Shown here: one piece after another, positions 1 through 64,000 of the stretch | Position numbering within the stretch: position 1 is the stretch's first letter | How the letters are laid out: every line of letters starts with the position of its first letter | From: Candidatus Omnitrophota bacterium | GTDB taxonomy: Bacteria; Omnitrophota; Gorgyraeia; JAFGHF01 | Assembly: GCA_016939375.1 (NCBI GenBank) | Contig: JAFGHF010000063.1 | Coordinates: 2,119-66,118, forward strand | Length of the DNA: 64,000 bases | Direction: 5' to 3' | Program-made: the position numbers and the translations under genes | The notes under the pieces: generated by a model | Told to the model about the DNA's origin: nothing | Database searches by the model: none | The model's input: the letters and a program-made list of their open reading frames with translations, nothing else

Positions 1-3000
1 CATCCTGCGTGGCTACGCCCACAGAACAATTATTCAGATGACAATGTCTTAACATCACACAACCGGATGCTACCAGAACAGCGGTACAAAAACCATATTC
101 CTGGGCTCCTAATAAAGCGGCGATGGCCACATCGCGGCCGGTACGCATCTGGCCGTCAGTCTGCAGACAGACACGCGAACGCAGGTTGTTCAATATTAAT
201 GTCTGATGGGTCTCAGAAAGCCCCAGCTCCCAAGGAAGTCCTGCATATCTAATCGAACTCTTTGGCGAGGCCCCCGTACCTCCGTCGCCTCCGGATATAA
301 GTATCATATCGGCATGGCCCTTGGCTACTCCCGCGGCGACTGTCCCCACTCCGATTTCAGAGACCAACTTTACGCTGATACGCGCTTGGGGATTTGCATT
401 CTTTAAATCAAATATCAACTGCGCCAGATCTTCGATAGAATATATATCGTGATGCGGCGGCGGTGATATCAAAGTCACCCCTTGCGTAGTATGCCTGGTG
501 CGGGCGATTATCTCACTCACTTTGTGCCCGGGAAGCTGACCCCCTTCGCCCGGCTTTGCCCCTTGGGCAATCTTGATTTGTATTTCATCGGCATTGACCA
601 AATAATTTATGGTCACACCAAATCTCCCGGAAGCGACCTGCTTTATAGCGCTTCTTCTTGAATCTCCGTTAGGAAGCGTGATAAACCTATTGGGGTCCTC
701 GCCACCTTCTCCGGTGTTGGATTTACCGCCGATCCTGTTCATGGCGATAGCGATAGTCTCATGCGCAGGGCTGCTAATCGAGCCAAAACTCATCGCCCCT
801 GTGGCAAAACGCCGCATGATATTTTCCGCCGGCTCGACCTGTTCAATAGGAATAGAATCTTTCTTTTTAAATTCAAGCAGGCTTCTTAAGGTCGTGGGGT
901 TGGCTGATTGATCGTTTATCGCCTGGGCAAATTCCTTGTATCTTTGGTAGTCATTCTTACGCGTAGCATCTTGTAACGCGACTATGCTCTGCGGGTTCCA
1001 TAGATGGAACTCTCCGTCTTTCTTCCATTGATATATACCGCCGCTAGCCAAGTAATCAACGCCTATATCCCTTTGTGGATAGGCCTGTTTGTGTCGCGAA
1101 ATAGTCTCCTGGGCGATTTCATCAAGACCTACGCCACCGATACGCGATACGGTGCCGCTGAAATATTCCTCTATCAGTTCCATATTTAACCCCAAGGCCT
1201 CGAATATCTGCGCGCCACGGTAGCTTCTTAAAGTCGATATGCCCATTTTTGATAGAATCTTCAATATACCGTCTGTTATGGCCTTTTTATAGTTTTTTAT
1301 CGCGACCTTTAAGTCTGAATCTATCTCTTTTTCATTTATCAGGTATTCTATGGCCTCGTAGGCAAGGTAAGGGTTTACGCAACCCGCCCCATAACCGAAT
1401 AAAAGCGCAAAGTGGTGCACTTCCCTGGGTTCAGCGCTTTCCACTATTATCGCTACCTGAGAACGGATATTTTTCCTCACTAGGTGCTGATGCACAGCAC
1501 TGGTAGCCAAGAGCGTGGGCAGCGCGATGTTATCTTTATCCGCTCCCCGGTCACTCAATATAATAAAGGAATAACCTTTTTCAATGGCGTATTCGGCCTC
1601 AAAGCATATCCTCTGCAAGGCCTGTCTAAAACCTTCTTTTCCTCCGCCGACATCAAAAAAGGTATATATAGTCTTGGTCTTGAAACCGTTGATGCTGATA
1701 TCGCGTATTTTTTCAAGTTCTGCGTCTGTCAAAATTGGGTTTCTCACCCTTAGCTTATGACTGTGTTTTTGCGTTTCATCCAATATATTCTGCTCCGGAC
1801 CGATAAAACTCTCCAGGCTCATCACCAGTTTCTCGCGGATAGAATCTATGGCCGGATTGGTCACCTGTGCGAAGAGTTGCTTGAAATAGTTGTATAAAAG
1901 CTGAGGCTTTTTGGACAAAAACGCATGCGGTGTATCGTTGCCCATAGAGCCTACCGGTTCTTTGCCTTCTTCGGCCTTGGGCCTGATGACCAGTTTTAGG
2001 TCTTCCCGCGTATAACCAAAAGCCTTAAGGCTGGGGATTAAATCTTGCGTCCTTTGGCTTGAGGAACTCACGCTAAGCAGTTTATCCAGATCGACCATAT
2101 TCTCTTCATTCCACTTTCCATATGGCTGGCGCGAGGACATCCTTTTCTTTATCTGCGAATCATTTACTATACAACCTGATTCTGTGTTGATAAAAAATAT
2201 TTTACCGGGCTCTAGCCTCCCGCAATGCTTGATATTCTCTGGGGCTATATCAAGGACACCCACTTCAGAGGCCATGACCACAAAATCGTCTTTGCTGACG
2301 ATATAGCGGGCAGGACGTAAGCCGTTTCTATCCAGCACCGCCCCGATATTCTTCCCGTCGGTAAAAGCGATAGCGGCCGGGCCATCCCACGGCTCCATAA
2401 AACAGGCGTGATATCTATAAAAATCTCTCAATTTTTTATCCATCAGCCCATCGTGCTCCCAGGCCGCGGGAATAAGCATCGTCATCGCGTGCTCAAGAGA
2501 CCTGCCCGAGAGGACTAAAAGCTCAAATATGTTGTCTATCGCCGCGGAATCACTTCCCCCTTCTACGATGACGGGTTTCAGTTTTTCAATATCGGTGCCG
2601 AAAAGTTCAGTGGTCAAGAGTCTTTCTCTAGCCCTAACCCAATTTATATTTCCGCGCAAGGTATTTATCTCACCGTTGTGGGCCAAAAACCTAAAGGGTT
2701 GAGCCAGGTCCCAGGTGGGAAAGGTATTGGTGCTGTAGCGCGAGTGCACCAGACAAAGAGAACTCTCTATCGAAGTATCTTTTAAGTCCAAAAAGAAGTC
2801 CTGCAGTTGAGAAGGCATCAAAAGTCCTTTATAGCTTAAGGTCCGGCCTGAGAGATTAGTGATGTAGAAAAATGATTTCTGTTCAATAGAAGATGCCCTG
2901 ACCTCGGCCTCGAGTTGCTTGCGGATGATATAGAGTTTCCTCTCAAAAGCAAGTTCGTCTTTCAATTCTTTGTCTCTTTTGATGAATACCTGCGATATAT

Positions 3001-3442
3001 AAGGCATGGTCTGGCGGGCACCGTCTCCTATCACCGAGCTCTCTATGGGGACCTCACGCCAACCCAAAAGCTGCTGGCCTTCCTGCGTGATGACTTTTTG
3101 GAAAATATCTAGGCAGGTCTTTCTCTCATTTTCATCCTGAGGTAAAAAAACAAGCCCTGTGCCATAAGATCCCAAAGCAGGTAAATCAATATGTGCCTTT
3201 TTGCATTCTTTAAATAAAAACTTATGCGGCATCTGGATGAGGATACCGGCGCCGTCTCCAGTGAGCGGGTCAGCGCCTACCGCACCGCGGTGGCTTAAAC
3301 GTCTGAGTACCTCGATCCCTTTTTTGACGATATCATAGGACTTCTTCCCTTTAATGTTACAGACGAATCCCACGCCGCAATTATCGTGCTCGAATCGCGG
3401 ATCATATAGACCCTGCTTTAGGGGGAAATGTCTGTATTTCAC
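1..3442 (-). CDS. gltB: Glutamate synthase (GOGAT) large subunit, partial; C-terminal end lies beyond the window start
   Basis: Manual reverse-complement translation gives one continuous frame of ~1146 aa. It starts [27 protein letters not shown] (the Ntn amidotransferase Cys), followed by a TLRGNINW-like motif, the central domain and an FMN-binding region ending ...GDGGTGASP...[14 protein letters not shown]. The ORF track omits it because it has no stop inside the window. The GTG start (complement of 3440-3442) overlaps the TGA stop of the upstream gene, forming GTGA. Confidence 0.88.
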
Positions 3443-3699
3443 TTTTTAAATCTCTCCACGTCAATATCGAGTTTTTGTATCTTTTTGTGCAAAGTATTAC
3501 GGTTTAGACCTAAAAGCCTTGCTGCCTGAATTTGATTGCCTTCGGTACGTTTTAAGGCCTTGCTAATAATCGCCCTTTCAATACTACTAATAGTATCGTC
3601 ATAGATATGGCCGGAGTCTACGCTGTGAAAATCTTCGTTTAACGAATCGTAAATATCATCCATAACTAATTTGCCTAATTTTTGTGCACTCCCGGACAA
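3439..3699 (-). CDS. Stand-alone Fis/NtrC-family helix-turn-helix DNA-binding protein (86 aa)
   Basis: The C-terminal region ...[27 protein letters not shown] matches the HTH_8 (Fis/NtrC C-terminal) signature. There is no receiver or AAA+ domain. It sits between glnA and gltB. Confidence 0.7.
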
Positions 3700-3760
3700 A
3701 ATTTTTTGTAGGCCCCGCTTCTAAATAGCGGTTTTGAAGCAGGGCCTACCGCTTTACTCG

Positions 3761-5092
3761 TTATAGGACCGAAAGATATTTATCCAGTTCGTATTGAGGC
3801 ACCTGGATGCGGTAATCATCCCATTCCTTCTTTTTAAGTTGTATAAACCTGGGGAATATATGCTCTCCCAGTGTCTTTTTGACCAGGGCGCTGTCTTCGG
3901 TTATGGCAATGGCATGGCCCAGTGAATCGGGTAAGGTCTCGATGCCTTGGGTCCTTCTCTCCTCGGCGCTTAAGTGGTATAGGTTTTGCTCCATCGGCTT
4001 AGGTACTTTGTATTTTTTCTCTATGCCTTCCAAGCCGGCTTGAAGCATAGCGGCAAATGTAAGGTAAGGATTGCACGCCGGGTCACAGGCTCTAAATTCG
4101 CAGCGCGTGGCTTTTTCTTGACCGGGATGATAAAGCGGTACGCGTATAAGCGCGCTTCTGTTCCTGCGGCTCCAGGCCACATATACCGGGGCTTCATATC
4201 CGGGGACTAACCTCTTGTACGAGTTTGTGGTCTGGGCAAATATGGAACATATCTCCTTGGAATGTTTCAAGAGGCCCGCGATATAATACTGGGCTGTGCT
4301 TGAGAGAAAGTCTTTGGACTTGGCATCGAAAAAGGCATTTTTACTTCCTTTAAAAAGCGACTGGTGTGTATGCATGCCGGAACCGTTTTCGCCAAAAATA
4401 GGTTTGGGCATAAAAGTGGCATATACGCCGAACTTGCTGGCTATTTCTTTTACGACTACCCTGTAGGTGATTACGTTATCGGCCATCTCCAAGGCGTCTT
4501 TATAACGCATATCGACTTCGTGCTGTGAAGGGGCGACCTCATGGTGGGAATATTCCACATCGATGCCCATTTTCTCAAGGGCTAATACCGTCTCTCTTCT
4601 TAAATCGCTGGCTACATCTAAGGTAGTAAGGTCAAAGTAACCACCTTTATCCAGTATGTCCGCAGAATTATCGGCCTTGAAATAGAAAAATTCGAGCTCG
4701 GGACCCAGATAATAATGGTCAAAACCCATCTTCTCTGCCCTCTCCAGTGCCCGCTTGAGCACATACCGTGGGTCGCCTTCGTAAGGGGTCTTATCCGGGT
4801 TTAATATATCGCAGATCATTCTGCCCACAGCTTTTTCTTTGGGCCGCCAGGGCAGAATCTGAAAAGTATCCGGATCGGGCATAGCAATCATATCCGATTC
4901 CTCTATATCCTGATAACCGGTGATAGAGGAGCCGTCAAAGCCCATGCCGTTTTCCAGAGCACCCTCCAACTCCTTATCGGTGATGGAGAAGCTCTTTACC
5001 CTGCCTAAGACGTCGGTAAACCACAGACGTATAAATTTGACATCCTTCTCCTTTGCCAGCTTTAAAATATCCTGTTTTGTTTTCTTTGCCAT
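3761..5092 (-). CDS. glnA: Glutamine synthetase type I (443 aa, GSI-alpha size class)
   Basis: Full-length GS type I catalytic-domain similarity by eye (N-terminal beta-grasp region MAKKTKQDILKLAKEKDVKFIRLWFTDVLG, catalytic domain, NLYHLSAEE near the C-terminus). An AGGAGG RBS sits 8 nt upstream of the ATG. Confidence 0.95.
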   Translation of the reverse strand: MAKKTKQDILKLAKEKDVKFIRLWFTDVLGRVKSFSITDKELEGALENGMGFDGSSITGYQDIEESDMIAMPDPDTFQILPWRPKEKAVGRMICDILNPDKTPYEGDPRYVLKRALERAEKMGFDHYYLGPELEFFYFKADNSADILDKGGYFDLTTLDVASDLRRETVLALEKMGIDVEYSHHEVAPSQHEVDMRYKDALEMADNVITYRVVVKEIASKFGVYATFMPKPIFGENGSGMHTHQSLFKGSKNAFFDAKSKDFLSSTAQYYIAGLLKHSKEICSIFAQTTNSYKRLVPGYEAPVYVAWSRRNRSALIRVPLYHPGQEKATRCEFRACDPACNPYLTFAAMLQAGLEGIEKKYKVPKPMEQNLYHLSAEERRTQGIETLPDSLGHAIAITEDSALVKKTLGEHIFPRFIQLKKKEWDDYRIQVPQYELDKYLSVL

Positions 5093-5120
5093 TTTAGTCC
5101 TCCTGTTTTAATAAATATTA

Positions 5121-5160
5121 GACATAAAAAAAGACGTTCTTATCTCTTTAAGAACGTCTT
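5121..5160 (-). terminator. Intrinsic terminator/attenuator hairpin in the glnA leader
   Basis: On the minus strand: AAGACGTTCTTAaagagaTAAGAACGTCTT followed by TTTTTTTAT, about 30 nt upstream of the glnA RBS. Confidence 0.6.
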
Positions 5161-5180
5161 TGTCCTTTTCACCTTGTGCT

Positions 5181-5197
5181 TGCACAAACTTTGTGCA
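5181..5197. promoter_or_regulatory. Perfect 17-bp palindrome TGCACAAACTTTGTGCA (candidate NtrC-type operator)
   Basis: Half-sites TGCAC...GTGCA with the same 17-bp span as the NtrC consensus TGCACC-N5-GGTGCA. It lies in the glnA leader between the conserved box and the terminator. Confidence 0.4.
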
Positions 5198-5230
5198 GTT
5201 ATTTACACAATTATCTCTTCCACCATTGAT

Positions 5231-5265
5231 AAGTAAAAAATCGCCTCTTTTGGTAACCTTCTTTT
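5231..5265 (-). promoter_or_regulatory. Conserved ~35-nt leader box, copy 1 (glnA leader)
   Basis: The minus-strand sequence AAGAAGGTTACCAAAAGAGGCGATTTTTTACTTA is near-identical to the copy upstream of amtB. Confidence 0.5.
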
Positions 5266-5275
5266 TCAAAAAAAT

Positions 5276-5617
5276 TTATCCTATGGCCTGCCCGCCGCTT
5301 TGGCCTGTTCTGATCCTGATGCATTCGGGTAGGTCCAGAATAAATATCTTACCATCGCCAATCTGGCCAGTCTTGGCCCCTTTTATGATGGCATCAATGG
5401 TCGGCTGGACAAAATCCTCATTTACCGCTATCTCTAACCTTACTTTTTTCAACAAGTTAACTTCATGTATGACCCCTCTATAGGTCTCTGTATAGCCCTT
5501 TTGCTGGCCGCAGCCCAAGGCATTGGTAACAGTCATCTTAAAGACTTCGGCATCATATAGGGCCGCCTTTACATCGGGTAGTTTATGGGGTTGTATCATT
5601 GCAATTATTAGTTTCAC
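5276..5617 (-). CDS. glnB: Nitrogen regulatory protein P-II
   Basis: 113 aa; [13 protein letters not shown]...[11 protein letters not shown] (T-loop with Tyr)...GDGKIFI. Canonical P-II. Confidence 0.95.
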
Positions 5618-5632
5618 GGCATCCTCCTTAAC

Positions 5633-6916
5633 CTATTGTGTAGTAAAGACTTGAAATCCGGAATAGGACTCCATCCCATGTTGACTAAGGTCCAACCCTT
5701 TCAACTCCTCTTCTCTGGAAACCCTTAGGCCTACTGACTTATCAATCATCTTAAACACAAAAAACATCACGCTGAGCACAAATACAACAACACTGAATAC
5801 GCCCAACGCCTGTACTCCCAGCTGGGTGAACCCTCCACCATGAAAAAGTCCGTCTCTGGCCAAACCCAATGCCTTACGGCCAAAAATACCCACAGCCAAT
5901 GTACCCCATATACCATTCATCGCATGTACCGGCACCGCTCCCACAGGATCGTCTACTAATACCTTATCAAGAAATACAGTTCCCAAAACTACGATTATAC
6001 CGGCTATAGCGCCAATAATCATAGCCTCATAAGGCATGACAAAGGCACAAGGTGCAGTTATCGCTACCAATCCCGCCAATGCCCCGTTCATGGTCATGGT
6101 TAAGTCCGGTTTTCCGAACTTACGCCAGGCAAAAAACATAGCCACTAGCCCCCCGCTGGCCGCAGCCAGATTTGTGGTAATAGCCACATGGGCGATTTGG
6201 CTTCCGTCGCCTACGCTAAGCGTAGAACCGGGATTAAATCCAAACCAGGCAAACCATAAAATCAGTGTCCCTAAAGAGGCTAAGGACATGGAATGTCCGG
6301 CAATAGCATTGGCTGAGCCGTCCTTATTAAACTTGCCGATTCTGGGACCAAGAATTATTGTTCCCATCAAGGCCGCACAACCTCCCACTGCATGCACAAC
6401 GGTGGAGCCGGCAAAATCAGCAAAATCAAGACCGGCCAACCAACCGCCGCCCCAAATCCAGTGTCCTACTAAAGGATAGACGGTCGCGGAAATAATGAAA
6501 GAATACAACAAATATGCGGGAAACTTCATTCTCTCTGCCACGCCACCGGCAACAATAGTCGCTGCCGCCCCGCAGAATACCGCGTGAAAAAACCAATTGG
6601 CGTACAACGGAAGGTCATTATGCGCCACGGTTCCGTTTAGAAACCATCCTGAAAAACCCATAAAGGCGTTTCCGCTACCGAACATTATGGCATAGCCAAA
6701 CATAAAAAAGCCCAATGAGGCCATGCAGAAATCTAAAAAGTTATTCATTAACACGTTACAGGCGTTTTTGGTCCTGATTAAACCCGCTTCAAGCATGCCA
6801 AAACCAGCTTGCATTATAAAGACCATAAACGCCGCAATCATCACCCAAAGCGTGTCAATCCCTACTTTACTAGCATAAATTACGTTTTCCACCTTACTTC
6901 TCCTTTCCAAAAACAA
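5633..6916 (-). CDS. amtB: Ammonium transporter (Amt family)
   Basis: ~420 aa polytopic membrane protein with Amt family similarity. The track start is a TTG. A GTG 8 codons downstream (complement ~6890-6892) has a GGAAAGGAG RBS and is the more likely start. Confidence 0.93.
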   Translation of the reverse strand: MFLERRSKVENVIYASKVGIDTLWVMIAAFMVFIMQAGFGMLEAGLIRTKNACNVLMNNFLDFCMASLGFFMFGYAIMFGSGNAFMGFSGWFLNGTVAHNDLPLYANWFFHAVFCGAAATIVAGGVAERMKFPAYLLYSFIISATVYPLVGHWIWGGGWLAGLDFADFAGSTVVHAVGGCAALMGTIILGPRIGKFNKDGSANAIAGHSMSLASLGTLILWFAWFGFNPGSTLSVGDGSQIAHVAITTNLAAASGGLVAMFFAWRKFGKPDLTMTMNGALAGLVAITAPCAFVMPYEAMIIGAIAGIIVVLGTVFLDKVLVDDPVGAVPVHAMNGIWGTLAVGIFGRKALGLARDGLFHGGGFTQLGVQALGVFSVVVFVLSVMFFVFKMIDKSVGLRVSREEELKGLDLSQHGMESYSGFQVFTTQ

Positions 6917-6947
6917 AAAGGGCGTCTTTTCTTAAAAAACGCCCTTG
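6908..6947 (-). terminator. Intrinsic terminator/attenuator hairpin in the amtB leader
   Basis: On the minus strand: AAGGGCGTTTTTTAAGAAAAGACGCCCTT followed by TTTGTTTTTGG, ending a few nt before the amtB RBS. Confidence 0.6.
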
Positions 6948-6983
6948 TTAAAAACACTACTCTGTGCTTTTTCTCTATCTACA

Positions 6984-7018
6984 CTCTATTAAGTAAAAAA
7001 TCACCTCTTTTGGTAACC
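6984..7018 (-). promoter_or_regulatory. Conserved ~35-nt leader box, copy 2 (amtB leader; overlaps the last codons of the sigma-like gene)
   Basis: The minus-strand sequence AAGAAGGGTTACCAAAAGAGGTGATTTTTTACTTA matches 33/35 positions of the glnA-leader copy. Confidence 0.5.
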
Positions 7019-7516
7019 CTTCTTGCGCCATTTTTTAATCATATTCTTTTTATATTTAAGGACCATGACGTGTGAAATGCTCATTTCATCGGCAATCTGG
7101 CGCACAGTATAGCCTTTAAGAAGATATGAGAGGACTGTCCTTTCCTTTTCAGTTAAGCCTGTCTTCTTTATCTCATCGACTGTGATCTTATCTTCAACGC
7201 TCGAGCCAAAGGGGAGCTTTTTGTCCTCGATGATATCGCCTAATGTAAGGCCCCCGGGAGTAATAACCTCATCGAGGCTGGAAAATATTGCCTTGGGCCT
7301 TCCTTTTCTTAAGAAATTCTTTATGTGAAACTCGCAGGCTTTGATCACATAGGCCTCGTTTTTTCCTATTGGCAGACCTTGGCCGTAATTTTGCCATAAA
7401 AAAATACACATCTCCTGATAGAGGTCCTCTTCAGAATAGAAGCCATAGAGCAGGTTTTTTCTGGCAATATGCTTAAGAACAGGTGTTATTTTATCCAGCA
7501 ATATCCTAAAATCCAT
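7001..7516 (-). CDS. Sigma-70 family (ECF-like) RNA polymerase sigma factor, 171 aa
   Basis: A region-2-like segment (EDLYQEMCIFLWQNY) plus a C-terminal region-4 HTH (LTEKERTVLSYLLKGYTVRQIADEMSISHVMVLKYKKN). Confidence 0.6.
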   Translation of the reverse strand: MDFRILLDKITPVLKHIARKNLLYGFYSEEDLYQEMCIFLWQNYGQGLPIGKNEAYVIKACEFHIKNFLRKGRPKAIFSSLDEVITPGGLTLGDIIEDKKLPFGSSVEDKITVDEIKKTGLTEKERTVLSYLLKGYTVRQIADEMSISHVMVLKYKKNMIKKWRKKGYQKR

Positions 7517-7540
7517 CTTTTTTTGCCCTTTATATAGAAA

Positions 7541-7580
7541 AAGGGCGTCTTAAAGCCAAAGCATGGCTTCAAACGCCCTT
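7541..7580 (-). promoter_or_regulatory. Leader hairpin immediately upstream of the sigma-like gene RBS
   Basis: AAGGGCGT...ACGCCCTT stem (the same stem sequence as the amtB leader terminator) followed by TTTTTCT. Its 5' arm can alternatively pair with GCCCTTT at 7524-7530. Confidence 0.45.
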
Positions 7581-7587
7581 GTTTGTA

Positions 7588-7616
7588 CAAAAAAAGACGT
7601 TCTAAGAAGAACGTCT
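7588..7616 (-). terminator. Intrinsic terminator after the GAF-ANTAR gene
   Basis: AGACGTTCTTcttAGAACGTCT followed by TTTTTTTG on the minus strand (the same stem as the glnA-leader terminator). Confidence 0.6.
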
Positions 7617-7681
7617 ATGTTCCGGGCACATCTATGTGCCCTTCATCTATGAGTATAGCACAATATTAGGGTGCGGTCAAC

Positions 7682-8407
7682 TCATTTTTTATAAGATTTT
7701 TTCATCTCCTCGGCCAATATTATGGCCTCTGATACATCACGCATGCTCTTTCTGCTGTCCATGCTGTATTTCCTTAAGCGCTGGTATGCCTGTTTCTCCG
7801 TTAAGCGCTCCTGCTCCATTATGATGCCCTTGGCCTTCTCAATAGATTTTCTTGCTTCCAGCTCTTCCTTGATAACCTTGGACTCCACTACCAGCCTAAA
7901 ATTCTCGATTACGATAGCGGCCTGATTGGCAATCGACTTTAAGGCATTTATCTCATTTTTGCTGAATTCATGTGGTTTAGAGGTATAGCTATTTAATACG
8001 CCTATGGGCTTTCCTTTAAATATTAGCGGCACACATAATAATGAACAAAGCTTCTCTTTTTTGGCAATGCTGGTATTAATATAATCTTTATCTTTACGCA
8101 CATCGGTCACGGTAATCGGCTTTCCCTCTTTAGCTACTTTGCCGGCAATGCCATTGCCTATCTTGATATTCGGCTTCTTGTTATATGCCTCACTGACCGA
8201 TTGAGTGGCCTTGACCTCCAATTCCTGCGTTTTTTTGTTTAATAACATTATAGAGCAGATTTTAGAGCTCATCACCTCGGCAGTTACAGTGACAATAAGT
8301 TTGAGCACATCGTCCAAGTAGGAATCCGAGGCTATAGCCTCACCTATCTTGGCTAATGCCTGGATTATATGCTTGGGATCACATATTTGTTTATTTTCCC
8401 TTGCCAT
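7682..8407 (-). CDS. GAF domain + ANTAR domain RNA-binding antiterminator-type regulator (241 aa)
   Basis: An N-terminal GAF-like ~150 aa is followed by a C-terminal ANTAR signature IEKAKGIIMEQERLTEKQAYQRLRKYSMDSRKSMRDVSEAIILAEEM. Confidence 0.8.
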   Translation of the reverse strand: MARENKQICDPKHIIQALAKIGEAIASDSYLDDVLKLIVTVTAEVMSSKICSIMLLNKKTQELEVKATQSVSEAYNKKPNIKIGNGIAGKVAKEGKPITVTDVRKDKDYINTSIAKKEKLCSLLCVPLIFKGKPIGVLNSYTSKPHEFSKNEINALKSIANQAAIVIENFRLVVESKVIKEELEARKSIEKAKGIIMEQERLTEKQAYQRLRKYSMDSRKSMRDVSEAIILAEEMKKSYKK

Positions 8408-8476
8408 GTCTCTTGGTTTCCTTAATAACCCTTATATCAAATCGCTATGGGCAAGTCAATATCTATAAATATGACG

Positions 8477-10435
8477 CTACACGGCGATTTCCTGCGGACT
8501 GGGTTGGTCAATAAAGGTCTTATGCCAGATCTCTAAGTTCAAGAGGTCCCAGATGCGCGCGCCGTGGTTGAACTCACCCGAAATATGCTCATCCAATATA
8601 TTATTTATATATTCTTTATTAAAGTAACCCCGAGAGATGCTTTCCTGAGATAAAAGCACATCGCGAGTGAAATCTTTTAGCTCGCTTCTAAACCAGCGGT
8701 CAATGGGCACACCAAAGCCCTGTTTTTTCCTCTTTAAGATCTCTTTGGGCAATAAGTCCCGGGCCACCTGTTTTAATATATATTTTTGTTCTAAACCATG
8801 CAATTTATAATTTAGCGGAAGCGATGCGGCGAATTCCATCACCTTGTGGTCTAAAAACGGCGAGCGGGCCTCCAGAGAATTGGCCATTGTGGCTATATCC
8901 ATCTTTACGCAGAGGTCTTCCGGCAAATAGCTGTTGACATCTACCTGCATCGCCTTTTCTGATGAACTCTCGGACTCTGCCTGCTGGGCAAGATCCAATA
9001 TATAATCGTAGACATCCTCGCTTAAGGCGGCCTTAAAATCGTTGCTATATAGACTATCTTTTTGATCCTGCTGAAACTGGCACATCCAGCTGATATATCT
9101 TCGCCACTCATCAGAGTAGTTGCGCAGGCCCATCAAAAGCGCTTCGATATACCTGGGTACTGGCCGCACATTGAGCCACTTAAGAGAAAGCGCGGCTGTC
9201 TTATCAAGAAGTCCTTTATTGCCGCGAAACATAGAAAGCGCAAGGTTAATAAAGGGCTTGGGCATATATTGAAGATACCTGCTTACCTTTAGGCCCTTAT
9301 ATCTTTCATATCCGGCAAAAGACTCGTCTCCTCCGTCGCCGTTTAGGGCCACGGTGACATACTCCCTGGTCATCTTGGCCACATAATAAGTAGGGATGGA
9401 GGAGGAATCCCCTAAAGGCTCGTTATAGTGCCAGATGAGTTTATTGAGCAGCTCAAAGGCATTGGGCTTGATGATAAACTCACGGTGCTCTGTGCTGTAG
9501 CGCTTGGCGATCAGCCTGGCAAATTCTATCTCGTTATAATTTTCTTCCTCAAAGCCGATTGTAAATGTCTTGACAGGCGCGCTCAGACATTTACTCATCA
9601 GGGCCACCACAAAGCTTGAGTCTATCCCTCCGCTTAAGAAAGCCCCCAAAGGCACATCGCTTATCAGGCGTAACTTCACCGCCTCGGTCAAAAGCTCCTT
9701 AAACATCTCTTTACTCTGGGCAAATGAGATCTTTTGCTTTTTGTAGCTAAGCCGCCAGTATCTTCTGGTCTTTATGCCATTTTTATCTAAAGTCAAAATA
9801 TGGGCGGGAGGAAGTTTGCTGATGCCCTTTATCATCGAGCGCGGGCTGGGGATATATCCGTAGGTGAGGAAATAATTTATGGCATTATAGTCTATCTCTT
9901 TGGGAATATTATTTTGCAGAAGGGCCTTTATCTCTGAGGCAAAGATAAAATTATTGCCGTCATAATAATAAGAGACCGGTTTTTTGCCTACCCTATCGCG
10001 GGCTAAAAATAATCTTTCTTTCTTTGTATCCCATATGGCAAAGGCGAACATCCCGCGTAATTTCTCAACGCAATCTAAGCCCATTTCCTCGTAAAGGTGG
10101 ACGATCACCTCGGTATCGCTTCTGGTCTTAAACTTATGGCCCCGGGCAGCGAGCTCTTCTTTCAGCTCTAAGAAATTATAGACCTCGCCGTTATGCACAA
10201 TCCAGATCAAGCCGTCTTCATTGCTCATCGGCTGATGGCCGGTGGAAAGATCGATTATGCTTAAGCGCCTATGGGCTAAGCCTGCCTGAGCTTTAGTATT
10301 GGGCGACTTCTCAAAAGAGGTATAGACCCCTTCATCATCTGGCCCGCGGTAGGAGAGGACATCGGCCATGCGCTTGATATCCTGGGGCTCGATTTTCCTG
10401 CCTTTAAAATTGCAACTTCCGGCGATACCACACAT
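8477..10435 (-). CDS. asnB: Asparagine synthetase, glutamine-hydrolysing
   Basis: 652 aa; MCGIAG N-terminal nucleophile Cys, SGGIDSS PP-loop. Confidence 0.95.
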   Translation of the reverse strand: MCGIAGSCNFKGRKIEPQDIKRMADVLSYRGPDDEGVYTSFEKSPNTKAQAGLAHRRLSIIDLSTGHQPMSNEDGLIWIVHNGEVYNFLELKEELAARGHKFKTRSDTEVIVHLYEEMGLDCVEKLRGMFAFAIWDTKKERLFLARDRVGKKPVSYYYDGNNFIFASEIKALLQNNIPKEIDYNAINYFLTYGYIPSPRSMIKGISKLPPAHILTLDKNGIKTRRYWRLSYKKQKISFAQSKEMFKELLTEAVKLRLISDVPLGAFLSGGIDSSFVVALMSKCLSAPVKTFTIGFEEENYNEIEFARLIAKRYSTEHREFIIKPNAFELLNKLIWHYNEPLGDSSSIPTYYVAKMTREYVTVALNGDGGDESFAGYERYKGLKVSRYLQYMPKPFINLALSMFRGNKGLLDKTAALSLKWLNVRPVPRYIEALLMGLRNYSDEWRRYISWMCQFQQDQKDSLYSNDFKAALSEDVYDYILDLAQQAESESSSEKAMQVDVNSYLPEDLCVKMDIATMANSLEARSPFLDHKVMEFAASLPLNYKLHGLEQKYILKQVARDLLPKEILKRKKQGFGVPIDRWFRSELKDFTRDVLLSQESISRGYFNKEYINNILDEHISGEFNHGARIWDLLNLEIWHKTFIDQPSPQEIAV

Positions 10436-10446
10436 CTTTATCTTGC

Positions 10447-11373
10447 CTATTCTTTATAAAGCTTACCTTGAAAACTCTCTTTTTCGGCTATCTTATCTTC
10501 GATTTTTTGCAAGACTATATTTTTTTCCAAAAGCCAAAGCGGGGCGACCAGATATTCCTTAGGACAATCGGCGCTGATCCTCTGGATCACGGTCTGGGGC
10601 CAAAGATGTTCTAGAAACTCCGTGGCCAGGTCCACATATTCATTTATGGACATAGGCTTATACTGCTTATCCCAGAATAACTGCTCAAGCTTGGTGCCTT
10701 TGATCACATGTAAGGGGTGGATCTTTACGCCGTCTACTTTTAAGTTGGCCAGGGTCCGGGCAGTGCCCATAATCTCATCTTTCGTCTCACCCGGTAAACC
10801 TATTATCACATGGGCGCAGACTTTTACCTTGCCCCTATTTTTGACCATCTGGTAAGTCTCTAAAAAGTCTGAGTAAGAGTGCCCACGGTTGATGAGCTGT
10901 AATGTCTTATCATGTATGCTCTGCAGGCCTAGTTCCAACCAGACCTCAAAGTCAGAGGCATAACTCTCTATCAGGTCCATGACTTCGTTGTTAACGCAGT
11001 CGGGCCGCGTGCCGATAGCGATGCCGGCGATATTGTAGAAGCTCTTTACGATATCATACTTTTCCTTCAATTCATTCACCGGGGCATAGGTATTGGTATA
11101 GCTCTGAAAATAGACGATGAATTTCTCGGCCTTAAACTTATTTAAGCCCGCCTCTATCCCCTTCTTGATCTGATGACGTATGGTCTGCTCGGGCATGCGC
11201 ACGTTAAAGCTAAATCCCTTGTTATCGCAGAAGATGCAACCGTCTTTGCTCTTGGTGCCGTCTCTGTTGGGACAGGAAAACCCCGCGTCGACGCTCACCT
11301 TATGTACCCGGCAGCCAAAACGTTCTTTTAGATAATCGGAAAATTTATAATATGGCTTATGTATATTTTCCAT
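10447..11373 (-). CDS. Radical SAM protein, TIGR01212 (YhcC-like) family
   Basis: Motif FSCPNRDGTKSKDGCIFCDN. The likely true start is the second ATG (MENIHKPYYKF), which has a GAAGGAG RBS. It overlaps the mnmG 3' end by 17 nt. Confidence 0.85.
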   Translation of the reverse strand: MENIHKPYYKFSDYLKERFGCRVHKVSVDAGFSCPNRDGTKSKDGCIFCDNKGFSFNVRMPEQTIRHQIKKGIEAGLNKFKAEKFIVYFQSYTNTYAPVNELKEKYDIVKSFYNIAGIAIGTRPDCVNNEVMDLIESYASDFEVWLELGLQSIHDKTLQLINRGHSYSDFLETYQMVKNRGKVKVCAHVIIGLPGETKDEIMGTARTLANLKVDGVKIHPLHVIKGTKLEQLFWDKQYKPMSINEYVDLATEFLEHLWPQTVIQRISADCPKEYLVAPLWLLEKNIVLQKIEDKIAEKESFQGKLYKE

Positions 11374-13222
11374 TCTCACTCCTTCTTCGTACATGGACCA
11401 TCAGGACCATCAGTGCCGCCGGAGTTACTCCGGAGATACGATTGGCCTGGCCTAATGTAAGGGGCCTGCTTTTGTTTAGCTTTTCCCTGATCTCACGGGA
11501 AAGAGCGGTGATCTTCGAGTAATCTAATTCTTGAGGTATCTTTATTTTCTCCAAATGCTTAAAATTGCGCACCTCGGTAAGCTGCCTTTTAATAAAACCG
11601 GAATATTTTGTCTCGGTCTCTATACCCTCAAGCACGCTTTGCGAATAATCAAAAGGCAGGTGTTCTTTTATATCTTGGATCTTTACCTGCGGGCGCTTGA
11701 GCAATTGGAAAAACGAGATATTCTTATGCCCGGGGACAGTTCTCTGATTGGCGTGAGAACCGGTCTTGACTTTAAGGTGGTGGTCTTTTAAGTACTGGAT
11801 GCCTTCCTGGATCTGGGCCTGTTTCTTTTGGGCCCTCTGGAAATCCTTCTTGCTCACCAGGCCAAATTCAAAGCCGAATTTGCGCAAGCGCGCGTCGGCA
11901 TTGTCTTCGCGGATCAAAAGGCGGTATTCCACGCGCGAGGTAAACATACGGTATGGTTCGGGAGTACCTTTAGTCACCAAATCGTCTATAAGCACTCCTA
12001 TATAACTTGTGGAACGGTCAAGCTCAAAAGGCTCTTTGCCTCTAATGCGCAGCCCGGCGTTTATAGCTGCGATCAATCCTTGGGCAGCGGCCTCTTCATA
12101 ACCGGTGGTCCCGTTTATTTGTCCGGCAAGATATAAGTTCTTTATCCTTTTTGTCTCTAAGCTGGGGTAAAGTTCTCTGGAGTCCACTACATCGTGCTCT
12201 ATGCCGTAGCCATAGCGGTTAATCTTGGCCTTCTCTAAACCGGGCACCGAATGTATAAATTCATCCTGCACATCTTCGGGCAGGCTGGTGGAGAGCCCAT
12301 TGGGATAATATTCATCGCCTCTTGAGCCTTCTGGCTCTAAGAAGATCTGATGCCGCGAGTGGTGCGGGAATTTTACTACCTTATCTTCAAAAGAGGGGCA
12401 ATAGCGCACCCCCGTACCTATGATTTTGCCGCTAAATAAGGGTGATTTATCTAAGTTTTTGCGGATGATCTCGTGGGTCTTCTCATCTGTATAGGTAATA
12501 TAACAAGGGACTTGTTTTAACTTCAGCTTTTTGGTAGAAAAAGAAAACGCGCGTGGCGGCGAATCCCCTTCCTGGGGTTGCATTTTTTCAAAGTCCAGAC
12601 TCCTACCTTCAAGTCTGGCACAGGTACCGGTCTTAAAACGCAACATATTAAATCCAAGTTCATGAAATTCGCGGGCTAAGCTTTCGCTGGTATCCCTCTC
12701 CTCTATTCTTCCTCCGGGAAGACTGCGCATCCCGAAATGAATCAGCCCGTTTAGAAAAGTACCCGGGGTAACTATCACTGTCTGCGAGCAGACCTCTTTA
12801 TTATCCGATGTCTTGACCCCGAAAATCCTTCCGTCTTTTATTAAGAACCCCGCCACTTCGGCTTCCATGACCTTCAGTTTTTTTTGGGCGCTTATCGCTT
12901 TTTGCATATACGAGGCGTATTTTTTACGGTCAACCTGCGCCCGCGAGGACCAGACCGCAGCCCCTTTTGAGGCATTGAGCGTCCTGAATTGTATGGCTGA
13001 GGCATCAGTAGCACGGGCCATCTCACCGCCCAAGGCGTCTATCTCTTTTACAAGCTGGCCTTTTCCTATTCCGCCCACAGCCGGGTTGCAAGACATGATG
13101 CCTATCGCATTCTTGTGCAAGGTAATCAAAAGGGTAAGGGCGCCCATGCGCGCGCTGGCTAAGGCGGCTTCGCAGCCGGCATGTCCCGCCCCTACAACTA
13201 TCACATCGTATTTTTTCATCAT
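11357..13222 (-). CDS. mnmG: tRNA uridine-5-carboxymethylaminomethyl modification enzyme MnmG (GidA)
   Basis: MMKKYDVIVVGAGHAGCEAA FAD-binding N-terminus and full-length GidA similarity. The track start MFSKP is an upstream TTG. Confidence 0.95.
   Translation of the reverse strand: MMKKYDVIVVGAGHAGCEAALASARMGALTLLITLHKNAIGIMSCNPAVGGIGKGQLVKEIDALGGEMARATDASAIQFRTLNASKGAAVWSSRAQVDRKKYASYMQKAISAQKKLKVMEAEVAGFLIKDGRIFGVKTSDNKEVCSQTVIVTPGTFLNGLIHFGMRSLPGGRIEERDTSESLAREFHELGFNMLRFKTGTCARLEGRSLDFEKMQPQEGDSPPRAFSFSTKKLKLKQVPCYITYTDEKTHEIIRKNLDKSPLFSGKIIGTGVRYCPSFEDKVVKFPHHSRHQIFLEPEGSRGDEYYPNGLSTSLPEDVQDEFIHSVPGLEKAKINRYGYGIEHDVVDSRELYPSLETKRIKNLYLAGQINGTTGYEEAAAQGLIAAINAGLRIRGKEPFELDRSTSYIGVLIDDLVTKGTPEPYRMFTSRVEYRLLIREDNADARLRKFGFEFGLVSKKDFQRAQKKQAQIQEGIQYLKDHHLKVKTGSHANQRTVPGHKNISFFQLLKRPQVKIQDIKEHLPFDYSQSVLEGIETETKYSGFIKRQLTEVRNFKHLEKIKIPQELDYSKITALSREIREKLNKSRPLTLGQANRISGVTPAALMVLMVHVRRRSENGKYT
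11732..11777. repeat. Copy A of a ~41-46 nt near-identical element (inside the mnmG coding sequence)
   Basis: gggacagttctctgattggcgtgagaaccggtcttgacttt matches 17623-17663 at 37/41. The minus-strand RNA folds as an 8-bp stem CGGUUCUC/GAGAACUG with a 10-nt loop ACGCCAAUCA. Confidence 0.7.
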
Positions 13223-13258
13223 CGGCTTAGAAAACAATGGACGGCCAAACGATTGAGA

Positions 13259-13290
13259 GCCGTCCGCTTTTTTATTTACACTCCATTTTA
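13259..13290. terminator. Palindromic hairpin between the PilP-like gene and mnmG
   Basis: GGACGGCcaaacgattgagaGCCGTCC; T-run on the plus strand, weaker U-run on the minus strand. Confidence 0.35.
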
Positions 13291-13686
13291 CTCTATTACT
13301 AAGACTTCTTGACTTACGCCATCACTTAAGATTACTCTGTTCTCTTCGATGCGTTCCACCTTCATACCGCCGATCTCGTCCCCGGCATGCACTACCTCGC
13401 CGTTTATCAAGGCATAAGGAGATTCCTCGTCCCAGATAACTCCGGAAAGGTTAAGCTGGACCCTGGCCTCGGCCTCTTCACTGGGCCAGACAAAAGGATT
13501 CCTGCCCCATTCTTTATAAGCCGTTCTTTTTTTATCCTCTAAGTTCGGTAATTCCACAGTTTTATTTGCTAAAGGAGCAAGGGCGTTTGAAGAAGACTGT
13601 CCTTTTTTTGTGCCTTTGGGCAGCCAGATCACCAGCGCCACTACCACAAGAACGGCAAGAATCGCGATCCCTTGAATCTTCTTCAT
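13288..13686 (-). CDS. PilP-like pilus assembly protein (small, N-terminal TM/signal, C-terminal beta domain); hypothetical
   Basis: N-terminal hydrophobic segment and C-terminal LSGVIWDEESPYALINGEVVHAGDEIGGMKVERIEENRVIL, resembling PilP/GspC HR-type domains. Position is directly after pilO. Confidence 0.4.
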   Translation of the reverse strand: MKKIQGIAILAVLVVVALVIWLPKGTKKGQSSSNALAPLANKTVELPNLEDKKRTAYKEWGRNPFVWPSEEAEARVQLNLSGVIWDEESPYALINGEVVHAGDEIGGMKVERIEENRVILSDGVSQEVLVIE

Positions 13687-13687
13687 C

Positions 13688-14230
13688 TTATTCCGGCTCC
13701 ATATATAGTTTGACCGTCATATCCACGTCTAACTTAGCCAAGGCGCCTTTAGGCCGCACAGAGAACGCCGCTACTTCCCCCACAGTGAGCGGAAATTCCT
13801 CTATATAAACGAGAAATTGCCCCAGGCCCCTGTAGTCACATTCGAGCTTAAGTTCGATGGGTAAGACACTAAAATTTCCTTCTTCATAACTCTGTTCATC
13901 AGCGGGCGTGATCGAAATGAATTTAAGGCCTAATTGCCCGCCATAGGCAGTGATATCATCGATAGCCAAAGAAACGTCTTTTTGCTTCATCAAATCTTTA
14001 GCCAAATCTATCTTTTTTAAAGAATCAATGGCTTTGCGCTGAGAGATAAGCTGGCCGTCTAAGCTGTTTAAGTAATTTTTTGTCCGGCTCAACCTTAAAG
14101 CCAAAGGACGATGGGCGATGAGCAGGACCAAGATGACCACGAATATAGCCAAGCCATAAATAATAAACTGCATCTGGCGCTTATCCAGGCTATTTTTTAA
14201 TTTGTTTATACTCTCTTTTATATCGCTCAT
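13688..14230 (-). CDS. pilO: Type IV pilus assembly protein PilO
   Basis: 180 aa with one TM, a coiled-coil and a C-terminal PilO-like region. Operon position is after pilMN. Confidence 0.6.
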   Translation of the reverse strand: MSDIKESINKLKNSLDKRQMQFIIYGLAIFVVILVLLIAHRPLALRLSRTKNYLNSLDGQLISQRKAIDSLKKIDLAKDLMKQKDVSLAIDDITAYGGQLGLKFISITPADEQSYEEGNFSVLPIELKLECDYRGLGQFLVYIEEFPLTVGEVAAFSVRPKGALAKLDVDMTVKLYMEPE

Positions 14231-14232
14231 TT

Positions 14233-15825
14233 TTATTTTAAACTCAGTTTAAGTTCAAATTGATATAACCCTTGCGCGGTGGCGTTTTTTGTAGTAACTA
14301 ATTTCACTTCTTCAAAGATGCCTTTTTCCAAAGTCTTCATGCACTCGGTAAGCAGTTTTTCTTCTGATGTCTTAGAGGGTTTTATCTCGCCGGCAAGCTG
14401 AACGCTATTTTGGGCGGCCTTCATCTTAGTCAGGCGTATCTGCTCAGGCACACAATTGCCGATTTCCTTTAGGACATCGCTCCAATAGATACGCTTATTT
14501 AAGGCATCGACCAAAAATGCCTGCTTGTTTACCTGCCCTATCCTGGGCTTTAACGCGCCTAACTCCAGCTCGGCCGCGGCCAGGCGCTTAAGATCCGTAC
14601 CCAGCTTGATCCTCATGCCCACATAGCTTAAAATCAATATCACAAAGACCGCAGCCATCAGGGCTTTGATAGAGGAGCGCTCGATCAATATTTTGGTCTC
14701 TTCTTTGATCTCTACCGGCAAGAGGTTTATTGAGTCTTTTGCGCTCTGGGCCACACCGATGGCCTGGGCAAACCTATGTGCCTGGGTAGCGTTATTTTCC
14801 AAAAGATAAGGGGCTAGGCTTGAGACATCTATAAAAGGGTTGCCCAATTCAACGGGAATGCCTAAGTTTTCATTAAGCTGTTTGGCCAGGCCTTTTAAAT
14901 CACTGCCGCCCCCCAAAAGGATCAACCTCTCTACCTTGATGCCTTGTTCGCTCTCTCTATAGAAGTCAAAAGACCTCTCTATCTCCTCAATAAGTTTTTC
15001 CACATTCGGGCGCAAAAGCGACAAAAGCTGCATGCTGGTCAACTTACCTTCAAGCACTTGCGAAGTCGCGCTCTCGGGTATGCCGTATTTTCTTTTGATC
15101 TTTTCCGCCTGGGCAAAGTTCAACTGGATCTTGCCCAACTCCGAAGCCAACACTTGGGTCATCGCTTTTGTAAATTCTCTGGCGGCCACCGGTAATTTGC
15201 GGCTAAAAGCGGCTTTCCCCTTCTGAAAGATAAAAAGTTCGCTTAGGCTATGTCCGATATCTAAAATCGCGGTGGTCTTCTGTCCTTCTGAGCCCAGCCC
15301 GGCGATGACATCATCAAGGACGAAACCGGCCTGGGTAAAAAGATGCGGTTTCAGACCCAATTGGCCAAGCAGGCTGATATAATTGTTTATAGTCGCCTGC
15401 GGAGAGCAGGCTACTAAGATCTTCAGTTTTTTTGCTCCCGATTCGCTGACTTCCTCGAGGACCTTAAAGTCCAATACGGATTCGTCAACGGGAAATGAGA
15501 TAAAATCCTTCATCTCCCATTTAAGGGCGGGGATTATCTCCGCTTTGGGCATATAAGGAATGGTGATCACCCTGGTGCAGCTTTGCGCACAGTTGACCAC
15601 CACATTGATATCACTCTCCTGGGCATTGATAGATTTGAACAGTTCTTTCAAGGCCTCCAATTGCGCCACAGGAGTATCTTTTTCTAAATTTATCTCTTTT
15701 AAGACCAGCTGAGACAGCTGTAATTTGCCTTCGGCGTGCACAAATTTGGCCAGCTTGATAGCGGCCGTGCCTATATCCAGGCCGATAACACTTTTCTTTC
15801 TTGTAAAGAATTTCGGTTTGACCAT
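14233..15825 (-). CDS. pilMN: PilM-PilN fusion protein
   Basis: N-terminal actin-like PilM (SVIGLDIGTAAIKLAKF...), then INLLP (the PilN N-terminal PilM-binding motif) in-frame without a start codon, then a TM helix and the PilN periplasmic region. 530 aa in total. Confidence 0.8.
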   Translation of the reverse strand: MVKPKFFTRKKSVIGLDIGTAAIKLAKFVHAEGKLQLSQLVLKEINLEKDTPVAQLEALKELFKSINAQESDINVVVNCAQSCTRVITIPYMPKAEIIPALKWEMKDFISFPVDESVLDFKVLEEVSESGAKKLKILVACSPQATINNYISLLGQLGLKPHLFTQAGFVLDDVIAGLGSEGQKTTAILDIGHSLSELFIFQKGKAAFSRKLPVAAREFTKAMTQVLASELGKIQLNFAQAEKIKRKYGIPESATSQVLEGKLTSMQLLSLLRPNVEKLIEEIERSFDFYRESEQGIKVERLILLGGGSDLKGLAKQLNENLGIPVELGNPFIDVSSLAPYLLENNATQAHRFAQAIGVAQSAKDSINLLPVEIKEETKILIERSSIKALMAAVFVILILSYVGMRIKLGTDLKRLAAAELELGALKPRIGQVNKQAFLVDALNKRIYWSDVLKEIGNCVPEQIRLTKMKAAQNSVQLAGEIKPSKTSEEKLLTECMKTLEKGIFEEVKLVTTKNATAQGLYQFELKLSLK

Positions 15826-15844
15826 TATATATCTCTTTTTTAGA

Positions 15845-16669
15845 TTACCAAAAAGTGACGAATTTCCCCAGGCCCAAGCTCACCCCCGGAGCTGAGCCGG
15901 TATCATAAGCCTCAAGCTCATTTACTTCCGGCCGGTTCCCGTTGACATTAAGTTTAAGATAACGCGCTGTTACCGAATCGAAGCTGACCGCGCCGCCGGG
16001 ACTCTCCACAGGGTTACTTACCGGCTGATAAGCGACATTATCTGTAGAATATTGTATCTGATATGAAGCGATCTGGTTGCCGTCAAATACTATCTTATCA
16101 AAATCGATCTGGCTGGCAAAATCGTGTTTGAGCCAGGAGCCGTTGCTTATGTTAGATTTCCATTTAGTATTACTGAGCCCATCGTTTGATTTATTGGCGG
16201 TATTTCCTCCTTGCGCCGAAGACGCGGAAGCCACGGCAGTCAAAGAAAGGTTGGGCCCATCTCCCCCAGCCGATACCTGTATATTTCGCTGCACGGCTTT
16301 TCTTTTGGCTATAGGATCATTATCATCGGGGATATAGCCTTCCGATTCGATTGTATATGTGCCGTCACCGTTATCGACAGTGGTGACGGTATACGTCCCT
16401 TCATAAGGGCCCTCTCCAAAAGGCTCATCTTCCTCGCCCCAGCCCACCGGCTCTTGGCCAATGGTCAGGGCCCATCTTGCTTTGGCTATCCCTGCCTCGG
16501 CTATATAAAAGGCCTGCATGTTGCGCAACCCCGCAGCGGAAGACCTTATTTCATAATGGACCATGGTCACAAAGGCCAGGACAACTACTGTCAGGCTGAT
16601 CAAGGTTATAAAGACAAAAATAAGCGCTGCTCCTGTTCTTTCTTTCGCGACTCCTGCATTCATCATCAT
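15845..16669 (-). CDS. PilX-like minor pilin with a C-terminal F5/8 type C (discoidin) carbohydrate-binding domain
   Basis: PilX_N-like N-terminus (ERTGAALIFVFITLISLTVVV), then a discoidin-like C-terminus (SNTKWKS...SWLKHDF...QIQYSTDNVAY...ARYLKLNVNGNRPEVNELEAY). Confidence 0.65.
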   Translation of the reverse strand: MMMNAGVAKERTGAALIFVFITLISLTVVVLAFVTMVHYEIRSSAAGLRNMQAFYIAEAGIAKARWALTIGQEPVGWGEEDEPFGEGPYEGTYTVTTVDNGDGTYTIESEGYIPDDNDPIAKRKAVQRNIQVSAGGDGPNLSLTAVASASSAQGGNTANKSNDGLSNTKWKSNISNGSWLKHDFASQIDFDKIVFDGNQIASYQIQYSTDNVAYQPVSNPVESPGGAVSFDSVTARYLKLNVNGNRPEVNELEAYDTGSAPGVSLGLGKFVTFW

Positions 16670-17178
16670 TGATTCCTGGCATATACGCTGGAGCTTAAAG
16701 TAAAGCTTTCCTCGGCCTTATTCATATCAAGAGAAATCGTAATCACCCGGATAGAGTCGCGCTTAGACTGTGAAGCGACATCCGCAGGCAAACTCATTAG
16801 GTCGTTATCCACATCGCGATAGGCAAGCGCAAAATCTTCCACATCAGATGCCAATGTCGTCTGGGTTGCCCCTTCTGTCCTGATCAGCTTGTTTGAGTTG
16901 ATTCCAAAAGCCACTGTCTCATCGCTGCCGTTGTCATCTAAGTCGGCCGTAAATGTTATTGCGTCTTCGTCGGCATCGGTAATACTGCTGGCCTGGCCCA
17001 GCTCACGCACCATCCGCTCCATGGCCAGAGAACTCTCTGATCTGATCTGACTGCGGTCTCTACTAGTGCCCCATACTCTTAAGCCCACGACAAAAACCCA
17101 GAGGGCCGAGACCACCAGCACGGAAAAAAGGGCCATTACTATTATTAATTCTATTAAAGTAAAACTTTTTTTACTCAA
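16666..17178 (-). CDS. Prepilin-type N-terminal cleavage/methylation domain minor pilin
   Basis: KKSFTLIELIIVMALFSVLVV class III signal with Glu+5. The -1 residue is Ser rather than Gly. Confidence 0.65.
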   Translation of the reverse strand: MSKKSFTLIELIIVMALFSVLVVSALWVFVVGLRVWGTSRDRSQIRSESSLAMERMVRELGQASSITDADEDAITFTADLDDNGSDETVAFGINSNKLIRTEGATQTTLASDVEDFALAYRDVDNDLMSLPADVASQSKRDSIRVITISLDMNKAEESFTLSSSVYARNQ

Positions 17179-17600
17179 TTTTTAGAGATATATGTCGCCA
17201 AGGCAACAGATATTTCATCAGATTTATATGTCCAATACGTCTTCACGATTACTTTTTTAAGGTCTATCTGGGGCTCGCTAACGATGACCTCTCTCTGAAA
17301 ACCGGGGAATCCGACTATATCCGCTTTAGCCTCATCGACGACTTCCGTATCAAAATCCAGGTTTTTAAACTCTTCCATCCTCTGCTGGGCCAAGTTCATG
17401 GCCACAGTCGTGCTCTCGGCATCATAACTGCTCACCAAGCCTGTGCTGAAAAGCCCTACCACAAAGACGACCCCCAGCACCATGATGATCAGGGTAATCA
17501 GGATTTCCAGCAATGTAAAAGCACGCCTCGTGATTCGTGATTCGCAGTTCGATATATTTATCACTTGCGTAAGCTCTTTATTAGGTTGGTTCATAAGCAT
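17175..17600 (-). CDS. Pseudopilin (GspI/PilV-like)
   Basis: RRAFTLLEILITLIIMVLG; the -1 residue is Ala; long N-terminal leader. Confidence 0.6.
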   Translation of the reverse strand: MLMNQPNKELTQVINISNCESRITRRAFTLLEILITLIIMVLGVVFVVGLFSTGLVSSYDAESTTVAMNLAQQRMEEFKNLDFDTEVVDEAKADIVGFPGFQREVIVSEPQIDLKKVIVKTYWTYKSDEISVALATYISKN

Positions 17601-17621
17601 TCGCCCTCGAGCTCTATATAG

Positions 17622-17667
17622 AGGGACAGTTCTCCGATTGGCGCAAGAACCGGTCTTGATTTTTAGA
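17622..17667. repeat. Copy B of the ~41-46 nt element (pilin 3' UTR / intergenic)
   Basis: gggacagttctccgattggcgcaagaaccggtcttgatttt; same orientation as copy A. It is followed on the plus strand by a small CCCTC...GAGGG hairpin around a palindromic CTCTATATAGAG. Confidence 0.7.
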
Positions 17668-18127
17668 AGCCGCCGGTGCCGCTGGTGCCGTTGGAGATAT
17701 AAATATCATCATCGGGAGTGCCTTGAATAGCTCCTGTCCCGTTTACTCCCGTAATATCCGCCGCGCCGTCAGGGCCTACAGAAAAGATGACGTAGTAATC
17801 TGAATTGGTGCCGGCATCAGTGGCATATCTATATTGCACACCGGCGTCAAAGGGGTCATTGAGTATCTGGCCGATGATCTGCGGCGAAGCACCGGTAATG
17901 GCCGATTGCCAGCTGGTATTCACCGCCGCGCCCTGGCTGGGATATTGCCTGCTATTATGTATATAATATGACTCTACCGCTGCCGCCAGGCCACGCAACT
18001 CTCCCGCCGCCTTGGCTATATTACCTTCCTCCTGCATGCCCCTGAAGCGAGGCAGGGCAATACCGATTAAAATAGCAATCACGGTTATTACTATTAAAAG
18101 CTCGATGATAGTAAAACCTCTTTTCAT
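17663..18127 (-). CDS. Type IV major pilin / GspG-like major pseudopilin
   Basis: The true start is the internal ATG, giving MKRGFTIIELLIVITVIAILIGIALP (canonical G|FTxxE). An AAGGGGGAG RBS lies upstream. ~155 aa. Confidence 0.85.
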   Translation of the reverse strand: MKRGFTIIELLIVITVIAILIGIALPRFRGMQEEGNIAKAAGELRGLAAAVESYYIHNSRQYPSQGAAVNTSWQSAITGASPQIIGQILNDPFDAGVQYRYATDAGTNSDYYVIFSVGPDGAADITGVNGTGAIQGTPDDDIYISNGTSGTGGF

Positions 18128-18221
18128 TGCTCCCCCTTGTGTTTTTATTCCCTTTTTATATATTTTACAATCTTCAAAGAAGTTAGGCAACTTATATTTA
18201 TAAGTCCACTTATTATTCGTT

Positions 18222-19436
18222 TTATCGTCTAAGCAGCTTTATCATGTCAAACATAGGCAGAAGCATAGAGGCCATAATAAAGGCTACTATCGCGCCCATG
18301 ATGACCAAAAATACGGGCTCCAGGACAGTGGTGATCTTCTTTATGCTATAGTTTATGGCCCGGTCATAAAAATCACTGATCTTGTTCAACATCCCCTCTA
18401 GGTTTCCCGATTCCTCCCCCACAGAAATCATCTGTACTGTGTCTGGGGGAAATTCCGCGCTTACTTTGAGAGATTCAGAAAGCTTCTCCCCTTTTTCCGC
18501 AGCCATGCGCATTTGATAGATGACTTGGCCTAAGACTTCATTATCCACCACATCGCGGACTATATCTAAGGATTGCAAAATAGGCACACCGCTAGCAATT
18601 AAGGTAGAGAGCGTGCGCGCGAAGCGGGAAATGCAAGTTTTGCGTACCAGGGGCCCGATGACCGGAAGTTTTAGAGACAATCTGTCTATTTTTATCCTGC
18701 CGGCGGTGGTCTTTATATAAGCCTTAAAACCCACTCCTATTAAGCCGATGGCCAAAATCATAAGGTACCAAAACTGTTTAATGAAATTACCCAGGTGATA
18801 AAGTAAAATAGTGGCCGCCGGCATTGCTATCCCGGCGCGCTGGAATATTTCCACAAATTTGGGGATGACAAAGGTCACTATAAAGACAATCACTAAAGTG
18901 GCCGCGACAATCAAAATCGCGGGATAAAAAAGGGCCGCCCTTATCTTTTGCCTTAAGTCTTCCTGGGCCTCGGCGAATTCAGCATAGCGGTTGAGCACTT
19001 GGTCTAAATTGCCGCTGGCTTCACCGGCGGCGACCATACTTATGAAAAGCCGGGAGAAAACCCCTGGATACTGGGCAAAGCTTTGGGAAAGACTCAATCC
19101 CCCTTCAACGCTGCGGGCGACATTATCTATGATTTCTTTGAGTTTTCTGTTTTCGACCTGTTTCTTTAGCGTATCTAAACTGGACATTATGCTAAGACCT
19201 GAGTTGAGCATATTGGCCAGCTGAAGGTCAAACATCACTATCTCCTCGGTGCTGATCCTACGCAAGCCTTTACTGAGCTTCTCCAGGCTCACCCCCATTA
19301 AGGCCTCAGCAATATCGATAGGGGCATAGCCCATGCGCTTGAGCTTTTCAGCGACTTCGTCCTTGCTGGCTGCTTCGATAACGCCCTTGACCAGCTTGCC
19401 GCTGTTATCCCTAGCCTTGTAATTGTAATTTGGCAA
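18222..19436 (-). CDS. pilC: Type IV pilus / T2SS platform protein PilC (GspF family)
   Basis: 404 aa; two T2SSF repeats; polytopic. Confidence 0.9.
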   Translation of the reverse strand: MPNYNYKARDNSGKLVKGVIEAASKDEVAEKLKRMGYAPIDIAEALMGVSLEKLSKGLRRISTEEIVMFDLQLANMLNSGLSIMSSLDTLKKQVENRKLKEIIDNVARSVEGGLSLSQSFAQYPGVFSRLFISMVAAGEASGNLDQVLNRYAEFAEAQEDLRQKIRAALFYPAILIVAATLVIVFIVTFVIPKFVEIFQRAGIAMPAATILLYHLGNFIKQFWYLMILAIGLIGVGFKAYIKTTAGRIKIDRLSLKLPVIGPLVRKTCISRFARTLSTLIASGVPILQSLDIVRDVVDNEVLGQVIYQMRMAAEKGEKLSESLKVSAEFPPDTVQMISVGEESGNLEGMLNKISDFYDRAINYSIKKITTVLEPVFLVIMGAIVAFIMASMLLPMFDMIKLLRR

Positions 19437-19438
19437 CT

Positions 19439-21058
19439 TTAGGCCTCCTCAGTAACGCGCATGACTTCTTCCTGAGTAGTTATGCCCTGCTTGACCTTCT
19501 CATCGCCGTCCTGGCGCAGTGTGTGCATTCCCGCTTTTATCGCGGCCTTACGGATATCGTCGGTCGAAGTCTTGGAGTTAGTCAGTTTTCTTATCTCTTC
19601 GCCAGCCAGCATCAATTCAAAAATCCCTTTGCGCCCCTTATAGCCGGTATTGACACAGGAATCGCAGCCTTTTCCTTTACAATCTTTGCAAAGCATGCGT
19701 ACCAGCCTCTGAGCCAATACACCGATCACCGATGAGGCTATCAAAAACGGCTCCACCCCCATATCTATAAGCCTGGTAATCGCTGTCGGCGCGTCATTAG
19801 TATGCAAGGTGGAAAATACCAGGTGTCCCGTAAGCGCTGCCTGGACCGCGATCTCTGCGGTCTCTATGTCACGGATCTCCCCTACCATGATGACGTCCGG
19901 ATCCTGCCTTAAAATAGAACGCAGGCCCGTTGAGAATTCCAAACCCACCTTGTGATTGACCTGCATCTGGCGCACTCCGGGCAGATGATATTCAATCGGG
20001 TCCTCAATAGTGACGATATTCTTTTCTTCTGAATTGATTATATTTAAAGAGGCATAGAGAGTGGTCGTCTTGCCCGAACCGGTAGGGCCGGTGACCAAGA
20101 TTATCCCGTGCGGCCGCTTAATCAACTCTTCATATTTTTTTAATGTATCGGGCAAAAACCCCAGCTGCTCCAGCTTTAAAATAATACTGCTTCTATCCAA
20201 AAGGCGCAGGACCACATTCTCGCCATAAATGGTGGGCACGCAGGAAACGCGGATATCTATCTGCCGGCCTTCCATTTTGATCTGGAAACGGCCGTCTTGC
20301 GGTACCCTGTGCTCGGCGATATCCATATCGGAAAGTATCTTGATGCGCGAGACGATCGCCGATTGTAAAAACTTGGGCGGAGAAATACGCTCGTGCAATA
20401 CTCCATCTATCCTATAGCGGGTGCGTAAGGTCTCTTCTTCCGGTTCGATATGGATGTCACTGGCTCCCTGGCGCACAGCCTCGATGATCATCAAGTTGAC
20501 CATCTTGATGACCGGAGGCTCTTCTACTATCCCCTGGAGCTTTTTCAAATCCTTTTCCTGGCCCGGCTTGATCTTCAATGCCTCGACCTCTAAGCTACTG
20601 ATTACTTCTTCCATAGTGCCACGGGCCCGGTAATGTTCCTCCAAGGCCTTTTTGACTTCCGTTTCTGTAGCTATAGCCGGGTCGATCTCCATGCCAGTCT
20701 TAAGCCTCAATTCATCCAGGGCAAAGACATTCATAGGATCGGCCATGGCCACAGTCAGGCTCTTGCCGATTTTTAATACGGGGATAAGTATGTATTTTCT
20801 GGCCAAATCTTCGGGAACTAATTCGATTATCTTAGGGTCGATCAGGTAATTCTTAAGTTCGACATGCGGTATATTCAACTGTTGGCTTAAAAATACGGCT
20901 AAGTCCGTCTCGCTGATCACGCCTTTGGATACCAACACCTGGCGCAAGGGCTTGGCATTGGCCTTGGCTTCGATCTCGGCCTGTTTAAGCTGCTCGGCAT
21001 TGATAATGCCCTTTTCCAGAAGGCTCTGGCCCAGGGACTTCTTATCTTTCTTGGCCAT
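19439..21058 (-). CDS. pilB: Type IV pilus assembly ATPase PilB (GspE family) with an N-terminal MshEN/T2SSE_N domain
   Basis: Walker A GPTGSGKTTT, a tetracysteine CKDCKGKGCDSC, and N-terminal LGQSLLEKGIINAEQLKQAE / LRQVLVSKGVISETDL motifs. Confidence 0.95.
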   Translation of the reverse strand: MAKKDKKSLGQSLLEKGIINAEQLKQAEIEAKANAKPLRQVLVSKGVISETDLAVFLSQQLNIPHVELKNYLIDPKIIELVPEDLARKYILIPVLKIGKSLTVAMADPMNVFALDELRLKTGMEIDPAIATETEVKKALEEHYRARGTMEEVISSLEVEALKIKPGQEKDLKKLQGIVEEPPVIKMVNLMIIEAVRQGASDIHIEPEEETLRTRYRIDGVLHERISPPKFLQSAIVSRIKILSDMDIAEHRVPQDGRFQIKMEGRQIDIRVSCVPTIYGENVVLRLLDRSSIILKLEQLGFLPDTLKKYEELIKRPHGIILVTGPTGSGKTTTLYASLNIINSEEKNIVTIEDPIEYHLPGVRQMQVNHKVGLEFSTGLRSILRQDPDVIMVGEIRDIETAEIAVQAALTGHLVFSTLHTNDAPTAITRLIDMGVEPFLIASSVIGVLAQRLVRMLCKDCKGKGCDSCVNTGYKGRKGIFELMLAGEEIRKLTNSKTSTDDIRKAAIKAGMHTLRQDGDEKVKQGITTQEEVMRVTEEA

Positions 21059-21064
21059 CTAGCA

Positions 21065-21442
21065 TTACTCCTTGATGAGTCTTTTTATTTTATCCAGCAG
21101 TTCCTGTGGCTCAAAAGGCTTGGCCACATAATCATCCGCCTTGACATACTGGCACATCTCCTCGATACGCTTTTTCCAGTCTTCCTTGGCGGTGAAAATG
21201 ATCACGGGGATAGAGGCTGTCTCTTCGGTATGCTTGATCTCATAGCAGATATCATATCCGTTATTATCAGGCAACATAATATCCAATATTATCAGGTCTG
21301 GCTTTTTTTCCATGATCACTGCTTGGGCGTTTGCGCCGGTATCCAACTGCATCACTTCATAACCGTTAAACTCGAGGCGCTCTTTCAGCAATTCGAATAA
21401 ATATAACTCATCATCGATAATCAATATTTTTTTGCCTGACAT
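21065..21442 (-). CDS. Single-domain response regulator (CheY-like receiver), R1
   Basis: DD...D(54)...T...K receiver residues; 125 aa. Confidence 0.9.
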   Translation of the reverse strand: MSGKKILIIDDELYLFELLKERLEFNGYEVMQLDTGANAQAVIMEKKPDLIILDIMLPDNNGYDICYEIKHTEETASIPVIIFTAKEDWKKRIEEMCQYVKADDYVAKPFEPQELLDKIKRLIKE

Positions 21443-21443
21443 A

Positions 21444-21818
21444 TTATTCCCGCTCCTTTAGAAGTTTTTCTATTTTTCCCAAAAGCTCATCGGGTTTGAA
21501 GGGCTTAGTGATATATGCATCGGCACCGACCTCCTGGCCCAATTTTACATCTTCTTCTTGGGCCCGTGCCGAGAATAGTATTATGGGCACATCGATATAG
21601 TTGGTATCCCTTTTTAACAGGCCACAGACCTTGTATCCATCCATCTGCGGCAACATCAAATCCAAGATGATCAAATCCGGTTTTTCTTTATGCGCGATAT
21701 CAAGGGCCATCTTGCCATCGAAAGCGGTAATCACCTCATAGCCATTGGCCTTCAGCCTTGACTCTACCAGCTTTACAATATGGGGTTCATCATCGACAAC
21801 CAGTATTTTCTTGGGCAT
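21444..21818 (-). CDS. Single-domain response regulator, R2
   Basis: Receiver-only, 124 aa; paralog of 27703-28071. Confidence 0.9.
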   Translation of the reverse strand: MPKKILVVDDEPHIVKLVESRLKANGYEVITAFDGKMALDIAHKEKPDLIILDLMLPQMDGYKVCGLLKRDTNYIDVPIILFSARAQEEDVKLGQEVGADAYITKPFKPDELLGKIEKLLKERE

Positions 21819-21832
21819 AATAACACCTTTTT

Positions 21833-22195
21833 CTAAATATATATTTTGATCGCATCCAGCAGCTTCTGAGGCTCAAAAGGCTTAAAGAGATAATCAGTCA
21901 CCCCTAAGTCTTTGGCCGCTAGAATAGGATCGGTCTGGTCTTCGCAGGTAAGCATGATCACCGGAGTAAATCTTGTCTCTGGCTTAGAGCGTATCCTGCG
22001 CAAGGCCTCCAGACCATCCACGCCCGGCATGTGCACATCGAGCAGGATCAGATCAGGCCGCTCGGCTAAGGCCTTGACTACCGCCTCTTCTCCGTTTGTG
22101 GCTGTAGCCACCTCATAATAGTTGGCCTCTAACCGTGATTTTACTACTTTTATGATATTCGGCTCGTCGTCGACGACTAATATCTTCTTGGCCAT
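21833..22195 (-). CDS. Single-domain response regulator, R3
   Basis: Receiver-only, 120 aa. Confidence 0.9.
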   Translation of the reverse strand: MAKKILVVDDEPNIIKVVKSRLEANYYEVATATNGEEAVVKALAERPDLILLDVHMPGVDGLEALRRIRSKPETRFTPVIMLTCEDQTDPILAAKDLGVTDYLFKPFEPQKLLDAIKIYI

Positions 22196-22555
22196 TTACG
22201 CTTTCCCTATGTACTTCTCGATCTTCTCTAAAAGTTCCTCGGCCTTAAAAGGTTTGACCATGTAGTCATTTATCCCTTCAACAGCGAATAGGTCCTGCAT
22301 CGCCCCCTGGCCGGTGAGTACGATTACCGGTATCTCTCGTGAGGCCTTTCTTAGCCTGCGCACAAACGTATAGCCATCCATGGCAGGCATAAGTATATCC
22401 AGGATTATCAGGTCCGGATTTTCCTGCTCTACCCTTTCTAAGCCTTCTTTGCCGTTTGAGGCGGCGACTACTTCATAACCGTTGGCCTGCAGGCGGGACT
22501 TTAAGAGTTGGACAATGTGCGGTTCATCGTCGATCACTAAGATTTTTTTAGCCAT
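22196..22555 (-). CDS. Single-domain response regulator, R4
   Basis: Receiver-only, 119 aa; close paralog of R5. Confidence 0.9.
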   Translation of the reverse strand: MAKKILVIDDEPHIVQLLKSRLQANGYEVVAASNGKEGLERVEQENPDLIILDILMPAMDGYTFVRRLRKASREIPVIVLTGQGAMQDLFAVEGINDYMVKPFKAEELLEKIEKYIGKA

Positions 22556-22912
22556 TTATTCTTTCCTTAAATTTTTTTCGATCTTTTTTAGCAACTCGTC
22601 CGCATTGAATGGTTTTACGACGTAATCGGTTATCCCTTCTATAGCAAATAGATCTTTCATGCCTGATTTAGCTGTAAGCACGATGATGGGGATATCCCCA
22701 TCAGCCTTCTTTAGCCTCTTCACAAACGTATAGCCATCCATCTGCGGCATCAGGATGTCCAGGACAATCAGATCTGGATTTTCTTTTTGAAATCTCTCCA
22801 GGCCCTCTTCTCCGTTTGTAGCCGAAACCACCTCATAGCCGTTAGCTTGCAGGCGCGAGATAAGCACCTTTATTATATCAGGCTCATCGTCAATTACCAG
22901 GATTTTACTCAT
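22556..22912 (-). CDS. Single-domain response regulator, R5
   Basis: The true start is the internal MSKILVIDDEP. The longer track ORF overlaps the upstream kinase. Confidence 0.85.
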   Translation of the reverse strand: MSKILVIDDEPDIIKVLISRLQANGYEVVSATNGEEGLERFQKENPDLIVLDILMPQMDGYTFVKRLKKADGDIPIIVLTAKSGMKDLFAIEGITDYVVKPFNADELLKKIEKNLRKE

Positions 22913-22928
22913 TTTTTCCTCTTTTCGT

Positions 22929-24086
22929 TTAGCTTTTGGGTAAGGTAAAAATAAACTTTGTCCCCTGATCCAATTTGCTTTCCGCCCGGATCTTGCCTTT
23001 ATGCAACTGGACAATCCCTTTGGCGATGGAAAGTCCAAGGCCCGTACCTTTCTCGCCCGGGCCAGCCATGCGGCCGAATTGCTCAAATTTATCGAAAAGT
23101 TTGGGCAGATCCTCCGGTGCGATACCAGGCCCTGTGTCGGCTACGGAGCATTCTACTGTCTCCCCCTCATCGCGCACAGCAATCTCTACATGGCCTTTTT
23201 GGGTAAATTTCAAGGCATTGTTGAGTAGATTGGCAAAGACCTGAGTAATCTTATCTTTATCGGCTGAGATCTCTATTTTTTCAGCCGGCAGATTTGTCTT
23301 TATCTCTAAACTTTTCTTTTGGGCAAGAGGGCCAAAGGTAGAGCCGACCGATCTGGCCAAGGCCACGATGTCAAGGGGTGCCTTTTTGATCTCAACCTTT
23401 CCTGCTTCTATCTTAGATATATCCAGAAGATTGTCAATTATTCTTTTTAAGCGGTCGATATCCTCCAGGCACATAGTCAAAAATTCCTGTTGTTCTTTAG
23501 TGGTGCCCCCCAGAATACCGTCTAAGACCTGAGACACTGTCTCTCTTATCGTAGTCAGGGGAGTGCGCAATTCATGGGATACCGTGGAAATAAAATCGCT
23601 TTTTATCTGGTTGAGCTTCATAAGCTGCTTGTTGGCTACCTGTAACTTCTCGGCGTAAGCCCGGGTCTGCGCTTCCAGGCGTTCTCTTTCTTTTTTATTC
23701 CCGTAATTTTCGACAGTTCTCTTCAGCGCCAGGGACAGGCTGCCCTTGGGCACATCGTCTTTGACCACATAATCGTAGGCCCCTATTTTCATCACCTCAG
23801 CGGCTATCTTTTCATCACCCTCTCCGGTAGCCATAATCACCGGTATATCCACATTATTTTCTTTGAGTTTTTTCACCATCTCCAATCCGGTCATGCCCGG
23901 CATCTTATAATCCACGACAATCAGGTCAAACGTATCGGCGCTTATCTTATCTAATCCCTCAGCCCCTGAGCGGCAGACGGTGACTTCGATATCGAAATCC
24001 TCATTGCCAAGCAAGGCTTCTCTCTCTATCTCCCGGTCTATGGGGCTGTCATCCACTAAGCATACTTTTAGTTTTTTCTTTGACAT
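22929..24086 (-). CDS. Cytoplasmic hybrid histidine kinase (REC-HisKA-HATPase)
   Basis: N-terminal receiver, then HisKA FISTVSHELRTPL and HATPase GTGLGLSIAKGIV. No TM. Confidence 0.9.
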   Translation of the reverse strand: MSKKKLKVCLVDDSPIDREIEREALLGNEDFDIEVTVCRSGAEGLDKISADTFDLIVVDYKMPGMTGLEMVKKLKENNVDIPVIMATGEGDEKIAAEVMKIGAYDYVVKDDVPKGSLSLALKRTVENYGNKKERERLEAQTRAYAEKLQVANKQLMKLNQIKSDFISTVSHELRTPLTTIRETVSQVLDGILGGTTKEQQEFLTMCLEDIDRLKRIIDNLLDISKIEAGKVEIKKAPLDIVALARSVGSTFGPLAQKKSLEIKTNLPAEKIEISADKDKITQVFANLLNNALKFTQKGHVEIAVRDEGETVECSVADTGPGIAPEDLPKLFDKFEQFGRMAGPGEKGTGLGLSIAKGIVQLHKGKIRAESKLDQGTKFIFTLPKS

Positions 24087-26897
24087 CTAAACACTCTCGG
24101 CACTCTTTTTTTGTTTTTGCTTTTTTAAAATAGTAAAATAGAACGTACTGCCTTTACCAACTTCTGATTCAACCCATATCCTCCCGCCGTGTTGCTCGAC
24201 GATCTTTTTGCATATAGTCAGGCCCGCTCCCGTACCTTTATCTTCATCGGTATCCAAACGTTGAAATAGGCCAAATACCGTATCCAGGTGCTCTTTTGGT
24301 ATGCCCTGTCCATTGTCCCTTACGTAAAGGCAAAATTCCGCTGGCGAATCCTCTTTGCAGCCTATCTCTATCATGGGCTTTGGCTTATCATTATATTTTA
24401 TAGCATTAGTGATCAGATTTGTAAATAGCTGAGATATCCTTACTTTTTCAAATTTAATCGTGGGTAACTTTTGGGCTTTTAGCTCGGTATTGCTTTCTTT
24501 GAGACGTACGGTAAGGTCTTCTCTTATCTCATCGATAAGTCTGTTTAAATCTATTTCCTCCAGAGACGCCCTGCGCCGGGCGATCCTGGATAGCTCCAGG
24601 AGGTCTTTGATTAAGGTCTGCATCTTTTGCACCGACCTTTGAATGACGTCTAAATAATGCTTGCCCTGCTCATCCAGTTTATCTTTATATTTATCGTGCA
24701 AAAATTGGCTGAAGGAGGCTATCCCACGCAGCGGTTCCTTTAGGTCGTGCGAGACTACATAGGTAAAATCGTCCAGCTCCTTGTTCGACCGCTCCACCTC
24801 TATTATTTTCTCTTGCAGCTTGTCTTTGGCCTGCTTTAAGTCCCGGCTGGTGGCATTTAAGTCTTCGACCATCAAAAGCATGGCCTTGTCGCTTTTCTGC
24901 AGTTTCTCCACCTGCTCTTGTAATTGTTTTCCCGTCTTGGAAAGTTCCTCGAGTAGTCTTTTATATTCGCGTACATCCCTGGCCGCCAAAATAGCGCTGG
25001 TGGTCTTGCCCTCCTGGTCCTTAAAGGGCACGCCGTTAAAGCTTACCGGAATAGAACGTCCCTGCTTGTCCTTTAGCTCAATCTCTAAGTTAGATACACC
25101 CTGGCCCTGGAGTATTATCTTTTTGATGATCGCCAGGTCTTTCTCTCCGGCCATAAAGAAATCACTTATCGGCCTTTTTATTATCTCGCTTCTGTCATAT
25201 TCTAAAAGTCTGGCGGTAGCGTTGTTCACGGTCTTGATCCTGGCGTTTTTATCGATGACCAAAAGCGCATCATTCATATTTTCGATGATATTGTCCACAT
25301 AGTCTTTAGAAAATGTGGTCTCGCGAAGATTTGCGCTCATCTGCCGGAATGCATTGGCCAGCTGGCCTATCTCGTTCTTGGTCTCTAAGGCCCTGATATC
25401 GCCCATCTGCACATCCAACCGCCCCCGGGCCACACTATCCATCTTATCCGCTAATTGAGTGAATGTATCGGTCATTTTGGAAGCGAAAATATAAGCAACG
25501 CTTGAACCCAAAACTATTGCCAATACGCAGACAAAGACTATCTGGTTTCTGATATTGTTTACGCCTTTAAAAAACTCATCCAAATAAGCCACGGCAGCGA
25601 TCATCCAATCCCAGGGCTGAAAATAAGTATAGGCTAATATTTTTAGCCTGGGGCTTGAGCTCCCGCGCCCTTGGTAAAGGTAAGATATGATCCTGCTCTC
25701 ACCCGGATCCAAGCTAGACGCACTCTCCACGATCTCGCTGATGAAAAGTTTTCCTTGGACATCTTTATCCAAAAGCGCATCCTGACCATCACGGGTGCGG
25801 TTTTCGGACAATATATAGCGGCCCCTTTTTTCGCCCTGGGCGCCGATGAGGCAAAGGTATCCACTCTGTCCTATTTTTTGCCTGGCCATCAAATCTTTGA
25901 GTTGCTCTTTTTTTATTTCCTCAAAGTCGGCTGCTAAGAGGTCCTGGGGATAAAAGGCCACGGCTACAATCCATTCTTTCTGCGGGATGTGCATTATAGC
26001 GACTACCTTTTGGTTTTCCTTATCTTCTATGCTATCCCGCCAATTATATGCGCTATGGCCGATCTCGCCTTCCTTTAGAGACTTTCCTATCACGATAACG
26101 TCACGAAATACAAATTTACCGTCCTGATTTTCCGCATACCAGATATTTTCCCCATCCCGGACGCGGTTCTTGGAAAGTATATAATTACCTTCATAATCGA
26201 GGATGTAAATATAACCGTTTTGACCCACTACCGTGGAGGCTAAAAGGTCGATCAGCTGCGTGTCCATCTGCCTGCTGGACATCTGGTTTATCATATTATC
26301 GAATTGGGATTCCAGCTCGCTGCCCGCCAGCTCCACCTCTTTGTCGTTTACTCCACCGGTCACTCTTTCTCTCATCTTGACAATGCGCATCACCCGGTCG
26401 TATTCGGATAACGCCTTGTCAACGGCTTCTGTATTTATGCCCAATTTTTTGGCTCTCTCAAGGACCCCGGAGACCTCCGCCATAGCTAAGTCAAACTCCT
26501 TGACATAGGCGCTAAACTCGTCCATAGCAAAGCTAAAAAGGAGCATGTTCTTTTCGTATCTTCTGGCCCGCAAAAGCGGCTCTTTGAGCGTATCCGCGTC
26601 GACCTGGGCGCCGATATTTTTGCTGATCAGCTCTTGGACTCCTTTAGCCTGGGAAGTGGCAATATCCTTTGTCTTATCCAAAGCGGCGTCTTTGTTTCCC
26701 TCGACCAGATCATAATATGCCCGGGTAGTGATAAACCAGTCCAGGCATTGGGCCTTCAGCGATTCTTTGATATTTTTAAGTATGGCCTCTTTGGCGCTAT
26801 TGTAGCTTAGTATACCCAGCCCAATAACCGGGATGGTGACCAAAATAACGCATATAGCCATCAGCTGGCTCTTAATGCTTATATCGCCTGTTTTCAT
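24087..26897 (-). CDS. Membrane sensor histidine kinase (periplasmic Cache-like, HAMP, PAS, HisKA, HATPase)
   Basis: 936 aa; two TM segments flanking a ~420 aa extracytoplasmic region; HisKA FTYVVSHDLKEPL; HATPase GTGAGLTICKKIV. Confidence 0.88.
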   Translation of the reverse strand: MKTGDISIKSQLMAICVILVTIPVIGLGILSYNSAKEAILKNIKESLKAQCLDWFITTRAYYDLVEGNKDAALDKTKDIATSQAKGVQELISKNIGAQVDADTLKEPLLRARRYEKNMLLFSFAMDEFSAYVKEFDLAMAEVSGVLERAKKLGINTEAVDKALSEYDRVMRIVKMRERVTGGVNDKEVELAGSELESQFDNMINQMSSRQMDTQLIDLLASTVVGQNGYIYILDYEGNYILSKNRVRDGENIWYAENQDGKFVFRDVIVIGKSLKEGEIGHSAYNWRDSIEDKENQKVVAIMHIPQKEWIVAVAFYPQDLLAADFEEIKKEQLKDLMARQKIGQSGYLCLIGAQGEKRGRYILSENRTRDGQDALLDKDVQGKLFISEIVESASSLDPGESRIISYLYQGRGSSSPRLKILAYTYFQPWDWMIAAVAYLDEFFKGVNNIRNQIVFVCVLAIVLGSSVAYIFASKMTDTFTQLADKMDSVARGRLDVQMGDIRALETKNEIGQLANAFRQMSANLRETTFSKDYVDNIIENMNDALLVIDKNARIKTVNNATARLLEYDRSEIIKRPISDFFMAGEKDLAIIKKIILQGQGVSNLEIELKDKQGRSIPVSFNGVPFKDQEGKTTSAILAARDVREYKRLLEELSKTGKQLQEQVEKLQKSDKAMLLMVEDLNATSRDLKQAKDKLQEKIIEVERSNKELDDFTYVVSHDLKEPLRGIASFSQFLHDKYKDKLDEQGKHYLDVIQRSVQKMQTLIKDLLELSRIARRRASLEEIDLNRLIDEIREDLTVRLKESNTELKAQKLPTIKFEKVRISQLFTNLITNAIKYNDKPKPMIEIGCKEDSPAEFCLYVRDNGQGIPKEHLDTVFGLFQRLDTDEDKGTGAGLTICKKIVEQHGGRIWVESEVGKGSTFYFTILKKQKQKKSAESV

Positions 26898-27697
26898 TTT
26901 AACTCTATCCTGCTTTTTAGGGCGGCTATTCGGTCTTGCAGCTCTTTCATCCTGAACTCTCTATTTATCGTCGCCTCACGGAACCTCTCCAGCTCATCCA
27001 GCTTTTCTTTAAGTTCGCGGGTGCGTTCTTCTACTTTTTTCTCCAACTCCTGGTTTAGTTTTCTGATAGTGTCCTGGGCCCTTCTGCTTTCGGTATTGTC
27101 AATCATGGAAAATATCAATCCCTGCTCCAAGTTATCTTTATTAATCGCCCTTAATATCACCAGCGTGGGCACGCGGTGGCCATCCATGTGTACGTAATCG
27201 TATTCATAACTGACACGGTCGAGCCTTACTATATTTTGATAGATGAGTTCCTGATTGACTCGCCGATACTCCTCTTCGCTTGGGTAGATAAAAGCCAGGG
27301 AAGGTTCGCTCATCCACCTCTCTACCGGCCAACCTAAGATATCCTCGGCGGCCTTGCTTATCCAGATGACTTTATCATTTTTGACGAAAAAAATGGCAGC
27401 CGGTGAATCTCCTAATATCGCCGACAAAAGCTTGCGCGAGCTATCCATCTTCTCCATTTTTTCGATTGTCTGGCGGTATTGCGAATCCGCGGTATTGAGC
27501 ATAAACAAAAGCGCTATCGTGGCCAATCCTATACCTACCAACTGAATAAATACTTCTACCCAGCTAAGTGAACCGGCAGGCATCTTGAAAAGCAGGTGTG
27601 GTATATCGAATAACTTGGCCAGTAGCGCCAAAAGTATCAATAGGGCAAACATCACCCCAGCGATCAGCTGTGGACGAAAACCACCATTATTCTCCAT
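26894..27697 (-). CDS. Membrane-anchored PAS domain protein with a C-terminal coiled-coil (no kinase domain)
   Basis: Two N-terminal TM helices, a PAS-like segment and a C-terminal LERFREATINREFRMKELQDRIA coiled-coil. Confidence 0.55.
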   Translation of the reverse strand: MENNGGFRPQLIAGVMFALLILLALLAKLFDIPHLLFKMPAGSLSWVEVFIQLVGIGLATIALLFMLNTADSQYRQTIEKMEKMDSSRKLLSAILGDSPAAIFFVKNDKVIWISKAAEDILGWPVERWMSEPSLAFIYPSEEEYRRVNQELIYQNIVRLDRVSYEYDYVHMDGHRVPTLVILRAINKDNLEQGLIFSMIDNTESRRAQDTIRKLNQELEKKVEERTRELKEKLDELERFREATINREFRMKELQDRIAALKSRIELK

Positions 27698-27702
27698 GGG
27701 CC

Positions 27703-28071
27703 CTATTCCCCTAATAACTGTTTTATCTTACCAAAAAGCTCCTCTGGCTCAAAAGGTTTAGCTATATAGGCATCCGCACCAACCTCATCTCCCAGCTTTC
27801 TGTCTTCTTCCTGGGCCTTGGCCGAGAAAAGTATGATCGGAATATCTTTGTATCTTGAGTCTTTTTTAAGCAAAGCGCAGACTTTATACCCGTCCATTTT
27901 AGGAAGCATCAGATCCAATATTATCAAGTCGGGATTTTCATTCCGCGCTTTATCTAATGCGGCCTGGCCGTCATTGGCAGAAATGACTTCATAGCCTGCC
28001 GCTTCGAACCTCATCGTCATCATCTCTACCAGCTGAGCCTCATCGTCAACAAGTAAGATCTTTTTGCTCAT
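27703..28071 (-). CDS. Single-domain response regulator
   Basis: 122 aa receiver; paralog of R2. Confidence 0.9.
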   Translation of the reverse strand: MSKKILLVDDEAQLVEMMTMRFEAAGYEVISANDGQAALDKARNENPDLIILDLMLPKMDGYKVCALLKKDSRYKDIPIILFSAKAQEEDRKLGDEVGADAYIAKPFEPEELFGKIKQLLGE

Positions 28072-28080
28072 CTGCTCCTC

Positions 28081-30390
28081 TCATTTCAGTTTATCCATTA
28101 TTTCGCTGATATTCTTCACTTCATCCGGATAAGTCAGGTAATCGAAATGTAACTCCACTTTTTTGGCCAATCTCTGTAACGCAAGATAGTCATCTAAGTT
28201 CTGTTTTAATCTTGCTCCTACCCTAAAGACGTTCTCTCTGTCGCACTCGGTTAATACGACAACGACCCCGCCAAAGACCTTTAGGGCCATATCTCCTTCG
28301 CGGCGTAAAGTGCTCTTTAATACCTCTTCCATTATGGTCAACAGGGACTCGATTTCCGCGTCGGAAAAGTTCTTCTTTAGTTTCTCTAGATTGCCTATAG
28401 CCACTGTTATCAAAGAAAGTTTTGTATCTTTTTCCTGGGCCTCCTGGACCACATTATTGATGTATTCCTCAAAAAACCTCATGGTAGTATATTTAGGCAA
28501 GGTAAAGATAAATTTCGTGCCTCTTTCAAACTTATCATGCCTTCTGGCATAGGGACTTTCGGCCCAGATGTCCCCGCCGTGCATATGCACGATCTCCCGG
28601 GCGATGGAAAGCCCCAGGCCCGTGCCCTTCTCGCCTCCTCCGGCAACCCGGCCGAACTGCGAGAATTTATCAAACAATTTAGGCAGGTCTTCTTCAGCAA
28701 CCCCTACTCCCGTATCCGCCACCGAACATTCAATATCGTCCTTTTTCTCGTTCAAGCTGACTTTGATATAACCGCTTTCAGTAAATTTAATCGCGTTATA
28801 GATCAAGTTGGTAAATATCTGGGTCACTCTATCCGAATCAGCGTATATATCGATCCTTTTTTGCGGTAGGACTACCTTAAGCTGCAGACCCCTTTCTTCG
28901 ACTTTTGGCTGCAAGGTAGTAACGACCTGTTGCACGATGCTCTTGATATTGACCAGTTCTCTTTTAAGCGTGATCTTTCCCGATTCGATCTTTGATATAT
29001 CAAGCAGGTTATTGATTATCCTGGCCAATCTATCGATGTTGTTCCTGGCGGTATTGAGGATCTTGCCCTGTTTTTCGTTTATCTCACCCGGTATCTCGTC
29101 CAATATAAGACTAATACCCTCTTTAGTGATTGAAAGGGGTGTACGCAACTCATGCGACACCGTGGAAATGAACTCAGATTTCAAGCGGTCCAGTTCCTGT
29201 AACCTCTTATTGTTCTGCTCCAATTCTTTATAGAGTAGTTTAATGGCTTGGTTGGTCTTATTCAGACCCCAGGTCTGTATCTCTAGGTCATCCTTTATCT
29301 TTCTTAAAATCTCTTCCGCTTTTTTGCGCTCGGTAATATCTACATTCACCTCAGCCACCAGCCATCTGCCGTTTTCGTCCTGGAAAGGCGTAGTGGTGAC
29401 CTGTATGGGCCTGTTTCCTTCTTTAGGCATAGTCTCTTCTGTGACTACGGTCTTTTTTGTCTTCAAGGCCTGGGGGATACCACAGTTAGGACACATCGTA
29501 TCCCGGTCGGCGAAGTATTGATAACATTTCTTTCCTTTAGGGTCTCCGTATAACTTCTGCCATGCCGGGTCGACATATACAATATTAAAATCTGAATCGA
29601 TAATATCGATGTTTGTCTTGGTGGCGCCCAGGATATACTCGATCTGCTGCTTCAATCTTAAGAGTTCTTCCTGAGTCTCTTTTCTGCCCGTAATGTCCTC
29701 GACGATCATCAAGACCTTTTTTTCTCCGGCCTCTTTTAAAGGTACGCCGATAAAATTCCTCACCGTGGTCTTGTTACTGAAATAAGGGGTATATGTGATA
29801 TTATCCATCTGGAAGTCTCTGCCTTCCAATGCCGCCTTTATCTTTTGGGAAAGGCCGATCGTTTTATAAGTAGGCAGGGTAAAGACATTGAGCGACTTGA
29901 ACTTCTTATATGTATCGCCGGATATTTGTATCATTGCCGGATTTACGTAATCGATAGTTCCCCTGCTATTCACCACATAAATGCCAAACGGCGCTTTTTC
30001 AATAATACTGCGGGTCGTCTTGTAGGCCTGGGCGATGTCTCTCTCCGCCCTCTTAGGCCTTTCTAATAATAAACGGATGGTTTTTGCACTGGGGCCACCG
30101 ACCAACTCGACACCTTGCGGCTTCTCTCTCAGCAGCCTCTGATAATTTTGATGATTACCGCTGAGATCTACTATCTCGTTTAGGCCTTTCAATCTGATAA
30201 ATTTTTTCCAGTCTTTGGCCGTCGGTATGCCTAACCTCCTGGCCAATTTTATGCCCGGCGCTTTAGGGTTTTTATCCACAATCCCTATTATATTTACGGG
30301 CGGAGAATCCTTGTTTACCATCTCCAGAAGTGCGCTTGCACATTCTCCCGCGCCAACTATAAGTATATTTGTCTTTTTTTTAGCTGCCAT
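28081..30390 (-). CDS. Multidomain sensor histidine kinase (N-terminal Rossmann-like domain, 2 PAS, HisKA, HATPase, C-terminal degenerate GGDEF-like)
   Basis: ILIVGAGECASALLEMV...IIGIVDKNP (Rex/CoA-binding-like), PAS segments (one carrying C-x2-C...CPNC), HisKA FISTVSHELRTPL, HATPase, and a C-terminal ~130 aa with ...ALKVFGGVVVVL. Confidence 0.8.
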   Translation of the reverse strand: MAAKKKTNILIVGAGECASALLEMVNKDSPPVNIIGIVDKNPKAPGIKLARRLGIPTAKDWKKFIRLKGLNEIVDLSGNHQNYQRLLREKPQGVELVGGPSAKTIRLLLERPKRAERDIAQAYKTTRSIIEKAPFGIYVVNSRGTIDYVNPAMIQISGDTYKKFKSLNVFTLPTYKTIGLSQKIKAALEGRDFQMDNITYTPYFSNKTTVRNFIGVPLKEAGEKKVLMIVEDITGRKETQEELLRLKQQIEYILGATKTNIDIIDSDFNIVYVDPAWQKLYGDPKGKKCYQYFADRDTMCPNCGIPQALKTKKTVVTEETMPKEGNRPIQVTTTPFQDENGRWLVAEVNVDITERKKAEEILRKIKDDLEIQTWGLNKTNQAIKLLYKELEQNNKRLQELDRLKSEFISTVSHELRTPLSITKEGISLILDEIPGEINEKQGKILNTARNNIDRLARIINNLLDISKIESGKITLKRELVNIKSIVQQVVTTLQPKVEERGLQLKVVLPQKRIDIYADSDRVTQIFTNLIYNAIKFTESGYIKVSLNEKKDDIECSVADTGVGVAEEDLPKLFDKFSQFGRVAGGGEKGTGLGLSIAREIVHMHGGDIWAESPYARRHDKFERGTKFIFTLPKYTTMRFFEEYINNVVQEAQEKDTKLSLITVAIGNLEKLKKNFSDAEIESLLTIMEEVLKSTLRREGDMALKVFGGVVVVLTECDRENVFRVGARLKQNLDDYLALQRLAKKVELHFDYLTYPDEVKNISEIMDKLK

Positions 30391-30408
30391 TTCTTATGCC
30401 TATAAGTT

Positions 30409-30774
30409 TTAGAGGAGTTTTTTGGCTGCTTCCAAAAGCGGAGTATGGTCGCTGGTCTTGACGCAATAATCGTCAGCGCCGGCCTTTCTGGCCTCTACCG
30501 CGTCTATGGCATCGACGTTACCGGTCATGATGATTATTTTAGGCTTATCCGGCCCCGAGGCCTCTCTGATCCTGCGGCAGGCCTCAAAACCGCTTATACC
30601 CGGAAGCAGAGTATCCAAAACGATTATATCCGGTTTTTCGCAAGCCGCTTTTTCCACACCCAGCTCACCGGTCTCAGCTATAATTATGTCCTCAAAACCG
30701 GCTTTAGCCAAAAAGCGTTTCATAATCTTTCTGTCCTGTTCATTATCATCGATAATCAAAAGTTTTTTGCCCAT
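30409..30774 (-). CDS. Single-domain response regulator
   Basis: 121 aa receiver. Confidence 0.9.
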   Translation of the reverse strand: MGKKLLIIDDNEQDRKIMKRFLAKAGFEDIIIAETGELGVEKAACEKPDIIVLDTLLPGISGFEACRRIREASGPDKPKIIIMTGNVDAIDAVEARKAGADDYCVKTSDHTPLLEAAKKLL

Positions 30775-30777
30775 ATC

Positions 30778-31263
30778 TCACTCCTTGGGGATATCCGGAT
30801 TCGGTAATTTATTAATCATATTCCAATAAAAATTAAATCCTTCCACAACTTTTACAAAGTCGTCGTAATTAAGCGGCTTGGGGATAAAGCTGGCCGCTCC
30901 GTCTCTATAACTTCTGGCGATATCCTCTTGGTCTCTGGAGGAAGTAAGCATGACTATAGGGATATAGTTGTAGCGGATATCTTTTTTTAAGGCCTCTAAT
31001 ACCTGGAAGCCGTCCATCTTTGGCAGATTGATATCTAAAAGGATCAGATCGGGGCGAGGAAATTTCTCCTTGTCCTGGTATTTACCCTCGTGACGGATAA
31101 AATCCAACGCCTCTTCTCCGTCATTGACCACATATATATTATTTTTAATCTTCACCTTGGAAAAAGCTCTTAAGGTTATTTTTATATCTGTCTCATTATC
31201 TTCGACCAAAAGGATGTCTAAAGGTTTGCTATTTTTTTCCTCTTGGCTGAAATGCTCCTCCAT
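30778..31263 (-). CDS. Single-domain response regulator (start uncertain)
   Basis: Receiver domain LDILLVEDNETD...D...K. The start is probably the internal MEEHFSQ. The track ORF extends to 31338, overlapping the upstream kinase. Confidence 0.8.
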   Translation of the reverse strand: MEEHFSQEEKNSKPLDILLVEDNETDIKITLRAFSKVKIKNNIYVVNDGEEALDFIRHEGKYQDKEKFPRPDLILLDINLPKMDGFQVLEALKKDIRYNYIPIVMLTSSRDQEDIARSYRDGAASFIPKPLNYDDFVKVVEGFNFYWNMINKLPNPDIPKE

Positions 31264-31300
31264 AGATCTCTCCTCTTCTTTAGGACCTTTCGTGTTGTAA

Positions 31301-33346
31301 CTACAACTTACCTGTGTAGGGAGGCGGGCCACTTTCACCGTTCTGTCTATTAAGCTTATCTTTCGGCTGTTTTTGATCGATGAGGCCGTCCCGGATAAGG
31401 ACCTCCCCTGGCTTCTTCTTTTTTCTTATGTCTTTGGGTATGCGTATTTGAAAAGCGGCGCCCTTGCCTATTTCAGATTCGACCCAAATCTCTCCTTTAT
31501 GGTCGTCCACTACCCTCTTTACTATGCTTAAGCCCGCGCCTGTGCCTTCGTATTCCATATTTGTATGTAAGCGTTTAAAAATCCCGAATATCTGATTGTG
31601 GTATTTAGGGTCGATACCAATGCCGTTGTCTTTCACGTAAAATCTATGAAACCTCCCTTCATCTATATATCCTATCTCCACTCTGGGGGCTTCCTTGTTG
31701 TTCTTGGAAGAGAACTTTATGGCATTGTTAATCAGATTTAAGATCAACTCGCTCATCTTGATCCGGTCGCAGATGATATCGGGCATATCTTGCTGGATAC
31801 GCATGTCGACCTTTTTCTCTTTAATATCGAATTCGATACGTTTAATCACGGTATCTATCAGATCATTCAGATTAACGGTCTCGAAAGGATTCTTGATCCT
31901 GGAGATCCGGGAAAGCTTAAGCAGATCTTCGATGAGGTTGCTCATCCGGTTTGCCCCCTGGCGGATCTCCTTAAGATAGTCACGGCCTTCCTCGTCAAGC
32001 TTCTCTTTATAGTCCTCCTCTAAAAATCCGGTAAAAGAAGCAATCGCCCTTAATGGTGCGCGTAAGTCGTGGCTGGCGGTATAGACAAAACTATCAAGCT
32101 CTTTATTCGCCTTCTCCAGCAGCTTCTTTTGCTCCTCTATCTGGGCCTTTTGTCTTTCTACATTAGCCTTGGCCTCTACCAGGCTATCGGTCATCTTATT
32201 AAAAGACTGGGCCAGTTCTCCGATTTCGTCTTTGGCGCCGATTTTGGCCCGGGCCGAAAGGTCCCCTGAGGCTATGGTGACAGATGTATTAGTCAATTCT
32301 TTTATCGGACTGGAAACCGAACGGGCAATGACAACAGCCATAACTACCACCACAACAGCCAGTAAAAGGCTGATGATGCCTAAGGTATTTCTTAAGCGCC
32401 TGGCCGAAGCGAATATCTCACTGGTATCAATCTTTACGATTATGCCCCAGCGGAAAGAAGACAAATATCTGCGTACATTCAACACCTTCTGGCCACGATA
32501 ATCGACAAAGGCACCCAAGCCCTCTTGCCCCTTTAAGGCCTGTTCTATCTGTTGGCCCTGGGCAGAGTCACCCTTGATCTCTCTGGCAAATGCCGCATCG
32601 GGGTCAAAACGCAAAGGAGTGATAAAGACTATGCGCTGGGCCGTTTTTGCCACTATCGCCGTCTCGCCGGTCTGTCCCAAACCCGTATAATCGCTGACGA
32701 GCTCAGAAACACCTTTATTGCTCATCTGTCCGATGATTACACCTACAAGCCCAGCCCCTTTAAAGACAGGTGAGGCGATAAATACGGCCGCAGTCTTGCT
32801 CTTTGGGTCATATTCAAAATCGGATATCTCAGTAGTCAAAGAATCTTTTGCTTTAATAAAGGCCTTGGCCAGCTCTGTGGGTTCATACAACGCCATCTCA
32901 TATAGTGATTTTTTTTCCGGTTTTTTTTGGGCGGCAAAGAGGATATCGCCGTTAGGGCGGATAAGGAAAAGGTCGTCGTAGCCGAATAAATTCTGATAGT
33001 ATTCCAAAAATGGTCTGTATTTCTGCTCCACCGCCATAAATGCTGCGATATTTTCACCATTTTCGGCAAAGGCGAGGTCCAATTTTTCGAAGGCTTCGAT
33101 AATGTCTGAGGTATGGGAAAGAGTGGTGATGTCGTTTTCTTTGTCGCGCAGGAATACCTTTACCAGATTGGCTTTGTTGTCGGCAACGGCCAGCAGGCTA
33201 TTGGCCACTTCTTCCTCTAATACCTCGCGGGAGCTATTATAACTGACATATGTGGCAATAGCCAATGGCACAAGAGCAATAAATAAAAACCAGAGAATAA
33301 ATTTGGGGGTAATACGTAGGTTTTTTAAAAATTGCGATTCAAACAT
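31301..33346 (-). CDS. Membrane sensor histidine kinase (dCache-like, HAMP, HisKA, HATPase)
   Basis: 681 aa; two TM; HisKA FVYTASHDLRAPL; HATPase GTGAGLSIVKRVV. Confidence 0.88.
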   Translation of the reverse strand: MFESQFLKNLRITPKFILWFLFIALVPLAIATYVSYNSSREVLEEEVANSLLAVADNKANLVKVFLRDKENDITTLSHTSDIIEAFEKLDLAFAENGENIAAFMAVEQKYRPFLEYYQNLFGYDDLFLIRPNGDILFAAQKKPEKKSLYEMALYEPTELAKAFIKAKDSLTTEISDFEYDPKSKTAAVFIASPVFKGAGLVGVIIGQMSNKGVSELVSDYTGLGQTGETAIVAKTAQRIVFITPLRFDPDAAFAREIKGDSAQGQQIEQALKGQEGLGAFVDYRGQKVLNVRRYLSSFRWGIIVKIDTSEIFASARRLRNTLGIISLLLAVVVVVMAVVIARSVSSPIKELTNTSVTIASGDLSARAKIGAKDEIGELAQSFNKMTDSLVEAKANVERQKAQIEEQKKLLEKANKELDSFVYTASHDLRAPLRAIASFTGFLEEDYKEKLDEEGRDYLKEIRQGANRMSNLIEDLLKLSRISRIKNPFETVNLNDLIDTVIKRIEFDIKEKKVDMRIQQDMPDIICDRIKMSELILNLINNAIKFSSKNNKEAPRVEIGYIDEGRFHRFYVKDNGIGIDPKYHNQIFGIFKRLHTNMEYEGTGAGLSIVKRVVDDHKGEIWVESEIGKGAAFQIRIPKDIRKKKKPGEVLIRDGLIDQKQPKDKLNRQNGESGPPPYTGKL

Positions 33347-33382
33347 ATAGATAACTTTGGTTATAATGGTTTATAAAATAGA

Positions 33383-33766
33383 TCAATCTTGGCGATATTT
33401 ATCGATCAACCTTAAGGCGCTGGTAAGGTTTTCGACCTCCTTCTGTAAGGAGCTTGTCTTTACGATAAAACCGGAAGCGCCCAAGGCCCTGGCCTCTTTG
33501 AACCTCTGTTCGTCAGAAAAAGCGGTGATCATAAAGACCGGCAAAAGCTTATCCTTTTTCCTTATCCTCTTTAATACCTCCAACCCGCTGATGCCAGGCA
33601 TCATTATATCCAGAAGCACCGCGTCCGGCTTCTCCTCTTCTATCTTGCGTAATGCCTCTTTTCCGTTAGTGGCGGTAATTACCCGATAGTCATTGGACTC
33701 CAGCCTCATTGTCACGGTGCTTAAGAAATCAGGCTCATCGTCAACTAGAAGTATCTTTTTGCCCAC
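33383..33766 (-). CDS. Single-domain response regulator
   Basis: 127 aa receiver. Confidence 0.9.
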   Translation of the reverse strand: MGKKILLVDDEPDFLSTVTMRLESNDYRVITATNGKEALRKIEEEKPDAVLLDIMMPGISGLEVLKRIRKKDKLLPVFMITAFSDEQRFKEARALGASGFIVKTSSLQKEVENLTSALRLIDKYRQD

Positions 33767-33879
33767 CGACTATTCTCCGTATAACTCAAGTAAAAACGCG
33801 CAAAAATAAATTACATATATAGAGTTATTATAATATGTTAGGATAGATAAATCAACTTAAAATAAAGGACGGCTAAGCG

Positions 33880-34299
33880 TTAATCCCCTACAATCTTTAC
33901 TAAGACCCTTTTCCTGCGCCGGCCGTCAAATTCTCCGTAAAAAATCTGCTCCCAAGGCCCAAAATCAAGGTCGCCCTTGCTGACTGCAACTACGACTTCC
34001 CGGCCCATTATAGTCCTTTTCAGATGGGCATCTGCGTTGTCCTCACCCGTTAAATTGTGATTATATCGGCTAGTGGGCTCATGCGGCGCAAACCCTTCCA
34101 GCCATTCCTCAAAATCCTTATGCAGACCCGGCTCATCATCATTGATAAACACGCTAGCGGTAATATGCATGGCATTTACCAGACAAAGGCCCTCTTTTAT
34201 CCCGCTTTTCTTCAGACAACGCTCGACTTGGGGGGTGATATTGACGAGCTCTCTTCTTTTTTTGGTATTAAACCAAAGATGTTCGGTATAAGATTTCAC
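33880..34299 (-). CDS. YjbQ/UPF0047 family protein
   Basis: [14 protein letters not shown]...DNADAHLK...[20 protein letters not shown]. Confidence 0.8.
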
Positions 34300-34362
34300 T
34301 TTTACACCTCCGAATTTTGTGTACTATTATATCATAGGGCCTCGCAAGATAGCTATTAATAT

Positions 34363-34392
34363 AACTTGGGCTTGACCTCTTTAGGCACTAGA
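34363..34392 (+). promoter_or_regulatory. Sigma-70-type promoter (TTGACC-N18-TATAAT) for the ttcA-like gene; likely leaderless
   Basis: -35 at 34363-34368 and -10 at 34387-34392. ATG codons at 34393 and 34402 give a leader of no more than a few nt. Confidence 0.5.
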
Positions 34393-35166
34393 GACTATAA
34401 TATGGAAGCTATGAAGAAATCCGTAATCGCCCGCTTAATACATAAAAAAACCGCCCGGGCCCTGCGCGACTATAGCATGATAGTAAACCGTGACAGAGTG
34501 CTGGTTGCCATTTCCGGACAGGACAGTCTGGCCCTCCTGCAGGTGCTGCAGGAAAAGGCTAATTTTCTGCCTATCAAGTATAAATTAATCGCGGCCCATG
34601 TCAATTTAAACCCAGTTAGAAATAGTATTTCTAACTGGGCAAACCACCTAAACGCAAAGGTCATAGAAAGACAGCTGAAGAAAAAAGGCATAGAATATCA
34701 TATGCTTGAGGTAGATCTGGATAAAGGCAAGAAAGAGAGGAAGACCAGCGAATGCTTCTGGTGTTCCTGGAAAAGAAGAGAGGCCCTTTTTAAGCTGGCC
34801 GATGCCTTAAAATGCAAAAAGATAGCCCTGGCCCATCATCTAGATGATATAGTGGAGACATATCTCCTGAACATCTTTTTTCAGGGAGAACTAAGCACTA
34901 TGCCTCCGAAATTAAGGATGTTCGATGGACGCTTCCATATCATCAGGCCTTTTGCCTATTTGGAAAAAAAGGTTATCAGCGAATACGCCAAGATAAGAAA
35001 CATACCCCAAATGCCCTATCAATGTCCCTTTGGCCAAACTAGCAATAGGACGGCCATGCGTAAGATTATCGGCTCATTGCAAAAGAAGAGACCCAAAGTA
35101 AAAGAGAACATCTTCAAAAGCATGAGCAATATCAACAGGCTCTATCTTCCCAAGAAAGATAATTAG
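34393..35166 (+). CDS. PP-loop ATPase, TtcA-like tRNA 2-thiocytidine synthetase family
   Basis: SGQDS PP-loop variant (VLVAISGQDSLALL) and CxxC (CFWCSWKRR). The start is 34393 or 34402. The track start 34366 lies inside the promoter. Confidence 0.65.
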   Translation, partial: DYNMEAMKKSVIARLIHKKTARALRDYSMIVNRDRVLVAISGQDSLALLQVLQEKANFLPIKYKLIAAHVNLNPVRNSISNWANHLNAKVIERQLKKKGIEYHMLEVDLDKGKKERKTSECFWCSWKRREALFKLADALKCKKIALAHHLDDIVETYLLNIFFQGELSTMPPKLRMFDGRFHIIRPFAYLEKKVISEYAKIRNIPQMPYQCPFGQTSNRTAMRKIIGSLQKKRPKVKENIFKSMSNINRLYLPKKDN

Positions 35167-35178
35167 GAATACTTCTTT

Positions 35179-35538
35179 CTATCGTATAAGAAACCTGTTT
35201 TCCGCTTTTTTGGCTTTGAAAAACTGGAGAGTGAACTTTTTGGCCAGTTTGTGGTCAAACTTACGGCAGGAAAAAATATTTATATAGGCCCGGCCCCAGA
35301 GGTCTGAAAAATGGCCGGTTATAGAACTGGTCTCTATCAACTGCACAAGGGAAAAACCTTTAGTAAAAGCCGCGTTCTCGCCAAAATACGGCAGTAGCGT
35401 CTTGCCATATTTCTCCATATTGATCAACTTACAAAGTCTATCCACGTACTCTTGCAGTTTCTTGCGCGAAGTAAGCACCCCTTTGTCGCACCCATCAAGG
35501 TCCAAAATCAACTCATAACCATAAATCTTTTTCTTCAT
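35179..35538 (-). CDS. Divergent S-adenosylmethionine decarboxylase-like (SpeH/SpeD class 1) paralog
   Basis: YGYELILDLDGCD and LVQLIETSSITGHF align to SpeH, but the canonical ES|H..HTWPE processing/catalytic motif is replaced by TSSITGHFSD. Confidence 0.6.
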   Translation of the reverse strand: MKKKIYGYELILDLDGCDKGVLTSRKKLQEYVDRLCKLINMEKYGKTLLPYFGENAAFTKGFSLVQLIETSSITGHFSDLWGRAYINIFSCRKFDHKLAKKFTLQFFKAKKAENRFLIR

Positions 35539-35539
35539 T

Positions 35540-35767
35540 TTATGATACTCCTTTTAAACAATCGGGGAGCTTTACGCTGGCTGGCTTTATGCAGACATCC
35601 CCAACTCTTTTAAACGGTACATTATCATAATAAATCTTTTTATTGATTGTTTCTGGCAGGAGAGAGAATAACGGGCTACTCCGGAATTTGACCTTAGAAT
35701 GCGTTCCGGTTAATCGGGCATGATTTCTGACGCTGGAGTACTTCTTGTTCATTCCCACCCCCTCCAT
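35540..35767 (-). CDS. Hypothetical small protein (75 aa); may be non-coding leader instead
   Basis: The ORF is only in the track. No recognisable motif. It lies in a ~340-nt upstream region of the AdoMetDC-like gene. Confidence 0.2.
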   Translation of the reverse strand: MEGVGMNKKYSSVRNHARLTGTHSKVKFRSSPLFSLLPETINKKIYYDNVPFKRVGDVCIKPASVKLPDCLKGVS

Positions 35768-35876
35768 AATACTTTTTCGAGTTCCTATTTAGAAATTCAA
35801 CTTCTCGATTATATATTAAGACAAATTTTACGATTACGCAAGAAATTTTTTAAGATTTTTTTTGAAGTTCGGGTTT

Positions 35877-36629
35877 TTAAGCTACCCTGTTGAGCAGCCG
35901 GCCAATGTCTTCGATCTCCACCTCGACCTTATCCCCTTTTTTCATGCTGCCCACTCCGGGAGGCGTACCAGTGGAGATTATATCTCCGGGAAACAAAGTC
36001 ATTATCCGCGAAATAAAAGAGACTAGATACCCGGGTGAGAAGATAAAATTTTTGGTGGAAGAGTCTTGTTTTAGCCTGCCGTTCAAATATAACCTGACCT
36101 GTTTATCTGTAGGATCAAAGTGCGTCTCTATCCAGGGGCCAAGCGGGGCAAAGCTGTCAAATGATTTCGCCCTTGTCCATTGGACGTCTTTTTTTTGCAA
36201 GTCGCGCGCAGTCACATCATTAAGACAAGTATAGCCGAAAATATGCCCTGCGGCTTTTCCCTTAGAGACATCTTTTGTTTTTCTTCCGATCACTATGGCC
36301 AGCTCCGCTTCGTAATCAAGCCTCTTTACGCCTTTGGGATAAATAATATTATCACCGGGGCCGATGGCAGCTGTATTGGGTTTAAGAAATATCAGAGGCT
36401 CGCTGGGCACCTTCATCCCCAGTTCGCGGGCATGGTCGGTGTAATTAAGTCCTACAAGTATCACCTTGGAAGGGGCTGCTGGAGCCAAAAATAAAACCTT
36501 ATCTCGCGATATTTTTTGAGAGGACAATTCAATTTTATTAAAAGGGGCTTTCTTAAGCAATATAACGGTATCGCCCTCTACCTTCGCCCAACGTATCTGG
36601 TCTTTAACAAAAACACGTGCGATCTTCAT
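35877..36629 (-). CDS. Fumarylacetoacetate hydrolase (FAH) family protein
   Basis: FLKPNTAAIGPGDNIIYP...DYEAELAIVIG. Confidence 0.85.
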   Translation of the reverse strand: MKIARVFVKDQIRWAKVEGDTVILLKKAPFNKIELSSQKISRDKVLFLAPAAPSKVILVGLNYTDHARELGMKVPSEPLIFLKPNTAAIGPGDNIIYPKGVKRLDYEAELAIVIGRKTKDVSKGKAAGHIFGYTCLNDVTARDLQKKDVQWTRAKSFDSFAPLGPWIETHFDPTDKQVRLYLNGRLKQDSSTKNFIFSPGYLVSFISRIMTLFPGDIISTGTPPGVGSMKKGDKVEVEIEDIGRLLNRVA

Positions 36630-37405
36630 TTCTGCAGTCCGAAAAATTCCATGCTACTGTTATTGCATACTTGCGCAATTTGGTCCTCAGAAATTTTTTT
36701 TATTTCCGCCACTGCTTTTAGCGTTCTAAAGACATCTTTGGGCCGGGAAAAGTATTCGCCTTCTGCGGGTTTATACCTGACAGGGGAATCCGTCTCTAAA
36801 AAGATTTTCTCTAGCGGCGCTCTGGCGATTGCGCTTTTGTGCTCCGGACTATATTCAGCCGCTGGCGTGGCTGAAATACAATAACCCCTCTCAAGCAATT
36901 CCTCCAATACATCCTGCGGTCCGCTGTACCAGTGAAATTCGGCTTCTTTTATATCGTATCGGCTGAGCATCTCCAAACAGGCCCGCCATGCTCCGCGGCT
37001 GTGTACGACTACTGGCTTATCGTAGCGCTTGGCCATATCAAGCTGCTTTTCAAAAACAAGGTTTTGCAGCTGGCGCCCGGGTCCTTCTTTACGCGCCGGC
37101 TTATACCAGTAGTCCAACCCTATTTCCCCTAAGGCAACGATATCTTTGATATTTTCCTCTATAAAACTAAGGGCGTCTTCCGGGTCGCAGCCTTCAACGT
37201 AACCGGGATGAACGCCCATAGCAGGATATATCGGCAAGATATCTTTATATCTGGGGCAAATATCGAGGAGCTCTCGATTTGATTGGGGCCCCTGGCCTAC
37301 AGCTATTACAGCTTCTACCCCCGCCTCTCTTGCCTCTTCTAAAGCCTTTTTTAAATCATCTATCTCTTCCAAATGCGCGTGGGTGTCTATTAACTTAGGC
37401 ATCAT
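36626..37405 (-). CDS. TatD family metal-dependent hydrolase
   Basis: LIDTHAHL N-terminal motif; 259 aa. Confidence 0.88.
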   Translation of the reverse strand: MMPKLIDTHAHLEEIDDLKKALEEAREAGVEAVIAVGQGPQSNRELLDICPRYKDILPIYPAMGVHPGYVEGCDPEDALSFIEENIKDIVALGEIGLDYWYKPARKEGPGRQLQNLVFEKQLDMAKRYDKPVVVHSRGAWRACLEMLSRYDIKEAEFHWYSGPQDVLEELLERGYCISATPAAEYSPEHKSAIARAPLEKIFLETDSPVRYKPAEGEYFSRPKDVFRTLKAVAEIKKISEDQIAQVCNNSSMEFFGLQK

Positions 37406-37912
37406 CTAATACAGGGCCATTATCTTTGAAGTCATGATACTTAACATCACTACGGCGATTATTACTTTGGCTATGATAGAACCTACTCTGCCCAGGATGC
37501 CTCCGGCTCCGGACTTAAGCGATTTTACCAGATCGCGCTGGACAACAAGCTCCACCAAAAAAGCGCCCAAAAAGATCCCTAAAAAAGTACCTAAAATAAG
37601 GCCCACGCCCAAAAGACCGGCGCCAAAAAGCGCCCCTAATATCCCGCCTATGATAGCCCCGGCCACGGCGCGATTGGAAGCACCGAACTTTTTCGCCCCG
37701 ATGATGATAAAGACATATTCCATAAGCTCGCCGAAAAGATAAAGGACGAAAAGGATGATCAGCGTTTTTATACCCAGCACCTGGAACTCCGTCATGATCG
37801 CATACAGCACAGAACCTATCAGCATGATTAACGTGCCGAAAGTAGTAAAGAAAATAGCGGCGAAGCCTATAAGGCTGAATATGATCAGTATAGAGAGGGC
37901 TAATATTTCCAT
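37406..37912 (-). CDS. DUF456-like integral membrane protein
   Basis: 168 aa; Gly-rich TM helices. Confidence 0.5.
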   Translation of the reverse strand: MEILALSILIIFSLIGFAAIFFTTFGTLIMLIGSVLYAIMTEFQVLGIKTLIILFVLYLFGELMEYVFIIIGAKKFGASNRAVAGAIIGGILGALFGAGLLGVGLILGTFLGIFLGAFLVELVVQRDLVKSLKSGAGGILGRVGSIIAKVIIAVVMLSIMTSKIMALY

Positions 37913-37924
37913 TTAAACCTCACC

Positions 37925-38995
37925 TTAAATATACTCTTTATGCCTTAACTGCAATAAGAGTTCTTCTTTTTTATCGGAATTGTCCAAAGCCGATTGCGGG
38001 GATATTTTTTTCTGCTCCACAAGCTCAAGCAGGCACTGGTTAAAGGTCTTCATCCCGTAAATCTCACCGGTAGCGATATATTTAGGCAACTCCCACAATT
38101 TATTTTCCCTGATCAATCTTGATACTGTGGGGCTTAAGGTCATCACCTCATAGGCCGGAGCCAGCCCTTCGGTATCAATACGGGGAATAAGCCGCAAAGA
38201 GACTACGCCTTTAAGCAAATTGGACAATTGATTGAATAAAAAATGGTGCTGCTCGGGCGGGAAGAAGTTCACGATCCTCTCCACGGTAGAGGCGGCATCG
38301 ACGGTATGCACGGTAGAAAGTACCAACACTCCTGTTTCCGCGGCCGTAAGCGCTGCGTGGCAGGTATGCTCGTCCCTGATATTGCCGATGAAGATGACAT
38401 CGGGAGAGTGGATAGTAAATTGCTTGAGCGCATCGGCATAGGAGAAGACATCCTTGCCTATGTCTCTTTGGTTTATTATCGATTTTTTATCTGTAAAGGT
38501 AAACTCGATCGGCTCCTCTACAGCCAAGATGTGTCTTCTAAAATTCTGATTTATGTGTTCGATCATCGCGGCAATGGTGGTAGACTTGCCGCTGCCGGTG
38601 ATCCCGGTAAGCAAGACCAAGCCGCGCCTTTCGTTGCAGAATTTTTTTAACACCTTACCCGGGAGATTGAGATCCTCGAATGTGCCGATATTCAAATTGA
38701 TCTTCCTGATGACCATGGCCAGGGTACTGCGCTGATAAAAGATGCCTACGCGGAACCTCCAGCTACCCTCATAGGTGGTGGCGAATTCATAGCTCTTATT
38801 TTGCTGCAGCTGCTCTTTCCCCGCCTTTCCGATCATCTCAAAGACGATCTTCTCCACATCATCATTATCAAAGAGATGGTCTTTGAGCGTGACCACTTCG
38901 GTGTACACCCTTCCTTTTAGATAGCTTCCCACGCTGATAAATAAGTCGGAGACTTCCCTTTCGATCATTATAGAGAGGATCTCATTAAAGTTCAT
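37925..38995 (-). CDS. pilT: Twitching motility / pilus retraction ATPase PilT
   Basis: 356 aa; Walker A GITGSGKSTT, PilT family. Confidence 0.9.
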   Translation of the reverse strand: MNFNEILSIMIEREVSDLFISVGSYLKGRVYTEVVTLKDHLFDNDDVEKIVFEMIGKAGKEQLQQNKSYEFATTYEGSWRFRVGIFYQRSTLAMVIRKINLNIGTFEDLNLPGKVLKKFCNERRGLVLLTGITGSGKSTTIAAMIEHINQNFRRHILAVEEPIEFTFTDKKSIINQRDIGKDVFSYADALKQFTIHSPDVIFIGNIRDEHTCHAALTAAETGVLVLSTVHTVDAASTVERIVNFFPPEQHHFLFNQLSNLLKGVVSLRLIPRIDTEGLAPAYEVMTLSPTVSRLIRENKLWELPKYIATGEIYGMKTFNQCLLELVEQKKISPQSALDNSDKKEELLLQLRHKEYI

Positions 38996-39088
38996 CTTCT
39001 TCCCCTTTTTTGAGGCTTCTGGCTTTATTTAAAGGTATTACCAGGTTTATTATACCTGAATTTTTGCCATGATTCAAATAGCAATTTA

Positions 39089-40966
39089 TTAATAAGGCAG
39101 CAATACAAACCAAAACGGCAAGCCGGGAAATTTGGGGCGCATAATCGAGTTTATCTTATCCTCGTCTATGCCTTCAGGAAACTGATAGGGTAAAGCAAAA
39201 GCCAGTTCAAATCTCTTTTCATTGAGTACATGCAGCTCTACTGCCGGGTCGTGATAGCGAAACTGAAGCTCCTCAGACTCTGGCTTTAAAAATATAAAAC
39301 CTTTTTGCATATCCTCTACGTATTGCCTGATGATTTGCTTAATAAAGTCCTCCTTGGTGCGCTTGCTGATAAGGTAACGTCCTCCTCCCGGTCCGGATAA
39401 AGCTATCTTTTCTTTACGCAGGCTCTCTTGCGCCTGTTGGTTGTCCAGCTCCAAATTGGTCACAAAGGGAATGATGGTGCCAAACCCGGCGGCCTTTAAG
39501 GTATTGTAATATATAAGCCAGATGCCTTGAGGATCGACCTTCTGCTCGCCTTGGTAGTCATGCGGGCTAAAGACATCGCTGCCCGGGGAATCAAGGACCG
39601 CGAATCCACCTTTGTTCAGGCGCTTCCTGACGAATTGATAGAACTCCCGGCTATATAATTTGGCCATATCATAATCATAAGGGTCGGGAAAGTCGATAAA
39701 TATGGCATCGAACTTCTCTTGAGAGTCTTTGATATAATGGTATCCGTCGGCTATATTGACCTCTACCTTCGGGTCTTCCAGAGAACCGCGGTTTAAATAG
39801 CTCAATACAGGGTGACTCTTGGCCAATTGTATCATCCGCTCATCGATCTCCACCTGGACTATCTTTTGCACCTGGGGATATTTCAAAAGCTCCCTGTTAA
39901 GCAACCCATCGCCAGCACCTAAAACCAATATCTTTTTAGGCACAGCCCCGTTCAATATGATCGGCAGATGTGCGAAATATTCATGATAGACCTCTTCCTC
40001 ATCTGTAGAAAACTGAAAGTCGCCGTTTAAAAACAAGTAATAATCGCGGGGATATTGCGGGTCTTTTATATATTTTGTGCTGTAGGAATCGACCAGGATA
40101 CGGGTAAAAGGGTCCTTATCCAGTTTATAGCGCACGATGTCTATCTTTTGATAGGGAGAGCTGTATCTTTCAACCTGGGAGAGACCCCGGCATGGCCGAA
40201 AGAGGGCGGAAAAGTCTTGGAACGATTCATAATAGTAATAATATTTCTGCAAAAAATATTGCTGGATGCCGTTTATATTGAAAAAGGCTACGACGATGAG
40301 CACCGACAATGAAAATCCCACGCCTGCCTTTACGGGGAATCCGGCACTTTTTTTGAGGAAACTAAAAAGAATGAACAAGGCCACTGCCAGATTCAAAAAA
40401 GCGACCACAAGACCGACGCTGATTACCTCGAAGTTCGGCAATAATAGCAAGGGAAAACTAAAGGCCCCGGCAAGCGAACCAAAATAATCCATCGCCAAGA
40501 CCCTGTTAGTGACTTTCTTCTCTTTGCAGAGCTCATTGGCGATAGCGATAAGCAAAGGCAGTTCCAGGCCTGTTAAAAAACCTACCCCTACGACAACTAG
40601 AAATGACAAGGTAAAGAACGTACCCACTCCCAGAAGCAGTTTATCTTCCAAAAACATATATCCATATATCATATGGGCGTAATGGACTATGGCTACCGCC
40701 AGACCACCGGCAAGGCTGAGAAGGATCTCCACAAAAAATAATGAGCGCCATCTCTCTTTTTTGCCAAAAAGCCTCTGGCAAAGGAGCGCACCTATGCCCA
40801 TTGCCCCTAAATACAGTCCGATAGTCACGCTATAGCGTATGACTGTGTTGATGGACAAAAGAGAAACAGTCTGGGCTATCATCAGCTCATAAAGTATGCT
40901 GCAGGCGGCTAAAACAAAGCTGATGATGTAGACTAAAGTCATCGCAGAACCTGTCTTTTTATCCAT
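39089..40966 (-). CDS. speE: Membrane-anchored polyamine aminopropyltransferase (spermidine synthase with an N-terminal multi-TM domain)
   Basis: N-terminal ~230 aa polytopic domain, then KILVLGAGDGLLNREL...DAIFIDFPDP. Confidence 0.85.
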   Translation of the reverse strand: MDKKTGSAMTLVYIISFVLAACSILYELMIAQTVSLLSINTVIRYSVTIGLYLGAMGIGALLCQRLFGKKERWRSLFFVEILLSLAGGLAVAIVHYAHMIYGYMFLEDKLLLGVGTFFTLSFLVVVGVGFLTGLELPLLIAIANELCKEKKVTNRVLAMDYFGSLAGAFSFPLLLLPNFEVISVGLVVAFLNLAVALFILFSFLKKSAGFPVKAGVGFSLSVLIVVAFFNINGIQQYFLQKYYYYYESFQDFSALFRPCRGLSQVERYSSPYQKIDIVRYKLDKDPFTRILVDSYSTKYIKDPQYPRDYYLFLNGDFQFSTDEEEVYHEYFAHLPIILNGAVPKKILVLGAGDGLLNRELLKYPQVQKIVQVEIDERMIQLAKSHPVLSYLNRGSLEDPKVEVNIADGYHYIKDSQEKFDAIFIDFPDPYDYDMAKLYSREFYQFVRKRLNKGGFAVLDSPGSDVFSPHDYQGEQKVDPQGIWLIYYNTLKAAGFGTIIPFVTNLELDNQQAQESLRKEKIALSGPGGGRYLISKRTKEDFIKQIIRQYVEDMQKGFIFLKPESEELQFRYHDPAVELHVLNEKRFELAFALPYQFPEGIDEDKINSIMRPKFPGLPFWFVLLPY

Positions 40967-40972
40967 AATCCT

Positions 40973-41332
40973 CTAAACACCCCTGGGTATGACTTTCACC
41001 CTCGCCTCTTTAGCTCGGAACTTCTTTTTTAAATCGTCTATGGTAATCTGCGCATCCATCTCCCCGCAGGTAAGGATGTCCAGGGCGATATAATCGGCCT
41101 CCGGCCAGGTATGGATGGCGAAATGCGACCAGGAGATGACTACGACTCCGGTCACGCCATAGGGCTGGAACTGGTGAAAAAGATATTTTAATATCTTGGT
41201 CCCGCTTTTCTTGGCTGCCTGCAAAAAGGGCTCTTCTACATCTTTGACGAATTTGATTTTTTCTTTGTCGCAACCTATAAGTTCTACCAGGTAATGCTTA
41301 CCGAACTCCTGCTTGAGATTATCCACTATCAT
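40973..41332 (-). CDS. speH: S-adenosylmethionine decarboxylase proenzyme (class 1 bacterial/archaeal type)
   Basis: VISWSHFAIHTWPE...ALDILTCG. Confidence 0.88.
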   Translation of the reverse strand: MIVDNLKQEFGKHYLVELIGCDKEKIKFVKDVEEPFLQAAKKSGTKILKYLFHQFQPYGVTGVVVISWSHFAIHTWPEADYIALDILTCGEMDAQITIDDLKKKFRAKEARVKVIPRGV

Positions 41333-42030
41333 CCCCCTATATATCTATTGATACAGAATTCATTGATATGCGCGGCAGATTTTAGACAAAACATTATAAT
41401 CACAAAAAGGACCGCTTGCGCCGATAAAAAGGCATAATATTGCTTCCTTTTATGCGGCGGAACCATTCCTCTCTGTGTAAATAAACAAAGTCCGGCCAGG
41501 GAGTTTAGGCTGGCCACAAAAAAGGCACTGGCCACAAGGCCCAGCCGGGGATAAAAGATAAAGGCGAAAAAGACAGAGCCCAAGAGCGCACCGACATAGT
41601 CCACAGCCAATATAGGGTTCTCCGAAGGCCCTTTCTCCCTATTGCTTATCTCCATCAAAAGCGGAAGCTCAAAGCCGGTAAACACCCCCACAAGGATGAT
41701 AAGCGCATGCGCCGATAATGAAAATGCCAACCTGCTTGGGGCTACTAGATTCAAGGAATGTAAAATGACGACCGAAAATCCACCGATGAGCGTCAAGAGT
41801 ATCTCTACCTTAAGCAGGACTAAAACGGGGTTTTTGACGGTCTTGCCCTCAGCCAGCAAAGCGCCAAAACCCATAGAGAATAGATATAGCCCGATGGTAA
41901 TACTATACCTTAATACAGTATTTTCCAGGAAAGCGGATAAAGACTGGGCCAGCAACAGCTCATAAACAATACTGCAGAAGGCCAGGATAAGCTTGATTAA
42001 AAGGATAATATTTTTTTGTCTCATGGTCAA
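41329..42030 (-). CDS. Stand-alone paralog of the SpeE N-terminal membrane domain (233 aa)
   Basis: CSIVYELLLAQSLSAFLENTVLRYSITIGLYLFSMGFGALL parallels the speE N-terminus CSILYELMIAQTVSLLSINTVIRYSVTIGLYLGAMGIGALL. Confidence 0.65.
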   Translation of the reverse strand: MTMRQKNIILLIKLILAFCSIVYELLLAQSLSAFLENTVLRYSITIGLYLFSMGFGALLAEGKTVKNPVLVLLKVEILLTLIGGFSVVILHSLNLVAPSRLAFSLSAHALIILVGVFTGFELPLLMEISNREKGPSENPILAVDYVGALLGSVFFAFIFYPRLGLVASAFFVASLNSLAGLCLFTQRGMVPPHKRKQYYAFLSAQAVLFVIIMFCLKSAAHINEFCINRYIGG

Positions 42031-43067
42031 TAAGCGGGCTTCTTGCGCAAGTACAAGGACCTGCCCAAAAAGTACCCAAGTAAAAGATTACAAATGACTA
42101 AAAAGGCTAATATCGCTATAGAAGCACCCAGACTGGGTTCTTTTAAAGAAAAGGCAAAGCGGGTGATCCTGAACCCGATGACAACAGTCAGGATATAAAT
42201 CCATAGGATCGCCAAAGCATAGTACTTAAGCGGTGTTTTTAACAAGAAGCTTTTAATGCGCGGATAACGCTCAACCGACATATGGAGGGCGGGAATCACC
42301 ATCAAATAAAAACCGATTAACCCCGACATAAAAAACGGTGACGGTTTGAATATGGCCGGGCCCCAGACATTCGAATCATCGAATACGGTAAATAAATTTC
42401 CCGAAAAAGCAGAGGCCAGAAACAGGACGATTCCCATCCAGGGCAACAACCTTATTTTCGGGCTATTGCGGTCAAAAAGGTAGCCCAAAAAGATGCCTAA
42501 CACAAAAATCGAAAACCAGGGAAAAAATGGCCAGTAGTTCTCGCCCCAAAAATCACCAAAGATAATAGAATATAGATAAAAATGCCTGAATTGAAGGAGC
42601 GGAAATATGTTCGAGAAAAACAGAGCCGTCATTCCCAGAATCATCAGCCCTATTTTACTGGATAAAGCGGAAAACCTTTTCACAAAGGGATAAGAGATCA
42701 CCATGGATAGAGCGACAAACTGCAGCACATCCCAGTCTATGGCATCTTCCAGGCCCCAGGCCAAAGAGTTCATCAAAAATCCCAGCATAGAAAGAATAAA
42801 GGCCCTTTTCAGGACCTTGCCCCAGCCTATGTTTTTATTATTGACATAGACAAAAAAGGTCATCGCCGCTAACGTGGCTAACATAAAAGGAAAAAAATGT
42901 ACGCCTGTGCGGAAGAAGATTTCCAAAAACCGGCGGGCCTGCGCATAACGCAATCCCCCCTGGTCATCGACCACAAACATGCCTACTATCGGCTGGGCGA
43001 CTATTACCGTGATGATCCCTATTGCCTTTAGCAGGTCTATACTGAGATACCTTTTACGGTTTTCCAT
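42027..43067 (-). CDS. Polytopic membrane protein, acyltransferase-3/DUF1624-like
   Basis: 346 aa, ~10 TM. Confidence 0.45.
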   Translation of the reverse strand: MENRKRYLSIDLLKAIGIITVIVAQPIVGMFVVDDQGGLRYAQARRFLEIFFRTGVHFFPFMLATLAAMTFFVYVNNKNIGWGKVLKRAFILSMLGFLMNSLAWGLEDAIDWDVLQFVALSMVISYPFVKRFSALSSKIGLMILGMTALFFSNIFPLLQFRHFYLYSIIFGDFWGENYWPFFPWFSIFVLGIFLGYLFDRNSPKIRLLPWMGIVLFLASAFSGNLFTVFDDSNVWGPAIFKPSPFFMSGLIGFYLMVIPALHMSVERYPRIKSFLLKTPLKYYALAILWIYILTVVIGFRITRFAFSLKEPSLGASIAILAFLVICNLLLGYFLGRSLYLRKKPAY

Positions 43068-44677
43068 AACTGCTGCTCCGCAATCTTTCCTGTTTTAGTC
43101 TTGGGCAATTCCTTCAAGAAATATATAGATACAGGCCGGGCATAAGAGCCGACTCTTTTGCAAATCTTCTCATTGATCTCTTTTTCTCTTTGAGCGGTCC
43201 TTTTTGCCAGCACACAAAGATAAATCTTATTAAATGAAAAAAGGACTTTTGCCGCCTTTATCCCCTTTAACCTTGCCACCTCTTTCTCGATTATAGCTGG
43301 CTCCAAATAACGCCCTTTAATCTTCAGGAGGCTGTCGCTTCTGCCTAATAATTCAAGGTAACCCCTTTTCTCCTTTGCCAAGTCCATAGTGTCAAAAAAG
43401 AGATGCCCCTTATCAAAGCGTTTAAGAAAACCTATCTGGTCATTCAAATAACCGGAACAGAAAGAAGGCAGGAGGTTTTTTATCCAAAGTTTGCCTATCC
43501 CCTTTTTATCTTTAGCGCTAAGGCGGTATTGCACTCCTAAAAACGGCTTCATGAAATGGATCTGATTGAACTTTTTGTATTTGATAGGCATAGGCAGGCT
43601 AGAAAGGATCGCCATCGTCTCGGCAGTGCCGCAGATATTTACGATTTTTGAATCGGCAAAATATCTTTTACACTTTTCCCATTGAGGCTTGCTCATCTTC
43701 TCGGACATAAAGATCAGGGTCAGGCCCCTCTCTGTCCTATGTTCGACTTTATCAAGAAACGACGGTATTGCTAAAAGGGCATCCGCTCTTTCGGCCTTAA
43801 TGATCCTTTTGGCTTCTTTGGCCAGAAAGACGATGTCCTCGCATATCACAGTCTTGTTGGCTAAAAACAAGGAGGCATAGTAAAAGATAAACGTCGGGGC
43901 AAAGGCAAAATTCAATGTATTAATCATGGTGGCGTTTCCCCGAAAGCCCAAATACGCCCTCTCGAACAAATAAGTGGAAAGAAACGCCCCTAGGGAACCG
44001 CTGGTTATTATTTTTGGTAAAGCGGTGGTGCCGGATGTAAAGACAATAAAGGTGGGCTCGGAGGCATCTAAGGCAACGGTCCGCCAACAGGCAGATTTAG
44101 ACATGCCTTGTTGAAGACGCCTTTTTTCTATCATTTTCAGCTTGGGCAATTTTTTGCCGAAGGATGAAATATCCTTGTCATAAATCAAAAAGTCAGCTCT
44201 TACCTTATCAACATAATAGTCTCTGGCGTCTTTGGGAAATCCCTCGTATAGAAACCCAAAAATGGCCCCAGCTCTCTGCAGGGCCAGGGCCAATAAAAGG
44301 CTTAGTTCCTTACTTTCGTTGCTGAGCAGGATCAAGACCTTGGATCTTCTATTGACACCCTCTTTTCTTAAGAAAAAACATAGTTTTTTTACTGTCACAA
44401 GCAGACTGCCGTAGGTATAGCTCTTTCTGGTTGCATCGCTTCCGTAAAACACCAAGATCTCTTTGTTTGTCAGCCCCTTGCGGATATTCCTCTCCAGGAT
44501 ATTTTCGCTATAATTGATCTTGCCCTGCAGAAACCATCTGCGCGGACCTTTTTCTATCGGCGAGCATAGCCGCTTAAAAGGCTTATCCCAGATGAAAGAC
44601 CGGGCAATATCATCCCAGAACCGCTCTGGGTCTTTTTTAAAACCGCGCATGTAAGAATAATAACGGCTTTTGCCCAC
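43037..44677 (-). CDS. AMP-binding (adenylate-forming) enzyme, acyl-CoA synthetase-like
   Basis: FTSGTTALPK, GTAET, LPKTKTGKI motifs. Confidence 0.75.
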   Translation of the reverse strand: MGKSRYYSYMRGFKKDPERFWDDIARSFIWDKPFKRLCSPIEKGPRRWFLQGKINYSENILERNIRKGLTNKEILVFYGSDATRKSYTYGSLLVTVKKLCFFLRKEGVNRRSKVLILLSNESKELSLLLALALQRAGAIFGFLYEGFPKDARDYYVDKVRADFLIYDKDISSFGKKLPKLKMIEKRRLQQGMSKSACWRTVALDASEPTFIVFTSGTTALPKIITSGSLGAFLSTYLFERAYLGFRGNATMINTLNFAFAPTFIFYYASLFLANKTVICEDIVFLAKEAKRIIKAERADALLAIPSFLDKVEHRTERGLTLIFMSEKMSKPQWEKCKRYFADSKIVNICGTAETMAILSSLPMPIKYKKFNQIHFMKPFLGVQYRLSAKDKKGIGKLWIKNLLPSFCSGYLNDQIGFLKRFDKGHLFFDTMDLAKEKRGYLELLGRSDSLLKIKGRYLEPAIIEKEVARLKGIKAAKVLFSFNKIYLCVLAKRTAQREKEINEKICKRVGSYARPVSIYFLKELPKTKTGKIAEQQLWKTVKGISV

Positions 44678-44783
44678 TTCACCCCCATTTTACTTCAGCC
44701 TTTTTTTGATTATAGCATATAGAGAAGCAAAATAACACCCTTTATTGCCTATCTATTCTAAGGTAATTTTGTAAATTTTACAA

Positions 44784-44812
44784 TTGATTATTATGTAGCC
44801 AAGTGCTATACT
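44784..44812 (+). promoter_or_regulatory. Sigma-70-type promoter TTGATT-N17-TATACT; near-leaderless
   Basis: -35 at 44784-44789, -10 at 44807-44812, ATG at 44823. Confidence 0.55.
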
Positions 44813-44822
44813 ATTATGTAAC

Positions 44823-45497
44823 ATGAAAACGATATTGAACCGAACCCTGCTTTCCAGTCAAGATTTTAGACGGCTGAAAGAGTCTTTTTTTTCATCTTCC
44901 CCTCATCAGGCAAGCCCATCTCATACAAACATAAAGAAAAAAGTGATAATGACCGCGTCTTTGGCCTTCGTTGTCTTGCTTATCGGTTTCGCATTTTTTT
45001 CTAATTTTGACATCGTCATCTTATCTAATCCCAACCATATTTTTGGAAACGACGCGATAGACCTGCTCTCCAAAGAAGAACTTGCCACGGCTTCTATCAT
45101 AGCCCCGGCGGGAAATTCAAAAATAGCGAAAAAGCTTATACTCGTGGATATCCCTTTTGACCGCAAAGCCGGTTTTAGCCTGAATTTTAAAGACAAAATG
45201 GACATGTCCGATTCCAATGTAGCCCTGGTCTTAAAAAACCCCGGACAGGATTTTAATATAGACGTGGTCTTACGCGACAACCGTTTTTTCTCCAATTCGC
45301 TTAATCCTATTACGCTTGAGGTGTCGGGGGCAACTGAAACATCGGAATATATCAAAGTCCCCATAAATATCGAACATAGCAATATTTCCAACATCAACCT
45401 CTTGGGCATAAGCCAATTACGTTTTGTGTTCTCTCAAAAAAAGGAAGATTCTTTACCTGTTTTTGTAAAAAACGTCTTGTATGAAAAAAGGAGGTAG
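44823..45497 (+). CDS. Hypothetical single-pass membrane protein (224 aa)
   Basis: One TM (ASLAFVVLLIGFAFF) followed by a ~170 aa extracytoplasmic region. Confidence 0.5.
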   Translation: MKTILNRTLLSSQDFRRLKESFFSSSPHQASPSHTNIKKKVIMTASLAFVVLLIGFAFFSNFDIVILSNPNHIFGNDAIDLLSKEELATASIIAPAGNSKIAKKLILVDIPFDRKAGFSLNFKDKMDMSDSNVALVLKNPGQDFNIDVVLRDNRFFSNSLNPITLEVSGATETSEYIKVPINIEHSNISNINLLGISQLRFVFSQKKEDSLPVFVKNVLYEKRR

Positions 45498-45500
45498 GGA

Positions 45501-46527
45501 TATGATGAAGGTCATATCTTTAGTAAATCAAAAAGGCGGCTGCGGAAAGACCACGACCGCTGTCAACCTAGCATATGCCTTTGCCAAACGAGGCAATCGC
45601 ACTTTATTGATCGATCTGGACCCGCAGGCACACGCCACATTCTCATTGGGCATCACCCCCAATTTGACCACTGCCGATCTATTGGAACATGTAATCGAAA
45701 ACCGTCCTTTTAATCCAAAGGAATTTTTTGTCTGGCGCAAGGACGATCTATCCTTGCTGCCGGCAAGCATAGGCCTAAGCGCATTGGAAAACACTATTAA
45801 CAGACAAAACAACAAGCTGGAAATATTGACAAAAATGCTGATGAATATAGACGCCCATTTTGATTATTGCATAATCGACTGCCCCCCGAATCTAGGCGCT
45901 TTAACACTTAATGCCCTGGTCGCCTCAAGTTATTCGGTGGTTCCTCTGGGCATATGTGAGTTATCTTTAAGAGGCGTGGAAAACTTGAATAGTATCTTGA
46001 GCATGCTTTTTGAGCATCGTAAAAAGGCGCCCTATATACTCTACCTCATCACACAGGTGGATAGGCGTTTTAGGTATAGCGAAAATTTCTACAATAAGGT
46101 CAAAGAACAATTTAGAGACCAATTGCTCTCTACCGCGATCAGGACCAATATCCACCTGCGCGAGGCGGCTGCCTTTGGCAAAAGTGTGTTTGAATACAGA
46201 AGCGACTCCCGCGGAGCACAGGATTACAAACAGCTGGCCCAAGAAATCGAGTCGATAACCCAAAGGCCATCGCTAGTGCAACTATGCTTAAAGGGAATGG
46301 GGCATAACGAGGTATATGTGGTAGGAGAATTCAACGAATGGCGCAAGCACAGAAACTTCCAGTTGAAGAAAGTCGATGACGGCACCTGGAGCATCTCCCT
46401 GCCGCTTAAGCGAGGGACATACCGCTATAAGTTTATCGTCGATAACGAGTGGATTAACGATCCTTCGAATTCTCTTCAGGAAAATGACGCCTTTGGCGGG
46501 AAAAACTCTATACTATTTGTACGCTAG
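45501..46527 (+). CDS. ParA/MinD-family ATPase fused to a C-terminal CBM48 (AMPK-beta-type glycogen-binding) domain
   Basis: Deviant Walker A KGGCGKTTTAVNLA, then a C-terminal VVGEFNEW...GTYRYKFIVDNEWINDP...FGGKNSILFV. An AAAGGAGG RBS is present. Confidence 0.75.
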
Positions 46528-46853
46528 ACCCTGCAGCCGCAATTTTTGTTCCGTAAAATCGTAATCTGTTTTCTATAAGAGTCTACAAATCGGGTTTGCT
46601 TACTCTGCCCGCGAGCGAGGTTTTCAGCCAGCGGGCTTTTGTGTTTATATCCCCTCTTTTCCATCTCCCGGACCAGCTTTTGGTGCCTTGTATATAAAGC
46701 CCGCAACCTGCCTTTCCATCTTAAGGTCTCGGGGTGTCTGGCGTAGCCTTTTTTGTTTTCGGTAAGTATCACCCACAAGGCATGTAATTCCCTGTGTTCG
46801 CCAAGCAGATGGTTACGGCATAACTTATCCGGGGCTATATCCCAAATCCTCAT
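46524..46853 (-). CDS. Pyrimidine dimer DNA glycosylase (endonuclease V/DenV family)
   Basis: MRIWDIAPDKLCRNHLLGEHRELHALW; the true start is the ATG at 46853. Confidence 0.75.
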   Translation of the reverse strand: MRIWDIAPDKLCRNHLLGEHRELHALWVILTENKKGYARHPETLRWKGRLRALYTRHQKLVREMEKRGYKHKSPLAENLARGQSKQTRFVDSYRKQITILRNKNCGCRV

Positions 46854-46864
46854 CGTACATCCTC

Positions 46865-47455
46865 TTAATACGGGCAACTTTCTATGCCGTGTTTTTGGTA
46901 ATAACGCTGATGGTAGTCCTCGGCCTGGTAGAATTCCGAGGCCGGCTGTATTTGTGTCACTATTTTATTTTTATAGCTGCCTGATTGCTGCAGTCTTTCT
47001 TTTGAGCTTAAGGCCGCTTGCTCTTGCTCATGGCCATGAAAGAACACCGCCGAGCGATACTGGCTACCTACATCCGGTCCTTGGCGGTTAAGAGTAGTGG
47101 GGTCATGAATCTTCCAGAAGACGTCCAAAAGCTCACCGTATGAGATCTGTCGCGGATCAAATTGCAACTCTAGAGCCTCGGCATGACCGGTCTTGCCGGT
47201 GCATACATCTTCATACGTAGGATCCTTGAAGTGGCCGCCGGTGTAGCCGACTCTAGTGGAGACGACCCCTTTTAATTTAACAAAGGCCGCTTCCACGCCC
47301 CAAAAGCAACCCGCGGCAAAAGTGGCTTTCTGCAATTTTTGCCCAGCTGCGTCAGTAGTATCCATAAGACCCTCCTGCGCCAAAATACAGGTACCAGAAA
47401 AAAGTAGTACAACAAAAACAACGACCTGCCAAAAATTCCTATTGAATATTATCAT
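46865..47455 (-). CDS. msrA: Peptide methionine sulfoxide reductase MsrA (with signal peptide)
   Basis: [10 protein letters not shown] active-site motif. Confidence 0.9.
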
Positions 47456-47468
47456 CTAAAAAGAAGGG

Positions 47469-48005
47469 TTAAAATGAGCTATCGGAAGCGCCCATTTCCA
47501 CATTTGAATGGTAAAAGACTTTTGCCACTGGGTCTGGCGTGACCTTAATCAATTTTACTTCTTCGCTTAATGCGGGGCCTTGTCCTGGATCGGCATATCC
47601 CTCCAGTATCACCACCCCTTTTTCATCATCGAATTTCACCACCAACTGCATGCCGCCTTGAGGGTCTGCTTGGAGAGGGACGAAGGCTACGCCATCAGGC
47701 ATCAAAGGTTTGTGAATGGCCCGCATCTGCTCTCTCACCATCTCGTCAGCCCAGGCATCTGAAGGCGGCCATTCAGCGGTCCCTATATCCGAAAAGATAT
47801 AATTGACGAAATCTGAAGGTTTACCATCGGGGTAGGCTACATAAAAGGCCGAACGGGAAAGGTGTCCTGCTTTCATCATCGAACGCATTACCGCAGCGGC
47901 CTGCTTTAGCTCTTGGGGAGTCTTTTCACCGCATGAGGTAAATGCAAATACAGGCAATAGGAACAAAATCGCCCAAAGCTTAAAATAAAAATTATTTCTC
48001 ACCAT
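47469..48005 (-). CDS. Hypothetical lipoprotein
   Basis: Signal peptide plus lipobox AFTSC. Confidence 0.45.
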   Translation of the reverse strand: MVRNNFYFKLWAILFLLPVFAFTSCGEKTPQELKQAAAVMRSMMKAGHLSRSAFYVAYPDGKPSDFVNYIFSDIGTAEWPPSDAWADEMVREQMRAIHKPLMPDGVAFVPLQADPQGGMQLVVKFDDEKGVVILEGYADPGQGPALSEEVKLIKVTPDPVAKVFYHSNVEMGASDSSF

Positions 48006-48456
48006 AGTATTTTTCTATGGCTCTTCTCAATTCGGTGGGGCTGGAAACGAATATCTCAACATTACAGCCAAGGGCCTGTTCTATATCTGAAATCGTCTCG
48101 GCATCAGGGATCTCGGCAATCGTTATAGTGATCAGACTGCCCATTTTATCAATAGGCAAAAAGACATGCTTTTGGACAATATCAGCGGGCACAGACTTTA
48201 TCAATTCCTCGTCTATCCCATAGCTCTCTATAGGTAAAAAGGGGACCGCGTATTGAGTAGTGACTGAGGTTATTATCTCTTCTTCGGTGGCATAGCCGCG
48301 TTCTACCAGGATCTCTCCTATCAGCCTCCAGCGCCCCTGTTCTTGTTGTTGCTTTTTCTGCAGCTCTAGCGCCTCGTTCAATTGCTCCTCACTGATGATA
48401 CCGCGCTCCAATAACAATTTTCCGATGCGCTTATGCAGGACCTTGTCCCTATGCAC
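47992..48456 (-). CDS. Stand-alone MshEN/T2SSE_N-type domain protein (candidate c-di-GMP receptor)
   Basis: Two tandem motifs, RIGKLLLERGIISEEQLNEALELQ and RLIGEILVERGYATEEEI. Confidence 0.6.
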   Translation of the reverse strand: MHRDKVLHKRIGKLLLERGIISEEQLNEALELQKKQQQEQGRWRLIGEILVERGYATEEEIITSVTTQYAVPFLPIESYGIDEELIKSVPADIVQKHVFLPIDKMGSLITITIAEIPDAETISDIEQALGCNVEIFVSSPTELRRAIEKYYGEK

Positions 48457-48544
48457 TGCGGCTTCTCCTTTTTTTGCCCTATTATTGTCTAGACTAGCCT
48501 AGATCTAAATTATACACCTTATTTGAACAATTTCGCAACATATT

Positions 48545-49354
48545 TTATTGGGGCTTGAGAAAATCGGTATATACCCCGTAGACTCCTCTTCTCCTTAACT
48601 CCTGGCGTAAAAAATCCTCATTGACCGTATGTACATAGGAAGGTACTCCGATTCTGCGCAATTTCAAAGGCAAGTCGTTAAGCGCGCGATAAACAGGCAT
48701 AGCGACCGCTAATAAATCTTTTTTTCGAGCAAAACTCAAGACATCCCGGTCAGAATAAAGCGAGCGATATAGAGTCAGGATGATATGTTCGTAGCCCATG
48801 CCCTTTGCGAGAGGATATTCCTCGAAAAAATAGATCTGCGCGATAAAGTTGCTTAACAGCTGGGGATATTTTTTTCTGATCAGGCCTAAAGCCCTTATGT
48901 TTTCGCTCTTGGCATCAGTTACTATATAGACATCCCGATGATCTACCATCCAGCCTGTCAGCTCCTCTAAAGACAACTGCGTTAATCCTCCTTGCATCTT
49001 AAGTCGCATAAAATCTTCGAGCGTATGATCCGCGAAGGATACTCCATAAAGCCTCTGCAGGGTCTCTCCCCAATCGTGTATAAGCACCAGCCGCCCATCG
49101 CTTGTCCAGTTAAAGTCCACTTCAATAAATTTAAATCCCTTGTCGTAGTTTGAATCTAAGGCCTGCAGCGAATTCGTGAGCGTAAGGGACTCTATTCCCC
49201 CGCCCGCATGGGCGATAAGCTCAGGCAGCTTGGATTGTCCAAATCTGTAATCCTCTTCTTGCCTTAGAAACTTATCTTTGAGCGAGAAAACCAATCCTAA
49301 AAAGATAATCAGGATGACCGATACCCATAAAACTGCCTTTTTGACTTTAATCAT
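48545..49354 (-). CDS. Glycerophosphodiester phosphodiesterase (GDPD)-like protein
   Basis: HAGGG...IEVDFNWTSDGRLVLIHD. Confidence 0.6.
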   Translation of the reverse strand: MIKVKKAVLWVSVILIIFLGLVFSLKDKFLRQEEDYRFGQSKLPELIAHAGGGIESLTLTNSLQALDSNYDKGFKFIEVDFNWTSDGRLVLIHDWGETLQRLYGVSFADHTLEDFMRLKMQGGLTQLSLEELTGWMVDHRDVYIVTDAKSENIRALGLIRKKYPQLLSNFIAQIYFFEEYPLAKGMGYEHIILTLYRSLYSDRDVLSFARKKDLLAVAMPVYRALNDLPLKLRRIGVPSYVHTVNEDFLRQELRRRGVYGVYTDFLKPQ

Positions 49355-51162
49355 CTTTCTTTTGCCTTATACCACTGATCTATCTTGCGCAAAGAAAATT
49401 GCTTTCCGATCAAAATATCCCTGCTTAAGACCTTGATATGTCCTAACCAGGCAGATACTTTTCTGCATACCCTTGCCTTACTATCGCCTTTACATAAGTT
49501 TATGTAGTCATCATCGCCCACTACAAGGCTGACTCCCGCCAATGTCCGTATGTGCAAGTCGCTAACTGGTGCAAACATATCCAATTGGGCAAAACCGGGT
49601 GAGCCCAATAAGTTAAAGATGATTCCGGGAATCTCATACATAGCTATAGTCCCCGTACGCACCGGCCCTTTTTTCCCATCGATTATTATAAGCGGGGCAC
49701 TGGCATATCTTCTATACATCGCCGGCGTAAATTCGTCGCGGCAAGGGATAAAAAGACCGGACTCCACATAAGCCCGGTAATTGGCCCCGAGCATGGGGAT
49801 ATGGTCTCCTAATATTACCAAAAGGGCATCGGGGTCTTCCCTCCTTATCACTTTTATAAACTCCATTATCTCCTGGGTGCTGTATCTAATGGAATTGGCA
49901 TAGCTCGCTACTTCTTTTACCTGGGAGTCACATTCAATGACAGTGGGCCTGGTTTGCGGATCAAGCAAAAACGGCCAGTGTCCGGTAAGGGTAAGTATAT
50001 AGAGGAGCTTCGGCCCTGCCTTGTGTCTTTGCCTGGCGATCTGCCAGGATTGACGATAAAGCGACTTATCAGAGAGCGTCCATTCATTGATATCATCAAG
50101 CTTAAAGTCATCTATTGAATAATAAAAATCGAACCCCAGCCTGTGATAGGCATTCAGCCTGTTCCAATAAGTGGGGATATAGGGATGCAGGGCGATGCTC
50201 TCATATCCGCATTCGGATAAAAGCCTGGGCAATGCCGGGATCTTATTTTTCACGCTGGCGTGAAACATTATCCTTCTATCAAAAAGATTGGCCGGCTGTC
50301 CGCTTAAGACCTCGAATTCCGTATTAGCCGTATGGCCTCCGTAAACAGGGCTAAGCACCCAAGAGTTGCCGCAGCTATCCCAAAGTGCCCTAAAACCAGG
50401 GTCAAAAGGGTCTTGGCTGAAATTGACTCTTTCTAAGAGCGTCACATCCCAAAGCCCTTCCATAATTATGATTATTACATCTCTCTTATCAAATTCTGAA
50501 GCGCGAGCATAACCTTCGCCTTTTATTCTCAGTCCTGCCAAAGCTGCTTCTACCTCTTTCTGATCGGGCGCCTGCAGGCGCTCCATGGAAAAGCGCGCCC
50601 CGTTATAAAGAAGATACACAGCCGCTCCACTTTTCTGATAATTATTGAGCTGACGCCAGAGCTTGAACTTATATCTTGATTCTAAGGCATCCACGATGGG
50701 TCGGGGATAAAACACTATAAACGAACTGGCGAGCGCGATTATAATAACCGCCACTAAAGACTCTCTTTTGATCTTGAGATTGATCAGAAAAAGGACTAAG
50801 AGCGCGATAAGCGGCAAGACCAGAAAAAACCTCTGCGCTGAGTTAAGGATGTTATATAAAGCCCCGAATGAATAAATATCATCAATGGTGATAGGTGAAC
50901 CTAAAAGCGATATCTTTATGGCATTGCCTATATAAAATATCCCCATAAAGATAAATTGGGTGAGTAAAAATAAGATGGCCTTTCGTGAAAAAGCAAACAA
51001 CAGATAACCCAATAGGACTTGTAGCATCCAATCGGGAAAAAGATGCCACCCCAAACATTGCAAGGAATATACCGCCTCCACATATATCTGCAGGAAAAGA
51101 TAAAATATGGATGCCGATAAAAGCGGAAGGAATATTTTTTTATCTAAGGGTTTATCCATCAA
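49351..51162 (-). CDS. LTA synthase family protein (membrane-anchored, sulfatase-fold)
   Basis: N-terminal TM helices and YGGHTANTEFEVLSGQ. Confidence 0.8.
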   Translation of the reverse strand: MMDKPLDKKIFLPLLSASIFYLFLQIYVEAVYSLQCLGWHLFPDWMLQVLLGYLLFAFSRKAILFLLTQFIFMGIFYIGNAIKISLLGSPITIDDIYSFGALYNILNSAQRFFLVLPLIALLVLFLINLKIKRESLVAVIIIALASSFIVFYPRPIVDALESRYKFKLWRQLNNYQKSGAAVYLLYNGARFSMERLQAPDQKEVEAALAGLRIKGEGYARASEFDKRDVIIIIMEGLWDVTLLERVNFSQDPFDPGFRALWDSCGNSWVLSPVYGGHTANTEFEVLSGQPANLFDRRIMFHASVKNKIPALPRLLSECGYESIALHPYIPTYWNRLNAYHRLGFDFYYSIDDFKLDDINEWTLSDKSLYRQSWQIARQRHKAGPKLLYILTLTGHWPFLLDPQTRPTVIECDSQVKEVASYANSIRYSTQEIMEFIKVIRREDPDALLVILGDHIPMLGANYRAYVESGLFIPCRDEFTPAMYRRYASAPLIIIDGKKGPVRTGTIAMYEIPGIIFNLLGSPGFAQLDMFAPVSDLHIRTLAGVSLVVGDDDYINLCKGDSKARVCRKVSAWLGHIKVLSRDILIGKQFSLRKIDQWYKAKER

Positions 51163-51179
51163 ATACTATCCGCCTCATG

Positions 51180-51626
51180 CTATAGCCAGCGTCTTACCTC
51201 TTTTTTATAATCCATATATCGTTGGCCAAAGGTATTTTGCAGTTTCTGTTCTTCGAAAGAAATATAAATACGGTCCAAGGCGGCCAGAAAGAGCGGGCAG
51301 ATGAACAAAGCGCTTAATGAGCCTAAAAGGCTGGCTACCCCCAGCAACACCAGGACCATCCCCAGATACATCGGATTGCGGCTGATCCGAAAGGGACCTG
51401 AAGTCTCCAATTGGATAGGGGTATCATGAGGCTCGATAGGGATATTTTTTTTCTTAAACATGTTATCGGGCCAGATGTTTAATATTATCCCTAAGGATAT
51501 TAACAAGATCCCCAAATAATTATACGGGGGATAGATTATTTTTTTTATCGGTAAAACAAAATGGGATGTGATACATAAGATCAAAAAGACAAACAAAACC
51601 GCAGGTGGCATGACCTTAAATCTCAC
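51180..51626 (-). CDS. Isoprenylcysteine carboxyl methyltransferase/PEMT-family membrane methyltransferase
   Basis: RNPMYLG motif. Confidence 0.7.
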   Translation of the reverse strand: MRFKVMPPAVLFVFLILCITSHFVLPIKKIIYPPYNYLGILLISLGIILNIWPDNMFKKKNIPIEPHDTPIQLETSGPFRISRNPMYLGMVLVLLGVASLLGSLSALFICPLFLAALDRIYISFEEQKLQNTFGQRYMDYKKEVRRWL

Positions 51627-51644
51627 CTTATCTCAATCATCCTT

Positions 51645-51857
51645 TCATCTATTCAGCCGAAACAATAAAAGCATTAATCCTAAGGCCAATGCCGATTGGA
51701 TAAAGACCGCTATCCAATAGGCAACGGGCTGGCTGCTTCTTCTATATATAATACCCTCTTTTACTTCGGCCTTTTTCGTTTTAAGGGCCGAACATACGAC
51801 TTTTAAAAGATAGGCGCAGGATACGAGGATTAATACATTGACGGCTATTTTATGCAT
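51645..51857 (-). CDS. Small hypothetical membrane protein (70 aa)
   Basis: Two hydrophobic helices; ORF only. Confidence 0.3.
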   Translation of the reverse strand: MHKIAVNVLILVSCAYLLKVVCSALKTKKAEVKEGIIYRRSSQPVAYWIAVFIQSALALGLMLLLFRLNR

Positions 51858-51864
51858 TATGCGA

Positions 51865-53232
51865 TTAAAAATAACAGGCGCTATTCTGGAAGGCCAGGTC
51901 TATGCGCAAGGTCTTGTACAACATAAACAGCAGCAATAGCACGTATGAGACCCTAAGCGCATTGCGCGGGAAAATTTTTGAGATGGCTTTGGTCTTTTCC
52001 CAGATATAAAATTGAGTTTTGGCTGAAAGCAGGATAAGAAAGATAGCTACAGGCAATATATACCGGCACTGGTAATTCTTCCACCAGATAAAGAAAATAA
52101 GAATAATAAATGAAGACAGGCAGAGAAAAAAGTATGACTGAAAATGTTCCCTGTCCAGGGCTAAAAGGACTAACCCTAAGAAAGAAAAAAGGTAAAAAGG
52201 AGAAAGCTCGATCAGTCTCCCCGGATAGAAATATTGCGGTGCCTTGGCAAACATCCCTAACGACCAACCGGTGCTGGGGATATAATTTAGGCTGAAGCTA
52301 TTTACGATAAATCTGGTCAAGACGACCAAAAAGGCCAAGGTCGAAACGCTGGCGATGCTAATCCTTAGTCTTTTATTTTTCGAGAAGACCGAAACAGCTA
52401 TCAAGAAGGCCAAAATGACAAAAGAAGCAACTATGCGCTTTTGGTTACGCCATTGCAGGCGTTGAAAGACACCGTGGGTCATAGATATATCTTGTATGAA
52501 GCTCACCCCATATACTTTGTAGTTCCAGCAAAGCCACGGCAGAAGCATCAAAAAAGGTATAAAAAGGCTGAAGATAAAGACCTTGTTTTTGAAAAATTCG
52601 CGCTTAAAGCACAACGCATAAATGATGATAATAAACAAAGAAAGCAGGCCTGGGTATTTTGTAAGTCCGGCTAATCCGACACAGATCCCGCTTGAGATTA
52701 AAAAATATGGGTTATATTTTTTTGTAGCCCGTATGAACAGGTAGACCGATAGGGCGATAAAAAATGCCAAAGTGGTCTCCATCCATACCCTCTGCGAACA
52801 GACCCAGCCAATAGGTTCAATTGACATAAGCAATGCCGCATAAACGCCGATCTTGTTATTAAATAATAGAGAACCCAAAAAATAGGCAAGCGCAACCAGA
52901 AGTACACCAAAAAACAAAGAAACAGCAAAAGCGGCATATATCGACCTACCGAACATCTGATAACTTAGGGAAATGAGTATCGTATATAGGGGAGGGTGTT
53001 TAAATAACGGCTTCTTCAAGTAATCGGGAAGCTGGCGGCCTCTTTTTGTGTCTTGGGCATAGATGCGTATAGAATTATAGCTTTCCAGACCCTGTTCACC
53101 GATCTGGTAAGCCAGCGTAGCATAGACACTTTCGTCATAGGTACGGTTTGACTTGGCATCAAAGGTGTTATACCTTAAGAAAAAGGTGAAAAGGACAAGG
53201 ATTATTAGGATTACGCTTATGTCTTTTTTCAT
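51865..53232 (-). CDS. GT39/GT83 (ArnT/PMT-like) membrane glycosyltransferase
   Basis: 455 aa polytopic; DESVYA motif near the N-terminus. Confidence 0.65.
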   Translation of the reverse strand: MKKDISVILIILVLFTFFLRYNTFDAKSNRTYDESVYATLAYQIGEQGLESYNSIRIYAQDTKRGRQLPDYLKKPLFKHPPLYTILISLSYQMFGRSIYAAFAVSLFFGVLLVALAYFLGSLLFNNKIGVYAALLMSIEPIGWVCSQRVWMETTLAFFIALSVYLFIRATKKYNPYFLISSGICVGLAGLTKYPGLLSLFIIIIYALCFKREFFKNKVFIFSLFIPFLMLLPWLCWNYKVYGVSFIQDISMTHGVFQRLQWRNQKRIVASFVILAFLIAVSVFSKNKRLRISIASVSTLAFLVVLTRFIVNSFSLNYIPSTGWSLGMFAKAPQYFYPGRLIELSPFYLFSFLGLVLLALDREHFQSYFFLCLSSFIILIFFIWWKNYQCRYILPVAIFLILLSAKTQFYIWEKTKAISKIFPRNALRVSYVLLLLFMLYKTLRIDLAFQNSACYF

Positions 53233-53297
53233 TCTCCGCTATAATATCACCCTATATATAACTTGGTCAAGGACAATATGTTCTAAGCCGGTAAAAA

Positions 53298-54038
53298 TCA
53301 TTTCCGGGCAAAAACAAATATGGAAACACCGAACACGCGGGGCATCAAACGGTGTTTTTCCAACAAAGCCAATAGGCTTCTTAAAATATCTCTTAAGGGA
53401 TCTATCCTTATCTTATCCAAAGGAGGCATCATGTATTCAGAATTATAGACTTTAAATCCATGATTTTGGACTAGACCTAAAATCATTCTTTTTGTATATA
53501 TCCTTGCATAAGCGTATTTATCATGTACCTTTTTAGGCAACCAGGAGAAAAATGGGACTCTGTTCCAGGGCAACAGGGGAAGTTTTGCGCCATGGGTCTC
53601 AAAAAACCACCATTTATTAGGCACCGAAAGCACAAGCATCCCTCCCTTTTTTAAAACCCTATACATCTCATCTAAGGCCTTTTCCTGAGGGGCTATATGC
53701 TCTAAGGTCTCGATGCAGGTCACCACATCAAAGGCTTCATCGGCAAGGTCCAAAGAGGTCAGATCCATCTGTTTTATTTCACAATTGTCTATTCCCCGGG
53801 CCTGGACCTGGCCCCTAAACTCTTCCAGCCTCTGCCCTTCTATGTCTACGGCGGTACATTTTTTTACATGCTTGAGATATTCTAATGTCTGTGCACCGTT
53901 ACCGCATCCGGCATCAAGCAAATTGGCGTTTTTTAAATCGGTATTTCGCAGAATGATCTCCATTCTCTTTTGAATGCCAAAGTAGCCGTATTCTATCGGG
54001 GCGCCCAATGCAATATTTTTTACCTCTGATCGGCGCAT
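53298..54038 (-). CDS. Class I SAM-dependent methyltransferase
   Basis: LLDAGCGNG motif. Confidence 0.85.
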   Translation of the reverse strand: MRRSEVKNIALGAPIEYGYFGIQKRMEIILRNTDLKNANLLDAGCGNGAQTLEYLKHVKKCTAVDIEGQRLEEFRGQVQARGIDNCEIKQMDLTSLDLADEAFDVVTCIETLEHIAPQEKALDEMYRVLKKGGMLVLSVPNKWWFFETHGAKLPLLPWNRVPFFSWLPKKVHDKYAYARIYTKRMILGLVQNHGFKVYNSEYMMPPLDKIRIDPLRDILRSLLALLEKHRLMPRVFGVSIFVFARK

Positions 54039-54047
54039 AAAAAGCCT

Positions 54048-54941
54048 CTATCCCCTTATACCCTGTAAAAGTCCCTTTATGTAGGCCTTAAAGATCCCTG
54101 GCTTGCCGCGAAGCCGCTCATAAATAGAGCGCACTGTTATATAACAAAGAACACAAATAGGTATTGTGGTATAGTACCATATCTTTAAGGAATATCTTCT
54201 AAAAAACCTTACTCCGCTCTTAGCCTTAAGGTAGGCCTTATCGGGGCTTAAGCCCCCGCCTATACTCTTTGATATCTTATGCCATATTTTCGCACCCCGC
54301 ACGCAGACAACTCTATAGCCCTGAGCTCTCGCGCGCAGACAAAGATCGGCATCCTCAAAATAGGCAAAATAGGCTGGGTCAAACATACCGATCTTTTCTA
54401 TTACTTCCCTCTTTATCATTAAGGCGCACCCCGTCTGATAGTCCTCATCGACAATCCCCTCATATCGGCCTAAGTCTTTTTTTCTGTTGCCGATGTGCCA
54501 GCTGTTGCCCAACAAAGATAGAATCCTTCCACCGGCAAACCAAATTTTATCCTTTTGATGATAATAAAGGATCTTCGGGCCAATAATACCAATTTCTGTG
54601 TCTTTAGTCGCTACATCCAACAAGTCCTTGAGAAGAGCCGGAGATACAACAGTGTCATTATTCAAAATCAATATGTAGTTGGCCTGCCTTTCTAAAGCAT
54701 ATTTAATTCCTATATTATTTCCCTTGGCAAAACCAAAATTTTCATCATTTTCTATAAATTCCGCTTCGGGAAACCTTTCCCTTAGATACTCAACGGAACC
54801 ATCGTTAGAACCATTATCTATAATCAAGATTTTAAAATTGTCGTAATCCAGGTTCTTGAGCGAATCAAGACCCTCCTCTGTGTCATTTTTGCCGTTATAA
54901 TTTAATATGTTTATATATACCAAGGGATAAGTCTTTTCCAC
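54048..54941 (-). CDS. Glycosyltransferase family 2
   Basis: YINILNYNG...DNGSNDGS; DxD. Confidence 0.85.
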   Translation of the reverse strand: MEKTYPLVYINILNYNGKNDTEEGLDSLKNLDYDNFKILIIDNGSNDGSVEYLRERFPEAEFIENDENFGFAKGNNIGIKYALERQANYILILNNDTVVSPALLKDLLDVATKDTEIGIIGPKILYYHQKDKIWFAGGRILSLLGNSWHIGNRKKDLGRYEGIVDEDYQTGCALMIKREVIEKIGMFDPAYFAYFEDADLCLRARAQGYRVVCVRGAKIWHKISKSIGGGLSPDKAYLKAKSGVRFFRRYSLKIWYYTTIPICVLCYITVRSIYERLRGKPGIFKAYIKGLLQGIRG

Positions 54942-54943
54942 GT

Positions 54944-56470
54944 CTATTCCTGTAGAAATTTTTTCAATTTTGAGTCTTTAAAGGAAAATCTCGCGCCCAA
55001 TTTGCTGCTAATATTATCCAAAATTATCAAATCACTTTTTTCCAGGCTCTTGGTAAACAATATTGACATCAAAGCAATCAACAATATGACTACTGCTAAA
55101 GGAAATATAAACAAATTGTTACTTGCAATAATATCTTTAACTAAAGAAAAGAACAATAAAGACAAAATCACCGATAATGCCGCAGGCCTAAGATAATATT
55201 TTTTAAACAGGTGAATTCTCGCAAAGATGTAAACTTCAACCGATGCTAAAATATTTATTATTATGTACGAAACTGCCGTGGCTATGGCTGCCCCGGATAG
55301 TCCATAATCGGGGATCAATAATATATTTAAAAACAGATTTACTGCTGCCCCCAATAGAAAATTAATTGCAGAAAATGCTTGCCGTCCGATGACAATGAGC
55401 GTCATCCCATTTAGACCCATGAAGGTATGGAAGAAAAAACCGAGGCACAAAAACCTTAAGGCCATATCGGACTGCAGATATTCTTTCCCGAATAAGATCC
55501 CTATGCAAGAGCGGGGGGCTAAAAATAAAACCATAAAAATAGGCAGGGAGGCGGCGAATATCCACTTAGACGTGCTTACATATATTTTTCTCATATTATC
55601 AAATTCTTTCCTTGAATAGAGGAAAGATATCACGGGCAAGAAAATAAAAGATGTGGATTCCAAAACAAAGTTGATAGTCTGGGAAAGTGGACGGGCGGCA
55701 TTGTACATCCCTACCGTTGCCTCGGTTTTATAATAGCCTAAAAGTAAGGTGTCCGACCAGTGAATCACAATATTAAGGATGACGATACCTAAAATAGGAA
55801 GTGAAAAAAGAAGCAGTTCTCTATTCATAGGTAAATGCTTTGCCTTAGGCAGATGCTTGGGTAGGTTCTTTACGGCATAGATGGTCAATATTACCGCCGT
55901 CAATATAGTGGAAGATAAATATGCGAATATGACTCCGGAAAGCCCTCGGGACAAGACAACGGCCAGGCCTAGAAAAATAATCAAACTTAGGTAGCTGAAA
56001 ATATTATAAAAGTAGACTTTTGGCTTTACTTCGCCAAATCCTTGAAATATCGAAACCAATATGTTGACAATCACATAAAAGGGAACTGTCAATGCCAGTA
56101 TTTTCACTATGCCCGATAGCCCTGATTTATGTAAAAGATCAAAGACGCCTAACTGCGCCAAAAAGAAGACAACCATGACGGAAATAACACTTCCCAATAG
56201 CGCAAAGAAGATGGCAGCTTTGATGATGCCCCAAACCCGGGCGTAGTCACCCTTGGCCATTAAAGCGGAGATGAATCTAGCTATGCTGCGCACCAAAGCC
56301 AAAGAACAAATGGAGACAAGGATACTAGTAATAGCCAGGCCAAGAGATAATAAACCGTATTCTTCTACGGCTACATATCTTACTATTATTACTCTTACCG
56401 CTAAATTTAGCAGAGCACCCAATCCATAGCCAATAAAGATTATACCCGCACCCTTGGCTATCTTTTTCAA
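54944..56470 (-). CDS. Wzx-like oligosaccharide flippase / polysaccharide biosynthesis protein
   Basis: 508 aa, ~14 TM. Confidence 0.7.
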   Translation of the reverse strand: MKKIAKGAGIIFIGYGLGALLNLAVRVIIVRYVAVEEYGLLSLGLAITSILVSICSLALVRSIARFISALMAKGDYARVWGIIKAAIFFALLGSVISVMVVFFLAQLGVFDLLHKSGLSGIVKILALTVPFYVIVNILVSIFQGFGEVKPKVYFYNIFSYLSLIIFLGLAVVLSRGLSGVIFAYLSSTILTAVILTIYAVKNLPKHLPKAKHLPMNRELLLFSLPILGIVILNIVIHWSDTLLLGYYKTEATVGMYNAARPLSQTINFVLESTSFIFLPVISFLYSRKEFDNMRKIYVSTSKWIFAASLPIFMVLFLAPRSCIGILFGKEYLQSDMALRFLCLGFFFHTFMGLNGMTLIVIGRQAFSAINFLLGAAVNLFLNILLIPDYGLSGAAIATAVSYIIINILASVEVYIFARIHLFKKYYLRPAALSVILSLLFFSLVKDIIASNNLFIFPLAVVILLIALMSILFTKSLEKSDLIILDNISSKLGARFSFKDSKLKKFLQE

Positions 56471-56511
56471 AGAATCGTTTAATATTTCTTGCGTTTTCAG
56501 AATTACCCCTT

Positions 56512-58089
56512 TTATATTTTTCCGGATTGCCTTAGTCTTCTGACGGCATCTTCAACTTTTTCTCTCTCAATAATTTTCCTATATCCTACAGGTCTTATAG
56601 CCGGTGGAGAATTATCCCTGAAAATATGTTTTAGCACTTTTCCGTCTGCATTCTCCGGAACAGGCAAACCAAATATATGCAGTACAGTGGGAAATACATC
56701 ATAAATCTTTACATCATCTAATCTTTGGCCGCTAGGCCTTATATTAGGGCCACAGGCAATAAATATACCGTTCGGCCTGTGGCTACCATAATCCTCTTTA
56801 TAATCAATTACCGCTTTGCTTATCAGGCTGGGTATTATTGTATTTATATTATCATCAAGCCTAATGACTAAATCAGGCAAAACATTAGGTTCCCGGCTAT
56901 TGTAAATTTCTTGTTTTTTAAAGACAGAAATGGGTATGCGTTTTCCGGTCTTAGGGTCCGTTAATTCCTTTAATTTACTGATTATTGCGTCTTGCGTTGA
57001 TTCATATTCTTCGGGATTAATAGCTCCTGCCGGTTCTCTTCCTTTTACATTAAGCCATATTTCCCCGGCTGCCGTATGGGCAAATGCTTTAGTACGCTTC
57101 CAGTCTATATTCAATGCCTCGACCCTGGGAACCCTGACCTCTTTTCTTAGTTTTATCTGCATCGGCCTCGGCAAAATACCAATAATCTTTCTGGCCACAT
57201 TCCTAAGCTTTAGTTTTTCAATATATCTCTGTAGATATAAAACCAATTCTTTGTAACCAAGCTTCTTCTTTAGAGTCAAATAGCCGTTTTTCAAAAGCCA
57301 CTGGTTAATATTGAAGGTCCTTTCTCCCGTACCAAATCCGTGGTCGGAAACCACAAAAACGTCGGCATCTGCCCCCTTAAGCTCCAATAACTCTTTTACT
57401 TTTTGATCTAATTCTCTATACATATCTAAAATGGCCTCTTGATCGTCCCAAAAGCGATGTTGAATTCTATCCAGGGCAGTAAATACAAAAAAAGCGAAGT
57501 CCCATTCTTGACTTTTTAACAAAAAGTTGAATGCCTGAGAATGTTTGAGAAGGACATCTTTAACCTTGACCCGCAATTTATCTCGGCTATAAACTTCTAT
57601 CAACATGTCTTTATCAAAATCGATTTCTGTCACGTCGATCTTATAGCCGCTACATACATTATTTAAGTTCTTCTCCAGTTCAGGTGGATAGGTTAAGTTT
57701 TTGCCGCAGCTGTACCAGCCGGCTACCATCTGGCCGTTTATCTCATATGCGCTATAGACATGAGGCACATTGGCTATACATATCTTCTTCCCATTATCAG
57801 AAAGAATATCCCAAAGGTTGTTTTTAGGAAGGCTCCTTTTGTAAAAAAATGGTTTAAAATCATAGCCTATTTTTACCATTAAAGTCGAAAAACCCAATTT
57901 GCCGGGCTCGATGCCCGCGGAAAGGCTGTTCCAGGCCGGTATCGTCCAGGCAGGTATTGTGCTTTGAAAATCAGCCCAGACGCCGTTGTCCATAAGCCTT
58001 TTGATTGTAGGAAGCTCTCCCCTGTCCACAGCCGGCTTCATTAGGCCCCAGGTTGCTCCGTCTAGGCCGATAATAATTACTTTAGACAT
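56512..58089 (-). CDS. Nucleotide pyrophosphatase/phosphodiesterase (type I phosphodiesterase, alkaline phosphatase superfamily)
   Basis: IIGLDGATW N-terminus. Confidence 0.75.
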   Translation of the reverse strand: MSKVIIIGLDGATWGLMKPAVDRGELPTIKRLMDNGVWADFQSTIPAWTIPAWNSLSAGIEPGKLGFSTLMVKIGYDFKPFFYKRSLPKNNLWDILSDNGKKICIANVPHVYSAYEINGQMVAGWYSCGKNLTYPPELEKNLNNVCSGYKIDVTEIDFDKDMLIEVYSRDKLRVKVKDVLLKHSQAFNFLLKSQEWDFAFFVFTALDRIQHRFWDDQEAILDMYRELDQKVKELLELKGADADVFVVSDHGFGTGERTFNINQWLLKNGYLTLKKKLGYKELVLYLQRYIEKLKLRNVARKIIGILPRPMQIKLRKEVRVPRVEALNIDWKRTKAFAHTAAGEIWLNVKGREPAGAINPEEYESTQDAIISKLKELTDPKTGKRIPISVFKKQEIYNSREPNVLPDLVIRLDDNINTIIPSLISKAVIDYKEDYGSHRPNGIFIACGPNIRPSGQRLDDVKIYDVFPTVLHIFGLPVPENADGKVLKHIFRDNSPPAIRPVGYRKIIEREKVEDAVRRLRQSGKI

Positions 58090-59005
58090 TCTCGGATCCC
58101 CTTTTTTTAGTCTTTTTAGAAAATATAAACCGGAAAAACCTTTTGCAAAAATTCGCTACACCCAAGTTGCTTTTTCCCATTAACTTTCTAAGCGTGCTTT
58201 TTAATGCGGGGTATATAATAGAGGCCAAAATAAACAGAAATTTTTGATTAATGCTGCCATATCGCTTCAAGGCCATGATCTTGGAATCGAGTGATAAAAA
58301 ATAATGCTTTCTCCACCTTTCTTCGCTTTTCTTTTTAAATCCGCCCCGTTTATGATAGACAATGGCTTCGGGCGCAAATTTAGCCCTCCAGCCTCTATTG
58401 TGTGCCCGCCAAGATAGCTCTGCATCTTCATAGTTACTGCCATATTCTTCATCATACATACCGATGTCTTCTATCATCTTTCTACTGTATAAACATGCAG
58501 CCGAACATGCCCCGATAATTTCAAGTTTATTATCAAATTGTCCTTTATCTATCTGGTCATGACCCCGGTCGATGATTCTGCCAAATCGAAATATATGTCC
58601 TGTCGAATCTATAATATGAGGATTGTCCATTCTCAATACCTTAGGTTGTACAATTCCGATTTGATGATCGCTTTCAGCAACAACTACTAATTTTTTTAGA
58701 CAATCGGGGTCAGCCTTTGCATCGCAGTTTATTAAAAAAACATACTGCACATCATTGTTTGTCAAAGATTCTCTCATCCCCCGATTATATCCTCCGGAAG
58801 AACCGAGATTTTCTCTGTTAACAATCAATCTTACATCCGGAAACCCCTTTTTAATTGCCTCCTGAGAGCCGTCCGTAGAACAATTATCTACTACGATAAT
58901 CTCATAATTGCCATATAGTAACTTTTGTACGCTATCTATAGCGTCAAGCACATACTCTATTCCATTATAGTTGATGATGATTACGCAGACTTTCGGTTCT
59001 TGCAT
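58082..59005 (-). CDS. Glycosyltransferase family 2
   Basis: VIIINYNG...DNCSTDGS. Confidence 0.85.
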   Translation of the reverse strand: MQEPKVCVIIINYNGIEYVLDAIDSVQKLLYGNYEIIVVDNCSTDGSQEAIKKGFPDVRLIVNRENLGSSGGYNRGMRESLTNNDVQYVFLINCDAKADPDCLKKLVVVAESDHQIGIVQPKVLRMDNPHIIDSTGHIFRFGRIIDRGHDQIDKGQFDNKLEIIGACSAACLYSRKMIEDIGMYDEEYGSNYEDAELSWRAHNRGWRAKFAPEAIVYHKRGGFKKKSEERWRKHYFLSLDSKIMALKRYGSINQKFLFILASIIYPALKSTLRKLMGKSNLGVANFCKRFFRFIFSKKTKKRGSENV

Positions 59006-59021
59006 CTTTAAAACTCCGTTT

Positions 59022-59231
59022 TTAACCTAAATAGCCCAGATCTTCGAGACGCTTCTTTATCTGTCCATCGTCTTCTGTTTCATTTTTGGATACGTCATCG
59101 GCAACGATCTCTTTCAGCACAAAAGTGATATAATCAGACAGCGAGTTAAAACTGCTGTTTTCAATACGTTTCTCCACCGCCTCTAAGATATCCTCAGGAA
59201 TAGTTATCGTCACTTCCTTTTTATTTGGCAT
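59022..59231 (-). CDS. Ribbon-helix-helix (CopG/Arc/MetJ-like) small DNA-binding protein
   Basis: 69 aa, KEVTITIPEDILEAVEKRI. Confidence 0.55.
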   Translation of the reverse strand: MPNKKEVTITIPEDILEAVEKRIENSSFNSLSDYITFVLKEIVADDVSKNETEDDGQIKKRLEDLGYLG

Positions 59232-59283
59232 AGCAGACTCCCTTTTTTGAATCTTATCCGATTCCTTTTTAACCCTCTATTGC

Positions 59284-60678
59284 TTACTTAAGCACTTTCT
59301 TTATTTCACCGTCTTGTATATTTATTAGTTTTTCTATCTCCTGCCTAAGGGTTTTGGTGAGATCTTTCTTTTCATTAGCAAGATTAACCAATTCTTGGGG
59401 GTCATCTTTTAAATTAAATAGCTCTTCTCTTTGATGATGAACAAATCCACATCTCGGACATATTCTACGAGGGCCCAAAGAAAAAGAATATTTCCACTCA
59501 TTATCTATAATACCTATCCTTTTGCCTACACCGATTCGCTCATGCATAAAACCAAATAGAACCGGTCTTGGCTTAACACGCGTTGGTTCATTTATTAACG
59601 TCAATAAGCTCTCTCCGTCAAAAATATGGTTAGTTTTTATATTTAAGAAATCTAAGATGGTGGGGACGACATCTATGTGGCGGGCAAATGGCCTGACCCT
59701 GCTACCTTTGTATGCTCCCTTGGGAAATTTTATGATCAAGGCTGCTTTAAGGATTTCCTCAAAATGGGTATGGTGGCCAAAATAGGCATTGTGCTCCCCC
59801 AGCCCCTCACCGTGGTCGAAAGTCACTATTATCATTGTATTATCAAAAAGGTTGTTAGCTTTAAAATAAGAAATCAAGCTACCTATCTGCTCATCAATAT
59901 AATTTAGGGAACCGATATATCTTTGCACTATTTCATCGGTAGACCTCGCAGAATAAGTACACATCTTCATATATCTTTTATACTTCGGTCCGCTGATTCG
60001 GTCAATAATCTCTTTGATCTTTTTATTATATTTGGACTTAACGTGTTTAAACCTCCTGACATATTGCGGCGGCGGGTCATAGGGGGTATGGGTGTCCCAA
60101 AAATGCAAAAACAGGAAAAAAGGCCTTTTATCAATGATACCCTTTGCATGTTCAACTACTTTTTCCGCATAATCATAAGCAGCAATGGTTCCAGGTAGGT
60201 GCTTAAGAAACCAGTAAGGAAGTCTGGGGAAAATCTTACAAATCGCCCTGTGTCCAAAATCAAGCATTGACTGCATCCTGTTTTTTCTAAGGCTGCCGCT
60301 ATAATAGTCAAAACCCGTTTTGTACCAACGGCCTAAGAAGTCAATGGCTGAGGTCACATATCCGCTCTCTTTTAAAATTCTGGGAAGAAATTGGTCGTCT
60401 TTAAGAGAAACAAACCTTTTTTCATATTTGCTAACCCACGGCCCGTGGTGAATTATACCGTGCGACCAGGGCCACAAACCAGTCAAAATACTGGTATGTA
60501 CGGGGTCTGTTCCGAATAAAAAGGAATAGGCGTTATCAAATACTACGGATTCTCCGGCCAGGCTATCAATATTGGGCGTTGCCCCTAAACTACTGCCGTA
60601 ACAACCTAAAAAATCCTTTCTAAACGCATCCAGTGTTAAGAGAACGATATTGCAGGGAGCATCTGAAGCTTGGTTCAT
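59284..60678 (-). CDS. Sulfatase-family (alkaline phosphatase superfamily) protein lacking the formylglycine C/S-x-P-x-R motif (T-D-P-V-H instead)
   Basis: IVLLTLDAFRKDFLGCYG...TPNIDSLA...FGTDPVHTSILTG and C-terminal ELFNLKDDPQELVNLA. Confidence 0.7.
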   Translation of the reverse strand: MNQASDAPCNIVLLTLDAFRKDFLGCYGSSLGATPNIDSLAGESVVFDNAYSFLFGTDPVHTSILTGLWPWSHGIIHHGPWVSKYEKRFVSLKDDQFLPRILKESGYVTSAIDFLGRWYKTGFDYYSGSLRKNRMQSMLDFGHRAICKIFPRLPYWFLKHLPGTIAAYDYAEKVVEHAKGIIDKRPFFLFLHFWDTHTPYDPPPQYVRRFKHVKSKYNKKIKEIIDRISGPKYKRYMKMCTYSARSTDEIVQRYIGSLNYIDEQIGSLISYFKANNLFDNTMIIVTFDHGEGLGEHNAYFGHHTHFEEILKAALIIKFPKGAYKGSRVRPFARHIDVVPTILDFLNIKTNHIFDGESLLTLINEPTRVKPRPVLFGFMHERIGVGKRIGIIDNEWKYSFSLGPRRICPRCGFVHHQREELFNLKDDPQELVNLANEKKDLTKTLRQEIEKLINIQDGEIKKVLK

Positions 60679-60694
60679 TTATTTAGTCTCTTTT

Positions 60695-61843
60695 TTATCG
60701 TTTTGGCAGATTCGAGTCTGCTGTCAGCATAAAGCTTTCTATTGCCTTAACCACCTTATCCCAGGCAAAAAAACCCTTTCTTTTCTTTATATTTTCTACG
60801 AAGTCTGTGTGATCCTGTTGAAAAAAACTTAAAATTGCTTGCGCCAAAGAATTGCTATCTTCGGGTTTGGCTATATAACCTGTTTTGCCGTCCAAAACCA
60901 AATCCGGCATAGGACCTATATCAGTAGTAACAACCGGCTTATCGAAAGCAAGGGCTAAAGCCACTGCCCCACTCCCCGTTACACTTATATAAGGAAAAAC
61001 GGCTAAGTCTGCTGCCTCAAAATATTTTTCTACCTCTTCGTTAGGGATATACCGGTCGATAACCTTTACCCTTTTTCCTATGTTTAACTTATTTATCAAA
61101 TCGATATAATAGGATTTATTTTTCCAAAATTCACCGGCTACAATAAGCGTAATGTCTTCTAATTCCTTTAATACTCTGGGCATTGCTTCCAACAAATACT
61201 TCAGTCCTTTATATTCTCTTACAATACCAAAAAATAAAATAACTCTTCCCTTAATCCCCAATTTATCCTTAGCCCCATCTTTACTTAACCCCCCTTGTCT
61301 AAATACATCATATATGGGATGGAAGGCTGTTTTTATGTCGGCCCCTGGAATCAGTTTGAGCAAATTCTCTTTCTCTTTTTGGGAATGCACGATAAAATAG
61401 TCGCCATTGCTCAAAGCGATGCGCGCGCAGGCTCTATCAAGAAACCTTGATTCGTGCATTTGAGTATTATGGCAGATAAAGAGGACTTTTGTTTTGCAGG
61501 ATAATTTTACTATCCAACAAATCGCTGCAAATTGGGGGGTCCAGAATATATGCCACCACGGAAGAATCAAAAGCTTTACCGAAGATCTTTTGATTAATAG
61601 CGCGGTTTTAATCCAGGAAAACGGATTTAAGGAATCGAGAGTAAACTTTATATTCTCTTCTTTTATTTTTGTCTTACTTTCATCCAAATCTGTCTGCGCG
61701 GGATATAACCACTTTGGATATTGTCGGCGGAAGGAAAAAAACACAACCCGATGTTTTTTTATGAGCTCTCTGTAGAGTAACGTTGTATAATGTGAGATAC
61801 CGCCTTTGTAAGGATAGGAAGGGCCGACTAAAGCTATTTTCAT
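60695..61843 (-). CDS. Glycosyltransferase family 4
   Basis: 382 aa; C-terminal GT4 EX7E-like region. Confidence 0.8.
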   Translation of the reverse strand: MKIALVGPSYPYKGGISHYTTLLYRELIKKHRVVFFSFRRQYPKWLYPAQTDLDESKTKIKEENIKFTLDSLNPFSWIKTALLIKRSSVKLLILPWWHIFWTPQFAAICWIVKLSCKTKVLFICHNTQMHESRFLDRACARIALSNGDYFIVHSQKEKENLLKLIPGADIKTAFHPIYDVFRQGGLSKDGAKDKLGIKGRVILFFGIVREYKGLKYLLEAMPRVLKELEDITLIVAGEFWKNKSYYIDLINKLNIGKRVKVIDRYIPNEEVEKYFEAADLAVFPYISVTGSGAVALALAFDKPVVTTDIGPMPDLVLDGKTGYIAKPEDSNSLAQAILSFFQQDHTDFVENIKKRKGFFAWDKVVKAIESFMLTADSNLPKR

Positions 61844-61852
61844 TCAATAGGC

Positions 61853-62803
61853 CTAACTCTTTCTCTTGATCTTTATCAGTATCTTTTCTATAAGTTTTCT
61901 GTTAGATGAAACTAAATCGGCGACCAGGCCGAAGACCATCACTTGAAGACCGATCAGCGATAAAACAGCTCCTAATATCAGCGATTGAATATGCCCAGTA
62001 GGATTTAGATTAAATATATAGAAGTATAAATATCTTAAAAACAAAACAGTACCGCAGAAAAATACAACAAGACCGATCATCATAAACACATAAAGGGCCT
62101 CGTACATAGTATAGATCCTTAAAATTGTATTTGCTGACTTTGTTATGTATTGAAATATGCTTTTGTATAACCTTGATTTGCGTAAGGGAGGGTTTGTTCT
62201 TACGGATACATTGCTGATGGCTAGGTTTTTCTTTCCCGCCTCTATTATAGTCTCCAATGTATAACTGAATTCAGAGACAATATTTATCTCTAATAAGGCC
62301 TTTCTGCTATATGCTCTAAAACCGGTACTGGCATCGGGAATATTTGTTCCGGAAACACGCCGCACCACCCAACTTCCCATTTTTTGTAATATCTTTTTAA
62401 AAACCGAAAAATGTCTAATATGGTCTATATCCCGGCTGCCCACTACTATATCGGCCTCACCATCAATAATAGGCTTGACTAATTTCTTGATATCTTCGCC
62501 CCGGTATTGATTATCGCCGTCTGTATTGACAAGTATATCCGCGCCCAGACTTAAGGCAGCCTCGACTCCTGCCTCAAATGCCCGGGCTAGTCCTTTCCTG
62601 CCCCTGAATCTGACAATGTGTTCGACTCCATGCTCTTTGGCCACCTCACTGGTCCTATCAGTGCTGCCATCATCTATTACCAATACCTCGACTTTTGATA
62701 CGTTTTCAATCTTTCTCGGTATATCTTTTAAGGTAATGGGAAGCGTCTTTGCTTCATTTAAACACGGTATCTGCACTATCACCTTCAAATCTTGCTTTTC
62801 CAT
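61853..62803 (-). CDS. Polyprenol-phosphate glycosyltransferase (GT2, DPM1/ArnC/GtrB-like) with C-terminal TM helices
   Basis: VLVIDDGSTDRT plus two C-terminal TM segments. Confidence 0.8.
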   Translation of the reverse strand: MEKQDLKVIVQIPCLNEAKTLPITLKDIPRKIENVSKVEVLVIDDGSTDRTSEVAKEHGVEHIVRFRGRKGLARAFEAGVEAALSLGADILVNTDGDNQYRGEDIKKLVKPIIDGEADIVVGSRDIDHIRHFSVFKKILQKMGSWVVRRVSGTNIPDASTGFRAYSRKALLEINIVSEFSYTLETIIEAGKKNLAISNVSVRTNPPLRKSRLYKSIFQYITKSANTILRIYTMYEALYVFMMIGLVVFFCGTVLFLRYLYFYIFNLNPTGHIQSLILGAVLSLIGLQVMVFGLVADLVSSNRKLIEKILIKIKRKS

Positions 62804-62923
62804 ACCCCCCCCTAAATATTCAGACCTTTTTTACTATTTATTAGTATTGTACACAAAATAGAAATCCTCTGCAACATATTTTATTGCAAGGAGTTAAAGA
62901 CAATCTGGCCCTGGCGAGTGTGC

Positions 62924-63940
62924 TCAACGCCCAATTTTATATATTTCCCATACCAGGTCAAAAGACGGCTCAAAAACATCTTTGCCCTTGCAGCTTAACC
63001 TGATTTCTTCCACGGTCTCACCGTTGAAGAAATTGTTACTGCCGTCGTTCAAGGTACCAGGGACCTCTTTTACATAGGGGTGCGCCCAGATCCCGGAAAT
63101 CACATTTTCGCTGACTAGGCGGTGTTTTATTATCCTGCCGTTTTTCAACTTATATTCAATCAAGGCTTCTTTCTCTTTCCATATGAACTTTTTCACCTTA
63201 GCCTTAAGCGTGCGCTTAAACCCGGTCTTGGCCCTAATTACACTGTGCTCAAAGTCCGGCACCTCTATCCACTGTCCCCATCGGCAGCTCTTAGTATCTA
63301 AGGTAGCGGGCTTTTTAAAGGTCTTCGCTTTTTTTCGCTTAAACAAAACCGTCCTTTTATCAGAGAAGACCGGCTCATAACTGTCAAATATCTGCAAAAT
63401 AGTTTTCGGCTCATCGTTTAGCAAATATCTTTTATCGATGCTCCCGATCGGTCCTTTAGCCCTTTCGCTCACCCATATAATATAAAGCGGAGCGTCCTCG
63501 CTTGTAAAGAAATTGTAATTATACTCATCTAACTTCGGCGTATAGGCAAAATAAGATTGGAATACCGGCCTGGGTCGCCAATTTAAATCATTGGCCGCAA
63601 CATAAGTCAAATTCCAAGGATATATGTCGACAGTATGGCCATCGATCAAGCCTAGCATCTTTTGGGGCAACTTCTCATCAGCCAGGTTACTTTGCGAAAG
63701 ATCTTTCAATTTCTCCCCATAATACCTTAAATTTACCGCATGATACAGATTCTTATACCCTTCTAAGGTCTTTTTTTGAGCAGGCAAAGATGCTCTCTTT
63801 AGCATCCCGCTGATCGTATGTACGTCCATTACAGACAAGGCAAAGAAAAAAGACAAAATAATATACCAGAAAAAACAAAATCTGATCTTCTTCTTAGGCG
63901 CTATCGGTTGCAGCAGTATTATAAATATATATATGATCAC
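62924..63940 (-). CDS. Hypothetical membrane-anchored protein
   Basis: N-terminal TM segments; no recognised motif. Confidence 0.4.
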   Translation of the reverse strand: MIIYIFIILLQPIAPKKKIRFCFFWYIILSFFFALSVMDVHTISGMLKRASLPAQKKTLEGYKNLYHAVNLRYYGEKLKDLSQSNLADEKLPQKMLGLIDGHTVDIYPWNLTYVAANDLNWRPRPVFQSYFAYTPKLDEYNYNFFTSEDAPLYIIWVSERAKGPIGSIDKRYLLNDEPKTILQIFDSYEPVFSDKRTVLFKRKKAKTFKKPATLDTKSCRWGQWIEVPDFEHSVIRAKTGFKRTLKAKVKKFIWKEKEALIEYKLKNGRIIKHRLVSENVISGIWAHPYVKEVPGTLNDGSNNFFNGETVEEIRLSCKGKDVFEPSFDLVWEIYKIGR

Positions 63941-64000
63941 AAAATTAAAGAAAAACGCGAGGTGCCCGTACCCCTGCCTGGTGAAACTATATTTGAACTG

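Follow-up and report, generated by a model that had tools for sequence, protein, structure and literature searches.

The locus described here, carried on a contig of a Candidatus Omnitrophota bacterium, appears to be a two-tier switch for nitrogen assimilation built on ANTAR antitermination and an ECF-type sigma cascade, a reading to which we assign a probability of roughly 75%. The window analysed is the whole stretch of 64,000 nt (GCA_016939375.1, contig JAFGHF010000063.1, positions 2,119-66,118), in which the gene of a GAF-ANTAR one-component regulator adjoins three transcription units, namely an ECF-type sigma gene, amtB-glnB, and glnA. If this reading is true, one RNA-binding protein would govern both the target leaders and a dedicated sigma factor firing the promoters of those genes. 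A previous sequence-only reading had proposed an ANTAR-antitermination nitrogen regulon, and the Pfam matches, leader anatomy, conservation with covariation, and Rfam search all favor that proposal; it overlooked, however, a second layer, in which ANTAR control extends to the sigma-like gene and a non-sigma-70 box precedes the amtB and glnA leaders.

Gene content of the locus

The gene order that had been proposed (GAF+ANTAR, sigma-like, amtB, glnB, glnA, Fis-like HTH, and gltB) was confirmed by Pfam, sequence, and tblastn, and all features described here are on the minus strand, at or no more than 1-2 nt from the positions previously assigned.

7682-8407, minus strand: GAF-ANTAR one-component regulator, 241 aa (GAF sensor at the N-terminus, ANTAR RNA-binding domain at the C-terminus, joined by a long helix)
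7001-7516, minus strand: ECF-type sigma-70-family factor, 171 aa (NCBIfam, Foldseek, synteny)
5633-6892, minus strand: amtB, ammonium transporter (Pfam 4e-127; mechanical ORF to 6916)
5276-5617, minus strand: glnB/glnK, P-II signal protein (Pfam P-II 1.2e-26)
3761-5092, minus strand: glnA, glutamine synthetase type I (Pfam Gln-synt_C 1.6e-129)
3708-3749, minus strand: hairpin after glnA, GUAGGCCC...GGGCCUAC, then A6U4 (sequence; no ANTAR-type loop)
3672-3688, minus strand: conserved 17-mer TGCAC-N7-AGGCA, 9 nt upstream of the probable start of the HTH gene
3439-3663, minus strand: small Fis/NtrC-type HTH protein (Pfam HTH_8 1.9e-15; NCBIfam Fis and NtrC C-terminus)
1-3437, minus strand: gltB, glutamate synthase large subunit (stop-free translation, tblastn to homologues), running off the window

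The ORF bounds given earlier held as coordinates, except for two starts: amtB likely begins at GTG 6892, after AAGGAG, with homologues aligning from about residue 10-21, and the HTH gene, which overlaps the gltB start, likely begins at ATG 3663 (earlier ORF 3439-3699). A relaxed pattern of the 17-mer was found before 11 of 24 HTH genes and is not strand-biased overall; this element might serve as an operator or as an atypical promoter. A similar hairpin after glnA, together with AAAAATTTTT, also occurs in related loci.

The GAF-ANTAR regulator

Pfam recovered both predicted domains of the 241-aa protein above the gathering score (GAF_2 4e-23, ANTAR 1e-20), and its AF2 model (pLDDT 88) contains a helix at 150-200 followed by two more helices, the ANTAR part matching EutV-like 6wsh, NasR 4akk, and Rv1626 1s8n. 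The GAF domain is nearest to the glutamine-binding GAF of PtsP/EI-Ntr, with that of NifA next, as indicated by the NCBIfam matches (PtsP 1.9e-20; NifA second, 1.5e-12) and by the best structural matches, the PtsP GAFs 3trc/3ci6 (TM 0.83-0.85, normalised to the target). The EI-Ntr (PtsP) GAF binds glutamine (PMC4848567), and by analogy the regulator may sense scarce nitrogen as a fall in glutamine, a rise in 2-oxoglutarate, or both. In most metagenome loci its gene does not border the sigma/nitrogen cluster, and for many of the closest homologues no nitrogen gene is present within 8 kb, so its pairing with the leaders rests on co-occurrence.

Leader architecture

All four terminator hairpins proved to be real, and in each the 5' arm can instead be taken up by a short hairpin whose hexaloop is of the A1/G4 type. 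Three of the four have a second A1/G4-type hairpin (P1) upstream, and the P2 hairpins of the leaders share an AnnGnn loop and a closing C-G pair. Sequence, folds, and scanner showed the anticipated ANTAR substrate of two hairpins, the second of which shares bases with the terminator 5' arm.

7652-7680, minus strand: predicted sigma-70-type promoter, extended -10, TTGACC-17-TGcTATACT (consensus scan, 10/12 matches + TG)
7624-7641, minus strand: leader 1 P1, GGGCAC-AUAGAU-GUGCCC, hexaloop A1/G4 (sequence, MFE and centroid folds, scanner)
7608-7623, minus strand: leader 1 P2, GGAAC-AUAGAC-GUUCU (sequence, scanner, CM)
7589-7616, minus strand: terminator T1, AGACGUUCU-UCUU-AGAACGUCU + U-run (fold; 9 pairs, tail TTTTTTTG; hairpin 7616-7595)
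7570-7585, minus strand: antiterminator hairpin P2', CAAAC-AAGGGC-GUUUG (scanner; CM R2 E=0.15)
7541-7580, minus strand: terminator-like hairpin T2, AAGGGCGU...ACGCCCUU with inner stem (fold, scanner; 10-pair outer stem)
6990-7018, minus strand: candidate promoter box 1, GGTTACCAAAAGAGGTGATTTTTTACTTA, overlapping the last codons and stop (7003-7001) of the sigma gene
6953-6968, minus strand: leader 2 P1, AGCAC-AGAGUA-GUGUU, extendable to 6971-6950 (sequence, fold, scanner)
6938-6949, minus strand: leader 2 P2, AAC-AAGGGC-GUU, 3 pairs only, overlapping the T3 5' arm (scanner, CM)
6909-6946, minus strand: terminator T3 + U-run (fold; 13 pairs, hairpin 6946-6918)
5230-5258, minus strand: candidate promoter box 2, GGTTACCAAAAGAGGCGATTTTTTACTTA, between glnB and glnA
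5181-5197, minus strand: leader 3 P1, UGCAC-AAAGUUU-GUGCA, 7-nt loop, A1/G4 (scanner; commonest P1 in the family)
5150-5167, minus strand: leader 3 P2, AAGGAC-AAAGAC-GUUCUU, overlapping the T4 5' arm (scanner, CM)
5123-5161, minus strand: terminator T4 + U-run (fold; 13 pairs, hairpin 5161-5130)

The promoter at 7652-7680 would start the leader of the sigma-like gene, and the same arrangement, TTGACA...TGTGGTATACT, lies upstream of most homologous sigma genes. In this leader, P1+P2 matched the covariance model (CM R2) at E=0.007, and the P2 loop plus 3' arm constitutes the 5' arm of T1. P2' lacks an accompanying P1 and shares bases with the 5' arm of T2, whose U-tract (UUUCUAUA) is weaker than the others; such P2-only second or third attenuators right behind the previous terminator are seen in many homologous sigma leaders. 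The amtB leader matched at E=0.006 (CM R2) although it was outside the training set, and P1+P2 of the glnA leader, a site belonging to that set, matched at E=4e-8. As had been pointed out from the sequence, the terminators before these two genes lie close to the ribosome-binding site, T3 ending ~10 nt before the amtB Shine-Dalgarno and T4 ~25 nt before that of glnA.

The region holds 17 terminator-like sites vs 6.4 +/- 2.9 in shuffles, and in the window the dual-hairpin-plus-terminator pattern gave 5 matches on the gene strand vs 0.03 per dinucleotide shuffle. In an unfiltered CM scan of the whole 64 kb, the four sites ranked 1-4 and everything else had E>=1. The reuse of stem sequences noticed earlier is also real, with 8 copies of AAGGGCGT in the window (1.9 expected) and 5 of AGACGTTCT (0.2 expected), counts that no shuffle reached. 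Because the reused stretches correspond to the P2 loop and 3' arm (AAGGGCGU comprising the loop AAGGGC and the first bases of the 3' arm, and AGACGUUCU the 3' arm preceded by the final four bases of the loop), we interpret them as a protein recognition sequence, and local duplication was rejected as their source.

Conservation of the motif in related loci

The motif recurs in ~160 related loci, always on the gene strand and with covarying helix pairs, before amtB, glnB, glnA, GS-III, gdhA, gltB, carB, nadE, the regulator, and the sigma-like gene; the genes downstream of it elsewhere all belong to nitrogen or glutamine metabolism. Within 80 regulator loci, dual motifs numbered 26 on the regulator strand and 0 on the opposite strand (0-2 in shuffles), and the motif is strongly enriched beside GAF-ANTAR homologues, in many cases immediately before the regulator gene. 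Conservation was assessed in 100 sources (the window, 80 sigma loci, and 19 regulator loci), which yielded 85 CM matches at E<=0.05, none of them on the opposite strand. Pairing holds in 98.7% of helix cells of the resulting alignment, the closing C-G pair never varies, and double-sided changes number 39 vs 7.2 +/- 2.2 in shuffles, pair counts that lean towards the proposed structure to which the alignment was fitted. Loop A1 is present in 86-90% of sites and G4 in 91-97%, with linkers of 7-14 nt. Conservation and covariation of the motif with its terminator in homologous loci favor the sequence-only reading.

The sigma-like gene and the candidate promoter box

The 171-aa protein aligns over residues 3-166 with the 165-position NCBIfam model TIGR02937 (sigma70-ECF; E 7e-10, 38.7 bits, just below the cut-off of 42.9), a span that includes a region-2-like DLYQEM...W segment. 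Its top full-length Foldseek matches are the ECF sigmas SigH/SigL/RpoE/SigK/SigW, though with modest E-values (1e-3 to 1e-1), low TM scores, and a moderate AF2 model (pLDDT 67), and in Pfam the sole clear match is GerE (1.7e-10), Sigma70_r4 being weak. The gene is linked to amtB-glnB-glnA-HTH-gltB in most of 80 metagenome loci. Its upstream region here carries a predicted sigma-70-type promoter and tandem ANTAR attenuators, and attenuators of this type precede 64 of 78 sigma genes. It would be the first target of the antiterminator.

The box GGTTACCA-N15-TTTTTACTT occurs in or after the 3' end of the sigma gene and again before glnA, each copy feeding an ANTAR leader, and these are the only two copies in the window (0 expected); box 1 is a candidate promoter of the amtB leader. 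In 1.47 Mb, GTTACC-N16-TACTT was found 108 times on the gene strand vs 1 on the other, the spacing being 16 in 107 of the 108 and the middle variable. At the sigma 3' end the box is conserved regardless of reading frame, and homologues with 30-40% identity still retain it there. In 26 related loci it also occupies the glnB-glnA interval, and it is followed by P2 and a terminator in 62 of 95 distinct cases (strict scanner). It departs from the sigma-70 consensus, and its most likely reader is the adjacent ECF-type sigma, a pairing that we infer from this arrangement.

Proposed mechanism and alternative explanations

Through its PtsP-like GAF domain the GAF-ANTAR protein would sense nitrogen scarcity and, as a dimer, bind first P1 and next P2 of the nascent RNA, so that P2 stays closed, the terminator is blocked, and RNA polymerase reads through. 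The sigma gene would be transcribed from its sigma-70-type promoter through two tandem attenuators, and hence sigma production would require an active antiterminator. Transcription of the amtB and glnA leaders would start at the box read by this sigma, and expression of amtB-glnB and glnA would need sigma and antitermination together, as in a coherent feed-forward AND gate.

The leaders could be ANTAR-type attenuators while the box is not the promoter of the adjacent protein, which might instead be a LuxR/GerE-type DNA-binding regulator; the box would then be a housekeeping promoter with an activator (e.g., the small NtrC-like HTH), a site for another alternative sigma, or an RNA-level element in a long sigma-amtB-glnB-glnA transcript. 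The box was upstream of none of the 78 sigma genes, so the autoregulation common for ECF sigmas is lacking; only physical linkage pairs sigma and box, Pfam recognises just the GerE HTH, the NCBIfam match falls under its cut-off, and the Foldseek scores are poor. Nevertheless, the ECF alignment covers almost the whole protein, including the region-2-like segment, and the top full-length structural matches are all ECF sigmas, while the box is bipartite and promoter-like in its fixed spacing and variable middle, differs from the sigma-70-type promoters upstream of sigma genes in the same genomes, and keeps its position at the sigma 3' end in distant homologues. We therefore regard this explanation as unlikely, though it carries some weight.

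Control of the attenuators by another ANTAR protein (e.g., a response regulator encoded elsewhere), another RNA-binding protein, or a riboswitch seems improbable. ANTAR loops are generic enough that any ANTAR protein might bind them, and most metagenome sigma/nitrogen clusters have no adjacent GAF-ANTAR gene, but the motif's enrichment beside GAF-ANTAR homologues, often before the regulator gene itself, and the absence of a second ANTAR gene within the 64-kb window oppose this view. A known riboswitch, the alternative raised by the sequence-only reading, found no match in Rfam even at E<=10, and the conserved parts, two small loops and closing pairs, suit a protein site and not a ligand pocket. 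It is hardly credible that the hairpins are ordinary terminators of the regulator, sigma, and glnB genes with A/G hexaloops arising by chance: every terminator is indeed preceded by a gene, and AT-rich intergenic DNA commonly contains intrinsic terminators, but promoters or boxes intervene after the upstream stop codon, and transcription begun there would end 60-100 nt on; the low chance expectation and the single-strand, covarying conservation argue against coincidence.

Comparison with known ANTAR systems

The antitermination mechanism of the two-tier switch is of a known kind, and as far as could be found in the literature searched, this wiring has not been described. Some features depart from the canonical substrate: P1 mostly has a 7-nt loop (6 nt in 5 of 79 distinct CM-aligned sites, the first CM having been seeded with 7-nt P1 loops), the amtB P2 has only 3 pairs, and T2 lacks a P1 and has a weak U-tract. 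The linkers in leaders 1 and 2 are only 0-3 nt, in contrast to EutV/eutP, where EutV action was impaired once the eutP linker had been cut to 3 nt (PMC3369931). Across the family, the loop and linker features match the published ANTAR substrate (PMC3369931, PMC8934654). The Geobacter ANTAR protein, named GnfM in the sequence-only reading, is GnfR, and its site CAGGCAANGGCGCC has the same AAGGGC loop as found here.

The nitrogen-assimilation cluster and its leader hairpins

The protein assignments proposed earlier were each borne out by Pfam, with a GAF-ANTAR regulator gene and a sigma-like gene standing, on the minus strand like the whole cluster, between asnB and the ammonium-assimilation genes.

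Genes of the cluster in transcription order
10435-8477, minus strand: asnB, first in transcription order
8407-7682, minus strand: 241-aa GAF-ANTAR protein, the regulator (Pfam GAF_2 4e-23 and ANTAR 1e-20, both above threshold)
7516-7001, minus strand: 171-aa sigma-like protein (Pfam GerE HTH and a weak sigma-70 region 4 match)
6916-5633, minus strand: amtB (assignment confirmed by Pfam)
5617-5276, minus strand: glnB (assignment confirmed by Pfam)
5092-3761, minus strand: glnA (assignment confirmed by Pfam)
3699-3439, minus strand: small HTH protein (assignment confirmed by Pfam)
Downstream of the small HTH gene, minus strand: gltB, last in transcription order

The mechanical ORF starts of amtB and of the HTH gene are probably too long; homologues can be aligned only from GTG 6892 and ATG 3663 onward, and these are most likely the starts used (both minus strand, the former after AAGGAG). 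A crude six-frame regex scan of the 64-kb window found neither a GAFTGA motif nor an RpoN box, in agreement, as far as such a test goes, with the sequence-only reading that no NtrB/NtrC or sigma-54 is visible here. Two histidine-kinase H-boxes (SHELRTPL) lie near 23576 and 29154 on the minus strand, in large minus-strand ORFs.

Four hairpins had been described before the sigma-like gene (leader 1, terminators T1 and T2), amtB (leader 2, T3) and glnA (leader 3, T4), and all were recovered at their coordinates. The terminator scan lists 7616-7595, 6946-6918 and 5161-5130, with 9-13 pairs and U-runs, and folds recovered 7580-7541 (T2), which has a long loop holding an inner stem and a weaker tail. 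One design occurs four times, in which the terminator 5' arm can instead close a short hairpin, P2, whose hexaloop has A first and G fourth, and a similar hairpin, P1, may stand upstream.

Short hairpins of the leaders
7641-7624, minus strand: P1 of leader 1, GGGCAC-AUAGAU-GUGCCC
7623-7608, minus strand: P2 of leader 1, GGAAC-AUAGAC-GUUCU
7585-7570, minus strand: P2', the second P2-type hairpin of leader 1, without its own P1, CAAAC-AAGGGC-GUUUG
6968-6953, minus strand: P1 of leader 2, AGCAC-AGAGUA-GUGUU
6949-6938, minus strand: P2 of leader 2 (amtB), three pairs, AAC-AAGGGC-GUU
5197-5181, minus strand: P1 of leader 3, UGCAC-AAAGUUU-GUGCA
5167-5150, minus strand: P2 of leader 3 (glnA), AAGGAC-AAAGAC-GUUCUU

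At all four sites P2 overlaps the terminator 5' arm, so that the two are mutually exclusive, and all seven loops carry A1 and G4. P1 precedes three of the four P2 hairpins and is missing for T2, which also has a weak U-tract. The P2 loops are of 6 nt at all four sites; the P1 loop has 6 nt in leaders 1 and 2 and 7 nt in leader 3, and the P1-P2 linker, of 13 nt in leader 3, is only 0-3 nt long in the other two leaders. The substrate established for ANTAR proteins likewise comprises two short hairpins with A1/G4 loops and conserved closing pairs, P2 being exclusive with the terminator (PMC3369931, PMC8934654); in the dual hexaloop of Ramesh et al. (2012) the loops have six bases and the linker ~5-12 nt (PMC3369931).

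Other explanations of these leaders were weighed against ANTAR-type attenuation. The reuse of stem sequences observed earlier is far above chance, the word AAGGGCGT occurring 8 times in the window against 1.9 expected and AGACGTTCT 5 times against 0.2, and such repeats, together with the two 29-nt boxes discussed below, could have arisen by local duplication; yet the loops, the arms and the box recur in ~160 loci of different genomes. AAGGGCGU and AGACGUUCU are the loop-plus-arm of P2, and the stem words are repeated because these constitute the predicted P2 recognition sequence of the protein, not through duplication. A glutamine riboswitch (glnA RNA) or another Rfam cis-regulator would have offered a different structure for the same RNA, the alternative foreseen in the sequence-only reading, and was rejected, since no Rfam family reaches its gathering score anywhere in the window; between 5000 and 7750, at E<=10, the only matches are to sRNAs, far below their gathering scores (best E 0.19), and are presumably due to chance. 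Leader-peptide attenuation at glnA could have been based on a 7-codon ORF (ATGGTGGAAGAGATAATTGTGTAA), which lacks a Shine-Dalgarno sequence and was not seen when related leaders were inspected by eye, and was also dropped.

Conservation of the dual hairpin motif

The motif scanner required two things: a U-run terminator beginning in the loop or 3' arm of an AnnGnn hairpin, and a second A/G-loop hairpin upstream. It found five sites on the gene strand of the window (the four leader sites and one inside amtB), compared with a mean of 0.03 in 30 dinucleotide shuffles. Sites at 13575-13604(+), 993(+) and 5816(-) were treated as chance occurrences, the latter two lying inside coding sequence without support from the covariance model (CM). 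Antisense to the minus-strand ORF 13288-13686, within which it falls, the hairpin at 13575-13604 (+), AAGGGCGTTTGAAG...GTCCTT followed by a T-run, has 14 nt in common with T2; it has a CM E>=7 and is probably fortuitous.

Eighty loci of related regulators were fetched from Omnitrophota, Elusimicrobiota, Desantisbacteria, Margulisiibacteriota, Nitrospirota and others. The dual motif occurred 26 times on the regulator strand and never on the other (0-2 in shuffles), and P2-terminator overlaps numbered 87 on the regulator strand against 25 on the other and 13-23 in shuffles. The motif precedes amtB, glnB, glnA, the sigma-like gene and HTH-gltB, and often the regulator gene itself; further downstream genes identified by Pfam encode glutamate dehydrogenase, a glutamate-synthase-like protein, glutamine synthetase type III, CarB, glutamine-dependent NadE, a CN-hydrolase and a class-I glutamine amidotransferase. 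The theme of the regulon is the assimilation and use of ammonium and glutamine. ANTAR control of nitrogen genes has been widely predicted since 2012, and Ramesh et al. placed such leaders before genes for P-II, ammonium transporters and glutamine/glutamate synthases (PMC3369931).

When 16 leaders were aligned with MAFFT, P1 came out misaligned owing to the differing lengths of loops and linkers, and a 6-sequence seed with CM-based realignment was used instead. The CM from six leaders matched non-seed leaders at E 1e-4 to 1e-2 and, on 100 sources (the window, 80 sigma loci and 19 regulator loci), gave 85 matches at E<=0.05, all on the gene strand. In the alignment of these matches 98.7% of the helix cells are paired and 39 double-sided changes are counted against 7.2 +/- 2.2 in shuffles (reached by none of 500), counts that lean towards the proposed structure since the alignment was fitted to the model; pairing still falls sharply in a slid-partner control. 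The closing C-G of the P1 and P2 helices is invariant. Across the family, A1 is present in 86-90% and G4 in 91-97% of loops, the P1 loops mostly have 7 nt (AAnGUUW; 71 of 79 distinct sites) and the P2 loops 6 nt (AAAGGC or AAAGAC; 54 of 79), and the P1-P2 linker spans 7-14 nt. A second CM (R2) built from the 85 matches and run without filters over the whole window ranked the glnA leader highest (4e-8); next came the amtB leader (0.006), absent from its training set, then the sigma leader (0.007) and after it the P2-only site (0.15), all else scoring E>=1. Overall, the anatomy of P1, P2 and terminator, the strand bias in related loci and the covariation uphold the interpretation as ANTAR antitermination, and we regard ANTAR-type attenuation as very likely what these hairpins provide.

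A putative ECF-type sigma factor and a conserved promoter-like box

The 171-aa protein resembles a sigma factor of the ECF type. Besides the Pfam matches to GerE and, weakly, Sigma70_r4, TIGR02937 (ECF sigma) aligned to residues 3-166 with E 7e-10 and 38.7 bits, below its cut-off of 42.9, and NCBI and JGI name the family sigma-70 or sigma-24. The AF2 model, of moderate confidence, folds into two helical domains, and in Foldseek the PDB entries that match it best over the full length are ECF sigmas (probability 0.9-1.0, E 1e-3 to 1e-1). In 80 metagenome loci that carry homologues, the genes almost always follow the order sigma, amtB, glnB, glnA, HTH, gltB, and the GAF-ANTAR gene stands immediately upstream of the sigma gene in only some. 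In the window the sigma gene adjoins the regulator gene and amtB, and no anti-sigma gene.

Most sigma homologues are preceded by a sigma-70-type promoter with an extended -10, then by P1 and by tandem ANTAR-type attenuators; in the window the promoter is TTGACC-17-TGcTATACT at 7680-7652 (-) and the attenuators are two, T1 and T2. With the strict scanner, two or three tandem attenuators were found in 64 of 78 homologues, and sigma synthesis itself is therefore a predicted target of antitermination. P2-only attenuators directly after the previous terminator, as T2, are common among these homologues, and we speculate that they may work by a hand-over from the preceding P2. A gene for a ~280-aa signal-peptide protein, with an ANTAR attenuator of its own in front, separates the sigma gene from amtB in many related loci (L044:7224-8054, L048:8801-9652, and gaps of 0.9-1.5 kb in many of the metagenome loci L081-L160). 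By eye the protein suggests an outer-membrane beta-barrel or porin; Pfam gives no match for the L044 copy, and the gene is absent from the window.

The 29-nt sequence GGTTACCAAAAGAGGYGATTTTTTACTTA occurs in two copies in the window and no others.

Copies of the box
7018-6990, minus strand: box 1, at the 3' end of the sigma gene, overlapping its stop codon
5258-5230, minus strand: box 2, between glnB and glnA

In 161 sources (1.47 Mb) the gene strand carries the pattern GTTACC-N16-TACTT 108 times and the opposite strand once, with a spacing of 16 in 107 of the 108 copies; the sigma 3' end accounts for 75 copies and the glnB-glnA spacer for 26, with several more ahead of the regulator gene. The consensus of 98 distinct copies is A-rich and then reads G-GTTACCA-aAa-N7-tTtTT-TACTT-rta. 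The box is kept in any reading frame and wherever the stop codon falls, so that the DNA is conserved and not the peptide: the sigma C-termini ...KKGYQK, ...KKRLPxx and ...FYL... all correspond to one DNA box, GGTTACC...TTTTTACTT, in other frames or with a shifted stop (alignment A5 and the sigma loci L081-L160; window 7001-7020, minus strand). From these alignments we take the tail of the sigma protein to be shaped by an embedded DNA signal. With the strict scanner, P2 and a terminator follow within 220 nt in 62 of 95 distinct boxes, at a median distance of 94 nt from box to terminator end, and a start signal that runs into a terminator ~90 nt later is a signature of attenuation. Upstream of the sigma gene the box is absent in all 78 homologues, from which we take it that the sigma factor is not autoregulated. 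The linkage and co-occurrence from which the pairing is drawn somewhat favour the sigma factor as the reader of the box.

The GAF-ANTAR regulator and its sensor domain

The presence of both domains in the 241-aa protein, claimed earlier from the sequence, was verified with Pfam, where ANTAR (PF03861), at residues 180-230, scores 73.7 bits (cut-off 27.3, E 1e-20) and GAF_2 is also above threshold. A Candidatus Omnitrophica MAG has an identical protein, named "GAF and ANTAR domain-containing protein", and homologues number in the thousands; in the accessible literature, itself incomplete, we found no characterised GAF-ANTAR protein. By phmmer the ANTAR domain matches EutV-like 6wsh, NasR 4akk and Rv1626 1s8n, and the AF2 model of the monomer (pLDDT 88) has a GAF fold, then a helix of 50 residues (150-200) and two more helices. 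On the basis of linkage and co-occurrence, this protein is probably the cognate regulator of the leaders.

The best NCBIfam match of the GAF domain is the N-terminal GAF of PtsP/EI-Ntr (PRK11061, 1.9e-20, residues 17-206), followed by NifA (1.5e-12), and the best solved structures in Foldseek are the PtsP GAFs 3trc (E 4e-12) and 3ci6 (E 1e-11), with target-normalised TM scores of 0.85 and 0.83; phmmer also matches the GAF of the Aquifex NifA-like protein Nlh1. EI-Ntr's GAF domain binds glutamine, and the enzyme is thereby inhibited (PMC4848567), which makes a glutamine and/or 2-oxoglutarate signal plausible for a PtsP-like GAF; by this analogy, one of the two is tentatively suggested as the ligand of the regulator.

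Regulators at 46-51% identity (L055-L079, e.g. L055:7494-7985) have a GAF-only paralogue of ~165 aa encoded directly upstream of, and almost overlapping, the GAF-ANTAR gene, which has no counterpart in the window. Additionally, near-identical regulator/sigma systems occur in MAGs labelled Actinomycetota, Planctomycetia, Clostridia and Thermoproteota archaeon (L007, L009, L010, L015, L033, P0147), labels that probably reflect binning or classification errors and not the true distribution.

The HTH-gltB unit

ANTAR control of HTH-gltB was considered and rejected for the window, where no AnnGnn hairpin overlaps the hairpin after glnA; in the more distant loci L012, L048 and L058 such a hairpin is present before the unit. 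The small protein, of the Fis/NtrC type, resembles only the DNA-binding domain of NtrC (NCBIfam). A 17-mer, TGCAC-N7-AGGCA (window 3672-3688, minus strand), lies 9-45 nt before the start of its gene and recurs in L081, L084, L099, L111, L114, L117, L121 and L128, with a conserved hairpin and a AAAAATTTTT tract upstream and no Shine-Dalgarno sequence after it. It does not qualify as a sigma-54 promoter, as it lacks the GG and its GC-to-GC spacing is in excess by 2 nt; it could be the operator of the HTH protein itself or an unusual, perhaps leaderless, promoter.

Proposed mechanism and significance

From the parts, their order and their conservation we infer the following steps. At low nitrogen the GAF domain would release or activate an ANTAR dimer, which would bind P1 on the nascent RNA and then pass to P2, as in the successive-binding model of EutV; with P2 held by the dimer, the terminator could not form. 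Read-through of T1 and T2 would allow the ECF-type sigma to be made and to start transcription at both boxes, and the antiterminator would be needed again at T3 and T4, so that expression of amtB-glnB and glnA would require sigma AND antitermination. Such an AND gate would act as a coherent feed-forward loop, filtering brief signals and shutting off quickly, and in other genomes, where a box and/or an attenuator precedes the regulator gene, positive feedback would be added.

Extended to Omnitrophota and neighbouring candidate phyla, the joint reading, to which we assign a probability of roughly 0.45, holds that nitrogen control depends on a GAF-ANTAR protein gating an ECF-type sigma and not on NtrBC/sigma-54, GlnR/TnrA or NtcA. 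The GAF-ANTAR protein would sense glutamine or 2-oxoglutarate and gate a dedicated sigma through tandem attenuators, and the antiterminator would re-check every sigma-dependent transcript at a second attenuator; the sigma, without an anti-sigma, would be controlled purely by attenuation and have its cognate promoter in the 3' end of its own gene.

For a GAF-ANTAR protein of a large phylum that is uncultivated, the locus provides a defined RNA site and a defined regulon along with a plausible class of ligand, and it supplies a candidate for an attenuator-gated ECF-type sigma dedicated to ammonium assimilation, with its own promoters feeding further attenuators. If the pairing is true, an RNA-binding sensor, a sigma, a 29-bp promoter and a 50-nt leader would form a compact and portable AND-gate, and nitrogen regulation in these small-genome bacteria without the classical systems would be explained. 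Besides, the box and the leader model lend themselves to the annotation of nitrogen regulons in metagenomes.

Comparison with known systems

The closest parallel for the leaders is EutV/eut of Enterococcus faecalis, which has in common with the window the A1/G4 hairpins with sequence-conserved closing pairs, the competition of P2 with the terminator (PMC3369931, PMC8934654), several terminators over one regulon and a homologous ANTAR domain (EutV-like 6wsh, E 5e-8); its recruit-then-hand-over model also fits the P1-P2-P2' series of leader 1 (PMC8934654). In contrast, the EutV sensor is a phosphorylated receiver and not a GAF, the eut targets serve ethanolamine use and not ammonium assimilation, P1 here mostly has a 7-nt loop, an alternative sigma would itself be a target, and leaders 1 and 2, with linkers of 0-3 nt, fall below the lengths with which EutV works (PMC3369931). 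NasR/nasF of Klebsiella oxytoca is likewise a one-component system of nitrogen assimilation, in which a ligand-sensing domain is followed by a long helix and an ANTAR domain (4akk, E 8e-7); it differs in sensing nitrate or nitrite through a NIT domain, in having a single target operon and in its sigma-54/NtrC promoter tier, whereas the candidate tier of the window is an ECF-type sigma under the antiterminator's own control.

Antitermination of nitrogen genes by an ANTAR protein is also known from the GnfL/GnfM and GnfK/GnfR systems of Geobacter sulfurreducens (PMC2995071), where the ANTAR protein is GnfR and not, as had been stated before, GnfM. GnfR binds CAGGCAANGGCGCC in the nif (nifH), glnK and amtB leaders, a site with a C-G closing pair and the AAGGGC loop that is also found in P2 hairpins of the window, and both cascades have two tiers, a specialised promoter AND antitermination (PMC2995071). 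Nonetheless, GnfR is a kinase-activated response regulator and not a PtsP-like GAF-ANTAR protein, and the Gnf promoter tier consists of RpoN with an enhancer-binding protein (GnfM) and stands above the antiterminator (PMC2995071), an order that would be inverted in the window, with the antiterminator gating an ECF-type sigma. The GAF of PtsP (EI-Ntr), a glutamine-binding nitrogen sensor (PMC4848567) and the best NCBIfam and structural match of the sensor, controls a phosphotransferase, whereas the GAF of the window is fused to an RNA-binding domain; identity between the two is only ~23%, which keeps the ligand of the latter tentative.

We found no described GAF-ANTAR nitrogen regulator, nitrogen-linked ECF sigma or box of this kind in the accessible literature, which is incomplete, and the main text of the ECF reclassification paper contains no attenuator-gated, 3'-end-promoter, nitrogen-dedicated sigma. 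An adjacent anti-sigma or an autoregulated promoter is common among ECF sigmas, but not universal. The putative sigma of the window resembles those controlled by their own synthesis, being small and two-domain, with a distinct bipartite candidate promoter of ~16-nt spacing and no adjacent anti-sigma; it differs in that it would be gated by tandem attenuators, would have its promoter inside its own 3' end and would be dedicated to nitrogen assimilation. ANTAR attenuators before nitrogen genes were known already, and what the locus adds is the combination of a GAF sensor, a putative attenuator-gated ECF sigma and a gene-embedded candidate promoter.

What the first reader, a model, noticed from the sequence alone, without database searches (positions are those of the whole stretch)
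15845..16669. PilX-like minor pilin carrying a C-terminal discoidin (F5/8 type C) domain: candidate pilus-tip lectin adhesin
The N-terminus has the PilX_N-type hydrophobic segment typical of tip-associated minor pilins. The C-terminal ~140 aa reads as an F5/8 type C (discoidin) carbohydrate-binding fold (NTKWKS, SWLKHDF, QIQYSTDNVAY, ARYLKLNVNGN...ELEAY). It is encoded between the pseudopilins and pilMN. A modular lectin fused to a minor pilin would place a glycan-binding domain at the pilus tip, for example for attachment to host or partner-cell polysaccharide. This would be relevant if the organism is an epibiont or predator.
Basis: partly seen in the sequence, partly recalled or inferred. 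Interest (0 to 1): 0.55.

Follow-up and report, generated by a model that had tools for sequence, protein, structure and literature searches.

The report
Pilus-tip pilin with inserted lectin-fold head
An uncultured Omnitrophota bacterium encodes a minor pilin of the kind that caps the pilus tip, with a sugar-binding-type (discoidin/CBM32) domain spliced into the middle of its pilin fold; this is a plausible but untested attachment device, and related lineages have deleted the domain several times.

Summary
ORF 15845-16669 (-) encodes a 274-aa protein with an F5/8 type C domain (51.4 bits, cut-off 28.2) and a CBM32 fold (Foldseek probability 1.00). Its N-terminus has the GspK/PilX signature: basic leader, Gly at -1, no Glu5 in any of 73 homologs. 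It lies fourth after three Glu5-bearing pilins, in an operon intermediate between type IVa pili and type II secretion.

One correction: the discoidin is not C-terminal. "Headless" orthologs (137-154 aa) sit in the same operon slot and end with the same tail (LGQGxFxTSW). The domain (residues ~137-264) is therefore an insertion, as in GspK and ComZ.

Headless lineages nest among headed ones three times (bootstrap 94-99%), with different junctions. The head is an accessory module that is repeatedly lost.

The family has about 74 clusters. All named members are Omnitrophota except one record labelled Planctomycetales. NCBI calls it only "discoidin domain-containing protein".

Most likely it is a tip-displayed ligand-binding head, probably for glycans. 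Ligand, tip position, cleavage and surface exposure are all inferred, and no secretin lies in the window. CofB shows that a tip lectin fold can bind protein instead.

This is a new variant of the known modular-pilin kind, of moderate interest.

The parts
15845..16669 (-). Whole gene: 274-aa K/X-class minor pilin with inserted discoidin. Its ATG overlaps the stop codon of the upstream pilin gene (ATGA).
   Evidence: 100% identical to an NCBI 'discoidin domain-containing protein [Ca. Omnitrophica bacterium]'
16631..16669 (-). Residues 1-13: short basic leader ending in Gly13 (putative prepilin-peptidase site, KERTG|AALIF).
   Evidence: Gly at -1 in 66 of the 70 members covering that column (Ala in 4); K/R within 6 aa before it in 70/73
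16463..16630 (-). Residues 14-69: alpha1 helix. The hydrophobic N-half has no Glu at +5. The C-half carries the PilX_N-type motif NMQAFYIAEAGxAKARWALT, the most conserved stretch of the protein.
   Evidence: AF2 helix 6-69 at pLDDT >90; Glu5 in 0/73; conservation 0.79; aligns to ComZ 6qvi
16262..16462 (-). [quoted passage not shown]
   Evidence: AF2 strands 78-84, 91-99, 104-113 and 121-134; weak Foldseek matches to GspI/EpsI/XcpV
15878..16261 (-). Residues 137-264: inserted discoidin / CBM32 beta-sandwich with its linkers. This segment is absent from headless orthologs.
   Evidence: Pfam; PDB profile hit 4zy9 at 6e-16; Foldseek probability 1.00, TM 0.74-0.77; Ca-site motif D163 73/73, T/S168 72/73, W170 73/73, E251 73/73; deletion boundaries
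15848..15877 (-). Residues 265-274: conserved C-terminal hairpin LGLGKFVTFW (family consensus LGQGxFxTSW). It belongs to the pilin module.
   Evidence: Conserved in the family; retained directly after beta4 in headless orthologs; AF2 strands 263-265 and 269-273
16666..17178 (-). 170-aa prepilin with Glu5 (S|FTLIE), in the position of GspJ/PilW.
   Evidence: N_methyl 27.7 bits; 39/40 homologs carry N_methyl; no similarity to GspJ beyond alpha1
17175..17600 (-). 141-aa prepilin with Glu5 (A|FTLLE), in the position of GspI/PilV.
   Evidence: weak PilV, ComGE and GspI hits; PDB hits over the N-terminal helix only
17663..18190 (-). GspG-like major pilin (MKRG|FTIIE). The likely true start is Met22, at 18127.
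   Evidence: T2SSG 29.6 bits against a cut-off of 21; full-length alignment to GspG 5wda at 1.9e-8
18222..19436 (-). Platform protein (GspF/PilC).
   Evidence: T2SSF; GspF 400 bits against a cut-off of 424
19439..21058 (-). Extension ATPase (PilB/GspE) with an N-terminal MshE-type c-di-GMP-binding motif.
   Evidence: PilB 640.5 (cut-off 675.65), GspE 616.2 (cut-off 630.25), c-di-GMP motif 43.4 (cut-off 38)
14233..15825 (-). PilM-PilN fusion (GspL-like architecture).
   Evidence: PilM_2 125 bits and PilN 24.6 bits; TIGR01175 158.4 against a cut-off of 133
13688..14230 (-). PilO.
13288..13686 (-). Small bitopic protein with weak T2SSB / GspC / PilP-like hits; last gene of the operon.
37925..38995 (-). 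PilT-family retraction ATPase, unlinked to the operon.
   Evidence: TIGR01420 376.8 bits against a cut-off of 319.1

Best explanation
The gene encodes the Glu5-less, K/X-class minor pilin of a type IV filament machine in an Omnitrophota bacterium. Such subunits (GspK, PilX) are thought to be the first subunit laid down and so to cap the distal tip. Here a CBM32-type discoidin beta-sandwich (residues ~137-264) is spliced into the loop between strand beta4 and the C-terminal hairpin of the pilin fold. The two ends of a CBM32 meet at one pole and its ligand loops sit at the other. The insert should therefore project from the pilin with its binding loops pointing away from the filament. The most likely role is a built-in tip adhesin that binds a glycan on a surface or partner cell. 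It would do the job that a separate PilY1 protein does in classical type IVa pili. The head is an accessory module: orthologous operons work with a headless version, and the head has been deleted at least three times. Shown here: domain identities, fold, insertion topology, the pilin-class signature, operon position, conservation and repeated loss. Inferred: prepilin cleavage, tip position, surface exposure, and the nature of the ligand.
For: Discoidin: Pfam 51.4 bits against a cut-off of 28.2, present in 72-73 of 73 homologs. PDB profile hits are to CBM32 modules (4zy9 at 6e-16). The AF2 model has pLDDT 92.5 and Foldseek gives probability 1.00 and TM 0.74-0.77 to CBM32s that bind chitosan, galactose, pectate or alginate. 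The structural Ca-site motif is invariant (motif defined in PMC5651945). Pilin class: Gly at -1 in 66 of the 70 members covering that column, Glu5 in 0 of 73, basic leader. All three upstream pilins have Glu5. Lack of Glu5 is the shared hallmark of PilX and GspK, which are placed at the tip (PMC7541494). PilX_N hits 21 of 73 members, best 1.4e-9. The pilin-module profile reaches ~130-aa proteins annotated PilX or PulK in other phyla, and ComZ in the PDB. Insertion: headless orthologs keep the tail LGQGxFxTSW right after beta4 and sit in the same operon slot. CBM32 termini converge (PMC5651945). Accessory nature: three headed+headless clades with 94-99% bootstrap, and headless monophyly in 0 of 500 replicates. 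Context: synteny is conserved down to 35% identity. A PilT gene is in the window. No PilY1-sized gene is in the window. Omnitrophota T4aP have been proposed to mediate attachment to hosts (PMC10066038). A lectin-bearing minor pilin at a pilus tip has been demonstrated for S. sanguinis PilC (PMC9934059).
Against: No ligand can be inferred. The Trp that is critical in YeCBM32/AlyQ falls in a loop residue this family lacks, although chitosan-binding DD1 lacks it too. No secretin or prepilin peptidase is in the window, so surface exposure and processing are unverified. The machine is ambiguous: the major pilin is GspG-like, PilM and PilN are fused like GspL, and the ATPase and platform score below the PilB, GspE and GspF cut-offs. 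The pilin module has no significant structural match to solved pilins (best Foldseek E=0.23-0.9). The two partner pilins cannot be shown to be I- or J-type. CofB shows that a lectin fold on a tip pilin can bind a protein rather than a sugar.
Confidence: 0.55

Rival explanations
1. This is a T2SS-like pseudopilus. The filament stays periplasmic and acts as a piston. The discoidin head on the GspK-position subunit binds cargo (a glycoprotein or the cell's own exopolysaccharide) or docks to the secretin, so the function is secretion and not adhesion.
For: The major subunit aligns end to end only with GspG and hits T2SSG. The gene order G-I-J-K resembles gsp operons. The PilM-PilN fusion mimics GspL. 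The platform's best hit is GspF. The last gene gives weak T2SSB/GspC hits. GspK is proposed to contact T2SS substrates (PMC7541494). The J-position pilin has a weak hit to a polysaccharide-secretion pseudopilin, HpsC.
Against: No GspD, GspC-PDZ or GspH is in the operon or window. All Gsp equivalog models score below cut-off. The PilM, PilN and PilO families match. A PilT retraction ATPase is present. TXSScan-based work calls T4aP loci common in Omnitrophota genomes (PMC10066038).
Confidence: 0.2
2. The head is tip-displayed, but the lectin fold is repurposed. It binds a protein (a secreted adaptor or a prey/host surface protein) or membrane lipid, not a carbohydrate.
For: CofB of ETEC type IVb pili carries a tip lectin-fold domain that fails to bind GalNAc and instead anchors the secreted protein CofJ in the expected sugar pocket (PMC6048534). 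The family lacks the YeCBM32-type Trp platform and has a shortened loop there. From general knowledge, eukaryotic discoidin domains (factor V/VIII C2, lactadherin) bind phospholipid. Such domains appear among the weaker PDB hits.
Against: The closest relatives by both sequence and structure are all bacterial carbohydrate-binding CBM32s. The CBM32 structural Ca site is intact. No small secreted-protein gene is conserved next to the pilin in the operons examined.
Confidence: 0.15
3. The protein is never polymerised. It is an uncleaved, membrane-anchored periplasmic lectin that ties the machine to peptidoglycan or another envelope glycan.
For: Cleavage is unproven. The N_methyl motif is not detected in this protein. 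Its only transmembrane segment is the alpha1 helix.
Against: Gly at -1 and a basic leader are conserved. The Glu5-less pattern and fourth-pilin gene position match K/X subunits exactly. Headless orthologs retain the whole pilin module, so the conserved core function lies in the pilin part.
Confidence: 0.05

Closest known systems
GspK, the T2SS tip pseudopilin (E. coli GspK-I-J complex, PDB 3CI0)
   Same: It lacks Glu5 and has Gly at -1. It is encoded last among the pseudopilins. An extra domain is inserted into the pilin fold rather than appended. It is proposed to sit at the filament tip.
   Different: The insert in GspK is an alpha-helical domain of unclear function. Here it is a CBM32 beta-sandwich. 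The NCBIfam GspK model scores 15.4 bits against a cut-off of 130, so this protein is not a GspK ortholog.
ComZ of Thermus thermophilus T4aP (PDB 6QVI)
   Same: It is the best PDB sequence hit of the pilin module (E=0.0098), over the QAFYxAEAGL alpha1 motif. It is a minor pilin with a large effector domain inserted into the beta-sheet, thought to act at the tip (PMC8179133).
   Different: The ComZ insert is a beta-solenoid implicated in DNA binding. Similarity is limited to about 45 residues.
PilX (FimU-PilV-PilW-PilX set) plus the PilY1 adhesin of T4aP
   Same: It has the PilX_N domain and no Glu5, and sits at the top of the priming complex (PMC7541494).
   Different: Classical PilX is headless and holds a separate PilY1 adhesin. 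Here no PilY1 gene is nearby and the putative adhesive domain is built into the pilin. A few PilY1 proteins themselves carry IPR000421 discoidin domains.
Modular pilins PilC (lectin) and PilB (vWA) of Streptococcus sanguinis
   Same: They share the concept of a ligand-binding module presented by a minor pilin at the pilus tip. PilC is a proven glycan binder (PMC9934059; PMC8179133).
   Different: Those are C-terminal grafts on pilins that carry IPR012902 and Glu5, in a monoderm, and the lectin is ConA-like. This protein lacks the IPR012902 motif, so that census would have missed it. The census lists only one IPR012902-IPR000421 protein.
CofB/TcpB type IVb tip minor pilins
   Same: They are tip minor pilins carrying a lectin-fold domain.
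   Different: The fold is H-type lectin, they are trimeric, the extra domains are C-terminal, and they bind a secreted protein and not sugar. This is a caution for the lectin reading.
CBM32 modules (Paenibacillus DD1/DD2, YeCBM32, AlyQ/AlyB, C. perfringens NagH/NagJ/GH89)
   Same: They share the fold, the Ca-site motif and the converging termini.
   Different: Those are appended to glycoside hydrolases or lyases. Identity is 20-25%. The ligand loops differ, so specificity cannot be transferred.

Membership tests
F5/8 type C (discoidin) / CBM32 | Pfam PF00754 score above the gathering cut-off | tested here: met
   51.4 bits against 28.2; 72 of 73 homologs match
F5/8 type C (discoidin) / CBM32 | Beta-sandwich fold superposable on solved CBM32 modules | tested here: met
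   AF2 pLDDT 92.5; Foldseek probability 1.00, TM 0.74-0.77 to 4zy9, 4zxe and 4zz5
F5/8 type C (discoidin) / CBM32 | Conserved structural Ca2+ site (Asp and Thr five residues apart in the DG..T.W motif) | tested here: met
   D163 in 73/73, T/S168 in 72/73, W170 in 73/73; motif as described in PMC5651945. Tested at sequence level only.
F5/8 type C (discoidin) / CBM32 | Binds carbohydrate | not testable with these tools
   The YeCBM32-type Trp is absent. R/K246 is conserved in 69/73 in the ligand-region loop. No ligand can be assigned.
PilX_N / K-class minor pilin (GspK, PilX) | Pfam PF14341 above the gathering cut-off | tested here: inconclusive
   The window protein scores 23.1 bits against 25.5. 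21 of 73 family members hit at E<=1e-3, best 1.4e-9. The module profile reaches proteins annotated PilX or PulK.
PilX_N / K-class minor pilin (GspK, PilX) | Class III signal peptide: short basic leader, Gly at -1, hydrophobic alpha1 | tested here: met
   Gly in 66 of the 70 members covering that column, Ala in 4; K/R before it in 70/73
PilX_N / K-class minor pilin (GspK, PilX) | No Glu at mature position 5, unlike the other pilins of the set | tested here: met
   0 of 73 have Glu5. The three upstream pilins have FTIIE, FTLLE and FTLIE. Hallmark as stated in PMC7541494.
PilX_N / K-class minor pilin (GspK, PilX) | Pilin fold (long alpha1 packed on an antiparallel sheet) matching solved pilins | tested here: inconclusive
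PilX_N / K-class minor pilin (GspK, PilX) | Encoded after the other minor pilins in the operon | tested here: met
GspK (NCBIfam NF037980 equivalog) | Score above the equivalog cut-off | tested here: not met
   15.4 bits against 130, N-terminal 57 residues only
PilX_N / K-class minor pilin (GspK, PilX) | Forms a tip complex with I- and J-type minor pilins | tested here: inconclusive
   Two Glu5-bearing pilins precede it. Their globular domains show no similarity to GspI/J or PilV/W. No multimer modelling tool was available.
Modular pilins sensu Raynaud et al. 2021 (IPR012902 + extra domain) | N-terminal IPR012902 / PF07963 methylation motif | tested here: not met
   No N_methyl hit for this protein, even at E<=1. 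It works like a modular pilin but escapes that operational definition.
Type IVa pilus machine | PilB, PilC, PilM, PilN, PilO, PilT, PilQ secretin | tested here: inconclusive
   PilM, PilN, PilO and PilT are met. PilB scores 640.5 against 675.65. No PilQ, PilP-proper or PilY1 is in the window.
Type II secretion system | GspD secretin, GspC, GspE/F/G equivalogs | tested here: not met
   No secretin is present. GspE scores 616 against 630, GspF 400 against 424, and GspG 51.8 against 88.85.

The most novel reading that the evidence does not exclude
The discoidin head is the host- or prey-recognition determinant of the pilus in ultra-small, possibly host-dependent Omnitrophota. It would be a lectin built directly into the tip-capping pilin in place of PilY1. 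Its variable loops would set partner specificity, and its repeated clean deletion would mark lineages that changed or abandoned a partner.
Probability: 0.25. Interest if true: 0.65.

Novelty: new variant of a known kind. Interest (0 to 1): 0.45.

Why it matters
Omnitrophota are uncultured nanobacteria. Their proposed dependence on host cells rests on gene inventories such as type IV pili, Tad pili and giant adhesin-like ORFs. A conserved, small and easily expressed tip pilin with a recognisable ligand-binding head gives a concrete, testable handle on what these cells attach to. For type IV filament biology it adds a third kind of domain (a lectin fold) inserted into a K/X-class tip pilin, beside the alpha-domain of GspK and the beta-solenoid of ComZ. 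Natural head-on and head-off orthologs separate the assembly role of the pilin from the effector role of the insert. It also shows that censuses of modular pilins based on the N-methylation motif miss Glu5-less tip pilins.

Tried and rejected
- **Foldseek of the isolated pilin module against the PDB.** Nothing was significant (best E=0.23). Pseudopilins GspI, EpsI and XcpV appear only at probability 0.57-0.77, so the pilin fold is not proven structurally.
- **Testing the two upstream pilins for GspI/GspJ identity.** I tried single sequences and a 40-sequence profile. Only the N-terminal helix matches known pilins, so the labels I and J are positional only.
- **A special relationship to giant multi-discoidin proteins.** These top the whole-library profile search. 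Per-domain identity is only 24-31%, so there is no evidence of recent domain exchange.
- **Reading specificity from liganded CBM32 relatives.** The ligand loops are not conserved and the YeCBM32 Trp is absent, so no ligand call is made.
- **Secretin, prepilin peptidase or PilY1 in the window.** None was found among ORFs of at least 110 aa. The left end of the window is glutamate synthase.
- **A 'symbiotic' F-type ATPase next to the pilus locus**, as reported for many Omnitrophota. None is present in this window.
- **Model coordinates.** They are not exposed, so the packing of the C-terminal hairpin was inferred from headless orthologs instead.

Full report
**1. Observation.** The ORF at 15845-16669 (minus strand) exists and encodes 274 aa. 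Pfam gives F5_F8_type_C at E=1.5e-13, 51.4 bits against a gathering cut-off of 28.2, over residues 147-244. The related F5_F8_type_C_2 (NedA-like galactose-binding) model scores 31.5 bits against 27.8. PilX_N matches residues 13-62 at 23.1 bits, just under its cut-off of 25.5. NCBIfam adds only weak N-terminal hits: GspK 15.4 bits and Verru_Chthon cassette protein A. The gene's ATG overlaps the stop of the upstream pilin gene (ATGA), which implies translational coupling.

**2. Source and family.** The protein is 100% identical to an NCBI entry named only [quoted passage not shown]. There are 74 clusters of full-length homologs (257-294 aa, 35-64% identity), and every one with precomputed Pfam annotation carries the discoidin domain. 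Those that carry a name are Omnitrophota. A scan of one genome per species found 10 loci. All are Omnitrophota MAGs or SAGs except one record labelled Planctomycetales. A whole-library profile search found about 20 family representatives at 50% clustering. The rest of the top hits were giant multi-discoidin proteins, whose domains are only 24-31% identical to this one.

**3. Operon.** All genes are on the minus strand, in this order:
- five single-domain response regulators and several sensor kinases
- an extension ATPase (19439-21058)
- a platform protein (18222-19436)
- a GspG-like major pilin (17663-18190)
- two further prepilins (17175-17600 and 16666-17178)
- the target gene
- a PilM-PilN fusion (14233-15825)
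- PilO (13688-14230)
- a small GspC/T2SSB/PilP-like protein (13288-13686)

This order is conserved in homologs at 58% and at 35% identity.

The machine is intermediate between T4aP and T2SS:
- The ATPase scores 640.5 for PilB (cut-off 675.65) and 616.2 for GspE (cut-off 630.25). It carries an MshE-type c-di-GMP motif at 43.4 bits against 38.
- The platform's best hit is GspF, at 400 bits against 424.
- The major pilin aligns full-length only with GspG 5wda.
- PilM and PilN are fused, as in GspL.
- PilM, PilN and PilO match their T4aP families.
- A true PilT lies at 37925-38995, scoring 376.8 against 319.1.

No secretin, prepilin peptidase or PilY1-sized gene is in the window.

**4. Pilin class.** Across the alignment, the residue before the hydrophobic helix is Gly in 66 of the 70 sequences that cover that column (Ala in 4). 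A Lys or Arg precedes it in 70 of 73. The residue at mature position 5 is never Glu. The three upstream pilins all have Glu5: FTIIE, FTLLE and FTLIE. Being the only Glu5-less pilin of the set is the hallmark shared by PilX and GspK, the subunits placed at the very tip of pili and pseudopili (PMC7541494).

At family level, PilX_N is hit by 21 of 73 members, best E=1.4e-9. A profile of the pilin module alone reaches ~115-180 aa proteins annotated "PilX" or "PulK" in Phycisphaerales, Calditrichaeota, Atribacteria and other Omnitrophota. Its best PDB sequence hit is ComZ, over the motif QAFYxAEAGL (E=0.0098). That alpha1-C motif is the most conserved part of the protein.

Structurally, AF2 predicts a 64-residue helix followed by four strands (pLDDT 90-92). 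Foldseek finds no significant match. GspI-type pseudopilins appear at TM 0.54-0.66. The fold assignment therefore rests on sequence features and predicted secondary structure.

**5. The discoidin.** The profile's best PDB hits are bacterial CBM32 modules. They include chitosan-binding DD1/DD2 (6e-16), alginate-lyase CBM32s, pectate-binding YeCBM32, and C. perfringens galactose/GlcNAc-binding modules. The full-length AF2 model (pLDDT 92.5) matches them with Foldseek probability 1.00 and target TM-scores of 0.74-0.77.

The structural Ca2+ site that is conserved in CBM32s irrespective of specificity (PMC5651945) is intact. D163 is in 73/73 members, T/S168 in 72/73, W170 in 73/73 and E251 in 73/73.

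The ligand region cannot be read. The Trp that is critical in YeCBM32 and AlyQ corresponds to a loop residue this family lacks, although chitosan-binding DD1 lacks it as well. A basic residue (R/K246) is kept in 69/73 in that loop. The most variable positions of the protein are discoidin loops 152-160, 165-167, 173-176, 209-216 and 241-247.

**6. Topology: insertion, not C-terminal fusion.** The family ends in a conserved tail after the discoidin, LGQGxFxTSW, which AF2 predicts as a beta-hairpin. The pilin-module search uncovered "headless" Omnitrophota proteins of 137-154 aa. They are 41-60% identical over the whole module, and they end with the same tail directly after strand beta4, for example ...RRRVEERDAPAPPG-LGQGKFVTSW. 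They occupy exactly the same operon slot, with no leftover DNA.

The discoidin plus linkers (residues ~137-264) is therefore spliced into a loop of the pilin fold. This is the same design as the alpha-domain of GspK and the beta-solenoid of ComZ (PMC8179133). CBM32 termini converge and hydrogen-bond. That geometry suits a loop insertion and places the ligand loops at the pole facing away from the pilin. The last point is inference.

**7. Repeated loss.** In a tree of pilin module plus tail, headless proteins fall into three clades, each with a headed sister 71-79% identical. Bootstrap support is 94%, 98% and 99%, and monophyly of the headless proteins occurs in 0 of 500 replicates.

The junctions differ between clades...ASTN|LGRG...TNLSLR|LGRG...NATL|GQG and ...APPG|LGQG. 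Two of them retain the first residues of the discoidin. Headed forms span the whole tree, including its deepest branches. The simplest reading is therefore an ancestral head that was deleted at least three times. The pilin's core role evidently does not need the head, which marks the head as an accessory effector.

**8. Mechanism.** The best-supported model (confidence about 0.55 overall) breaks down as follows:
- Architecture: about 0.9.
- Tip position: about 0.7.
- Glycan adhesion: about 0.5.

The protein is processed like a prepilin. It is the first subunit of the filament and so sits at the distal tip. There it presents a CBM32 head that binds a glycan on a surface or partner cell, replacing the separate PilY1 adhesin of classical T4aP.

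This agrees with the modular-pilin paradigm, in which S. sanguinis PilC is a proven tip lectin pilin (PMC9934059; PMC8179133). It also agrees with proposals that Omnitrophota T4aP mediate attachment to hosts (PMC10066038).

Rivals:
- A T2SS-like pseudopilus whose head binds cargo or exopolysaccharide (0.2).
- A tip head repurposed for a protein or lipid ligand, as in CofB-CofJ (PMC6048534) (0.15).
- A non-polymerised periplasmic anchor (0.05).

**9. Novelty.** Modular pilins are known. A census of IPR012902-containing proteins lists 264 architectures, including a single IPR012902-IPR000421 protein and two discoidin-bearing PilY1 proteins. This family lacks the IPR012902/N_methyl motif, so that census would have missed it. 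Literature searches for discoidin or CBM32 with pilins found no description of it. It is best classed as a new variant of a known kind: a K/X-class tip pilin with an inserted lectin fold, conserved in one candidate phylum, with natural head-on and head-off orthologs. Interest is moderate at 0.45. It is not surprising in principle, but it is a clean, testable handle on attachment in an uncultured phylum.

Noticed in passing
window 21065-33346 (-): Directly upstream of the pilus genes lie five tandem single-domain response regulators, a hybrid kinase, two Cache/PAS sensor kinases and a kinase fused to GGDEF. The pilus ATPase carries an MshE-type c-di-GMP-binding motif. Together these suggest the filament is under dense two-component and c-di-GMP control. 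Similar RR/HK-GGDEF genes precede the operon in L001 and L013.
   Followed up: partly
window 14233-15825 (-): PilM and PilN are fused in one 530-aa protein, the architecture of T2SS GspL. The fusion recurs in related loci (529-563 aa).
   Followed up: partly
L013 8001-8429; L014 3073-3528: Headless orthologs of the target (142 and 151 aa) occupy the same operon slot. At least three independent deletions of the discoidin occurred, with different junctions.
   Followed up: yes
window 45481-46527 (+): A ParA/MinD-type ATPase (AAA_31, CbiA) carries a C-terminal AMPK1_CBM glycogen-binding module, which is an unusual fusion.
   Followed up: no
window 48500-64000: A block of glycosyltransferases, two sulfatases, phosphodiesterases, a Wzx-like flippase and a PMT_2 mannosyltransferase has lower G+C (0.39-0.41 against 0.45-0.48 elsewhere). 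It is probably a surface-glycan island, possibly horizontally acquired.
   Followed up: no
window 37925-38995 (-): A PilT-family retraction ATPase is encoded 18 kb from the pilus operon, next to TatD and an unannotated 168-aa ORF (37406-37912).
   Followed up: partly
window 62924-63940 (-): A 338-aa ORF has no Pfam hit at E<=1e-5.
   Followed up: no
L001 1-1985: The complete Omnitrophota genome CP070837.1 has a second PilMN-PilO pair about 4 kb upstream of the pilus operon, which suggests two type IV filament systems in one 1.55-Mb genome.
   Followed up: no
window 17663-18190 and 22556-23086 (-): The mechanically listed ORFs are probably too long at their 5' ends. The major pilin most likely starts at Met22 (18127; MKRG|FTIIE). 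The 176-aa response-regulator ORF overlaps the upstream kinase and likely starts at an internal Met.
   Followed up: partly

Follow-up and report, generated by a model that had tools for sequence, protein, structure and literature searches.

Gene content of the signalling and pilus block

The window (the whole 64-kb stretch of DNA analysed, from an uncultured Omnitrophota bacterium) holds a signalling and pilus block of 23 genes on the minus strand, which extends over ~20.5 kb from 33766 down to 13288 and in which no gap exceeds 94 nt. Within the block, four HisKA-type histidine kinases (two periplasmic dCache sensors and two cytoplasmic enzymes) and nine receivers without output domains are followed by pilB, pilC, the pilin, minor pilins, pilMN and pilO; the nine stand-alone receiver (REC) genes and four kinase genes occupy 12.7 kb. 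All 10 REC domains of the window lie inside 21065-33766, and none lies outside. The features are listed below from the first gene of the block onwards; the receiver class names (A/A', E, B, C, D, D', F, G, H and B') are labels of this analysis, and L001 and similar handles denote related loci.

33383-33766, minus strand: receiver class D', first gene of the block (Pfam Response_reg 3.3e-30; clusters with L019_9608 and L106_6615)
31301-33346, minus strand: membrane sensor kinase dCache_1-HAMP-HisKA-HATPase_c (Pfam; H-box 'SHDLRAPL')
30778-31263, minus strand: receiver class H with an extended C-terminus (Pfam Response_reg 2.1e-19; 81% identical to L001_505; ORF open to 31338)
30409-30774, minus strand: receiver class G (Pfam 4.9e-24; orthologues in L001, L021 and L103)
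28081-30390, minus strand: cytoplasmic kinase PAS-PAS-HisKA-HATPase_c with a degenerate GGDEF domain (Pfam; GGDEF 3.5e-7)
27703-28071, minus strand: receiver class B', a conservative copy of class B (Pfam 1.8e-28)
26894-27697, minus strand: membrane protein with a PAS domain and a coiled-coil tail (Pfam PAS 6e-6; orthologue in L001); 4-nt overlap with the next kinase gene
24087-26897, minus strand: membrane sensor kinase dCache-HAMP-PAS-HisKA-HATPase_c (Pfam; 64% identical to its L105 orthologue)
22929-24086, minus strand: cytoplasmic kinase REC-HisKA-HATPase_c (Pfam; H-box; 0-nt gap to the upstream kinase gene)
22556-22912, minus strand: receiver assigned to class A (118 aa from the ATG at 22912; Pfam Response_reg 6.8e-30)
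22196-22555, minus strand: receiver class A' (119 aa; Pfam Response_reg 3.7e-31; paralogue of 22556)
21833-22195, minus strand: receiver class E (120 aa; Pfam Response_reg 4.5e-31; 57% identical to L001_8864)
21444-21818, minus strand: receiver class B (124 aa; Pfam Response_reg 1.9e-29; 82% identical to L001_9223)
21065-21442, minus strand: receiver class C (125 aa; Pfam Response_reg 2e-25; ends 6 nt before pilB)
19439-21058, minus strand: PilB extension ATPase with an N-terminal MshEN domain (Pfam T2SSE 8.5e-141, MshEN 1.1e-21)
18222-19436, minus strand: PilC platform protein (Pfam T2SSF 9.5e-67; NCBIfam GspF and PilC models)
17663-18127, minus strand: major pilin with a class III signal (N_methyl) and a T2SSG-like fold (Pfam; same Met start in the L001 orthologue)
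15845-17600, minus strand: three minor pilins (Pfam)
13288-15825, minus strand: PilM-PilN fusion (14233-15825), PilO (13688-14230) and a 132-aa protein that matches T2SSB weakly (Pfam)
37925-38995, minus strand: PilT/PilU-family retraction ATPase (NCBIfam TIGR01420 376.8, cutoff 319.1); it stands ~4 kb upstream, outside the block

The five receivers nearest to pilB (21065-22912) had been described in an earlier note as back-to-back single-domain proteins of ~120 aa, and indeed we find proteins of 118-125 aa with gaps, in order towards pilB, of 0, 0, 14 and 1 nt. The kinase gene 22929-24086 precedes the first of them by 16 nt, and pilB follows the last after 6 nt, a gap that had also been reported. 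The same note treated these five receivers and two kinases as the unit; both kinases are present upstream, but the unit is a slice of the block with nine receivers and four kinases, since four further stand-alone receivers (27703-28071, 30409-30774, 30778-31263 and 33383-33766) and two further kinases (28081-30390 and 31301-33346) lie directly upstream in the same orientation, spaced by no more than 37 nt. Gene spacing is consistent with the proposed co-transcription with pilB, and the putative operon structure is read from spacing alone, because promoter and terminator scans of the locus gave results at the level of chance. A candidate -35/-10 site is found at 33855-33827, upstream of the first gene of the block, in a scan that was overall not above chance. 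At the start of the window, 1-3450 holds a glutamate synthase (gltB) fragment, identified by eye only.

The pilus genes include PilB, PilC, a pilin with a class III signal, PilM/N/O and PilT, all parts of a type IVa pilus. The best NCBIfam match of PilB is TIGR02538, with a score of 640.5 bits that lies below the 675.65 cutoff, while the pilM model, with a cutoff of 133, gives 158.4. The pilin gene comes 94 nt after pilC, and in the last minor pilin (15845-16669) PilX_N is joined to an F5/8 type C (discoidin) domain; the same discoidin-domain pilin is encoded in L019, L106 and L107. A PilQ secretin domain is absent from all 57 scanned window ORFs (those of the locus plus every ORF of 120 aa or more between 3.7 and 64 kb) and may be encoded elsewhere in the genome.

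Receiver classes and putative kinase partners

Each of the five receivers is a lone, near full-length Response_reg domain (Pfam above cutoff, E 2e-25 to 4.5e-31). Alignment bears out the earlier statement that the phospho-acceptor residues are intact in all five: the DD pair, the phospho-Asp, the Thr/Ser and the Lys are retained in five of five, as is an aromatic switch Tyr, three residues ahead of the conserved Lys. In class C, residues D10, D11, D54, T84 and K108 are invariant across 28 sequences (about 27 orthologous clusters), and this class is further marked by a 'VKADDY' motif, by a Trp that is conserved in helix alpha-4 and by Cys66, which is invariant. The AlphaFold2 model of class C is a single (beta-alpha)5 domain (pLDDT 90.8), and the nearest solved folds are RpaA-REC, DivK and RR468.

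The five tandem receivers comprise four distinct, anciently separated classes and show no recent amplification. Recent duplicates had been reported among them, but the closest pair, 22556 and 22196, has a protein identity of just 70% and a DNA identity of 68%, too low for a recent duplication. A second pair, 21444 and 27703, is comparably similar, with 69% protein and 67% DNA identity. The class structure has bootstrap support of 0.59-1.0, and orthologues sort into classes across loci; for example, the class B' receiver 27703 is 69% identical to 21444, 77% identical to L001_3663 and 73-75% identical to the class-B gene of lineages that have just one.

When ranked against NCBIfam models and PDB structures, the receivers are OmpR/PhoB/RpaB/PleD/DivK/RR468-like, with CheY placed lower. 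As far as these rankings show, they do not group with the CheY proteins of chemotaxis, a grouping that the earlier note had named as evidence against its reading. The five receivers score 73.6-97.7 bits against the NCBIfam DVU0259_DivK model (NF045717), below its cutoff of 160.

The two cytoplasmic kinases differ in the docking helix (DHp), which is of type I in kinase 28081-30390 ('TPLSITKEGISL') and of type II in kinase 22929-24086 ('TPLTTIRETVSQ'). Helix alpha-1 of class B co-varies with the docking helix of the kinase: a 'QLVEM'-type alpha-1 goes with the type I DHp, and in both the window and L001 a 'HIVKLVES' alpha-1 accompanies the type II DHp. Similarly, L105 has a REC-kinase with a type I-like DHp, and its class B is of the QLVEM type. 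The divergence of the B/B' pair is concentrated in this helix, in which 10 of 21 positions are identical (counted on the alignment) compared to 69% identity overall.

Conservation of receiver arrays before pilB

REC arrays of one to five genes, made up of the same classes, lie directly upstream of pilB in 10 related loci, in a layout of kinase, array and pilB. In order towards pilB, with x for an unclassified receiver, the arrays read E B C in L001, x C B in L105, x B in L106, A B in L107, D' C A B in L019, A B D C in L018, L020 and L103, x B F in L023, and B in L024. Class B occurs in every classified pilB-linked array, that is, in the window and in all 10 of these loci. Most related contexts were found through the class-C receiver, so that the sample of contexts is biased, and only four contexts are free of that bias. 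Among the loci chosen through PilB alone (at least 54% identity; L001, L023, L106 and L107), four of four have at least two tandem RECs adjoining pilB, compared to 4 of 76 evaluable loci with a more distant PilB that have any such neighbour. The layout is conserved in relatives, whose arrays are smaller than that of the window, and this conservation and the confinement of all REC domains of the window to one region speak for more than chance. A lack of conserved linkage to pil genes, which had been put forward as evidence against the earlier reading, is therefore not what we observe. A receiver array before the pilus motor genes is probably a conserved and previously undescribed way of pilus control in this bacterium and its relatives.

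Proposed control of the pilus motor

We give about an even chance to the leading reading, in which the kinases phosphorylate the output-less receivers and these would in turn bind to and so influence the pilus motor; the motor is placed as their target from gene neighbourhood only. According to this model, the membrane kinases would sense external ligands and pass the signal on to the cytoplasmic kinases by way of a receiver, either fused (the REC-kinase 22929) or free (class G). The cytoplasmic kinases would in turn phosphorylate the small receivers, and the phosphorylated receivers would contact the type IVa pilus motor, PilB first, such that extension is tuned without transcription. Contact is the expected mode of action because the receivers have no output domain, and the earlier description of the system as non-transcriptional agrees with this and with a locus that encodes no DNA-binding regulator.

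It is possible, though in our view somewhat unlikely, that the receivers instead form a general branched kinase network that merely lies beside the pil genes, with DivK-like feedback, connections between kinases or non-pilus targets as their role, and that the adjacency to pilB reflects shared inheritance in a compact genome. Class-C orthologues and whole REC arrays occur away from pil genes: class C is found without them in L021 and in L104, whose copy shares 86% identity with the one linked to pil genes in L019, and L022 has a three-REC array followed by lipid A genes. These cases weaken the argument for direct action on the motor. Class G is placed between the sensor kinase and the cytoplasmic kinase in four loci (the window, L001, L021 and L103), a position suggestive of connectors from one kinase to another, and the nearest solved relatives of the receivers include DivK and RR468. 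Moreover, array order and membership differ even among close relatives (the window, L001 and L105), a variation to be expected of a loosely coupled network no less than of a dedicated device. Against a network without a pilus target, the adjacency to pilB persists down to ~51-54% PilB identity and separates the PilB-selected loci from the distant ones, class B is never missing and frequently adjoins pilB itself, and the intergenic gaps are just 1-19 nt.

The signal could also be carried by a single receiver, with the others serving mostly as a phosphate sink that drains a shared kinase and so sharpens or shortens the response. The sequence is compatible with either of the two roles named in the earlier note, a phosphate sink or a multi-input device. 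In the contact model, too, receivers that share one kinase necessarily compete for phosphoryl groups, and some of them may therefore act mainly as sinks or timers. Helix alpha-1, which docks on the kinase, is very alike in A, A', E and B (DDEPxI[IV]K..SRLxAN.Y), suggesting a shared kinase, and receivers outnumber kinases, with nine versus four in the window and four versus one to two in L018 and L020. As an account of the array as a whole, we nevertheless consider the sink quite unlikely: the classes have stayed separate throughout a long divergence, and their class-specific conserved surfaces, such as Cys66, the alpha-4 Trp and 'VKADDY' of class C, argue for separate partners rather than interchangeable sinks. 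In addition, array size ranges from one to five and yet class B is always retained.

An input of a different kind may be c-di-GMP. [quoted passage not shown] The PilB of the window shares this domain and scores 43.4 bits against a cutoff of 38 with NF053729, the c-di-GMP motif model, yet conserved motif positions are substituted: by eye against PMC5013675, S8, E28 and A31 replace R, L and Q in the first half, and R39 replaces G in the second. The likeness to the known receptors lies in PilB and not in the receivers of the block. A stand-alone MshEN protein (47992-48456) also passes NF053729. The degenerate GGDEF domain of the type I kinase, in which the GGDEF motif is replaced, is conserved in six loci (the window, L001, L018, L019, L020 and L103); kinase-PilZ fusions are encoded in L018 and on the P0019 contig, and in L019 a REC-GGDEF gene flanks the pil genes. 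We conclude from these domains that c-di-GMP is probably a second input to the block, one that may enter through the PilB MshEN motif, the degenerate GGDEF of the cytoplasmic kinase and, in relatives, the PilZ-kinases. It is distinctly improbable, however, that c-di-GMP is the whole of the control, with PilB sensing it and the receivers and kinases setting or reading it and never touching the motor. The scanned window ORFs contain no catalytically intact GGDEF, EAL or HD-GYP domain, the PilB motifs deviate as described, and such control would leave the stand-alone receivers without a role.

Least probable, and very much so, is indirect steering of pil transcription through a DNA-binding partner or a sigma/anti-sigma factor encoded elsewhere, for although the 94-nt gap before the pilin holds a weak -35/-10 match (18190-18162) that might be a separately regulated promoter, there is no DNA-binding regulator, sigma-54 activator or partner-switching module in the block or the related loci.

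We compared the proposed contact between receivers and motor with known systems. The single-domain regulator EmvR of Xanthomonas oryzae binds PilB and represses its ATPase (PMC11973254), and the REC-only regulator DrdR of X. campestris binds and stimulates both PilB and PilT (PMC13507683). By description, these proteins resemble the receivers of the window: they lack an output domain, their phospho-Asp is functional, and a histidine kinase feeds them within a branched 'one-to-two' system. EmvR and DrdR act through direct contact with the pilus ATPases, as is predicted for the receivers here. Furthermore, EmvR and DrdR are orphan single genes of Proteobacteria that do not lie beside pilB, but here one to five classed receivers and their kinases precede it. 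REC-only regulators that bind PilB and change its ATPase activity are a precedent for the proposed mechanism.

The Pil-Chp systems of Pseudomonas and Xanthomonas likewise use at least two single-domain receivers (PilG and PilH) to control extension and retraction post-translationally, and a phosphate-sink role has been proposed for PilH and for second CheY proteins. The analogy to PilG/PilH drawn in the earlier note is a functional one only; in HMM and fold rankings the receivers fall with the OmpR and DivK types. Pil-Chp is chemosensory, with ChpA, PilJ, CheW, CheR and CheB homologues, whereas the receivers of the window accompany HisKA kinases. No CheA, MCP, CheW, Hpt or H-kinase_dim was found in the 57 scanned window ORFs, and Pil-Chp was rejected as a candidate because the ChpA-type CheA with Hpt, the MCP (PilJ) and CheW are missing from the window. 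PilS-PilR, also a two-component system beside pil genes, was rejected as well, since PilR, a sigma-54 activator of NtrC type (REC-AAA+-HTH), is missing; the 57 ORFs contain no sigma-54 activator, and their REC proteins are all stand-alone or kinase-fused. PilR-like proteins of ~470 aa occur near pilB in other phyla (background set). The earlier statement that PilR or another sigma-54 activator, Hpt, CheA and MCP are lacking is therefore correct for the window, but does not extend to the relative L103, in which alone a Che cluster of MCP, CheA(Hpt), CheY and CheB genes immediately precedes the equivalent array. DivK (the DivJ/PleC-DivK system of Caulobacter) and RR468 (HK853-RR468 of Thermotoga), nearest to the receivers among solved sequences and folds, are also single-domain and partnered with HisKA kinases, but these systems have no link to pili.

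A more far-reaching form of the contact model, which we put forward tentatively and think rather unlikely as a whole, is a chemotaxis-free, kinase-driven controller with multiple receivers, in which each class would act on a different part of the motor (PilB, PilT, PilC or PilM-N) and c-di-GMP would be merged with the receiver signals. If this is true, periplasmic and cytoplasmic sensor inputs and c-di-GMP would be combined into one decision to extend, retract or hold, with class B always present and A, C, D and E variable. The pilus concerned is thought to serve cell contact in these bacteria, and a receiver 'phospho-code' would then govern their contact with hosts or prey.

A receiver array within a larger signalling block

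The five tandem receivers that the earlier note placed upstream of pilB are real. Each of the five ORFs (118-125 aa) carries one Response_reg domain (Pfam E-values 2e-25 to 4.5e-31), and the gaps between successive receivers are 0, 0, 14 and 1 nt. Kinase 22929 (genes are cited by their lower coordinate) ends 16 nt before the array and pilB follows 6 nt after it, the latter distance as previously noted, and the domain content of the two preceding kinases is also as described. The alignment bears out that the phospho-acceptor residues are intact, since the DD pair, the phospho-Asp, the Thr/Ser and the Lys are kept in all five, and in each there is an aromatic switch Tyr 3 residues before the conserved Lys. 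All relevant genes are on the minus strand, and the order of receiver classes towards pilB is A, A', E, B, C.

Signalling genes of the window, from pilB outwards (receiver classes are our own labels; kinase and array receiver domains from Pfam)
21065-21442, minus: receiver, class C, single Response_reg; identical to MBN3039112.1 (Candidatus Omnitrophica MAG)
21444-21818, minus: receiver, class B, single Response_reg
21833-22195, minus: receiver, class E, single Response_reg
22196-22555, minus: receiver, class A', single Response_reg
22556-22912, minus: receiver, class A, single Response_reg
22929-24086, minus: REC-HisKA-HATPase kinase
24087-26897, minus: dCache/HAMP/PAS/HisKA/HATPase kinase
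26894-27697, minus: membrane PAS protein, nearest of the added genes to the array
27703-28071, minus: receiver adjoining kinase 28081
28081-30390, minus: PAS-PAS-HisKA-HATPase kinase with C-terminal degenerate GGDEF
30409-30774 and 30778-31263, minus: two receivers
31301-33346, minus: second dCache-HAMP kinase
33383-33766, minus: receiver farthest from the array

The five receivers and two kinases counted earlier are present, but the count falls short, as the same strand continues upstream of kinase 24087 with gaps of at most 37 nt. In total, the block has four kinases and nine stand-alone receivers, and a tenth receiver domain is fused to one of the kinases. An HMM made from the receiver sequences places each of the ten REC domains in the 64-kb window within 21065-33766 and none elsewhere. 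Pfam detects no CheA, MCP, Hpt, CheW, sigma-54 activator or secretin in 57 window ORFs (the locus ORFs plus, from 3.7 to 64 kb, every ORF that is 120 aa or longer); the earlier statement that a sigma-54 activator, Hpt, CheA and MCP are missing is thus right for this window.

Downstream of the array are PilB (MshEN and T2SSE domains), PilC, a pilin, three minor pilins, a PilM-PilN fusion, PilO and a small T2SSB-like protein, with the tRNA-modification gene mnmG next (identified by eye); a PilT/PilU-family ATPase is encoded at 37925-38995. The pilin and PilC also match the GspG and GspF models of type II secretion systems, but a type IV pilus is favoured, with PilM and PilT passing type IV pilus cutoffs and TIGR02538 as the best match of PilB.

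Promoter and terminator scans gave numbers at chance (38 versus 30.8±5.7 expected, and 22 versus 19.8±4.8), neither favouring nor contradicting a single operon, and the operon structure is read solely from gene spacing. One candidate -35/-10 pair lies at 33855-33827, upstream of the first receiver (33383-33766), and a second within the 94 nt that separate pilC from the pilin gene. No RNA genes turned up in the window in the Rfam and tRNA scans.

Elsewhere in the window, a nitrogen block occupies 1-10435 (minus) just downstream of the pil genes, comprising a fragment of gltB (glutamate synthase, 1-3450, identified by eye), glnA (3761-5092), amtB (5633-6916), a GerE-type HTH gene (7001-7516), a GAF-ANTAR regulator (7682-8407) and asnB (8477-10435), all on the minus strand. 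A 93-aa Fis-like HTH reading frame lies inside the first 3.8 kb, and 45481-46527 (plus) encodes a ParA/MinD-like ATPase with a C-terminal glycogen-binding module (AMPK1_CBM/CBM48).

Conservation of receivers beside pilB in relatives

We gathered related contexts in two ways, via orthologues of the class-C receiver and via PilB alone, the second being independent of the receivers. The closest genome locus, L001, is from an Omnitrophota MAG.

Receivers at pilB in related loci (classes in order towards pilB; x, unclassified receiver)
L018, via class C: A B D C; kinase-PilZ and kinase-degenerate GGDEF upstream
L019, via class C: D' C A B; dCache kinase-degenerate GGDEF upstream
L020, via class C: A B D C; kinase-degenerate GGDEF upstream
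L103, via class C: A B D C; MCP, CheA, CheY, CheB, REC, kinase, kinase upstream
L105, via class C: x C B; dCache kinase and REC-kinase upstream; PilB 79% identical
P0019 contig, via class C: single REC touching pilB; class C ~8 kb upstream
L001, via PilB: E B C; PilB 80% identical to that of the window
L106, via PilB: x B; PilB 73%; 1.55-Mb genome
L107, via PilB: A B; PilB 66%; Omnitrophica WOR_2
L023, via PilB: x B F; PilB 54%

The linkage of receivers to pilB is conserved. At least two tandem stand-alone receivers touch pilB in all four PilB-selected loci, but a stand-alone receiver lies within 500 nt upstream of pilB in only 4 of 76 evaluable background loci, which have a more distant PilB and come from many phyla; among these four, only L023 has three receivers, and L024 has one, of class B. 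The background set came from a metagenome scan with an alignment of five PilB proteins and the patterns ASDIHIE and EKNIITI, which returned PilB of many phyla at no more than 54% identity; because these patterns are too generic, the loci served as a background control and not as relatives. The synteny check proposed for the array came out in favour of a conserved association.

Class B occurs in every classified pilB-linked array and the other classes are variable, and the clade-wide core is a kinase, a class-B receiver and pilB. The array of the window is the largest seen. Class C is found without pil genes in L021 and L104, the L104 copy being 86% identical to the pil-linked copy of L019, and L022 has a three-receiver array ahead of lipid A genes.

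Several features of the related loci were noted in passing. In L103, a full chemosensory set (1-4420: MCP, a CheA that carries Hpt, REC and CheW domains, a CheY-like receiver, CheB and a further receiver) lies directly upstream of the kinase, the four-receiver array and pilB, and L019 has a CheR-TPR gene in the corresponding place. A second pilus- or T2SS-like cluster (PilB-like ATPase, PilC, GspG/J/K-like pseudopilins, PilMN and PilO) is found at L106 1-6172, immediately upstream of the receiver-linked one. The minor pilin at 15845-16669 (minus) begins with PilX_N and also has an F5/8 type C (discoidin, sugar-binding) domain; it is conserved in relatives (L019 15660-16460; L106 14188-14988; L107 14731-15591) and may be an adhesin of the pilus tip. 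None of the three minor pilins is present in L001. The PilB proteins of the window and L001 are ~25 residues shorter between the zinc-region Cys pairs than those of L018, L019 and L020 (gap at residues ~461-462; gene 19439-21058, minus), a short form probably shared by many 539-aa PilB orthologues. A small gene of the 23S_rRNA_IVP/bAvd family lies between pilB or pilC and the pilins in L020 (10570-10920) and L107 (11676-12059); diversity-generating retroelements use bAvd proteins as accessory factors.

Receiver classes and their probable pairing with kinases

Clustering of the receivers in the window together with receivers from related loci gave classes A to H (bootstrap 0.59 to 1.0), and class membership was then widened by BLAST and class alignments. 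Pairwise identity among the five array receivers is 38-50%, except for A and A' (22556 versus 22196), which show 70% protein and 68% DNA identity and are too far apart for the recent duplicates claimed earlier. The B/B' pair (21444 versus 27703) is equally similar (69% protein, 67% DNA). With such identities, and with orthologues of each class elsewhere, we reject recent tandem amplification of one gene.

NCBIfam models of OmpR/PhoB/RpaB/PleD/DivK-type receivers rank first for all five array receivers, but none reaches its cutoff, and thus no receiver can be assigned to a known subfamily. Among PDB sequences, class C best matches RpaA, YycF, PhoP, MtrA, RR468, PleD and DivK, with CheY lower. 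Its AlphaFold2 model (28 sequences; pLDDT 90.8) shows the usual (beta-alpha)5 fold, in which helix alpha-4 is long; the nearest folds are RpaA-REC, DivK and RR468. From these rankings and folds, the comparison with PilG/PilH drawn in the earlier note probably does not extend to family: the likeness would be one of function.

The four kinases have two types of H-box. An 'SHDL(K/R)xPL' box is common to both dCache kinases, and the two cytoplasmic kinases share 'SHELRTPL' but differ right after it, in the receiver-docking helix. Kinase 28081 is type I ('SITKEGISL'), as is every degenerate-GGDEF kinase of the relatives, and kinase 22929 is type II ('TTIRETVSQ'), as are the L001 REC-kinase and L021_8426. 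In class B, helix alpha-1 varies in step with the docking-helix type. A 'QLVEM'-like alpha-1 goes with type I, in 27703 (which adjoins 28081) and in the single class-B gene of L018, L019, L020, L103 and L105, and 'HIVKLVES' goes with type II, in 21444 and its L001 orthologue; counted on the alignment, alpha-1 of 21444 and 27703 is identical at 10 of 21 positions versus 69% overall. Such divergence is expected in two-component systems when a duplicated receiver becomes insulated for a new kinase, and it supports the local kinases as putative phospho-donors.

Gene order suggests a two-tier cascade, which would run from a membrane sensor kinase through a receiver to a cytoplasmic kinase and on to the small receivers; the middle receiver would be the one fused in 22929 or a free receiver of class G or H. 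A Spo0F-type phosphorelay was rejected as the main reading, as neither Hpt nor a Spo0B-like protein is present.

Likely output and significance

Receivers that lack an output domain, in a block with no DNA-binding partner, must act by protein contact. These features, with the conserved linkage to pilB, uphold part of the earlier proposal of a non-transcriptional device on the pilus motor: a non-transcriptional mode of control is likely, and direct action on the motor is plausible. Because of the conserved position directly before pilB, we infer that the pilus motor is the leading candidate target, on which the phosphorylated receivers would act by contact. We give the full model, in which kinase-fed, output-less receivers act on the motor, an even chance of being right, and direct binding to PilB specifically a smaller one.

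There are direct precedents. EmvR, which is served by the same kinase as a classical regulator, binds PilB and makes it less active as an ATPase (PMC11973254), and DrdR, which consists of receiver domains only, binds both PilB and PilT and stimulates them (PMC13507683). Control of type IV pili by output-less receivers is of a kind already known, and the array would be a variant of it; EmvR and DrdR are recent single-gene examples, whereas the Omnitrophota block would extend to several such receivers.

Cyclic di-GMP as a second input is a lead. The N-terminus of the window PilB passes the NCBIfam MshE-type motif model (43.4 bits versus a cutoff of 38), although both 24-residue halves of the motif depart from the published consensus (PMC5013675). 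A stand-alone MshEN protein of 154 aa (47992-48456, minus), distant from the pil genes, scores 48.4 bits against the NCBIfam c-di-GMP motif model (cutoff 38). A degenerate GGDEF is attached to a type I kinase in six loci (window 28081-30390, minus; L001 1369-3675; L018 7212-8759; L019 6332-9580; L020 3148-6033; L103 5249-8734); it may serve the histidine kinase as a module for sensing c-di-GMP or GTP, or for docking. In these kinases the GGDEF motif is always replaced (VFGGV, VNERV, DEGEI, DTGDL, DTGEI), and most copies retain an RxxD-like 'REGD' shortly upstream. In L018 (5236-7215) and on the P0019 contig, histidine kinases that end in a PilZ domain adjoin the array and pilB.

Type IVa pili occur in nearly all Omnitrophota and have been linked to symbiosis or predation, with attachment to host or prey as the thought role; in the main genomic survey of the phylum, neither "two-component" nor "response regulator" occurs in the text (PMC10066038). 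Our literature search, which most subscription journals lay outside, found no account of receiver arrays beside pilB in Omnitrophota, an absence that is accordingly unproven. The clade-wide module, in which pilB is accompanied by a sensor kinase, a class-B receiver and accessory receivers, offers concrete and testable candidates for the timing of pilus extension in a phylum that is uncultured and possibly parasitic. If the model is true, nature would here provide an example in which several output-less receivers act on a single molecular machine and no chemotaxis-type kinase takes part, and this would widen the single-gene examples to multi-receiver control of pili.
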